A stretch of DNA of 64,000 bases, from NCBI RefSeq assembly GCF_035594765.1, contig NC_085846.1, forward strand, positions 31,483,190 to 31,547,189. The letters are read 5' to 3'. Source of the stretch: Anolis carolinensis (lineage: Eukaryota). This document shows, one piece after another, positions 1-64,000 of this stretch (positions within the stretch are counted from its first letter, which is position 1; every line of letters starts with the position of its first letter). The notes under the pieces are model-generated. The model made no database searches, had not been told where the DNA came from, and saw only the letters and a program-made list of their open reading frames with translations. Both the position numbers and the translations under genes were made by a program.

Positions 1-699
1 CACTCAGCATATGTTCTAAAGAGTCAATTTAATTGCTTCAGTAAATATAGAGTAGGACTAGGAATCATGGAGCCTCCAGATATTGTTGGACTGAAAATCC
101 CAGAAGCCTTCACCAACTCTGGTATTGGGGGTAAATTTTAGTATTTCTAGTTCAAGTATATCTGGAGGACTTTATGATTACTGTCTTTACTCTAGAATTT
201 TGATAGTTAATCCTTACTAATAAACAAGTCTAGTCTACCCAGTTAGGTAACAGACAATGGGAAGAAAGAATGTCCGTCTACCTAACCTTACCCTCTATTG
301 GGAATTGCGGTTTGTTTTTCTAGTTTGTCTTCAAGTCATTTCTGACCCCTGGCAACCCTAAGGTGAACATATTTCATGGTTTCCTTTGCCAATTTTTCCC
401 AGGGAGGCTGCCATTGCTTTCCTCTAAAGCTAAGGGTGTGTGACTTCCCCAACTAAGGTACTTGGTGGGTTTTGTCCTACCTCCTATAATATCTCTAGTT
501 GGCCTCAGGTGTAATGAAAAATGTTGTGTCATCACCAATGTTGACATAAAATTCAGCTGCCATTCTGGTTCATTTCACCTCATTATGGTGATGGCATCTT
601 GTTCTTTGCCTCAAAAAGCAAAATATGTACTTTGACACATATTTCTGACATGTACATATGGTCGTGAAAGCTTAGAAAGTGAAGAAAGTTGTCAGGAAG

Positions 700-960
700 A
701 GAATAAATTCATCTGAAATGTAGCATGGAGGAGAGTTCTCTTCCTAGAAGACAAGATGACTAAATTGAGACTGTTGTACTTTGGACATATCGTGAGATCA
801 CTAGAAAACATAGCAATTCTTGGTAAAGTGCAAGGCACTAAAAAGCAGTAAGACCTATTACAGGTAGATTGACTCAGTCAAGACATCCATGGTTCTGTTT
901 TTGCAAGACTTGAGCACAGCTGTTGTTCATGGTGGTCTCTCATTCATACGGTCACTGTTC
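700..960 (+). mobile_element. Degenerate RTE/BovB-type LINE 3' fragment
   Basis: Remnant frame resembling the RTE ORF C-terminus (KMTKLRLLYFGHIVRSLE...ILGKVQG). Confidence 0.5.
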
Positions 961-1752
961 TGTCATGCGCTGGGCCTGTGACTGATTGTCTGTTATATAA
1001 GACGTACTCTTTACGCCCAGCGGGAAGCCAGGGTGCCTAAAGAAAGGTCGTTGAGGAATTTCCCTGAAAAGATGGCCTTGAAGTCTTTTAAAGAAATAAC
1101 AAAGTCTTTATTGACGAACAAATAATAAATCTTCAAGGAGTCTTGTCCCACAGGACAGGCGATTGGCTTTGAATAACTGTGAAAACCCTCTTATAACCCC
1201 TCCCAGGCTATCTGTTATCTGGGCCTAGCTGGCTGGTCTGGGACCCACTGCCAACTCCAAGTGCGTCTGGTTGTTGAGTGGACCTACCAGCCAATGGTTT
1301 GCAGATGTTTCTGTGCTGTTGTTCTGTATCCCCGGACAGTCTTTATCCCTGGTGTTCTTTATCCCCGGTGGTCTTGAAATATGAAGCTTTTTACAGGACG
1401 AGCTGGTCTACGTCCTATAGATGAGCTTCCTAAGTGAGACTAACTTAAAAATGGCTCCTTCCCTCCCAGAGCCCTGAACAAGGGGCGGAACCAAACTTAA
1501 TGATGATTGACAGGTGGCCTGTCCTATGAATGCAAACATTTGCAGCAAGAAAATAAAGTAGAAGGTTCTGGTACAGCTGTACCAGCACAGTCACCATAAG
1601 CTGAAGCTGACTTGACAGCAAACCACCACAAAGGCTCTAGGAACTTTATTGGATGAAATATAAGAAACCATTGCCTTACATGAGCTTCCCTGAAGTCATG
1701 AAAACAAAGTCCAAGCTGCTCCCAGCAGAAGGAGTTGTACAAAATATTGATA
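961..1752 (-). mobile_element. Probable solo LTR
   Basis: Begins TGTCA and ends TGATA, with a near 5-bp TSD (tgttc/ttttc). AATAAA is on the minus strand near 1108. It interrupts the RTE fragment. Confidence 0.5.
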
Positions 1753-4700
1753 TTTTCCCCATGTGACTGCCAGGTTCACAAATAGAGGTGGGGAGGAATC
1801 ATGTTATATTTTCTTTTATTTCAAAAATACAGCACTATGAGCTAATTTACTTTGTTAACTGAATTCAAAGTTGTTTAAAGACAAGTTACAAAACAAAAAA
1901 TAGGGGATTGCATGTGTTTATGCTGCCAGGGAAAAATGTACTCTTCATAGATTAAGTGACACTCATTCATACATTCTTGGACTGAATCCAGCATCAGGTG
2001 CATATTTTGGATCTGAGTCCTAATTCAATTAAGCTCTGGCTATATTACTGGAATTTGAAAACGTATAGTGATATTTTACTCGGTGGGTAAATAATAACAC
2101 TAAGTAGGCAGGCAATAGATTGGAACGGGACAATTATGGCTCATCAATAGGTAGAATATTTCAGAGGAAGGGCCAATGGGACTTCTGTCTGGATGAAGCT
2201 TGGGAAAGTTACTATGGTATTTTACTTTTCAGAATCTTTCATCTAGAATGAATGGTGGCTAGATTGGCTCAGACATTCTGGGTGGTATGGTCCAGAAAGG
2301 TAACTGTTAGAAGATTTCAAAATACGGACAGGCTCATATGAAAGAAAACGGACCTTCAGATAATTTGGACCTAATAAATTGATCTTTATGATGTTGCAAA
2401 TCCAGTCATTTCCTCCTCTCCGTCTATATAATTGTTCACTGATGCACTATTCCTCTTGGCCCTGTTTTACATTGCCACATAATGTGGCATAGGAAACGGA
2501 TTAGCCAGGGGTGTCCAAATGATGCTCCTGGCTAATCCAGTTCAACCTGGAATAAACCTGATTATCCAGGTTCATTCCAGGTATAAGCAATACATTTGAA
2601 GGTCCAGAACTTCCTAGAAGATCCAGACTTTTACATGTATGTAGGCAGTGCACGATCCCAGGAGACAATCCTCCTCTTAGACAGCTAGGGGAGGAGGGGT
2701 GGTAGTGCTAGCCTCCCCTTCCTACCCCACCCCATGTAACCCTTAAAAATAAAGCAAAAGCCTATGTGCGAAGACAGAAGTCTGCCTTAGCTTCCTGACA
2801 CCCGAATATGCTGCCCTGATGTTTTGAGAGGGGAGAGGGGAATCCCCTCTCCAAATCTCCATACCGTCATTCCTTCCTCCACATGGAGACTTTTCCTTTA
2901 TTTTTAAGGGCTAGTTGAGGGGCAGGGAGGCGAGGGGTATGATGGGTGGGTATCTGCCCACCTCAGGCAAAAAAGCAGGATTTGGGCTCGCTGTCTGCCT
3001 GCAAAATACAAAAGGAGATTCTTTTTAAAATGCTGGTTTCTCTCTATTTTGTTCAGTGTAGAAGGGTCTGTGTTATGGCTTATAGCATATTCATTTTCTT
3101 CTTTTAAAACGATGTGTGAAGTGTTCTGTTATTTTGTTTGTTTTGTTTCCATATCTTTCTGGCAATGTTCTATTAAGTTGGACCTATTGCTATGTAATCT
3201 TGTAACTTCTATAAATCTGGTGTGGAAAGCCTGTTTCACTTTGGTGGAATTTTTCTATTTCTCCTTCATGAGAGCTTAGGTATTTAGCTTATCTTCAGAC
3301 ATACCTCTCATAGTAAATATTAGGGCATTCATCTGGCATTCTTGGGATTGTTAAAGTCTGATACAGAAGCTGTTCTGTTTCTTTCAGTCACTGTGGCTGG
3401 ACTGTTAAAATCAACTTTATTTGTTTATTTATTTGTAGCATTTTTGCCCTGCTCTTAAGCAGCAAAGAGGGCTTGCACAACTCCACTTGGTGTGCCAGCT
3501 ATGACCTGTCCTGAGTTGAACTGAATTGGGAAGAATCATCCATAATATGGTTGACCCTATACTTTCACGTGTTTCATTTTGCAATTTGGGTTATTTATGG
3601 ATTGTTTAGTGTCATCTTTGCTCCCTTGCAACAGACTACAAGCCTGGTGAGAATGAGATACATTACAAATGCTGAATTCATCAACAGGAGTAGTGAACTT
3701 TCAGATAGTGTGGCCACAACTTCCTTAATCCCTTACCATTGATTATGTTGGCTGAAGCAACAATAGCACAAAATTTGCAACGACTAAAGGTTCATCTGCA
3801 TACATGAGTTCAATTTTGCCTGTCTCCATTATGTACCTGCACTTCTGGGAGGGGTAAACTGGGGATGCTTTAAAGTTTGCTTGAAATTTCAGAGCAATAA
3901 TGGAATCAGGTTGATTTGGACCAGTCCACTGTCCACACAGGGCACCATTACAGCTGCCATTGCTGCTCCCAGTTGGCCGTAGAGTTCAAAGTGAGCTCCT
4001 GTTCATTGTGGATGACCCACCAACAGATGCACCCACACAACAGGTAAAATGTTGGAGAGATGGGCCCCCTCCAGGTTTCTGGTTGTGAGGAGGAAGTCAA
4101 TCTCTCAAACCAGTAAAGCTGATTTAATCTTGGTTTGACTTGATCATGTAGATTACAACCTGCTAATGCACATAGTTGGCTCTGGGGTCAATCTAGGGTA
4201 CTCCTGCTCTGGCTTGGCCCTAGGTTTACTGTCCTCTGTAGACATGCCCATTATTTGAATGGGACCTATAATGTCAGTTTTGACAACTGAGGACATGACA
4301 GCTTCAGGAGACCCCAAAAGCTAGCAAATTGCTGTGCCCTGACAAATAGTTATTATTGACTGCTTCCACTGAGGTTGTGTGTATGTAGGTTTAAAAAACT
4401 AAACTGAACTGGATTACTTAGCACAAACTTTGCTCAAAGGAATGACCAAGAGCCCGGGGTTCATTTAAGTAATAACAAACATCAGTTCCAAATCCTCTTA
4501 AATATAATCTCACCAAGCTGGTATTTCTCTCTGCTTTCTTTCTCCCAGTAAAGAGGGAAATTAAAAGTTAAGAACTATCTTCAAAGGGAGTAGTGTGTGT
4601 GTGCCTCACTGACTGTACAGTGAGAAACGCTTGAGCTGGCTAAAACTCTTAATATTCAATAACCTTTCCAGATGTGTACCTTCTTCCTGTTTGTAGAGAT

Positions 4701-5484
4701 GACAAATTTTTCAGAATGTATAGCTCATGTTCACAAAGAAAGAAAACTAAGAGTTGTGATGGTAAGTGCAGACAGCTTGTAGACAAAGGCCAATGGTGAA
4801 CTCTAATGCTGTTGCAAAGTGATCTCCACTGCCCACTTAAATGTCTTGCACTGAAAATTTTCATATACAAGGAAGCCTTATCACACTGTTTGAATTCCAC
4901 TTCTCTCAGTCTTGGGAGAGTAGCTGACTGTTAGCACTCTATATCCTTAACAGCACCATTTGCATACTTTCCCCCATATTCATGTCGTCATGAATGCATA
5001 CTCTTGCGCCTCACACCTCACTTCATTGTTGGTCTGACTATGTTTTTTTTTAAAGTAGCTGAAATAATATGATGGCAAGACATGTTATAATGCTATGATG
5101 ATATAATAGCAAACAAACCCAGAAATTGGAAGTGGAAATTAAAAGCAGTAGAAATGGTCTGGGGCTTCTCTGTCAGACATTTTATTGTGAATCCTTGACA
5201 TATCATAAAGGCTGGAGAACAAACCTTGAAAAGATGTCAGTATAGTTTTTCTCCTGGCATATTGTTTTATGCCTGTTTCGATTCCAGAGGCATAATTCAA
5301 TGTCCCTGGCCATTCTGCAAAGTCCTAGGCAGCCAATTTCCAGGATACATGAACCTATGTGCTTGAATATTGATTCCATCTGAGCAGTCATTCAATAAAA
5401 CTGCTTGCAACACTGAAAGCACCAAAGATTTGTGTACACATTGTCACAAGTATGTCTTACTTTTCCAGCCATGTTTCACTTCGT

Positions 5485-5884
5485 CCAGTGGAACTCTCTG
5501 CCCCGGACTGTGGTGGAGGCTTTTAAGCAGAGGTTGGATGGCCATCTGTTGGGGGTACTTTGAATGCGATTTCCTGCTTCTTGGCAGGGGGTTGGACTGG
5601 ATGGCTCATGAGGTCTTTTCCAACTCTACTATTGGGCCCGGGCTGTGGCGCAGGTGGGAGAGCAAGCCAGCTGCAATTAACTGCAATGAATCACTCTGAC
5701 CAGGAGGTCATGAGTTCGAGGCTGCTCGGAGCCTATGTTTGTTTGTCTTTGTTCTATGTTGAAAGTCATTGAATGTTTGCCATATGTGTAATGTGATCCG
5801 CCCTGAGTCCCCTTCGGGGTGAGAAGGGCGGAATATAAATGCTGTAAATAAATAATTCTATGATTCTACGATTCTATGATTCTA
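5485..5884 (+). mobile_element. CR1 LINE 3' end interrupted by a tRNA-SINE (5633-5853)
   Basis: The 3' UTR matches the CR1 copies at 19.8 and 46.2 kb; the (ATTCTATG)n tail resumes after the SINE. Confidence 0.85.
5633..5853 (+). mobile_element. tRNA-derived SINE with L2-type 3' tail (Anolis SINE2-like)
   Basis: A box TGGCGCAGGTGG, B box GTTCGAGGC and (TAAA)n tail; near-identical copies at 15032 and 40649. Confidence 0.85.
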
Positions 5885-6559
5885 AGGATGGCTGAGTAAG
5901 GATCAAATATTTTTCTATTAGAATTCAAGTCTAATACCGCTACACCATATTTGCTCTCAAATCCTATTATTATTCCTCACTTAAGAAGACACATTGAATC
6001 AATTCAATTTACCATTGGTGAATATCTAACATAGTACACTTCACTAGTTCAGTAGGTCTATTTTAGTTAGAACTAACCAACAGGATTCCAGTCATTGTGT
6101 TCTTTTTGAAAAGGAATGATCATGATGAAAGAAACTGAAAGAGAGAAAGCACATGCATTTGATTACCCCCTAAAAATATGTATTTTCCTTACCTTGTCGA
6201 AAAATGTATGAGTTTGTGTATTCTTTACAGCTCCAATTCCATTAGCATGAAAATCTGGAAAGAGAACTCTGTGGACAAAAGAGCACTCAAAAGCACCGCT
6301 GAAAGATGTTGGATCCTATTTGATCTGTGCATCTCTAACCTGACCTTTAGCCAGTACTAACCTAATATTCAGCTGCCAATCCAATTGATTCATTTACATG
6401 ACCCTGGGTGATGCCAGTCTGTTCTTTGTTTCAGATAGCAAATTGTTTTGAGTTGGCACTGGTTAGAGATGTCACGAATACTCAACAATTTCTCATCCAA
6501 TAAGAAAGTATGACTCATCCAATAAGGAAATTTCTCATCCAATAAGGAAATGATAACAC

Positions 6560-6853
6560 TGACCAACACACATTTGGTACCTGAAGTGCTACACATATAT
6601 CTGGTTATATTTGACCTGCTGATTCCAAAAATGGCACCAGTTTTCTCCTACCAGTTCTAGTTTTTAAGATACAGAACATATGCCATATACTTTTCTTCAT
6701 GTGTTCATCCATAAGAAATCATGATAATCATATTTGACAAACTAGAGTTGATGTGATCTATTCAATGCTATTTTTTTGAATTAGCACCCTAAATAACCCC
6801 CAGGAACAGGCCTAAAAAACCAAGACACCAGTAATTTTTTTGTTGGACTGTGT
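6560..6853. mobile_element. DNA transposon remnant
   Basis: Shares sequence (gatacagaacatatgcc...caggaacaggcctaaaaa) with the interior of the hAT at 47171. Confidence 0.5.
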
Positions 6854-8702
6854 AATCGGATATCAGATTTTTTCTTTTCTTTTGGGGACTTTTATGTGGA
6901 AAAAATACAATTTTTTGTGCAATTTTTTTTGCACAACACAGTATTTTTAGTGTGTGCTATTTTTGCCCAAAAAGTAAAGGTGAAAAAAAATCAAAATGTA
7001 CAAAAATGATCATAATCCCATTCAGCAGGGGGAAAAACTATTTTAAAACTATTCTTTGTATGGTAAAATGCCATAGGCAAACTCTAGCACTGGATATACT
7101 CAACTCTGTGTGGGAGAGACGTCATTTTCATTACGTTTGTTAGAACCACAAAGAAAGACTGATAAAATATATAATTATGCCCAGAGAGAGAACTAAATTA
7201 ATATCAACACTAATTAGCTTCGTCCCAAACAGAGTAAGTAAATATATAAGAAGCACATCTGAAAGTAACACCTTGTGGAAGAGTCACACCCTTCCCACAC
7301 AATATGAGGAAAATGTTGACTGGTAAAATTATTTTCATGTGTAAAGAAAGGTGGTTATTAGGAGAACAGAACCTGTAATGTAGGGAAACAGCTATGATTA
7401 AATCTAAGGCTGAAAATAAAATGGGAAATATAGTTTCCTTTCAAAATCCTGTGTATGTGTGTGTCTGTAGTTATGTGTAATAGAGAAAAAGAGAGACAGA
7501 TGGTTCTGTCTTTTGAAAGCGACTAGGATGAAATGTAGAAAAGACCCAAGAGGCTACCATCCCCTCAAATTTTCAGTATATATTTTGGTGTGAATGTTTT
7601 TCATTGAAGTCAGTATTATGTAGTGCTTTGAATATTAGACCACAACTACAAAGACCAGAGTTTGGTTCCCATAATGATACTGACTTGAAAGCACATAGCA
7701 GCAACAATTTTCATTGGAATTTTAGCAGTTTATTCAATCATTCACTTAATTCACTTGATGTTTGTTTTTGGCTACAATGTTTTGATAGTTGGTTTCAGTA
7801 TTCAGTCCTGTTATTCCACCAAGTTTCCATTTCTTCTTTCTGAGGCCAGCAAAGAGAGCGATCTCAGTCAAAAAGGAGTCATGTGATGAAGATAACACCA
7901 TAACAATATGATAGAACTAATAAAATTTAATTACAAGATGATGTCTTGAAGCCCAAATCAGGAAATGAAAGAGTGGGACAATGCCTCAAGGAAAAGTAAC
8001 ATGGGTGATCCCACCGCATGAAAGGATCTTAAAATGAACAGTGTGGCATTACCATATTGCATAGTTAAGACAGATACCTTATTCCCCATCTAGACTGACT
8101 ATTTAATGAAGTTCAAAGCTAGTGTCAAACTGTGGTGGCCAGACAATAAACACTCACAAAAGTGGATGAAAGAAATCCCTTAATGCACAACAGTGCTCTT
8201 TGGTTTGTGTAATCACCACAATCAAACTGGTTTCAGGATTTCCTATCTAATCATCAGTACAGAGAAACTTTCACCTATACCAGTTTGAAAATGTTTTAAA
8301 TGGTCACGGTAGATGTGACCTTGATGACTTGATATCACCGATCAAAGACATTTCAAGGAACAGCAAGTTCAGTAAATATTTATTCAGGAGTCCAAAACAT
8401 TTAAGAAATGGGATAAAAATTGTCACACAATATTTTTGCACCCCACCCGCATAAAATTGTTGAACTGGGACTCTGCTGAGCAGAGTTTTCTTAGATTTTC
8501 CACAAGATTTCATTTAAGCTGCCAGTCAAAAATCGGTTAGCTCAGGGGAGCTTTGCATCCTTCTGTAGGCAAAAGGGAGACAATTATTCTGTGCGGTTCC
8601 AGTGTTGCCAACACACTCACACAAACCACACAATTCTCTTTGTATTTTTCCCAAGGAGCTGCTGACACGTGCAGCATCTTCTCTGAATCCCATGATATCT
8701 GC

Positions 8703-8840
8703 AGGCAGCTTGCCTTTGGGAAATTCTCCTTGGAACGAATAATTACAGCATCCAATGCTATGAATGTAGAAGGGGAGGAGAAAAACCCAAAGGAAGGAGC
8801 ACAACCAGTATTGGTGACACCCTACGGAGAAAGTATAAAT
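8703..8840 (+). promoter_or_regulatory. Keratin A proximal promoter: AGGCA-N3-TGCCT palindrome, GGTGACACCC box, TATAAAT
   Basis: TATAAAT at 8834-8840, ~100 nt upstream of the ATG; the same motifs recur at matching positions in the paralogous promoters. Confidence 0.75.
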
Positions 8841-8938
8841 CCAGATTGGTGCGAAGTGGAGCCCAGCAGTCTTAACTTCAACTCCAAGGGTGCTTCTTTC
8901 TTTCTGCTTAACCTTAGAGAGCCTCCATCCCTTTCGCT

Positions 8939-11900
8939 ATGAGCAGTGGTACAAGGCACACTGTTGCAACACCTGCGAGAAGCAGCAGTGGGAGCAGCAC
9001 CCTAGGTGGAGGACGGGCAGGGGTCGGCTCCGTCTCCTCTGGACGGTACGCTGCCAGTGGGATCAGCAATGGGAGAAGTAACTTCTCTGTCCGGAGTAAT
9101 ACAGGAGCAGTTTCCCCCTGTACCCATGGGCCAGGAAGAGGCCATTTCTCAAGTGGCAGCTGCAGTGGAATGTTTGTCGCTGGTGGGCATGTAGCAGCAA
9201 GTGGCTATGGGGATGGCTCTCATGTTACGAATCCTGCTGCAAGAAATACTGTAGTTGGTGGTGCTGGTGCTGGTCATCCAACTGTGGTCGGAGGTACTGG
9301 CCATGCTATTCCTGGTGACATGGCAGCGGGTGCACATGTGGGCATGCCTACTGGTGTAGTTGGTGGTATGGTAATGGGTGCTCATGGGGGCATGCCTGCT
9401 GGTGTAGTTGGTAGCATGGGTAGTGTAGCTGGAAGTCCTCATCCCAGTATGGTAGCTGGCAGTCCTCATCCCAGTATGGTAGGTGGCAATCCTCATCCTG
9501 GTATGGTAGCTGGCAATCCTCATCCCGGTATGGTAGCTGGCCATTGTGGTATGGTTGGGGGTTTACCTGCTGGTATGGTAGCTGGCATGGGGGGTATGAT
9601 GGGAGGTGGTCATGGAGGCATGATGAGTGGGGTAACCAGTGTGATGACTGGACCGATTTTGGTTAGTGCAGTGGGTGGTGAGCCCATTGCTTGTGCAAGT
9701 GTGTTCTCCAGCTTTGATGGAAAAATGACAATGCAGAACCTCAATGACCGACTGGCCAGCTACCTGGACAAGGTCCGATGCCTGGAGGAGGAAAATGCTG
9801 ATCTTGAATCTCGAATCAGGGAATTTTATGCTAAGCAAGGACCCCTCTCTGAACCCAAGGATTACTCTCATTACCATCAACAAATTGAAGATCTTAAAAA
9901 CCAGGTAAAATGTCAGTGCTTAATTTCTTTTTCATTACTTTCATGCAGTTGTGATAGGTGACTTCCATATCAGTGGGATGGTGAATCCACTTTGGGTATT
10001 AATCCAAATTTGAAAGGAACTCTTGAAGCTGCTGACCCCACTTGGGGGGGGGGTGTAATTCTTTCAAAGTTCAGAGTTAAATCCAGAATAGGTTTATTGC
10101 TCTGCTCACATACCAGTGACTACCTCTATTTACTGGCTTTTGTCCAGTAAAAAGCAGGCTCTTGGACTTGGGTTTAAATCAGAACATCAATGCAAAAGAT
10201 GGACCTCAAAGGGTTTTAGATGTGTTCTTAACTTCCCATATTATTTTGCTCAATGTATGTTTCCGTTATTCCCAAACTTGATATTTTCATTCTTTGAAAG
10301 GAATAATTGAAAAATAAATTGAGATGTGTGAATCCTTCTGCCCTCCAGAATTTGCTGAACTGCAACACAGTATTTTTCACCACTGACTATGTTGGCCAGT
10401 GCTGCTGGGAGTTGTATTCCAATAATATCTAGAGGACTGCATGGTTCCCAGTAGAATCAGTTGGTGATTACTGTGACATTGGGTTAGTCAATCCAATCCA
10501 GGTTTCAAATGAGCTTTCCAAGGTGCTAAACCTTCTAAAAGTATGTTTGAGAGTTCCCTGAAAACTATTTAAAACCTGGGGTGCTTTCATTACCCCCCAC
10601 TGGCATGAAAATCACTAGCTCACATTGACCACCTCATCATATGGCTCAAATTAAGCGTCGTCGTCTGTGTTTGCTTGAATGGTATGGTGCAATTACACCA
10701 TGAGCTGCCATTCACCAATTTAGCCCCTGAAAAAAAGATGGCATATAAGGAAATTAAGTTGATGTCACACAATTGTGATTTTGTAGTCCCAAAGACAGTG
10801 GAATAAATATTGAGTGGTAACCCTACTTCCAAAATGATGTAATGCGCAAAATGGATGAACACAAGGCTATATTAGCTCTTAATGAAATAAAAAAATAGAT
10901 AGTGAAGTCTTTCAGTCAGCAAGCATGCTATTTTCTGGTTTAGCTATGTACTGATATATCAGAGTAAAGGACTTTTGCAGGATATTAGGTTAGTAAATGC
11001 CTGGCACTGAGGTGTACACTCTAAAACTCTTAGCTGATCTTCATGTGTAGGCAATGATGGCTAGTGGGTTCCATGTTTGTGTGTTGAGCAGTTTTTTATA
11101 GGCTATAATCCAAACTTTAAAGGTGCAATCCAAATTGCTGAATCTATTCAAGGTATTGATATTACCCCTAGGTTCAGTAACTTGAGAGTTTCTACTGAAC
11201 TCTGAAATGGATTAATCATACCACTAACATATGCACCACCAGCTGCCACTGTATATGAGAGAGATATATGGTCTTATAATTGGCCTCTCAACATTTTGCC
11301 TTTATGCAGCTCATTTGTACAAGTGTGGAGAACAACAAACTTCTTCTATGCATTGACAACAGCAAGCTGACTGCTGATGACTTCAGGACCAAGTGCGTAT
11401 TTTTCAGATAATATGGGAACAACTGGGGGTGGGGGTGGAAGGGACATTAATTCTATTGAGGCCCACTTTCTGGATGAAAGAGTGATCAGATTCCCAATAT
11501 CCCTAATCATTGGTCAAGACAGTTGGGGCTTCTGGGAATTATTTCAGATGCCCCAAACATCTGGAATAATATTATTATAGAATCACTGTTGTAAGGCATA
11601 CAAGTGGGACTATAATCCAACATGCCTGGCAGCAAAGCCAACATTGTAATTAGCTCAGAAGCCAACTTTTTTGCTGGGTACTTTTGCTGGGTACTAGTTG
11701 ACGTTGGGGAAATCACACTGTCAAACTTAGAAGAAGGCAATGACAAACCTCCCCTGAACAAATCTTCCTGAGAAAATAGTATGATAGAGTTTATTTCAGG
11801 TAACCATAAGTTGAAACAACTTGAAAGTATGCAACAAGAACCAATCTAGTAGCAGGACAGTGATATATGTCTCTCACAATGAATGGGGAAGCTGGTCTTC

Positions 11901-14900
11901 AAAGTCCATGAAAACTCATATGAAGTTCTAGTCTGAACATACAGTGATCAACTTTACCCTTCCTTCTTCACCCTTCCTGAGGAGGAATCAAAATCAAATT
12001 CTCATGCTCTTTTCTTTTTGGTCCAGGTTTGAGACAGAATGTTGCCTCCGTCAGAACGTGGAGGCTGACATCAATGGCCTGCACCAAATCCTGGATCAGT
12101 TGACAGCCTGCAGGGCTGATCTGGATGTACAGTGTGATAACTTACAGGATGAGCTAAACTGCCTGAAGAAGAACCATGCAGAGGTGAGGGATCAGCATTT
12201 TCCTGTTTCAGAATGTCTAAGTGACATGTCTAAAAGAATACTCTTCTTATTACAAGAACTTTAGGTCTGGGAATAGTATTCTTACATGCCAAAGGTGCAT
12301 GTCAAAATATATTGATATTAGGGCCAACTCAAGACATTCTGTGGATTGAGATGAAGAACAAAATGGTGGCTTCCAACACAAAATATCCAATTGAATAGGC
12401 AGTGGTATAATTCTTCCTCACTGGTGATGGGTCAAAATTCTCCATTATAACTGATGGTAGCAGCCCAATTTTAGCAGTCCCTAACAGATTAGTGCTGCCT
12501 ACCAGTATCTGCCACCAGAAGTTAATGTCCTACTCTATCTAATGGTGGAGCTGGTTCTAACTAAGAACTATTTTTTCCAAATGTTATATATTTCTGATCC
12601 AAGAATTCAAGTTTGATTGGGGAAAAATATCCATTGACATGGAAGACATTCAAAATCCCCAGAGAGAAACATATATAGGTGCATGGTTAAGATAATTGTG
12701 TTTATTGAGTGATGTTTACATAAAAGAGTGAGGAAAACAACATGTAGGATCTATCCAAACTGAACAACTGTAGCACCTTAATACCACTTTACTTCTCATG
12801 ACTCTCTTCTATGGAATTTGAAGTTTGATGAACTACTTAGAATTGAACCCAAAAAACAAACAAATTGCATTGGAATTTACCAGAGTCTTGCTAGAGGACC
12901 CAGAAAACTTGGTCCATCCATAGCATAATAGGGTATATTAAAATAAGTATTTTCACCAAGGCCTGTATGGCAAAAGTATCAAATTAAGTTTCATCCTGTT
13001 AATTATGACAGAATTAAAATGTTTTAACCTCTGAAAAACATTCACTGTGGTGGATGAGAAGGACAGAAAGTTTTGTTGGATCATTCAGACTTGTTTTGGT
13101 TATGGTGAGATGGTACTCATGTCATACAATCATTTAATTAACATGGAAAACTATATTAACTAAATCCACATTATTCACAACTGTAATATTCAGAGAATGT
13201 GTTCAGATATAAATTCAAACTACAGTTTATTATGATATCTAAATGCAGCCAAAGAGTATTTAGAGTTTGAAGCAGGCTAGAATAAGAACATCTGAGCATT
13301 TGCTAAAGAAGGTTGTACAACGTACAAAGAATTTTAAAAAATTCTTCTTTGTGTTCCTAGGGAGCAAATATATTTTGAAATGGTCTTATCTACACTGACC
13401 ATTCAATGCAGTTCGAAGCTAGCTTCCAACTGTGGTGGCCAGACAACAAATTCCCACAATAGCACACAAAAGAAAGTCTTTAATGTGCATCAGTGCTCTG
13501 TGGTTTGTGTAATCACCATCCAGCCTCAAACTGGTTCCAGGATTTTCTATGTAATCACCTGCATAGCAAAACTACTTTCTTCAATACCAGTTTGAAACTG
13601 CATTAAATAGTCAATGTAGATGGGACCAATGTAGATGTATTTTTTAGTTGATTTACCATTAAAGAGTCTCTTTCATATACAGCTATCCTAATTATTAGTA
13701 TTCATTTGAAGTACAGTAGAGTCTCGCTTATCCAACGTAACCGGGCCGGCAGAATGTTGGATAAGCGAATATGTTGGATAATAAGGAGGGATTAAGGAAA
13801 AGCCTATTAAACATCAAATTAGGTTATGATTTTACAAATTAAGCACCAAAACATCATGTTATACAACAAATTTGGCAGAAAAAGTAGTTCAGTATGCAGT
13901 AATGCTATGCAGTAATGACTGTATTTACGAATTTAGCACCAAAATATCATGATGTATTAAAAACAATCACTCAAAAAATTTGTTGGATAATCCAGAACGT
14001 TGGATAAGCGAGTGTTGGATAAGTGAGACTCTATTGTAGTATTGGAAAGTAGAAAGAAAATAAATGGAAGTGACAGTTGAGAATTGTTTAATTTGGTTTT
14101 GGCTTCTTTTTACAGGAGGTTGCCTGCCTGAAGAAGCAGTCCACTGGTGATGTCAATGTGGAAGTCAATACCTGTCCTGGACCCGATCTGAAGAAGATCC
14201 TGGAAGAGATGAGGTGCAAGTATGAGACAATGATAGAAGGCAACCGCAAGGAGGTTGAGGCCTGGTATGAATCTAAGGTAAGCTGTACATTTCTAAGTTT
14301 ACAATGCACAAAACAGAAGGAGAATACAATCACAACTGTGATGAGGGATCAATGACATGCAGGATATGTGAACTACAAAGGGTGATGGGATGACACCAAA
14401 ATGGTAATCTATAAAACTTTTGTACAGTTTCAGTTGAAATATATAATTTGTTCAGAAAAAAATTCCCTGTAGCTAGATATAACCACAAAAAACATTTTTC
14501 ACAAGTCCATCTTACATATACCTACGAGACTATATTAATTTACTTTTTGAACCTTCTAATACTCATGTATTCCAATCAGAGCTGTCATTCTTAGCCAACT
14601 ACAATGACACTTCCAGTCATGTAGTCTTGCTTGCAGGTGCTAATAGTTGCTAGTTTTGTCAAGCTTTCTGATATTTTAACTACAGTGTTGTGGTTAAAAT
14701 TGTAAGGGAGGAGGTTGTTGAAGTAACACCATGTACTACTGCATTTAGTGACACTAACACTAGTGATGCCATTGTGACAGACGCAGCTGAATTACAGCCT
14801 TTTCCCAATTCTTTCTACATTCCAGATTGAGGAGGTGAACCGTGATGTTTGCAACAGCAGCCAGGAGATTGAAGAAAGCAACAACAAGGTCACAGAACTG

Positions 14901-17888
14901 AGACGCCAACTGCAAGCCCTGCAGATTGACTATGAAGCCCAGTGCAGTCTGGTAAGAGACAGCTTCTGCATCCCTGGAAGCATGAAAGCGGGGTGGGCAG
15001 ACGAATGAATGGAGGCAGGTAATGTGCCTTCATTTATTTATTTATTTATTTATTTACAGCATTTATATTCCACCCTTCTCACCCCGAAGGGGACTCAGGG
15101 CGGATCACATTACACACATAGGCAAACATTCAATGCCTTTTAACATAGAACAAAGACAAGACAAACATAGGCTCCGAGCGGGCCTCGAACTCATGACCTC
15201 CTGGTCAGAGTGATTCATTGCAGCTGGTTGCAGCTGGCTTGTTCTCCCGCCTGCGCCATACATCTGATGTATGTGCACTAACCACAGAAACAACACATTT
15301 TGTGGAAGCACTCCTGGGGCCAAAGGATTTGTTCCTATGCCTTGTCCACATGATTAGGAAAAAAATAAGAATTTAATGGGTAGGGCACGGGGTGCCAGGA
15401 TTGCCCCACTGTCCTGCCACTTCGCTACAGAGGTTGGTGAATCAGCATGGGGGACTTCATCAATGTGATGAGGTCCATCATCTAGAAATCAAAAGTATAA
15501 ACTGGAAGGAAGGAGAGGAGGAAGGAAGGAAGAAAGGAAGGAAGGAAAAAAGGAAGGAAGGTGAGAGTTCTGCACTTTACCATGCTAACAACGAGAAACA
15601 GGACATTTGTTAACAAAGAAAAATGATGTTTCTCCTCTATTTCTCAGAGGGACACCCTTGAAGCCTCCCTAGGTGAAACTGAGCTTCGCTACAATGGCCA
15701 TCTGGGAGATCTGCAGGAGCGTATCTCCTGCCTAGAGCAGCAGCTGGCTGAGCTGCGTTCAGAGATGGAGTGCCAGAACCATGAGTATACCGAGCTCCTA
15801 GATGTCAAAAGCCGACTGGAGCAGGAGATTGGCACATACCGTGGCTTGCTGGAAGGGGGACAGAACGACAGCAAGTAAGTGGCAGAGAGAAAGAGGTAGT
15901 GAAACACTCCCTCCCCCATAAAATGAATTACCATTACGGATTGGACACACTTCAGTTTAGTTTTGATATAATTTTTCAAAAGTTACATGTTTCTTACAAT
16001 GTAGTATCTTATAACAACAAAGCAGGTAAATTGCAATTACAGGAGAACATTGGCTGGGACTTATCACATGGCATAAGAATTCCTCTTGTTACTCTAGTGG
16101 GAGACTGTTTGGGACCCATTACTTCTATAAACAACTAGCTTAAGTATCCTGCAATTCCCTGGTTAGAAATTTTGTAATTTGTAACACTATGTATTTGAAA
16201 AAGTCATTGTTTTTGGATTTTATGAATGGTCCCATTAAGAAATTGTATAAAGGTGTGGGGGGACTACAGCTCACATCAAGTTAGGTTAACCCTCCTCAAA
16301 CCCCACTAGTACTTAAAGCTGGTCATGTTGGGTATGTATGCTCTCTGGATGTGGGATGACTACAATGTCTATCATGCTGGGTGAGTCCCTCCAAACCTCT
16401 TCAGTATATTATGTTGGTCACAGAAGTTCTGTGTACCAAATCCATTATTGGTGGCATTCAGAGGGCTTTCTAGATGCAGGGTGAACTACAAGTCTCATCC
16501 CCCAAACCCTACCAGTATTCAGAGTTGGGCATGTTGGGTATGCGTGCCAATCCAGATCAATTGTCAGATGGGTCAGAATGCTCTCTGGATGTGGGTGAAC
16601 TGTATCTCCCAAACTCCAGGGTCAATCCCTCCCAAATGCTGCCAGTATTTTCTTTTGATCATGGGGGGGCTGTGTATCAGATTTGGTCCAGATTCGTCAT
16701 CGGTGGGGGTCACAGGGCTTCCTGGAAGTGGGAGCCAATAGGAAATTGTCCAAAAACATAAATCGTCACACACATACATACATACATGCATACACTTTTA
16801 TTATATACATACAAGTTGAGACCATCAGCAGAATACATTCAATAGAGATAATAACTTCCTTTCGGAAAAGAAACACTTTTCAACCATCTCCCACAGGGAG
16901 AACGACAGAAGAGGAATTGTGTCATATAATGAATCCTGCTCTTATCCTGTTGTAATACCAATTTACTTGCCTCTTGTGAGGTCCTTAGAATAGAAAAACA
17001 TCATCTGAATGCATGAGAGGCTGCAATTGATGGATAAATTTCTTGTGGCCCAGGGCAAATGATTTAAAAGTTCAAGTTTGAATCCCTGTGTATTTAACCA
17101 CGGTAGCATTGATTTAGAGCTGCTACCTCTTTTGTACAGCAGGCTTCCCATTTTTAAACACCTTAACTGCAGCTAAAATGAAGCACTTTCAACATTGGGA
17201 ACAGCTTCGCCCGTTAAATTTAGCCAGTGCTGAACAACTAATTTATCGATTTGGGTTTGTTTTTGTTTTTTTAACAAATATTTTCAAGCCTAATTTGGTT
17301 GAATCTTTAGATGCAGAACCCATCGATATGGAAAGCTGACTGTAATCAAATATTTTAGTGCTGAATTAGAGTGCCACGTTTTTTGTTGTTGTTGTGCTTC
17401 TTTAGGTAATAAAGCAGGCAGGGAGACTATAGAAACTTTGATTTAAGAATACGCAATGCATGTATAATGCATTTGACCAGTAGAAATGGAATTTTTTTTG
17501 TTTGAAATGATTTTTGAAAATAATTTATATAAGTAGTATATGTCTTCACATTTTGGAAAGAAGACACATGACTCTAAAAAGCAGATAGATTTCTCTTCCT
17601 ATTGTTTTTTCAGAGCATTTTCTTTTAGCAAATATCAAAGTGTTCCCCAGAATCTCCCCCAGAGAACAATGAAAGCAGCTGACACTGATATGCTGAATTG
17701 GGGATCTGTGTGGGTGAAATGACTTCTGATCAAAACTTTTTTTTTTCAGTAGCCACAATGGAGGAGGCGGGAACACCAGCAGAGTTAGTAGTGCATCAAA
17801 TGGACGCTCCAGTGAAAGTCGGTCAACCCACACTTACGGGACCCATTCTGCAGTTCATACACACCATGGAGGTCATTTACACCACTAG
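8939..17888 (+). CDS. Type I keratin gene A, cysteine-rich rod (HAS/KRT9-like family), ~619 aa; join(8939..9904,11310..11392,12027..12183,14116..14277,14826..14951,15648..15874,17750..17888)
   Basis: Helix-initiation motif [22 protein letters not shown] and termination motif [16 protein letters not shown]. Internal exons are 83/157/162/126/227 nt with GT-AG junctions and a continuous frame. Exon 7 follows a T-tract+CAG and resembles exon 7 of gene C. Exons 1-6 are firmer than exon 7. Confidence 0.93.
9425..9541 (+). repeat. Coding 27-nt tandem repeat (4+ units) encoding VAG(S/N)PHP(S/G)M in the keratin A head
   Basis: The unit gtagctggcagtcctcatcccagtatg is repeated with few substitutions. 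Confidence 0.9.
13714..14036 (+). mobile_element. Tc1/mariner-type MITE
   Basis: TIR CAGTAGAGTCTC(G/A)CTTATCCAA with TA TSD; further copies at 42144 and 58182. Confidence 0.9.
15032..15260 (-). mobile_element. tRNA-derived SINE (same family as 5633)
   Basis: Reverse-complement copy with (TTTA)n tail in intron 5 of gene A. Confidence 0.85.
16135..16810 (-). mobile_element. Probable non-autonomous Helitron
   Basis: CTAG at one end and a (TACA)n/AT-rich other end; internal subrepeats gctctctggatgtggg..actaca. Confidence 0.5.
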
Positions 17889-19393
17889 GCCAACAAGGAA
17901 AACGTGCTTGAGGTGAGAAATAGATATGTCTATCTATGTTCTTGTTGACTTTTCCCCTATTTATGAGATCTTGTAGGATTTTGTGATAGTGTCCCATGTT
18001 GGGACAAAATTAAAAGTATGTGAAGGCACAACCAGGCAGTTAGCAATATCTTAGATACCGAAGATGAAATTGTGAATTGATCGAAGTGAAAAATAGGTTA
18101 ACCACACATATAAAATCAACAAAGTACTGCACTTAGATTACAAGCATAAATGACTACGTTTGCAAGCATGCTATATAAAAGATATGACACTAAAGAAAAA
18201 TAAGCTGGGGAGGGAAAAGGAAGACAGACGTGGTTTCATGCATCAATACTTAAAGTGGCAACTCCTATTGATATTATTATAAATATAGTCATTCCTTCAC
18301 ATTTGCAATTTTAATGTTTGTAGATTTGTGTATTCATAGATTTGATTAAAATGTTATATCTATGAACCTAGGATTCATAGGTTCAACATGACTCTATGGT
18401 CAATTTTCCCCAGTCATGCTGGATGACTTACAGTGCATCTACACTGTAGAATTAATGCAGAAAATACCTTTAGCACAACCCAATGGTCAACATACAGCAG
18501 AAATTGACCATAGAGTCACGTTGAACCTAGATATTCTTAGAAAGATATTCTTTCAGGTCCTGCACCTCTGATCCTTGCAAAAGTAGAGGACCTACATATT
18601 CTCTCAGCCAAGCAGTTAGAGAAAGGCATTACTATTCTACAAAACCATGTTTTTGACCTATAGAAACCCTATACTGGATACTTTGGAATTGCTATAAAGG
18701 AGACAAATATCCAGGCAACATGAGACCAATATAAGTCCTTCCAAAAGTCTTATATAATGTCCATGCTGAACGCTGTTCAGGAGACGATGGGCTATAATGG
18801 TTGGAAGATTATGGAAAATTTAGATTGGCAAAGCATGGACTATTTAGACCTCATCCAGTCTGATAAGTGATCAGATTACAATATATATTAGTCCAGATCC
18901 TGGACCATTCTTTCAGAATGTAAAGCTCTGACAGGCATAAATAAGGACTTTGCTCCTCTCCATCCTTAACTTACTGTCTTCATACCACTAGGGCTCAAGA
19001 ATCAGCACCTGACCACAATGAGACAACATCCTCCTTTTGGGGGAAAGTGGGGCAATTGGGTATCTGGTGTAATGAGTTCAAGGCTGGATCTACACTGCCA
19101 TATAATCCAGCTGAATTCAGTTAATCTACATTCTGAAACTGGATTATATGGTAAAGTAGATCAAGCATAAATTAGGGGATCAGCCCAGATGTCAGAACTG
19201 AGTTCCACTATCCTCAATGACCATAAAAATCCATATGCAGGTTTAAGTTGAATTTATGTCTGCATTTCTCATTAACATGAGACTGACTATGGTTGTACAT
19301 GGATTTAAATATGTTCTGTCAATATGAATGATGCACCATTGACTTTTTCCTTGTCATAGTAACTACATTTTGATTCTTTCTGCTCATCTTTAG

Positions 19394-19670
19394 AGCTACA
19401 GAATAGCAAAGAAAACCATGTCCCTAGAGAAGCATACCTGATGGTACATCCATGCGGCTGTTGTTCCATCTGTCTAAATTACACCTTTCCAAGCTGACCA
19501 GAGATCCCACTTCACTATCTTCCACGCTGCTGTTTCTTTACTATTATTCTGCAACATAACCTCTGTCAAGCTTACTCAACCATCATGCTTTCGTGCCGTG
19601 GTTGGTTCTCTACTAGCCACTGAAAACAAAAGAAGGGATCAAAAATAAAGGCTCTGGTTTTTTCTGTGTG
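19394..19670 (+). other. Probable terminal (3' UTR) exon 8 of keratin A
   Basis: Donor GAG|GTGAGA at 17912/17913 and acceptor TTTAG ending 19393. The start of the exon resembles exon 8 of gene C. AATAAA at 19644-19649 is followed by a GT/T-rich tract; a second AATAAA lies at 19728. Confidence 0.6.
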
Positions 19671-19814
19671 CCACTCAAGGCCTGTGTGTTCAATATGTTT
19701 TCTCTAATCAAAACTTGAAAAGCATTGAATAAATAATGGTGACCACTAGGACACCATCCATACTACAGAATTTTAGCAGCATGATACCATTTTAACTGTC
19801 ATGGCTTCATCTTA

Positions 19815-20290
19815 CAAGCTGGAAAGCGTCCAGAAGAGGGCAACTAAAATGATCAAGGGTCTGGAGAACAAGCCCTATGAGGAGCGGCTTAAAGAACCGG
19901 GCATGTTTAGCCTGCAGAAGAGAAGGCTGAGAGGAGACATGATAGCCATGTACAAATATATGAGGGGAAGTCATAGGGAGGAGGGAGCAGGCTTGTTTTC
20001 TGCTGCCCTGGAGACTAGGACATGGAACAATGGCTTCAAACTACAGGAAAGGAGATTCCACCTGAACATCAGGAAGAACTTTCTCACTGTGAGAGCTGTT
20101 CAGCAGTGGAACTCTCTGCCCCAGAGTGTGGTGGAGGCTCCTTCTTTGGAGGCTTTTAAACAGAGGCTGGATGGCTTTGGGGGATATTGGGGGTGCTTTG
20201 AATGTGATTTCCTGCTTCTTCGCAGAGGGTTGGACTGGATGGCCCATGAGGTCTCTTCCAACTCTACTATTGTATGATTCTATGATTCTA
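19815..20290 (+). mobile_element. 5'-truncated CR1 LINE (RT C-terminus + 3' UTR)
   Basis: [20 protein letters not shown]...WNSLP is typical of CR1 ORF2; ATTCTATG tail. Confidence 0.92.
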
Positions 20291-20626
20291 CATAATCCTG
20301 GGATCTGTAGTTTGTTGTGGCTATGAAGTTTAGTGTGCCTGTGAATGTGCACACACCAATGTGGAAATATTGACAGATAAGCATGTATGCCTGTGCATGC
20401 CTACTAAATTGGATCAAAACTCTGTTAAGAGACCACTTCACATGTCCCGGACCCACTTCCACAAAAACATAGCTGCCCACTGCTTTCTCAGGTTGACTTC
20501 TCTTGTCCCTGTACTTGAGTTCCTATCTTTCTGCCATGGACCACATTCCTGTGCCCCAGAGCTTTGATGAAGTAGGAATATTATAAACGCACACCCTTTG
20601 AGATTGTACAGAACATTTCACTTATA

Positions 20627-20960
20627 CAGACTGAGTATCCCTTCTCTGAAATGCTTGGGATCAGAAGTGTTTCAGATTTTGTAATATTTGTATTTGCATA
20701 TATGTGTACAATGAGATATCTTGGGAGGTGGAACCCAAGTCTAAACATGAAATATATGTATGCTACATATACACCTTATAAACATCACCCAAAGGTAATT
20801 TTATACAATATTTCTAATACTTTTGTCCATGAAACAAAACTTGTGTACATTGAACCAACAGAAAGCAAATGTATTTGTTTCTTAGCTACCAATGTGGACA
20901 ATTTCAGATTTTGGATATTTTGGATTTTGGGTTAGGTTGAGATACGGGATGCACAACCTG
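20627..20960. mobile_element. Tigger/pogo-like MITE
   Basis: Imperfect TIR CAGACTGAGTATCCC / GGGATGCACAACCTG with TA TSD. Confidence 0.7.
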
Positions 20961-21502
20961 TATATTACTAACTCTGGCAAACCTTGTTATTATTCCCATA
21001 ATGAAAACAGAGGAATGAAACCAACAGCTAGAGCCTACCCTAAGGCTGCCCAGTACATTCAGAAGTAACTACATAAGAAGGACTTTCTAAATCACAGCTT
21101 ACACGATTTATTATGTGCTTTATAATGTGGCTGATTACATAGAGATAATTATGCCACTTTGATGGGAAATGCTCATCTTCCACATTAATTAAGGACTGCT
21201 CATTCTGTGCAGATTCTCACCCACCCATGTGATGACTATTACCTTGTGAACCAACTTTCAGTATTCCAGAAAGAAACATCTTGTTTGTTGTAATTAGCTA
21301 TGTTCTCGGGACTTCAAATTCAGTTAGTAATCAAAATGTTCCTGCTTTTTCAAGTCAGCATGTGTCATTTTTGTTGCTTCAGACTATCTGCCTGTTTTCT
21401 ATTCCATCCAATGAAGACTACACACAGAGATCTGTACTCCATGGAATCCTTCTTACCTTCTAGTCCTCTATTGTTCTGAAGAACATTTTATATCTGGGAA
21501 CT

Positions 21503-21771
21503 TTTTTTTTTCTGTGTCAGGAGCAACCGGAGTTGCTTCTGGAGTGAAAGAATTGGCCGTCTGCAAGGATGTTGCCCAGGGGACGCCCGGATGTTTTGAT
21601 GTTTTACCATCCTTGTGGGAGGCTTCTTTCATGTCCCCACAAGGAGCTGGAGCTGATAGAGGGAGCTCTATCCGCGCTCTCCCCGGGTGGGATTCGAACC
21701 TGGCAGCCTTCAGGTCAACAACCCAACCTTCAAGTCACGAGGCTTTTATCCTCTAGGCCACCGGAGGCTCC
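21503..21771 (-). mobile_element. tRNA-derived SINE with poly(A) tail (second family)
   Basis: Minus-strand A box TGGCCTAGAGG and B box GGTTCGAATCC; poly(A); TSD tctgggaact on both sides. Confidence 0.85.
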
Positions 21772-22537
21772 GTCTGGGAACTGATTTAAACAGAAATTGG
21801 ATAGATTCCTTATAGTTCATTTCACCACCCCACTAGTGCAAACATTTCCTGTTTTTTGGCATGGGATTTCATGGCAGTAGGATATGCCTTTTTAGATTGG
21901 AAGGATGCTATAAGATATTGTAGACTGTCTGGTCTTCTTATGATCAAGCTAAATTGAAAAAACCAATAAAATCTGATGAAACACATAGGCTTCTATAGCA
22001 TACCCTCCAACATTTCACAGATGAAAACCATAATGCAATATCAGAGTGTGGTCAAGATGGTAAACACTGCTATTGAGATTTCATCTTTCTTCATCTTTCT
22101 CAGCTGCTGAATTAAAAGAGAGAAAATTAATTTTGAATTGAACTGTTTGCTCAGTTGAAGTAAGCTGGGGACAAAGAAGGAAACTAGAGCATGTTCCACT
22201 CAACCTGGCACAATCAATGAGTATGCTAAACAAATGATCTCAGATCAGAAACACTTGTTAACATCTTTTTGGTCCAAGTTAGCCATAAACACTAGCATTT
22301 CAAGAGAAAGCAACATCATACAGGCATAAACATACACACTGGTATGCAACATGGTGCCTTTTAGACACCTTGGCTTACACTTCTCCATAAGTCTCCAGGA
22401 ACATAACCAATGGGAATGGATTATGAGGTGAAGGCCAAAACATCTGCAGGCCCCTAGATTGCCTACTTTTGTGATGCGTACTTGGATTTTAGGCTTTCTC
22501 AACCTTGGCCTTTACAGTACCATGGTGTCAGACCCAG

Positions 22538-22684
22538 GCTCCTTCTACACTACCATATAATCCAGATTATCAAAGCAGACAATCCACATTATCTGTTTTG
22601 AACTGGATTATATGAGTCTACACTGACATATAATCCAGTTCAAAATAGATAATCTGGATTTTATATGGCCGTGTAGAAATGACT
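22538..22684. mobile_element. PIF/Harbinger-like MITE
   Basis: Palindromic element with ..CTACAC / GTGTAG.. ends; related copies at ~19081-19165 and 38420-38568. Confidence 0.6.
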
Positions 22685-22852
22685 CCAGATGGATGTCAAC
22701 TGATCTGATTTCTTAAATCAGCTATTTTTCTTCTTGAATTTATCCTCTGCTTTATATAAGTGCATGAAGAAGGGGAGAGAGCAACAACACTATTATTCAA
22801 TAGTTGGCTGTCTTCTGAAGGATCAATGTACTATTTAGTTATATGCTGAAAA

Positions 22853-23135
22853 CAGGGCCGTAGCCAGAAAAAAATTTCGGGAGGGGTTTTGAAAATTTCG
22901 GGGGGGGGGGGGGGGGGTTGAACCCCTAGCACACACCTCTCCCCGCTACAAACCTGTCAATATCTGCTTGAAATAGTGCCTGGAGGGATTCTTAATGTTT
23001 TGCGTCTCATAGACTTAGCATGGGGATTTGGTTAACCAGTTAAAATTCATGAGTAAACCAAGTTTTTTTTATAACCTGAAAAATTTCGGGGGGGGGGGGT
23101 TGAACCCCTAAAACCACCCCCTCGCTACAGGCCTG
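22853..23135. mobile_element. hAT MITE with poly-G direct repeats
   Basis: TIR CAGGGCCGTAGC / GCTACAGGCCTG; 8-bp TSD gctgaaaa/gctgaaag. Confidence 0.85.
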
Positions 23136-24081
23136 GCTGAAAGCATGCAGCCAATGGGGAAAAAACAGCTTCATTCCTAGAGATGCCGGAGTGCATCTTT
23201 CTATTCAAATTCCATGCTGTGAAAAGACAATTTTTTCATTCAGAAGTAAGTAACAAACGACACAATTTGAATAACTTATGATAGTAATAACTATAGTAGC
23301 CTTTCAAACAGGTCTAAATTTTTAAACAACCCTAAAAACATTTGAATCCACAAACCAAAAAGGGGACAGAGGGAGAACAAGAGGAAGGGAAGGAAGGATA
23401 TATTTGGACCAATAATAATTTAGCACATGGGCTTTTGCATGCATCATGTTTTACCACTGGATTTACTACATTGCAGACCAGGAATAAAGGCCCTTCATAT
23501 GGGAGTCTAAAACATACATGATTTTTATCATTGGCCAATTGGATCTGGAATCCAATGCATTCTATAGTGTCATACAATCAAATCCCTATTTTAGATGCTA
23601 CTGTGGAGGCAGTGCCTACAACACACACCAGGGGGTGGCAATTGTTTGTCCCTCCAGATATTATAAAACTGCAACTACTGTACTTTCATCCTTTCTCTTT
23701 TATTAAATTTGTTAAATCTATTGAAAGTTGTGTTTCAATGATACTTGAGAGCCACATAATTTCAATCTTTTGCCCAACAAACTCAAGATGCCAATCTCTG
23801 ACCAATAACTGCAGCCTGTTTCTAGAGCATAGACAGGGCACATCTGAGGATGCCTGCCATATATTTGGGTAAAAGATGAGGAACATGGCCACAAAGCCCG
23901 GAAAATGCACAACAACCTACATGTGAAGCGTTATATATTTTTTAACAGCAACTCCCACCACTCCATTCCAAGATAGTCAAAGGTGAGGGATGATAGGAGC
24001 TGTAGTGGAGCAAGATCTGGCAGTCTGTTCCTGTTCTACAGAAATTCAGGTGAGAAAGCCATTGCGACCTTTGTTCTAGGT

Positions 24082-24216
24082 CAGTGGTTCTCAACTTGTG
24101 GGTCACCAGGTGTTTTGGCCTACAAGTCCTAGAAATCCCAGCCAGTTTACCAGCTGTTAGGATTTCTGGGAGTTGAAGGCCAAAACATCTGGGGACCCAC
24201 CGGTTGAGAATCACTG
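24082..24216. mobile_element. 135-bp palindromic hAT MITE (SPIN-like termini)
   Basis: TIR CAGTGGTTCTCAAC; perfect 8-bp TSD ttctaggt. Confidence 0.92.
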
Positions 24217-37470: not shown

Positions 37471-38419
37471 AGTGTAGAGGGGTCAAAAAGGACCACTTGA
37501 GAATGAGGTCTATAGCCCTGTGATCACAAGTTGCCCACACTTCTTGTAGAAACTAAAAATAAAATATGTACGCTAAGCATCTATACATTTTTAGTGCAGC
37601 TTGCTGGGAGTGGAAACAAAAGAAAAGGGAGAAGAGTGGAAAAGAGAGATTGACAATGGTGGTGGATATACCAAGATAGAAACAAAAAAGTTGATCTTGG
37701 TGCTGCATCTGGTTGGTTTCAGCCTCATCCACCATTGACATGCAGCCAGAAAGATCTCCCCTTGCATGAGAAGAGACTCTTCTACAGAAGATTGTTTGGT
37801 ATATCTTTATAGTGTTCACCCATTTAAGAATGTTTGTTTGATCAGAGCGACAGTAAGCAATCACAATGTCTTTCTTTTTCTGTGTTGCTATTATACCTGA
37901 TGATGTTTATTGGTTTTTCATTTTGCTGGATTCAATTTGGGATGCTACCCTCTGTGTATGTAGTCATTTATCATAGGATGAAACCTATTTTTGCACACAC
38001 TTTAAACTCTGAATTGTATACACAATAAAGGAGCCAATCTTGGGGAATAAAACATGTGTATGTGTCAATCTCGAAAAAGAAATAGTTTTTGCAGACCTTG
38101 CGCAGATTAGGAAAAAACGTGATGGTGATACATAATCACATAAGCTATAATAGTTTTTCTAGGTCTTTCTACTAGGTGATATTCAAGATTTCTCATGTTT
38201 ACAGTACAGTGAATAAGATAAAAGGATAAATAATTTAAACATTTTGGAATATTTTGGCTGAGATCTTAGATAGGGAGATGTTAAGGTTGCCACGGGCATC
38301 CAGTCTTTTAGTTGCTGTTCTCTCATGGCAACATCCTGGACAATGGAGAGAAAGGGGACATCAGAGTAGCATCCAGCTATATTCCAGTACCTGGATCCTC
38401 ATAGATGAAGCATGCTCAG

Positions 38420-38568
38420 GGCCCTTCCACACAAACATATAACCCTGAATATTAAGGCAGAATAACCCACAGTATCAGCTTTGAACTGAGTTTTCTGAGT
38501 CCACACTGCCATATATTTCAGTTCCAAGCAAATAATGTAGGATTTTATTTAGCTATGTGGAAGGAGCC
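38420..38568. mobile_element. PIF/Harbinger-like MITE
   Basis: TIR GGGCCCTTCCACA / TGTGGAAGGAGCC; 3-bp TSD tca. Confidence 0.75.
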
Positions 38569-40648
38569 TCACACCACCCAGAGATTTTTGAGTATGATGT
38601 CCAAGTGGAGAATCCTTTAGTTATAAGGATATAGCTGAAGGATTATCTACTACTCTACCATCTAGTACACAGTCATGGAAAACCACATACAGTAAATGGT
38701 GGGTTGTGGGAGGACTTTGATCACCATACAAGACTCTATATTCTAAAAGAATGAATCCAGGCTTTACTACACTGCCACCATTGCCCCCACCCAACAAAAA
38801 ACACCTTGTAGTCACCATGCTTGGACGGCTACCTGCCTCCATGATGCACAATGGCTTCTGATGAATACAGAGGCTTTTGTTTTGCTTTAATGTGAGTTTA
38901 CTGTGCTTTGGGCAAATTTGGGGGATAGGCTGCAGTTTACTGGAAACTCTATGGTATTCTGGACGATAGTATTGGGTCTGATTAGGCAAGATCGGCTATC
39001 CAGACCAGACTTCAGGGCATAATTCAACACAGGGGAAAGGGATGGATCACGCCCATGTTATCATCGGCTCCATTCTAGATTGCCATGAAAACAGCCATGG
39101 GCATGGATCTGAGCACCTGACTGCCATAGACACCTCTGTTAATGTCAGCATGAGATGCTCATGTGATCAGCAAGAACAATGGAGGATTGCACCTTTCCCT
39201 TGCCTGTTGTGCCCCCTTCTGACCAGAAGCATCTCCAGGTTGTAGGTAGTTAGTAGAAGCAGCAGTGACATAGAGGAATTGAGATGTTCGCCACCCCAGC
39301 AAAAGTGGATGTGTTCCCTGGTTGTCTATACAACAGCCCTAAAATCAGTTTGAACATGCTGAATCTGAGGCTGGTTTGGGACACATTTATTTAAACAATC
39401 CCCTCTCACTGGTTTCAAGTGAATCTGACCCCTCTTTTTCTTGCTTCTGGCAAGTTCTTTGCTTTCAAGTTAAGCCAGACAGTTTGTTCATATTAATACT
39501 TCCAGCAGCTGGTTAATTAGCTCATGTGTTTCTAATAATGGCTTTACTCATTGCAAGTAATCCTGAAAAGAAAGTCAGTTCTGCAAAATGAAGATGATGC
39601 CCTCATGAGAAACCACTTTTAACAGACAATGCAAAATGACAGGCTGCCTTTATTCTATGGCTTGGGTTGTCCTCCCTCCTGCAACACAGCCCTATAAAAC
39701 CATCTCACATTACTCTAGTTCCAAAATAGTAATTTTATGGATCAATAAGAACTGTAAGAATAATTATTATTACAATTGACCCAAGTAGCATGCTAAATAT
39801 GCACATCAGAAAGACTTGGCTCCCTTGTCAGGAAAACACTTGCAGTAGTATTAATCTTGTATAAAGTCAAATCTAGTATTGTTCAGGATTTCTTGTGTGC
39901 CATGATATTCTTCCAAGCGGAAGGGAACTTTATGGAGATATGAAGTCCATATTGGATTCTTTCTACCCCATCAAGGATGCTGCCATTGCTAACAACTGGT
40001 GATGGCTATTAAGTTTCCTACCACAGCAACTGATTCCCAAAAGAATGACAATTGCACCATAGAATGGGAGAGCATAACATTTCCTTCCCTTTTCATCAAT
40101 GGAAATGCAAATAGAAGCCTGCTGGAGCCTCCCCACAAAATATAGGGAGACAAAGACTTCATTAGAGGTCGGCTTGAAGTATATGAATAGAATCCTGTTA
40201 ATATATTCTACCAGAGTAGACTCACTACACCAACAGGTTTAATTAATTCTCATCACTCAACATCTGATTCAATTGGCTTACCCAAATTGTGACTGACCAA
40301 TAGGATAAATAGCAAAGGCACCATTCTTCTTCTATATGTTCACCCTGTCTGTGTATGCTGCCTAAATAGGATTAAGGTTCCATTGCACATCCAACAAAGA
40401 AAGTTTCAGAGCTTGGGAGTTTCTGGATCAGGATAAATGAAGTCTTTTCCAAAGCCAGAGCTTGGAAAAGTTACTTCTGAAGACTACAGCTTGAAGAACA
40501 TCCCAGCTAGGTGCTAACTGGCATCATCCCAGGCAGATGCTAGCTGTGGGATTCTGAGAGTTGTAGTCCTCTGAAAGAACTTTTCTAAGTTCTGTCCAAA
40601 ACAAGCATTTGGAGCAGCAAAATCTGTCTCTTGATGAAGAACTGTGAA

Positions 40649-40882
40649 GGCCCGGGCTGTGGCGCAGGCGGGAGAGCAAGCCAGCTGCAACCAGCTGCAA
40701 TGAATCACTCTGACCAAGAGGTCATGAGTTCGAGGCCCGCTCGGAGCCTATGTTTGTCTTGTCTTTGTTCTATGTTAAAAGACATTGAATGTTTGCCTAT
40801 ATGTGTAATGTGATCCGCCCTGAGTCCCCTTCGGGGTGAGAAGGGCGGAATATAAATGCTGCAAATAAATAAATAAATAAAT
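40649..40882 (+). mobile_element. tRNA-derived SINE (same family as 5633)
   Basis: Full-length copy with A/B boxes and (TAAA)n tail. Confidence 0.88.
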
Positions 40883-41762
40883 GTTTGTACATCCGCCTTC
40901 TGGTCCCGTCTAGTACCAATCTGTCCTTCATGAAAGCATTGTTTGGATAAGAGAAAGACTAAAATGAATTCTTTTTGAGAACAAGAAATGAGACTGACTG
41001 GAGCCTAAGTTCTTGCATTTATTAAAGATGTATGGGACAACGTCATTATTAAAAGCAAAAAATTGCAGCCCCAACATCTTCCAGGTTGTTCATTCTGAAG
41101 CGTAGGGAATTCAAGAATGAAATAAACATACAAAATAGAATTAAAATCGAATGTGTCTCTCTTTATGTCTAATGCATGCACACAAATTAAAACACCACAT
41201 TTATTATGTGTCCTGTGCTATTTTCTCTCATCACGCAGTCTGCTTAATTCATCAAAGACACAGAAAAAGCCTTCATTAGAAGGTGCCTCTCAGGCATTAT
41301 GCAAATATTGTAAACTAATTACGACAGGCAATAAGATAAAAATGATGTTGAACAAGCTTTGCATAATGATTGGGGAAGTCACCATTATGAAACCAATGTA
41401 ACATTTCTTGTTTTGGGATGAAAAAGTTTCTGAGCTATTCTGCATGTGGGATATGCAACACAATGTTGGAGTGTAAAGTGACTTATTCAAGGTTCTGGCA
41501 GGCCAGCTATGCCCTCTTGCAAGGTATTCCATTCCCTTTCCTTCAGCCACTGCTTTTCTATTCCAGTCAGCAGTTCAGTGTGTTCTGTATCCAGCGACTA
41601 TGCTGAACTCTCATTAGTAGCATTGGGGTAATGACTCTCCTTATGGTTGATCTCTGGAAAGGTCTTGTGGGTAATTCTGCAAGCTTTACAACAATTTGGA
41701 GATGAGTGGAGGAAAGGGTTTTTTTAGAGGTTTAGGAAGTATTGGCATTGAATTCTTGTCAG

Positions 41763-41835
41763 ATTGTGAACCGCCCTGAGTCCCTTCGGGTGAGAAGGGT
41801 GGGATAGAAATGAGGGAAATAAATAAATAAATAAA
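41763..41835 (+). mobile_element. L2-type 3' end
   Basis: ccgccctgagtcccttcgggtgagaaggg followed by (AAAT)n. Confidence 0.7.
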
Positions 41836-42143
41836 ATTGCACCCTTAACACAACTGAGTTCTTGTCTAGGTTGCCTGGTGGAGCTTCTTGATTTGCTGTT
41901 TCAACTACATAGGTTCTCCACAAAATTATATCACAGCTAGGGAAAGGAACTTCTAACTAGTGGAGGTTCCTGAACTGATCCAAGAAGGTTCTCCACATAG
42001 TCCTTTACTGCATCCTCCCAGAAATCTGGGAAAGGCATTCTCTGCTGATGCTGATACTTTAAGATTCTGCAAGCACCAGGTAAACATACTTTGATTCTCC
42101 CCTTTCCTTCTCCATGTAGGAAAGGCAGAGGAATATATACATA

Positions 42144-42466
42144 CAGTAGAGTCTCATTTATCCAACATAAACGAGCCAGCAGAATGTTGGATAAACGAAT
42201 ATGTTGGATAATAAGGAGGGATTAAGGAAAAGCCTATTAAACATCAAATTAGGTTATGATTTTACCAATTAAGCACCAAAACATCATGTTATACAACAAA
42301 TTTGACAGAAAAAGTAGTTCAATATGAAGTAATGCTATGTAGTAATTACTGTATTTATAAATTGAGCACCAAAATATCACAATGTATTGAAAACATTGAC
42401 TACAAAAATGCGTTGGATAATCCAGAATGTTGGATAAGCGAGTGTTGGATAAGTGAGACTCTACTG
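42144..42466 (+). mobile_element. Tc1/mariner-type MITE
   Basis: TIRs and TA TSD; same family as 13714. Confidence 0.9.
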
Positions 42467-42495
42467 TATATATATATGTATATACACACACAGGT

Positions 42496-42690
42496 CATAG
42501 AATCATAGAAGAGAGTTCATCAAGTCCAACTTCTTACCATACAGGAATACACAATCAAAGCACTCCCAAAAAATGACAATCCAGTCTCTGTTTAAAAACT
42601 CCCAGAAAAAGAGACTCTATTATACTTTGAGGCAGTGTATACCACCACTATCTAACAATTCTTACCATCAGGATGTTTTTCTTACTTTTT
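42496..42690 (-). mobile_element. Old CR1 3' fragment
   Basis: CATAGAAT repeats and a diverged CR1 3' UTR. Confidence 0.6.
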
Positions 42691-43169
42691 ACCCAGAATT
42701 TTTTTCCCTACAGTCTCAAGAAAGTAGACAACAGAGCGAGAGACTGGAATGTTGTGGTTGAGATGTTTTATGCTGGAGGCTATTTGTTAAGCAATTCCAC
42801 TGTGGGAGAGACACTGTAATAATAAGACACTATGCCAAAGTCTGTCTTCCCTAACAAGCATTCCCCATGACCAATTATAGTTACTAGAGTCTCTTCTCCT
42901 TGCCCAGAGGACCTTTCATCCATTATTTCATTTCACTAATGTTTGATCTCTGCTGAGACTGTATCTGGGGGATGACTTGGGTGCTTTCTTAAGGGAAAGG
43001 ATGGACAATAGCAAGTACAAGGGTTTATCACAAGAGGTTTTTTCCCCCTACATGAAGCAGAGATTTCTGTCTGGGATTGCATCCAAGCCACCATATTGTT
43101 TCTGTGTTCCAACTATACAAGATGTTAAAACTTTTGTATGCATGGCTTTAATTAGATAACCCGTTCACT

Positions 43170-43490
43170 TGGAACTGGTCCATCCCTAGTGACATCCGGC
43201 AGGCTCCATCCCTTTTGAGTTTTACAAAGAAAGTGAAGACCTGGCTATGCGAGCAAGCGTTCAAAGAATAAGTTTCATTGGCTTCGACTCGGTCTGGACT
43301 AAGGTTTATGTATGTACAAGGTTTTGTGGATGTATTATTTTAAATCTGTTTTTAATTGCTTATGTTTTATTCTTTTGTATTGTTGTATATTGGCATCGAA
43401 TTCTGCCAGTTTTGTAAGCCACCCTGAGTCCCTTCGGGTGAGAATGGCAGGATAGAAATGATGGAAATAATAATAAATAATAATAATAAA
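43170..43490 (+). mobile_element. L2 LINE 3' end
   Basis: ORF-end remnant (DIRQAPSLLSFTKKVKTWL), then the tail shared with the SINE family and (AAT)n. Confidence 0.7.
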
Positions 43491-45843
43491 TCTGTTGTGC
43501 AAATGAGAGTCCTAGTGATTGCTATAAAAAGTGTTGGGTCTCATCTCTGGCGGGATACCAATTGGGGGCTTCACTTTTTGTTCATTTAATTATTTATGAA
43601 TTTAATGAACATGTTTTTTTCATACAGGCTCATCACATGAGGCAAATTAAGTGTCCTAGGATGCTTCTGGGACACTTCCTCCTTGCCAGATGACAACATG
43701 ATGTATAGTGACTTTTGGTGGGGCCCTGTGGCGGAAGTGTCCTGATAGCAGTGCAGGAGGTTTCTCTCAGAACAAGGAAGGCTTCCCGTATTCCATAGAA
43801 AAGTATGAGGCCAAGTCGCAGTGGTGATACTTCCCCACGTGGGATTGGGAAGCATCAGCTGTGGGCAAGGCGGAGTGCTGGGATTGCCCCGATGATTCAT
43901 CATGGGTGGTGGCAAATCGCCCGGTGGGGCCTCATCCATTTGAGCCCAGAGTTGTTGTTTATTTTGTTCCTATAGATAAGATCTCCCAAGCTTCAGCCAC
44001 CTTTTTCCAGTAATGCCTTTTGGTGTCCTCTCCTTAGTGCTGCACTGTTATGTGAGATTTTTTTTAATAAGAAGGTGGAACACCAGATTCCCTACAGGGC
44101 TATGCTAAAGCATTAAGCATCACTTTAAAAACAATTACAGGTGTTTTCTAGTAATCTAGGAATGAGTGGCCTTCTTTACATTGGATGGAAAAAAGGACAT
44201 TCTGTGCTCTTATAAATACTTTTAAAAAACAGCATCATTTTGGGTGTGCCTCTAGCATTCTGAACCTGCTCCTGGCTGTCCAGATCTGTCAGATTCCAGA
44301 ATTGCTTCAGGTGAATCTTCTCTACTTGACACAAGAGAGATAGTTTCATTCTGGTTCTTTTTCTTTCCTTATATTCCCCCTACCTTTTTGGGGAGAGGTA
44401 GCTATGGACTGTGTTCCACCTGAGGCACTTTTTATTATGCATTACCCGTTTGTATTTCAATAGAAATGAACGCTTAATCTGTGCTCAGAATTTTGGCAGC
44501 AGATGGCTAAATGACAAGGCTTACAAATGGGTAATTGGCTTCCAAATTGAAAAGATCACAGTAGAATTAAAAGCATACAAAGAGTCAACATTAAAATAGA
44601 ATTAGACTATTAACATGATTAAAACTATTACAAGATTAAAACAAGCCTAAACAAGATTAAAACAGATGAAGTACAATTGGTAGTCAATGGAATAGGAATT
44701 ATCATAGTCATTTTCATTCCTTACAATTCTGCATCAATACACAATATCGTTTTAATATCCAATAAAATAAAATAAATCAAAATACATTTAAGAATGATTT
44801 ATATCTAAATATATTATAAATAATAATTTATTACATAAGTGTCTGGATTTCTTGATAAGTAATGGAAAAATTAATGCTTGTTAATAAAGTATTAATTTTA
44901 ATTAATGTCAGGTAACTTTTTAATATAAATGAGGTGGATAATTTTATGAATTTTAACTTAAAGTTTTTTTTAACCCACCTTATTCAAAAGTAGAACTCTC
45001 AAGCATTTCACCGACCTGTACAGAGGCGTCTAGCTCCACTTTGTCCATATCTGACAAAAGAATTGAAATGGATCAGACTGAAGTTCCACTTACTTTTATG
45101 AGCCCGCTCTATTATTAAAGCTGTATCCATAGTGCAGAATTATAGCAGTTTGACATCACTTTGATAGCCATAATTCCATTCTAGGAAACCCTGGGATTTA
45201 TAGTTTGTGATGGGACCAGATTGCATAACAAAATCCTAGAATTCCATAGCATTGAACCATGGAAGTTAATTTGGTGTCAAATCTATATAATTTTGTGGTA
45301 TGAGTTTGACTCGGTCCCAAATATGACGTAAGTGTAAACATAAATATGTATGAATGAGGAGGCAAATTAAATAGTGTTTGTTATGTGAATGCAATGTACA
45401 TTTGTGTTTATTTTACAAATGGAAATTGTTGCAGAATGGAGACCTGACCAGCTCTTGAGATCATGGGAAGTAACAGGGTGGCACTTTCTCTTCCAGACAA
45501 AGTCTGGGTGGCTATTTAACAAAATGAAAAATACTCACATAAATTGCATTAAAGCAATTAATTGGATTTGAGAAGAAAATGCACATCACATCAATACATT
45601 ATTCAAGAAATGTATTAATTCTAGCTTGAAAAGTGAAATTCACATAGAAAGAAGAGGGAATATTCTTCATCCAAAGGAACTCAGATGGGCTAAAGGAAGC
45701 ATGAAATACACTTAGCTGCATCATTGTAAATAACAGGATGAGCATCCGTGGATTTTGGTAACCACGGTGGGTCCTGGAACCACATCCCAGCAGATACCAA
45801 GAGCCCACTGTATATTTCCTTTAGTGTGTGGATCCTTTTAGAG

Positions 45844-45978
45844 CAGTGGTTCTCAATCTGTGGGTCTGCAGAGGTTTTGGCCTTCAACTCCCAGAAACCC
45901 TAACAGCTGGTAAACTGGCTGGGATTTCTGGGAGTTGTAGACCAAAACATCTCAGGACTCACAGATTGAGAACCACTG
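45844..45978. mobile_element. 135-bp hAT MITE
   Basis: TIRs; TSD ttttagag/ttttaaag. Confidence 0.88.
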
Positions 45979-46249
45979 TTTTAAAGACATTGGGATCATC
46001 TCTAAGCCCAAGCTTTCCTTGAAGACTCTTATTTTGGGCAGGTGGGTTGCAGCATGAAAGGGGAGTCAAGATGATGGGAGAAAAATGGTGTTACCAGAAC
46101 ATACCAATTTTCCCCCCCTAAGGATAATCATTTCTTCCACCCCCAACAATACCCTAGGATAGACACCATTTCCAATGGACGAGTATGTGGAAAATAAGTC
46201 TGCAGCTTAGGTGCTAATTATAATTCCATTACTATGTGAAACTGAAGTA

Positions 46250-46904
46250 AATGAGCCAACAATATGATGCAGCAGCTAAAAAAGCCAACGGGATTCTGGC
46301 CTGCATCAATAGGGGTATAGCGTCTAGATCCAGGGAAGTCATGCTCCCCCTCTATTCTGCCTTGGTCAGACCACACCTGGAATACTGCGTCCAATTTTGG
46401 GCACCGCAGTTGAAGGGAGATGTTGACAAGCTGGAAAGTGTCCAGAGGAGGGCAACTAAAATGATTAAGGGTCTGGAGAACAAGCTCTATGAAGAGTGGT
46501 TTCAAGAGCTTGGCATGTTTAGCCTGCAGAAGAGAAGGCTGAGAGGAGACATGATAGCCATGTACAAATACGTGAAGGGAAGTCATAGGGAGGAGGGAGC
46601 AAGCTTGTTTTCTGCTGCCCTGCAGACTAGGACGCGGAACAATGGCTTCAAACTACAGGAAAGGAGATTCCACCTGAACATCAGGAAGAACTTCCTCACT
46701 GTGAGGGCTGTTCGACAGTGGAACTCTCTCCCCGGGGCTGTGGTGGAGGCTCCTTCCTTGGAGGCTTTTAAGCAGAGGCTGGATGGCCATCTGTCGGGGG
46801 TGCTTTGAATGCGATTTCCTGCTTCTTGGCAGGGGGTTGGACTGGATGGCCCATGAGGTCTCTTCCAACTCTACTATTCTATGATTCTATGATTCTATGA
46901 TTCT
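46250..46904 (+). mobile_element. 5'-truncated young CR1 LINE
   Basis: Uninterrupted 185-aa CR1 ORF2 C-terminus ([20 protein letters not shown]), 3' UTR and (ATTCTATG)n tail. Confidence 0.95.
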
Positions 46905-47170
46905 AAATAGGAACCTGTGCATGGCAAAATTCTGAAGAGGCCACTAGCTCTCTTCAGGGCATCCTGTTCTAAACCAGTTTCAATAGGATTGAAATTTGTC
47001 ACAGACTTATCAAGGTAAGTTCCTCAGCATACCAAGAATAAATGGATTTACATCTACCCCAAGAAAGTCAAGAAAGCTTTATATAGAGTAGCCCCACTGA
47101 ATCAATGAAATTTACATACACTCTGACTCATCATTCAACAGCTGAATCTATGGACCTACTGCAACTAGCA

Positions 47171-47760
47171 CAGTAGTTCCTAACCTTTTTTCACCAGGGA
47201 CCACTTTGACCAGGGACCATTCTCCTACATTAGCACCAAAAGGGTCACAAATCAGTTTTTGGTCAACTTTAGATTTGGTTTGGTTATCTGGGGTGCTATT
47301 TCAGAAAATTGCATTGGATAGACCACATCAGCTCTAGTTTCTGATACAGAACATATGCCATACAGTAGTCACCATCTGCTCGCCCACAGAAAACCATATT
47401 TAATAATATAGAGCTGATGTGGTCTATCCAATGCAATTTTCTGAATCAGCGCCCCAAATAACCCAGGAACAGGCCTAAAAATGAAGACACCAAGGCGCCC
47501 CTGATTTCAAGCCCCATATGGAACGCCTCCACTTAGGGGGAGGGAGGAGGAGGAGAAGCATCAGTCAGGAGGCTTGTTGTTGTGCCTTCCGTGGGTAGTC
47601 AGCCTCTCCTTTCCTGACATCTCTGTTGCCTTGGCATTATATGAGGGTTTTGTGAGACCAGTTGCTCTCATTTCAATGGTGTGGTAAATTAGGGCCGCAG
47701 ACCATATTTTAGTTCTTGGGGACCACTGGTGGTCCACGGACCACAGGCTGGGAACCACTG
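47171..47760. mobile_element. Non-autonomous hAT element
   Basis: TIR CAGT(A/G)GTTCC(T/C)A; 8-bp TSD aactagca/aactagga. Confidence 0.85.
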
Positions 47761-47826
47761 AACTAGGACTACTAATAGGATGGAGGCCAAGTTGGTCCAC
47801 CACTAATGAGAATAAACCCTCAATGA

Positions 47827-48087
47827 TTACCTGGATGGAGCTTTATGTTAGTAACAGCTTATATTAGAGGTTTATTTAAGTGAAGTGACAACTGTTCTTG
47901 TGCTGATAAAGCATAATGGAGCAAATGTGTCTGCTCCTTTATGGTTCTATAAAGCATTTACCTGGATGGAGCTTTATGTTAGTAACAGCTTATATTAGAG
48001 GTTTATTTAAGTGAAGTGACAACTGTACTTGTGCTGATAAAGCATAATGGAGCAAATGTGTCTGCTCCTTTATGGTTCTATAAAGCA
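47827..48087. repeat. 131-bp tandem duplication
   Basis: Two copies with one mismatch seen (actgttcttg/actgtacttg). Confidence 0.92.
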
Positions 48088-49826
48088 AAAAGTCTGAATG
48101 TTTTATTTGGGGAGGATGGACAGGTGTTTGTGCATGACTATGGTCATTTCACACTGCACATTGAAAGCATTCTGATTCCACTTCAATTGCCATGACAATA
48201 TCCTATGGTATTCTGGGTTTGTTTGGGTTTTTTTTTAGCTTGGTGAAATGTTAGGAATTTTTGGCTGAGTATTCTAAATGCCCCTCCCTAATTATGAGAG
48301 AGTGTGGTATAATGGTTTGAGTGTTGGTTTAGGACTTCAGAGACTAGGATGTGAAGGTGACCTTGGGCAAGTCACACTCTCTCAACTTTACTGGAGGGCA
48401 AAGGCAAAACCGCACTCAACAAATCTTGCCAAGAAAACCTCATGATAGGTTTGCCTTAGGGTTCTCTTAAGTTGGAAATGACTTGAAGGCACACAACAAC
48501 AAAACAGCAACTCATATAATTTGAACTTTTACGCTGCATTTCATATTTTGCAATTCAAACTAGAACCTCGTGACAAACTGCATTATTGTTCCCACCCCAA
48601 ACTGGCAGAGAATTCCAAACTTTCAGGTTTAAATTGAAAGGTTCCTTGTGGAGTTCTGGTTCCTTATCTCGCAATCTAGGTAATTGCACATACGAATGAG
48701 AATTTTTCCCAACGGCATCAAATTATTGACTCCTTCAAGAAATTCCAGGTTTTCTCACAGCCAGAACTGTTCAGGTATAAAATAAAGTCTGCTTTCATAG
48801 GAAAAATGGGCAACAGCTTAAACATTTCTATATTCAGAAATTGAACATGGGACAAGAGAGGATAGATAAAAAGAGATTACTTTTTATCTATCCAGATGAC
48901 TTTTTATCTATCTAGATGCTCTTTTCAACCATCTGACCAATGATTATAGGAAGCTGTCAACTTGATTAGAGTGCTTTGGTGTCATCCAGTGTATATGAAG
49001 AAAGGATGCATGAGGAAGAATCTGCAAAAGTGGCACTAGAGCCACCCCGAACCCCAATTCACAATAAACTGAACACTTGCTATTACCAAGAGTGACAGTA
49101 TTATTAATAATTAAAATTATTAAAGATGCAGTCCTGGATATTGTGCAGAGGCAGCTTAGCACAATGTTGTGTAATGTGAAGTTGTGACATTGGAAGTTAT
49201 GCTTGGATGTATAATTACAGTGTGAGAAATGCAATTCATGCTCGCATATATGTATATGTATGGATAGTCTCAGTTAAGGTAGATGGAATGGAGTCTTTGC
49301 AGGGTCAGGTCTAGCAATTGGATCAGCAGACAGTCAGGCAGGTCTGGAATCAGAAGTACCTGAATAATTGACAAGGAGGTAGGAAGGGTAAATTCAGTCT
49401 GGACTATTAATGTTGTAGAAGACAGGGAAGAGGCATATGTCTACAACAGGGGTTGTTAAAACATGATGTAAGTAAGATTTAAAGTATTGCATCTGCTTTG
49501 TATTCTCATTTATGATTCAGGCACTATTGTCATGATGGCAAATGACCCTGAAATTCACCTTAAATCCCTAATTCGTCATTCATAGTCATAGCAATACAGG
49601 ATGGCATGACCAACTCCATCATACCAGCAAACACAGCTGTGGGGGTCCGAAGTCAGGATCTCTGCAGGAACCTGTTGCAATTTTCCATTCCAACTTTGCT
49701 CGTTAGCAGGAGAGATTGTTCACATAATCTCATAGTGTTTCACTCACTAGCAGAACAAACCTCACTAATTTCAGATGGCTGGGTTTTAAGATGAGTTTAA
49801 AGGGTTGGATAGCTGCAATATCTGCA

Positions 49827-50047
49827 CATAGAATCATGGAACAATAGAGTTGGAAGAGACCTCATGGGCCATCCAGTCCAACCTCCTGCCAAGAAGCAGG
49901 AAATTGCGTTCAAAGGACCCCCAACAAATGGCCATCCAACCTCTGCTTAAAAGCCTCCAGAGAAGGAGCCTCCACCACAGTCTGGGGGAGAGAATTCCAC
50001 TGCCAAACAGCTCTCACAGTGAGAATGTTCTTCCTGATATTCAGGTG
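49827..50047 (-). mobile_element. CR1 3' fragment
   Basis: Reverse complement of the CR1 3' end. Confidence 0.85.
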
Positions 50048-50130
50048 ACATTTGAGGCAGGATCTCAGCCATGCTCTGTGGAGCACATGAATTTTCTTTT
50101 GTCCTCTCTAGAGCTATACACTGACTCTGA

Positions 50131-50569
50131 GGGCCCTTTCAGACAGGCATGGAGCCAGTCCCCAGCCTCCCATTTACCTTCAGAACTTATGTGAAGGGCC
50201 TGGTTGCATGCTTAGGCCCCTCCAGTGAAAGTTCCTGATGCGTCAAAATGATGCATCAGGAAGTTAGGGCGGGGGGGGGGGGGGGGGGAGGGATTTTCCT
50301 CCCTCCCTCAATCTCCCAAAACATCATTTTTATGTATAGGAGCTTTCACTGGAGGGGCCTGAACATGCAACTAGGCCTCTCACATAAGTTTAGGGGCTAA
50401 ATGGTGGGCTGGGGACCAGCCCCATGCCCTCTGCTTTGCCTGGGAGGGCATGTAGCCACCCACTAGAGAAAGCCCGGGGTTTGGGGAAGGTATGGAATCT
50501 CAATCCCAGGAGGAACTGGGATAAAATATCCCAGTTCCTCCCAGGATTGAAGCCAGTCTGGAAGGTACC
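50131..50569. mobile_element. PIF/Harbinger-like MITE with internal inverted repeats and poly-G
   Basis: Imperfect TIR GGGCCCTTTCAGAC / GTCTGGAAGGTACC. Confidence 0.65.
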
Positions 50570-51895
50570 TCAGTGTCAGGGTATAGCACTAGAGAGAACA
50601 AAAGAAAATCCATGTGTTCCATAGACCATAGCTTAGATCCTGCCTCAAATGTGCAGCTATCCAACCCTTTAAACTCTAATTACAGTGGGGATTGACTCTC
50701 CCCCCAGGATTGTGGAAGTGGTCCTGGGAGTCAATTCCCACTGGGCCCATAATGGAAAAGAATTGGACTTTACATTAAGTTCTAGATCTTTCCAAGTGTT
50801 TAATTAATCCAAAGTAAAGTAAATTAAAACCAGAACAGGTCCCACATTTTGAGCTGGTTTGGATGGACCCTGAATTTATTGTTGATGCAGCAGATTTTGG
50901 TCAAAAAGAAAAGTTTCTCAATGAAATTCAATAATACGCATGACAGAAATCTATATATCCTACATTTCTTTCACAGGTTGTTTTATGATGAGCTTTTCTG
51001 ATTGAACACATACCTAAATTATTTTGGCCCTTAATTTGGGTCATGCCAAAACAAAATAAAATGAACTTGCCTCCCACCAGGCAGTCCTCATTACATATGG
51101 TCAGCTACATAGCAGAGATACTGCTTCCAGCCACTTATCCAGTACAAGAAGAACCACTAGTATCTCTGGAGCATCCAGGAATCTCCTATCTCTTTTTTAA
51201 AAAAAAGTATGGTTGGCTTGACTGGACTGGATCCAGGGTGGGCCAATATCCACATGCCCCCCCCCCCCCCACCACTGTTTCATCAACCTGAATCAGTTCC
51301 CTGGCATACATTGCTGGTGCCCTTACTTTGGGTTGTGACCTCACCAGAAGTGATGTCACTCAGGAGAACAGGGCATTGATGTCAAGGCTCTGTCTGCTGA
51401 GACAGCCATGTAACCTCAAGAGGCTTTGGGGAGCTCTCATTTATCTGCGGCAATTCTGAGCAGAGTACCCTGAAGTATTATGGCTAGTGTAGACAAAGAT
51501 GTAGTCTGATGCTCTAATTGTGTCAAGGAAACCAAAAATCCTAAGGAGGAATAATAAACAGACCATTGCTCAGTTTATTTCTTGAGGAAAATGTGTATTT
51601 GTAATTTGGCCCATATTCTAAAAATGAGAAAACTGTTACAGGTAAACTCAAAATCAAATGAAAACAAAATTAAAATCACAAGATGTCTAATGGCGATAGA
51701 AGAATCCTTTATTACCAAAAGGTGTAATTATTTCTTTCTTGCTAATAGTTTAAGGCAGTGTTGTTTCATGATGCTTTCTCGTAAAATTTTCTGTGTGGGG
51801 CAAATTGAATGATTCATGTGACTGCTCCTGATAGTATTTTTGGAAGAAAGTTGCTGACACTGTCAAAGGCCTTACTCATGTAAATGAGATTTACA

Positions 51896-52016
51896 GAGAC
51901 AAGTTTGCCTCAAGAACAATTTTTCTTGGTGGAGCCAACCTGATGAGCCAGCCCTGTAGAAGAGGAAGGCACCACGACATCCTTGTGGCAACACCCACAT
52001 AGCATAAAGTATAAAT
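51896..52016 (+). promoter_or_regulatory. Keratin C proximal promoter: GAGACAAGTTTGCCTC, GGCAACACCC, TATAAAT
   Basis: TATAAAT at 52010-52016; motifs align with the other three promoters. Confidence 0.75.
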
Positions 52017-52139
52017 GCAAACTGTGTGGATGCCAAAATCTTCAGTAAACTATTTCTGTCAAGCTGTGTGTGGATCTGTGCATGTGTGTGTCTTTGGCTT
52101 TTTCTTGGTGTTTGGTCTAACTTCTAAGATTCTTACATT

Positions 52140-59942
<7,803 letters not shown>

Positions 59943-62179
59943 ACCTGCAAGGAAAATTGAATTTTCCACACAAATAGCCAATGCAACTCTAAATTTTCTG
60001 ACTTGAAAACTATAAGCACGAGAAGACTTCCTTCAAGCAGTTGAACGTTTTTCATACCAACTATTTAGTCCCAGAGTACCTCTGAAATTCATCACCTTAT
60101 TCCCTTTTTCTGCAGAGTGTATGGGGTAGATTTGGGGCATACTCTTGTAAAGGGGCCTTTAATAAAACTATGCTTCCGCCTGATGCAAACAAAATCTGTG
60201 TCTTTGCCTCATAAAAATACAGCGGATTTTTGGGCGTTACCTCTGTGGTCTTCAGTCCATGTTGTGGAAGGTAACTCAAAACTCGTGAATCAGCAGGGAT
60301 CATACAAATGGACTAAGGCATCCATTTTATCCCTCCTGGATGGGTGAGCCCTAAACAAAAGAATTATTGAAAATATATGACAGCAGTACTGTATGTTAGA
60401 GTAAAGGAAAATATCCCTTTTTCTGCAAATCAAATGGATGTTCAGTGCCAGGAAGAGCAATTACTTTCCCAAGAACCATATCAAAGGAAATGATTCCTGA
60501 TACTGGTTGGATGTCAATGTTTATTCTTTGATTATATAAAACAAACCTTGAAATTAGATAAAACTTCAAGACACTCAACTACTACAGAAAAAAACCCAGT
60601 GGACAGATCATTTTGTTCAAGTAATTAAGGGTCCATCTACATAGGCTAATTAATACGGATTGGTCCAAGTGGCAGTACTCTGGATCATTCCTGGGAATTG
60701 TTATAATGCCAGTTTCCATTTTGCTGCAGTTGTGGGATGGAGTCTAAACTGTCCATGTCACTTTAATATTTTTGAGATTTCATGCTTGTTTCTTATGACC
60801 CTAGACCACCTGAGTTGGTGTAATGACGTATGCTCAATAAATGTGACTTACAAGAAAGCTTTTAGACAGGGAGAAACCTCCTGCCACAATCTGAACAATA
60901 TGAGGCAGGTTAAGGAATGATATCCTGAATCCATTTCAAGACAAGCCAAGCCTCATTTTCAAGTGCAGACTGGCATTTTCCTTCAAAATCCCTTCCCTCC
61001 TGCTGACATAGAAATGGACTCATCGTCATTTGAGAGAGCAATCAGTGCTTAACTATTTTATTTACTTCTAGTGAATGGAGACTTTCCCAAACTGGGCCAC
61101 CTATTCTTAACTATATTTGTTTGGCTTTTTCCCATATGTTGCAACTCCATTGCTTTCATCAGAAGACCATCTAATAGTCATTAGGAGCCATTACCAGAGG
61201 GTGACAGACAGAGGTAATGTTCACATCTATCCTCTGCATATGGACCCTTCTTTTCTGCACATGAGGCACAAGCTGCACTCTTCCCTTTAAGCACATGGAG
61301 ATTGCTCCACACAGAAGTGTTTCCATCACTCCAGGTGACAGCCTATAAGTTTGAAACACATTAAACATAGGCAAAGGGGCAATGGAAAGGGTGATTCCAG
61401 AGGTTCTACAACACAGAGAAGGAAAGTCACAAGAGCAAAGGAGTCTCCAGAGAACATAAAGCAGATTCTCTAGTTGCAGTTCCCAGAAGACCTTCTAGCA
61501 AGGGAAGAAGAAATTTCCAAGTGCTTCACAGAAGTTCTTCTTGTGTCTTTTGGACTTTTTTCACACCAGAGGATTGGAAGACCCATGTGTGTCTTAGTCT
61601 GAAACCACTGTACCACTCCAGCCCTTATGGTTGGCCAGAAAAATAGGATTTTAGCACCTGTCTTTTCTTGTTGATAAATTGTATGTATTGAACAACCGAT
61701 ACCATTATCTTTTTCTGTCCTGTTTACAAAGAAACAATCATGTTTTCTTCAAATTCAGCTTATCTTTAACCTGATTCTTCCCCTTCTGGAAGTTATTCTG
61801 GTTAATCTGCAGTTTAAAAATCTTCAGTTGTAAGAAAGTGCCTGGGAGAGTTTTTATCAATGGGACCGAGAGCTTCTCTTTCATTTATTTGATTCTTAAT
61901 CGTGCCACTTTGTCTGGCTAGAGAGATCCAGTGCTATCTCTCACATTTCTCAACATGTTTTGGTTGGAGTCTGAAGTGAGAGTTGAAAGTAAGAAGGGTT
62001 TGGAAAATGAAAGGGAAGACAGGGAAAGTAGTGTGCCACTGGTAGAAAATAGTGAACAAAATGAATGCTTGCTGTTAAGCCTGTTAACTCCCCTGAATTC
62101 TAATGTCCATTTTCCTCCCTTTTGAGGCAAGACATAGGTTGAACAACAATCAGTTCTACAATCACAGAAAAGAACTTTA

Positions 62180-62520
62180 GAAACATCATTGGAAGAAAGC
62201 ACAACCACAATGACCACCCACTCCTGACAGATGGTTATCTGGCCTCTATTTAAAAACCTCCAGAGAAGGAGACGGTAGCATACTCTGAGGCAGCATATTC
62301 CACTGCTGAACAGCTCTTATCACCAGGAAGTTCTCCCTAATTTTTAGGTGGAATCTCTGGAGAAGCAGAAAACAAGCTGGCTCCATCTTCAACAAGACAT
62401 CCTTTAAAAATTTAAAACATGGTTATCATAACACTTCTTAGCCTTTCCTTCTCCAGACTAAACATACCTAAATCCATTAGCTGCTGCTCATAAGACATCG
62501 TTTTCAGACTTTTTTCCATT
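62180..62520 (-). mobile_element. Old CR1 fragment
   Basis: Diverged reverse complement of the CR1 ORF2 end and 3' UTR. Confidence 0.65.
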
Positions 62521-62603
62521 TTCTATTCAATGAATTGCTATCTGTAGTTTTATTTCACAAAGAGAACCTATATCCACCTCTGATTTCACAAGAAACTCTA
62601 CAC

Positions 62604-62738
62604 CATTGGTTCTCAACCTGGGGTCCCCAGAAGTTTTTGGCCTACAACTCCCAGTAATCCCAACAAGTTTACCAGCTGCTAGGATTTCTGGGAGTTGAAG
62701 GCCAAAAACATCTGGGGACCCCAGGTTGAGAACAACTG
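62604..62738. mobile_element. 135-bp hAT MITE
   Basis: TIRs; TSD ctctacac/ctttacac. Confidence 0.88.
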
Positions 62739-63286
62739 CTTTACACCCTGCTTATTGGAATAAATGTGTTTCTAAATTCATAAACAGCAGGGGTGAAATC
62801 GATTTCTAGTTTTTCTTCTACCAATCTGAGACTAGAGATTCTTAAAATCATGTAAAATTTCCAGGTTCTACAAAATTTGTCCAGGTTTGTCTCAATTATA
62901 ACATAAGCAAGTCTATGGAAGGGGAGAGGGTTTGCAAAGTCAGGAATAGCAAGAAAGGAGCAGTGGCTGGATAGAAACCACTGTACTATGAAAAGTTGAA
63001 CATACACAGTTTGTTCCAGTCATAATTATTAAAGTCAAAATAAAATCAAAAGGAAATCAAAACAACATAGGTATATATTAAGATGAATGAAAAGTCATGC
63101 ATTTCTGCAAGGTGTAATTATGTCTCCTCTACCAATATTGTATGCTAATAATGTTTTGTGATACTCCCCTGTGAAGTTTTCAATAAGGTCAAAACTTGAT
63201 GATTCAGGTGCTTTGCTACTGAGGGTAGCTTTGAAAGAAAATTATGAACAGTCTCAAATACCTTCTCTCTGTAACTGAGCTTCCTG

Positions 63287-63398
63287 GAGGCAATTTTGCC
63301 TCAAAGACGACTTTTGGTGTTGGAGCCAGACAGATGAGCCATCCCTACGGACTAAAGAATAGCCTTAGATTCATAATCAGACTGCAGAAAGTATAAAA
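63287..63398 (+). promoter_or_regulatory. Keratin D proximal promoter: GAGGCAATTTTGCCTC palindrome, TATAAAA
   Basis: TATAAAA at 63392-63398; the block ggagccagacagatgagcca matches ggagccaacctgatgagcca in gene C. Confidence 0.72.
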
Positions 63399-63538
63399 AT
63401 ACAGACCTGTGTAGATGCCATAATCAGTATTCTGTTATTCCTATCATGCTATCGGTGTGTCTTTGGCTTTTTCTTGCTGGTTGGTCTTGTTTCTGATGTT
63501 CTTTTACTCTGTGTTTGAGCTCTAAACATACCTATACA

Positions 63539-64000
63539 ATGATGTACATCAACGGAAGCCACAGCAATGGTGCCACCAGTTACAATGTCTTAGGAGCCAG
63601 TTCTGGAGCTTCTAGAAGATGTGTCTTTCCTGATGTGGGTGGTAGCAACTGTGGAGGTTCTCCAAGCTACTGTGGTGGAACAGCTTATGAAGGAAATCAG
63701 GACATGGAAAGAGGCATCTATGGTGGCTTGGATGGAGGTCCTTTAGGCAATGGTTATATATGTACTCCTTCTAGTGGGTTTGGCTTTAGCAACATCTGCT
63801 TTAAACATCTTGGTGGTGGGTATGGCATTTGGATTCAGGCACCTTTGTGCTCCTGTGATAAGAAAATGACCATGCAGAATCTCAATGACCGCTTAGCATC
63901 TTACCTGGACAATGTGCGTTATTTGGAGGAGGAAAATGCTCAGCTCGAGTGCAAAATTAGGGATTGGTACGATCAGCAAGGCTCACCCAATGACCCAAAG
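63539..64000 (+). CDS. Type I keratin gene D, exon 1 (partial, continues beyond window); closest to gene C
   Basis: Open frame [11 protein letters not shown]...[52 protein letters not shown] runs to the window end. Its 5' UTR and promoter are homologous to gene C. Confidence 0.9.

Follow-up and report, generated by a model that had tools for sequence, protein, structure and literature searches.

Elastomers are marked by a high content of glycine combined with proline (PMC5424786), and elastin-like peptides of the form XGGZG are described as self-assembling (PMC5814424). Avoidance of glycine directly before the P-Xn-G motif is reported for the coacervating proteins elastin, resilin, and gluten, but not for the fibrillar silks (PMC6799979). 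Abductin, which is Gly/Met-rich, is given the consensus GGFGGMGGGX (PMC13052691). In keratins and related epidermal proteins, glycine loops have been defined on large apolar anchors and not on aromatic residues alone (PMC8072682), with Ile and Val serving as loop anchors in lizard loricrins (PMC11431283). The heads of other intermediate-filament proteins are stated to self-associate and phase separate (PMC11121635). Among the papers found, HAS keratins are discussed solely for their cysteine content.

The head of the squamate keratin HAS4 differs from the epidermal heads in carrying a long core that is nearly free of aromatic and charged residues. On balance, this core would most likely act as a disordered hydrophobic matrix domain, a role judged from its sequence and that of its orthologs. 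The gene is known, but the head type is apparently undescribed: the main text of PMC7086170 contains no matches for 'head', 'histidine', 'methionine', or 'repeat' and does not discuss this head, and a literature search in which most subscription journals lay outside the coverage found nothing on the HAS4 head, its metal binding, or its phase behaviour.

The HAS4 gene, its transcripts, and its protein

The window, the whole 64,000-nt stretch of Anolis carolinensis DNA analysed, carries genes in the order HAS4-HAS3-HAS2-HAS1 on one strand, with only the start of HAS1 included and KRT14 lying outside. The gene considered here has been catalogued before, as the green-anole keratin HAS4. Its spliced 619-aa model equals XP_016850078.1 letter for letter and agrees, when compared by eye, with the printed Lizard_HAS4 (K9LC4, LOC100553851) in the supplement of PMC7086170; there is no sequence difference. 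The same gene is designated KRT9LC4 and corresponds to UniProt A0A803T7J2, and its snake ortholog bears the name 'Snake_HAS2'.

HAS4 is intact, with seven coding exons on the forward strand and canonical splice sites. A TATA box (TATAAA, 8834–8839, forward strand) lies about 105 nt 5′ of the ATG, and spliced contigs start at 8876–8880, although contigs cannot fix the start site. Coding exon 1 (8939–9904) encodes the head (aa 1–260), coil 1A, and the beginning of 1B, with the Pfam Filament domain starting at aa 261. Exons 2 (83 nt, 11310–11392) and 3 (157 nt, 12027–12183) have their splice joints in contigs from two sequencing runs, X14 and X18, the loose ends of which reach into exon 4 (162 nt, 14116–14277). 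Exon 5 (126 nt, 14826–14951) is flanked by canonical AG/GT, exon 6 (227 nt, 15648–15874) completes the rod, and for both the spliced model matches the public protein. Exon 7 (17750–17888) encodes the tail, the last 22 aa of which (17820–17885) include eight His and end in His-Leu-His-His-stop. The Filament domain, the 308-aa rod, and the 83/157/162/126-nt exons bounded by AG/GT identify a type I keratin. Cys residues number 15 in the rod and 19 in the whole protein, and those of the rod are presumed to form disulfide bonds. The total falls short of the more than 20 Cys with which PMC7086170 words the HAS group, although its authors still list the HAS4 sequence; full-length orthologs carry 20–27.

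In a quick maximum-likelihood tree of 46 rods (midpoint-rooted, with K10, K14, and K19 for comparison and without hair keratins; four unparsed rods, two mis-parsed rods, and four near-duplicate rows omitted), 16 squamate HAS4 rods form one clade (SH-aLRT 99). This clade is nested within a 40-row sauropsid clade (SH-aLRT 100), as sister to the HAS3-like keratins.

A splice donor lies 24 nt past the HAS4 stop (17889–17912), and a candidate acceptor is present at 19394, with a region extending to about 19680. The bases after 19394 resemble the final, short coding exon of HAS2 (from 59929). This suggests that a stop arose in exon 7 of HAS4, with the former last exon becoming 3′ UTR. The length of the X18 contig fits such a 3′ UTR (312 nt past the stop, ending near an AATAAA at 19644), the joint itself being inferred.

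Several neighbouring features were recorded. HAS3 (30206–37461) contains a 150-N gap at 33343–33492, and its relatives sit on long branches in the rod tree. HAS1 appears diverged from HAS2; within 63496–63545, its upstream ATG does not share the reading frame of the coding sequence and meets a stop after nine codons. The published Lizard_HAS1 begins MFTLCL in frame, and in the window ATGs in the coding frame follow at 63539, either an allelic or an assembly difference. Two near-perfect (98–99%) two-copy tandem duplications, at 28861–29257 (199 nt) and 47827–48087 (131 nt), could be assembly artefacts. A GC-rich region at 27011–27931, which contains an 18/27-nt repeat and has long ORFs on each strand, is possibly the end of a mobile element, and the ORFs at 19777–20277 and 46251–46808 presumably resemble the 3′-terminal part of a reverse transcriptase from a CR1-type LINE.

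Sequencing runs were compared over 8700–12300 in four of the 20 runs that carry the locus. None of the 20 is recorded as RNA; X14 and X18, guessed to be RNA, proved to be spliced. Their contigs span the whole repeat of the head and join exons 1–2 and 2–3 at GT..AG sites, and the repeat therefore belongs to a spliced transcript and not, as the preliminary description had allowed for, to sequence missing from mature mRNA. An assembly artefact or an intronic repeat was ruled out, since the spliced contigs and a single contig from a further run (X9) cross the repeat without indels. Copy-number polymorphism had also been raised as a possibility; no repeat indel or copy-number change appears in any of the four runs examined, in contigs that drop rare variants. 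Variants within the head were found at 9229 and 9652, both synonymous.

HAS keratins are characterised as components of cornified skin appendages. At the protein level, HAS4 is listed weakly by mass spectrometry of anole clawed toes (two peptides, one unique, 3% coverage; PMC11704414). A HAS4 row was not found in the back-skin table among the supplement rows of that paper, nor in a search of the PMC11431283 supplement. In published mass-spectrometry rows for Pogona, the ortholog occurs in skin and not in claw (two peptides, one unique). This protein evidence is thin and the tissues are discordant between anole and Pogona, which counts against a matrix function. A Lys/Arg-free stretch of 160 aa (aa 103–262) encloses the whole core, and hence standard trypsin/LysC proteomics would miss the core.

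Composition and conservation of the head

The head comprises the 260 aa upstream of the rod start and contains 20 Met and 15 His, in line with the approximate counts given earlier (about 259, 20, and 15). Its N-terminal Ser/Gly/Arg part (aa 1–112; 8939–9274, forward strand) holds five of the seven head aromatics, can be aligned free of repeats across squamate HAS4, and is related to other HAS heads. It is followed by a low-complexity Gly/Val/Met/Ala/Pro/His core (aa 113–251; 9275–9691, forward strand), which lacks Phe, Tyr, and Trp and is predicted to be disordered. The segment that had been singled out as free of aromatics and almost uncharged is so: across 129 aa (9272–9658) there is no Phe, Tyr, or Trp and a single charged residue, an Asp, with Gly at 29.5%, Met at 14%, Val at 13%, Pro at 11%, and His at 8%. 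The entire head has five Phe, two Tyr, and 12 charged residues, with all seven aromatics outside that segment. The earlier picture of a non-aromatic head on a Cys-rich rod is thereby substantiated as a coding, spliced Gly/Val/Met/Pro/His head joined to a type I rod with 15 Cys.

Two tandem repeats, both on the forward strand, lie in the core. A 48-nt (16-aa) duplication at 9329–9424 has its copies at 9329–9376 and 9377–9424 (TRF period 48, 88% matches), exactly as claimed. Directly after it, a 27-nt array (9425–9541) encodes four full 9-aa units V(A/G)G(S/N)PHP(S/G)M (9425–9532) and a partial fifth (TRF period 27, 4.3 copies, 92%, score 185). The four units previously described as VAG(S/N)PHP(S/G)M are present, but the third reads VGGNPHPGM and does not begin with VAG. 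The best self-match at period 9 is 23/27, against a maximum of 14 in 2,000 shuffles, and that at period 16 is 11/16 against a maximum of 10 in 2,000; since both exceed every shuffle, the repeats are not due to chance. ORFs that cross the repeat on the opposite strand are presumed to arise from the periodicity of the sequence.

The head is extreme when set beside 166 non-HAS4 keratin heads, a set drawn from similarity searches and skewed toward keratins that resemble the query. Its longest aromatic-free stretch is 165 aa (median 32 and maximum 82 in the set), His reaches 5.8% (maximum 4.7%), Val 11.5% (maximum 10.0%), and Met 7.7% (95th percentile 4.8%, maximum 8.2%). AlphaFold assigns pLDDT below 50 and no secondary structure to aa 1–260. 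The head is consequently predicted to be disordered, although low pLDDT is also expected when the alignment is shallow. A folded head domain was considered and set aside, as AlphaFold yields no confident structure.

Conservation was assessed on 17 full heads: the window protein, those of 15 named squamates, ranging from geckos to snakes, and one further protein (P0001). Partial heads (P0007, P0011, and P0013–P0016), snake models that are headless or fused, near-duplicates, and the Varanus model P0012 are omitted from these counts. The core is present in all 17, at 68–139 aa, with 29–46% Gly, 13–23% Val, 6–15% Met, 3–11% Pro, 3–7% His, no more than one aromatic, and one or two charged residues. 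Composition is thus kept across squamates while repeat number varies, the outcome of the ortholog comparison that the preliminary description had proposed. The Varanus model is the exception: its head is 111 aa long with the core almost missing, reflecting either real loss or a gene-model artefact.

The 16-aa duplication recurs in A. sagrei, which has two 9-aa units against the four of A. carolinensis, and the duplicate is not present as such in the 12 other aligned rows. Related single units (PHPGM, AHPGM, and AHAGM) occur in lacertids, Rhineura, and geckos. The four-fold PHP array, which the first description stressed, is the least conserved part of the head. Since the core is common to squamates and the array differs in size between anoles, the compositional domain appears to be old and the PHP array a recent product of slippage; for this array by itself, tolerated slippage is the likeliest reading. 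Just upstream of the rod in A. sagrei (P0121), a short duplication of separate origin (CANAACAN) has given the head two more Cys, another sign of slippage in exon 1. The suggestion that the head had been grafted onto the rod is unlikely because the repeat lies in exon 1 and is flanked by conserved HAS-type head parts, which looks like slippage in place. A domain graft from another gene was set aside: a phmmer search of a 166-aa core against 1.84 billion representatives returned 13 hits, the best four of which are unrelated periodic sequences, and no usable match to the core was found in the ESM Atlas.

All 12 proteins recovered by a head-only search (word-sharing candidates of 297–947 aa) are squamate HAS4, so that the head type appears squamate-restricted in these searches. 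HAS4 is retained in limbless snakes and in Rhineura. Eight snake models (P0244, P0245, P0247, P0248, P0250, P0251, P0252, and P0254; 349–355 aa) are apparently headless; as the published snake ortholog has a head where database models lack one, annotation may hide the repeat.

Elastin-like syntax without VPGxG

The core resembles elastin hydrophobic domains and LCST polymers in its uncharged Gly/Val/Pro/Ala sequence and, when the orthologs are pooled, in enrichment in xGGxG and avoidance of Gly before Pro motifs. Across the 17 cores, xGGxG (mostly VGGMG) occurs 46 times against 8.4 in shuffles and is absent from nine control heads; these and the following shuffle comparisons on cores are descriptive, with significance overstated because related species and duplicated units are counted as independent, and the repeat alignment is ambiguous. 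The A. carolinensis core itself contains no strict xGGxG motif. P-Xn-G is not enriched (84 against 94.6 in shuffles), and Gly immediately preceding this motif is scarcer than expected (12 against 35.4). A recurring VPAG(M/V)V core also resembles the LCST polymer motif VPAGVG. In contrast to elastin, VPGxG is absent from all 17 heads, Pro is lower, Met stands in for Val and Leu, Lys cross-link domains are lacking, and the domain is intracellular and joined to a filament rod; the two are non-homologous, and any likeness would be convergent. With abductin, HAS4 shares a Gly/Met-rich core with GGMGG motifs, but the abductin consensus as cited has Phe and little Pro, whereas Phe is missing from the HAS4 core, which contains Val, Pro, and His; homology is not expected.

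The resemblance to K1, K10, and K9 heads and to loricrin lies in a Gly-rich, variable head with apolar anchors and predicted flexibility. HAS4 anchors are Val and Met, and not the Phe and Tyr of K10 (head aromatics 2.5–5.6% against 13–14.5%), and the core contains Pro and His, unlike glycine-loop heads. Its Gly/Ser runs average 1.4–1.9 residues with a maximum of three, compared with means of 3.7–3.8 and maxima of 8–12 in three K10 heads; with no run above three in any of the 17 cores, the long glycine loops of the classical type are lacking, although apolar anchors are present. The contrast first drawn with Phe/Tyr-anchored loops holds in that HAS4 is non-aromatic, but loops can be defined on apolar anchors as well, Ile and Val among them. 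Likewise, an elastomeric or phase-separating head finds a parallel in the syntax of coacervating hydrophobic proteins, but its elastomeric half is weak given the lack of VPGxG and a Pro content of 3–11%.

Candidate roles: matrix, spacer, metal site, or rubber

The reading favoured, by a modest preponderance, is that the core forms a disordered sticker-and-spacer hydrophobic matrix that would pack between keratin filaments during cornification. The head repeat is an in-frame variable region, probably built by replication slippage from an ancestral unit close to VGG(A/V)(H/P)(A/G)G(M/V)VGGMG, with Val, Met, and Ile as interchangeable sticky residues and one to three Gly between them; in the anole lineage, this unit would have been extended by the 16-aa and 9-aa duplications. 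With uncharged aliphatic stickers taking the place of K10-type Phe/Tyr anchors, the heads of adjacent filaments would collapse hydrophobically onto one another while the cell dries, through LCST-type coacervation or labile beta contacts. Pro and Gly may keep this matrix pliable, with the 15 rod Cys locking filaments via disulfides. In the weakest step, evenly spaced His would tune solubility through pH or hydrogen bonds, and not as a metal cluster. The conservation of His exceeds the needs of a filler and argues against the matrix reading.

A simpler possibility, unlikely though not to be dismissed lightly, is tolerated slippage: the core would be a spacer of drifting length, with the anole 16-aa and 9-aa expansions having no function beyond maintaining frame and solubility. 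The 68–139-aa range of core length with lineage-specific units, the presence of four PHP units in A. carolinensis but only two in A. sagrei, the nearly coreless Varanus model, and the single base change that separates Met from Val and His from Pro in repeated codons are all what such drift would produce. It sits poorly, however, with cores that hold no more than one aromatic and one or two charged residues in 17 of 17 heads from geckos to snakes, with the short rod branches of the HAS4 clade relative to its HAS3-like sister, and with retention of the gene in limbless snakes and Rhineura; that both head SNPs are synonymous points the same way, although two sites prove little.

Met-X-Met and Met-X-X-Met are the copper motifs of Ctr1-type proteins, and His-rich proteins are known from jaws and beaks. 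HAS4 is likewise raised in Met and His, and it is rather improbable, though conceivable, that its His (and Met) bind Zn or Cu between chains and so harden the cornified layer. The head His content of 5.8%, above that of every comparison head, speaks for this, as do the invariant His columns: His is kept in 108 of 139 non-gap cells, with three columns at 15 of 15. However, the motif spacing is depleted. In the 17 cores MxM/MxxM spacing was observed 14 times, where shuffles give 31.5, and a single His pair lay within four residues, where they give 11.8, with none of 1,000 shuffles as low in either case. Acidic co-ligands are nearly missing from the core, and at one unit position His alternates with Pro (48 against 39 of 87 matches to a pattern that fixed the neighbouring positions). 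In the columns occupied by Met in the anole (initiator excluded), 15 non-anole orthologs show Met in 79, Val in 63, Ala in 14, and Ile in 10 of 172 non-gap cells; being so often replaced by Val or Ile, Met behaves like an aliphatic residue. The Met/His metal cluster proposed for the head is thus disfavoured, although His is better kept than Met, which leaves room for a role of His; spaced His might bridge separate chains, and the depletion makes metal binding less probable, not impossible. Clustered His is confined to the tail: all 15 complete tails (of 18 rows, three lacking the tail end) hold five to eight His in their last 22 aa, and HxHH forms the C-terminal end in 14 of the 15. More clustered and more constant, this His-x-His-His terminus is a better candidate than the head for a metal site or pH sensor, and if metal is bound at all, the main site is more likely to be here. 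Least probable is a true rubber-like elastomer, in which the core would lend reversible stretch to hinge or alpha-layer skin in the manner of elastin or abductin. VGGMG and GGMGG recall elastin VGGVG and the abductin consensus (PMC13052691), high Gly plus Pro is typical of elastomers (PMC5424786), and the gene is kept in snakes; yet VPGxG is lacking from the 17 heads, the core has 3–11% Pro, no Lys, and only zero to three Cys for network cross-links, and the short segment is attached to a rigid rod.

A bolder combination of these elements is put forward tentatively and is considered improbable: in one duplicated squamate scale keratin, the head would have converged on elastin/abductin-type coacervating sequence and the tail would have been shortened to a His-x-His-His metal or pH switch. 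On this view HAS4 would unite filament and matrix former in one molecule, condensing on its own under the control of pH or Zn, with a tie to the shed-able squamate epidermis. If the head is indeed an aliphatic, aromatic-free, self-associating domain, it would offer a case in nature on which the need of keratin heads for aromatic stickers could be tested, and it would represent a vertebrate case of intracellular convergence on elastin-like syntax. Squamate-restricted in these searches and kept in limbless lineages, the HAS4 head is a candidate contributor to those properties of the skin that set lizards and snakes apart.

Follow-up and report, generated by a model that had tools for sequence, protein, structure and literature searches.

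A conserved C-terminal histidine array in the squamate keratin HAS4, whose stop codon lies in the penultimate exon: a possible metal- and pH-dependent filament linker

The window analysed here, a 64-kb stretch of Anolis carolinensis DNA, carries on its forward strand the gene HAS4 (KRT9LC4; gene A, LOC100553851, UniProt A0A803T7J2), followed downstream by HAS3 (paralog B) and HAS2 (paralog C). The eight-exon model of HAS4 yields an open protein of 619 aa that is identical at 619/619 residues to RefSeq XP_016850078 / A0A803T7J2, and is the same as the HAS4 sequence printed in the supplement of Ehrlich et al. 2020 (PMC7086170). The coding part of exon 1 (8939..9904, identical to XP_016850078) encodes a Gly/Ser/Val/Met-rich head of 261 aa and the start of the rod, and the gene model continues through exon 2 (11310..11392, 83 nt), exon 3 (12027..12183, 157 nt), exon 4 (14116..14277, 162 nt) and exon 5 (14826..14951, 126 nt). 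Exon 6 (15648..15874, 227 nt), which ends the rod with a phase-2 donor, and exon 7 (17750..17912, 163 nt), which holds the tail, the stop codon and the first 24 nt of the 3'UTR, are placed by both the gene model and assembled contigs. These exon sizes, 83/157/162/126/227 nt, fit the pattern of 83/157/162/126/about 221-227 nt conserved in eight-exon type I keratin genes (PMC5573215, section 14 and S2 table), and the PF00038 rod domain at residues 261-571 (335 bits) is that of a type I keratin with an intermediate filament rod of ~310 aa. In a FastTree phylogeny of 41 rods, from which hair keratins were absent, the protein falls in the HAS clade (support 0.935), apart from K9L and K10, and there groups with 14 squamate proteins at a support of 1.0. 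It contains 19 Cys, and 11 HAS4 orthologs with a full tail contain 18-27; the published definition of HAS keratins asks for more than 20, although its authors list this sequence as HAS4 (PMC7086170). The same authors name the snake HAS4 ortholog HAS2. A KRT14-like neighbour, expected beside HAS genes, was not identified within the 64-kb window.

The junctions on either side of exon 7, 15874>17750 and 17912>19394, are both present in contigs from three of four public sequencing runs (X4, X11 and X12, from three studies). The four runs are presumed to be RNA, and their contig depths over the exons (~12,000, 129, 48 and <4) are not read as expression levels; run X6 covers exon 8 alone at low depth. 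The first base of exon 7 completes the phase-2 codon, and the frame from 17751 gives the peptide that the initial annotation had proposed. The last 19 codons (17829..17885) encode a His array with 8 His, followed by the TAG stop at 17886-17888, a 24-nt stretch of 3'UTR (17889..17912) and a GTGAGA donor at 17913. Among the contigs of these runs, which drop rare forms, there is no other exon 7 acceptor, no other frame and no changed letter within exon 7, and none shows a joint beyond 17912>19394 up to 19790. Intron 7 (17913..19393, 1481 nt, GT..AG, seen in contigs) now lies within the 3'UTR, and exon 8 (19394..19733) is untranslated, with AATAAA at 19644 and 19728 and an approximate 3' end; the X11 contig ends at 19673 and the X12 contig at 19656.

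Since both joints are seen in contigs, the TAG lies 24 nt upstream of the last junction. Stop codons that precede the last junction by less than about 50-55 nt escape nonsense-mediated decay (NMD), and the HAS4 stop is inside this distance; the escape that had been proposed for it thus agrees with the spliced form in the contigs, the distance rule itself being general background. Human KRT9, the closest mammalian relative of the HAS keratins (PMC7086170), likewise has eight exons, its coding sequence through exon 7 sums to 1872 nt or 624 codons, and the rows after its coding parts give 40, 1080 and 312 nt (PMC5573215, S2 table). Its stop therefore appears to lie 40 nt before the last junction, with a non-coding exon 8, a reading that assumes a mislabel in that table, where the rows are labelled intron 7, exon 8 CDS and 983 aa. 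With apparently the same layout in human KRT9, NMD escape in HAS4 is ordinary, and the position of the stop is a tolerated, harmless arrangement that the two genes likely share. Dog KRT9, unlike human KRT9 as read here, still has 20 coding nt in its exon 8 (PMC5573215, S2 table), so the HAS4 and KRT9 layouts probably arose separately; K9 is also cysteine-poor, unlike HAS4.

HAS1 and HAS2 of squamates, birds and turtles resemble HAS4 in their Cys-rich type I rod, their equal exon sizes and a (R/K)TSH(T/S)Y motif in exon 7, but differ in having only 0-3 His in the last 20 residues and in a frame that enters exon 8 in phase 1, as seen in the DNA of paralog C and of a bird-like HAS locus (L013). 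In paralog C, exon 7 (58615..58718) ends in a phase-1 donor, consistent with the published HAS2 tail, and by comparison exon 8 codes for GHSR-stop (59929..59942), as the initial annotation had described. For paralog B, an exon 7 resembling the ortholog tails was sought in 37480-52000 and no convincing candidate emerged. In HAS4 itself, exon 8 retains at 19410..19427 a relic, R-K-P-C-P-stop, in register with the ancestral coding end R[KR]x[CF]D-stop. This pattern, which was written from outgroups after exon 8 had already been seen, begins at only 3 of the window's 127,996 codon starts, and one of the three lies 16 nt into exon 8; two outgroup loci from a metagenome scan, L013 and the bird-like K9L locus L014, code matching ends in exon 8. 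The in-register relic upholds the earlier proposal that exon 8 became untranslated, and makes the exon a tidy record of a keratin tail changing its end. At the DNA level the resemblance is weak: unanchored alignment of exon 8 gives values reached by 363/4000 background windows against paralog C and by 136/4000 against L014, and the whole exon shows no similarity between HAS4 and paralog C (147/500 shuffles, with the paralog C boundaries 1-2 bases off). The coding end would have ended up in exon 7 in the stem lineage of squamates, and exon 8 would have decayed into 3'UTR.

How the new end arose is a separate matter. One possible but doubtful account is that exon 7 owes its end to the ancestral exon-8 head, whose coding end, stop and initial UTR bases would have been copied in before the old donor; in that case the stop would be inherited rather than new and the exon-8 head would occur twice in HAS4. 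After the TAG stops at 17886 in HAS4 and 59940 in paralog C, 11 of the first 15 bases match without gaps, a level that 0 of 1708 other TAG sites reach, and the match over the full stretch (13/24) is reached by 8 of 1706 TAG sites; in local alignment against paralog C, 24/4000 background windows score as high. The protein ends are likewise in register (H-x4-GH in HAS4, H-x4-G[HY]SR in HAS1/2, with agamid HAS4 ending GHSRH), and another frame of the 24 nt reads R-K-T-C, which resembles the ancestral end and is expected ~0.013 times in 30 starts. The comparison is, however, post hoc, A-rich and dependent on one paralog: neither the two bird-like exon-8 heads (2201/4000 and 2881/4000) nor exon 8 of HAS4 itself (480/4000) scores above background, and the combined score without paralog C is 1458/4000. 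We regard a duplicated exon-8 head as a weak side lead to the origin of the stop.

The His array is not confined to Anolis. Eleven of the 14 HAS4-clade proteins, from geckos to vipers, carry the same array with 5-8 His in the last 20 residues, as do 15 of 21 HAS4 cluster members among those listed, the Anolis protein included; array-bearing proteins are ~550-620 aa long. Seven His positions are conserved, columns 592, 597, 601, 604, 607, 609 and 610 being kept in 10-11 of the 11 array-bearing orthologs, while columns 599, 602, 603 and 608 between them vary. By pairwise identity the array (0.84 and 0.64) is more alike than either the front part of the exon (0.57) or the head (0.51). The array is found in geckos, an amphisbaenian and snakes, its length differs between snakes and lizards, and lacertids, an anguid and snakes have His-x-Cys-His in their HAS4 tails. 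A search with the tail alone returned strong matches in squamates only (8 at E <1e-9, including the query), and a metagenome scan for HAS4 ortholog DNA gave 29 loci, of which four were examined by tblastn and none was squamate HAS4. The array is missing from three of the 14 clade proteins and six of the 21 cluster members. Of these nine models, eight end or diverge where exon 6 meets exon 7 and one breaks off within exon 7; we read them as probable annotation gaps. Conservation of the tail in other lizards, on which the initial annotation had made its proposal depend, is therefore borne out and extends to snakes, and its suggestion of a gain specific to this gene copy does not hold: on the sequence comparisons, the His tail is no Anolis novelty and its gain is old and squamate-wide.

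The composition of the tail is far from a chance expectation. Eight of the last 20 residues are His; the binomial probability of that many or more is 2e-8 if His makes up 2.6% and 8e-6 if it makes up 5.7%, as in the head. Only 2 of 2184 stop-ended 20-codon windows in six frames reach 8 His, namely the HAS4 tail and a microsatellite, and among 206 keratins fetched, just 11 have at least 5 His within their final 20 residues, every one a HAS4. The protein as a whole contains 30 His in 619 aa, with 15 in the 261-aa head (5.7%) and 9 in the 52-aa tail (17%). The view that both end domains are His-rich thus holds only in part, the head being less rich than the tail; in the head, HAS4 orthologs have 4.6% against 0.9% in HAS1/2. 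Likewise, the tail is real and conserved, but to call it His-tag-like overstates the case, as the array has no poly-His, its longest run is HH and its His residues are spaced 1-5 apart.

Our preferred reading, which we hold tentatively and at somewhat less than an even chance, is that the conserved His tail of this squamate keratin likely acts as a reversible, metal- and pH-dependent linker between filaments in cornifying skin. The protein is produced in skin: Table 1 of PMC11704414 records HAS4 of Pogona as present in skin and absent from claw. The tails of type I keratins project from the filament. The His side chains would be under selection because several of them, together with the Cys that many orthologs have beside them, would coordinate Zn2+ or Cu2+ or else become uncharged around pH 6-7, and would thereby bridge the tails of adjacent filaments or matrix proteins beside the disulfides of the rod. 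Metal binding is possibly a property of HAS4 by analogy to invertebrate His-rich proteins. According to passages of PMC9999432, mussel preCols are cross-linked through metal at their His-rich termini, and the Gly/His-rich Nereis jaw protein NVJP-1 assembles with Zn, their cross-linking being metal- and pH-dependent; HAS4 shares with them His/Gly-rich termini on a fibrous protein with GGH-type spacing, and its end (8 His of the last 20 residues, conserved) is a His-rich terminal domain of the same type. The likeness would be one of working only, as the invertebrate proteins are not homologous, are extracellular, have demonstrated metal binding and hold far more His (27 mol% in the Nereis jaw protein, against an array of 5-8 His in ~550-620 aa), and preCols also contain Dopa. 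A Zn hardening role for HAS4 would likewise rest on analogy. In the published Anolis toe proteome, HAS4 is the lowest-scoring keratin row listed (2 peptides, 1 unique, 4 PSMs), the toe table being the sole place in that supplement where its accession appears, and the published Pogona skin proteome gives 2 peptides. HAS4 is thus a minor protein in published proteomes, and these low counts make a bulk hardening role doubtful unless expression is stage-specific. Less probable than the linker reading is the fuller account in which HAS4 adds His-metal coordination to disulfide cross-linking in a vertebrate intermediate filament keratin, with a His terminus that may have come from a copy of the exon-8 head joined to exon 7, the old exon 8 surviving as a fossil.

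The conserved His could also serve without metal, as a sticker attaching the tail to corneous beta-proteins or to aromatic or His-rich EDC proteins through pi-stacking, hydrogen bonds and pH-switched charge. This is a weaker but real contender: besides a conserved Tyr the array has aromatic positions that vary, most HAS4 orthologs are less acidic than HAS1/2 (pI 5.0-5.7 vs 4.8-5.2), and passages of PMC12821399 suggest a pi-stacking role for the His-rich feather protein EDMTFH. Fixed His with free spacers, and the His-x-Cys-His of lacertids, the anguid and snakes, suit ligand geometry better than mere composition. Neutral drift of a low-complexity tail is improbable; the composition of keratin tails changes readily, turtle HAS tails have 4-5 His, some HAS1/2 tails have up to 6, and the array differs in length between snakes and lizards, but drift would have to accommodate seven His columns held from geckos to snakes and an array more alike than either the exon front or the head. 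Filaggrin-derived His has an established role in supplying mammalian cornified layers, and a comparable histidine store in HAS4, clipped by proteolysis to yield urocanic acid, is very unlikely: the terminal His would be easy to release, but the protein has 30 His in 619 aa, a single array and few MS spectra, its low abundance and only 9 tail His fit such a role poorly, a store would favour His content and not fixed positions, and a literature search on urocanic acid or histidase in reptile skin listed four papers, none of which, going by title and opening of the abstract, dealt with squamate epidermis.

The linker reading, if the array does bind metal, would give the keratin filaments of vertebrates a further cross-linking chemistry beside disulfides and isopeptide bonds, with possible importance for the layers that lizards and snakes shed. 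What appears to be new here is that a single squamate keratin keeps seven fixed C-terminal His from geckos to snakes. The HAS4 gene and protein are already in print, and the conserved array appears to have gone unremarked: the word 'histidine' has 0 occurrences in the main text of the HAS4 paper (PMC7086170), and our literature search found no paper on the His-rich tail or the untranslated last exon, with subscription papers outside its scope and absence not proven. A full-text search for HAS4 and its identifiers listed PMC11704414 only.

The tail of gene A (HAS4/KRT9LC4) terminates in the penultimate exon, and contigs from presumed RNA agree with this. Gene A lies in a type I keratin cluster within the window, together with its paralogs B (HAS3) and C (HAS2), and its eight exons, beginning with an ATG at 8939, encode an open 619-aa protein. 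Its sequence agrees at every residue with XP_016850078/A0A803T7J2 of Anolis carolinensis and appears in the PMC7086170 supplement under the name Lizard_HAS4 (K9LC4); the IF rod is the one Pfam domain found in it. Gene, protein and family are already known. Exon 7 (17750-17912) codes for the tail, and its translated frame gives the peptide described in the initial annotation, with 8 His counted in the last 20 residues and a TAG stop at 17886-17888, 24 nt ahead of the donor. The joints 15874 to 17750 and 17912 to 19394, both with GT..AG ends, are found in contigs from three of four public sequencing runs, presumed to be RNA and compared over 15600-19790. These three come from different studies, and in two of them (X11 and X12, the third being X4) single contigs span exons 6, 7 and 8; the fourth run covers exon 8 only, at low depth. 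Among the contigs of the runs compared, in this region, there is neither a changed letter in exon 7 nor a further joint touching it, such as the alternative exon 7 joint that would have counted against the proposed structure. A stop within a short range of the last junction escapes nonsense-mediated decay. The stop of gene A falls in this range and spliced contigs exist; the layout is an ordinary, NMD-safe one. The frame of paralog C, as first described, carries on into exon 8, entering it in phase 1 and closing with GHSR.

Exon 8 of gene A was proposed to have become untranslated, and its remaining sequence agrees with this. Two bird-like loci, one HAS (L013) and one K9L (L014), display the ancestral state, with a phase 1 end to exon 7 and with VTCRRICD and GYGRKSFD, respectively, encoded by exon 8; turtle HAS proteins end GHGRKICD. 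At 19410, gene A exon 8 reads R-K-P-C-P-stop, in register with this outgroup coding end. A scan of the window's 127,996 codon starts for R[KR]x[CF]x-stop, a pattern defined only once exon 8 was known, gives 3 occurrences, and the donor hexamer of gene A equals that of L014. Exon 8 is therefore likely the old coding exon that became UTR, and intron 7 the old intron. In the accessible part of PMC5573215 (S2 table), the coding parts of human KRT9 up to and including exon 7 total 624 codons, and rows of 40, 1080 and 312 nt come after them, which we read, assuming shifted row labels, as the layout shared with HAS4; dog KRT9 differs in retaining 20 coding nt in exon 8.

The histidine enrichment is far beyond chance (P 2e-8 for at least 8 of 20 terminal residues at 2.6% His). 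Among 206 keratins retrieved, 11 have at least 5 His in their final 20 positions, every one a gene A ortholog. The ortholog search took a whole ortholog and not the tail as its query, so as not to favor His. In a rod tree of 41 sequences, which left out one alligator rod, gene A and 14 squamate proteins form one clade (support 1.0), and a HAS3-like clade is its sister group. Of these 14, 11 terminate in the array and have 5-8 His among their final 20 residues (two other iguanian genera, A. sagrei, an agamid, an anguid, an amphisbaenian, a lacertid, three geckos and a viper), and the other three models halt or deviate at the exon 6/7 junction. The array is also carried by 15 of another 21 listed cluster members (14 snakes, 5 lacertids and 2 anoles, gene A itself counted); of the rest, five end at exon 6 and one ends within exon 7. 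The conservation looked for in other lizards extends to snakes. From the aligned protein C-termini we infer an exon 7 stop in all HAS4 orthologs. No tuatara HAS4 was among the search matches, the sole tuatara match grouping weakly with HAS1/2. The leading part of the motif, TSHTY, is older and occurs in bird, turtle and HAS1/2 tails as well; since three of four HAS3-like proteins end with 2-4 His, the His trend may be older than the HAS3/HAS4 split. Of the suggestion that both end domains are His-rich, the tail stands, and the head has about five times the His content of HAS1/2 heads (4.6% vs 0.9%) but is not His-rich in the tail's sense. The head also contains 20 Met in 261 aa and, at 9430-9560, a near-tandem series of about four 10-residue units with much Gly, Met, Pro and His; A. 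sagrei has fewer copies. Many snake HAS4 models (P0208, P0209, P0211, P0212, P0214-P0216, P0218) are 349-355 aa long vs 541-544 aa for full models, and several of the short ones finish at exon 6; these are likely annotation gaps.

Simple gain of the exon 7 stop is the default account of its origin. A copied exon-8 head at the end of exon 7 could instead have supplied it, as suggested by 11 matches between gene A and paralog C in the 15 bases after the stop (none of 1708 other TAG sites does as well; over 24 bases, 8 of 1706 sites reach the observed 13 matches) and by the in-register alignment of the HAS4 and HAS1/2 protein ends. We regard this as rather unlikely, because neither the bird-like exons nor gene A's own exon 8 share the match. 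In paralog C exon 8 (59929-59960), the bases after the GHSR stop resemble the coding start of L013 exon 8 (158 of 4000 background windows); HAS2 may likewise have lost part of an older coding end.

When the 11 array-bearing proteins are aligned, seven columns hold His in 10-11 of them and four intervening positions vary. Histidines fixed in place among variable spacers, on a tail that would project from the filament with the array at its free end, point to selection on imidazole side chains. By analogy with preCol termini and the Nereis jaw protein (PMC9999432, in the part available), these histidines would coordinate metal reversibly and, depending on pH, link filaments to one another or to matrix proteins as the skin cornifies. 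We favor this reading tentatively, at a little under an even chance; metal cross-linking, if true, would raise the interest of the array. The main rival, plausible though less probable, is a metal-free aromatic or charge sticker, a role proposed for EDMTFH in the accessible part of PMC12821399. Drift in His content fits poorly and is improbable, and a histidine store, also a poor fit, is more improbable still. Any bulk mechanical role is disfavored by the scarcity of HAS4 in published proteomes: in the available portion of PMC11704414, it was detected by MS in bearded dragon skin but not in claw, and in anole toes it was low-scoring (2 peptides, 1 unique, 4 PSMs). Expression specific to a stage of the shedding cycle could reconcile such a role with this low abundance. 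Neither the array nor the untranslated exon is remarked upon in the literature searched, including the accessible parts of PMC7086170, PMC11704414 and PMC11816140, with subscription literature mostly outside its reach; we regard the array, on a keratin that is itself known, as a real motif that is conserved and has apparently gone unremarked.

In neighboring paralog B (37464-37770), the HAS3 tail published for Anolis lies at 37725 and is unlike the HAS3-like tails from geckos and a cordylid, most of which finish with His pairs; a search up to 52000 found no better HAS3 exon 7, so this 3' end may have degenerated or been mis-annotated. An assembly gap of 150 N interrupts the same paralog at about 33340-33490. 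Between HAS4 and HAS3, long open frames on both strands (27014-27931), of which the minus-strand side shows short Pro/Gly/Tyr/Trp repeats, are probably a transposon remnant. Two fragments, at 19780-20270, directly behind HAS4 exon 8, and at 46250-46800, resemble CR1-type LINE reverse-transcriptase ends, and two similar short interspersed elements lie at 15090-15260, in HAS4 intron 5, and at 40660-40830.
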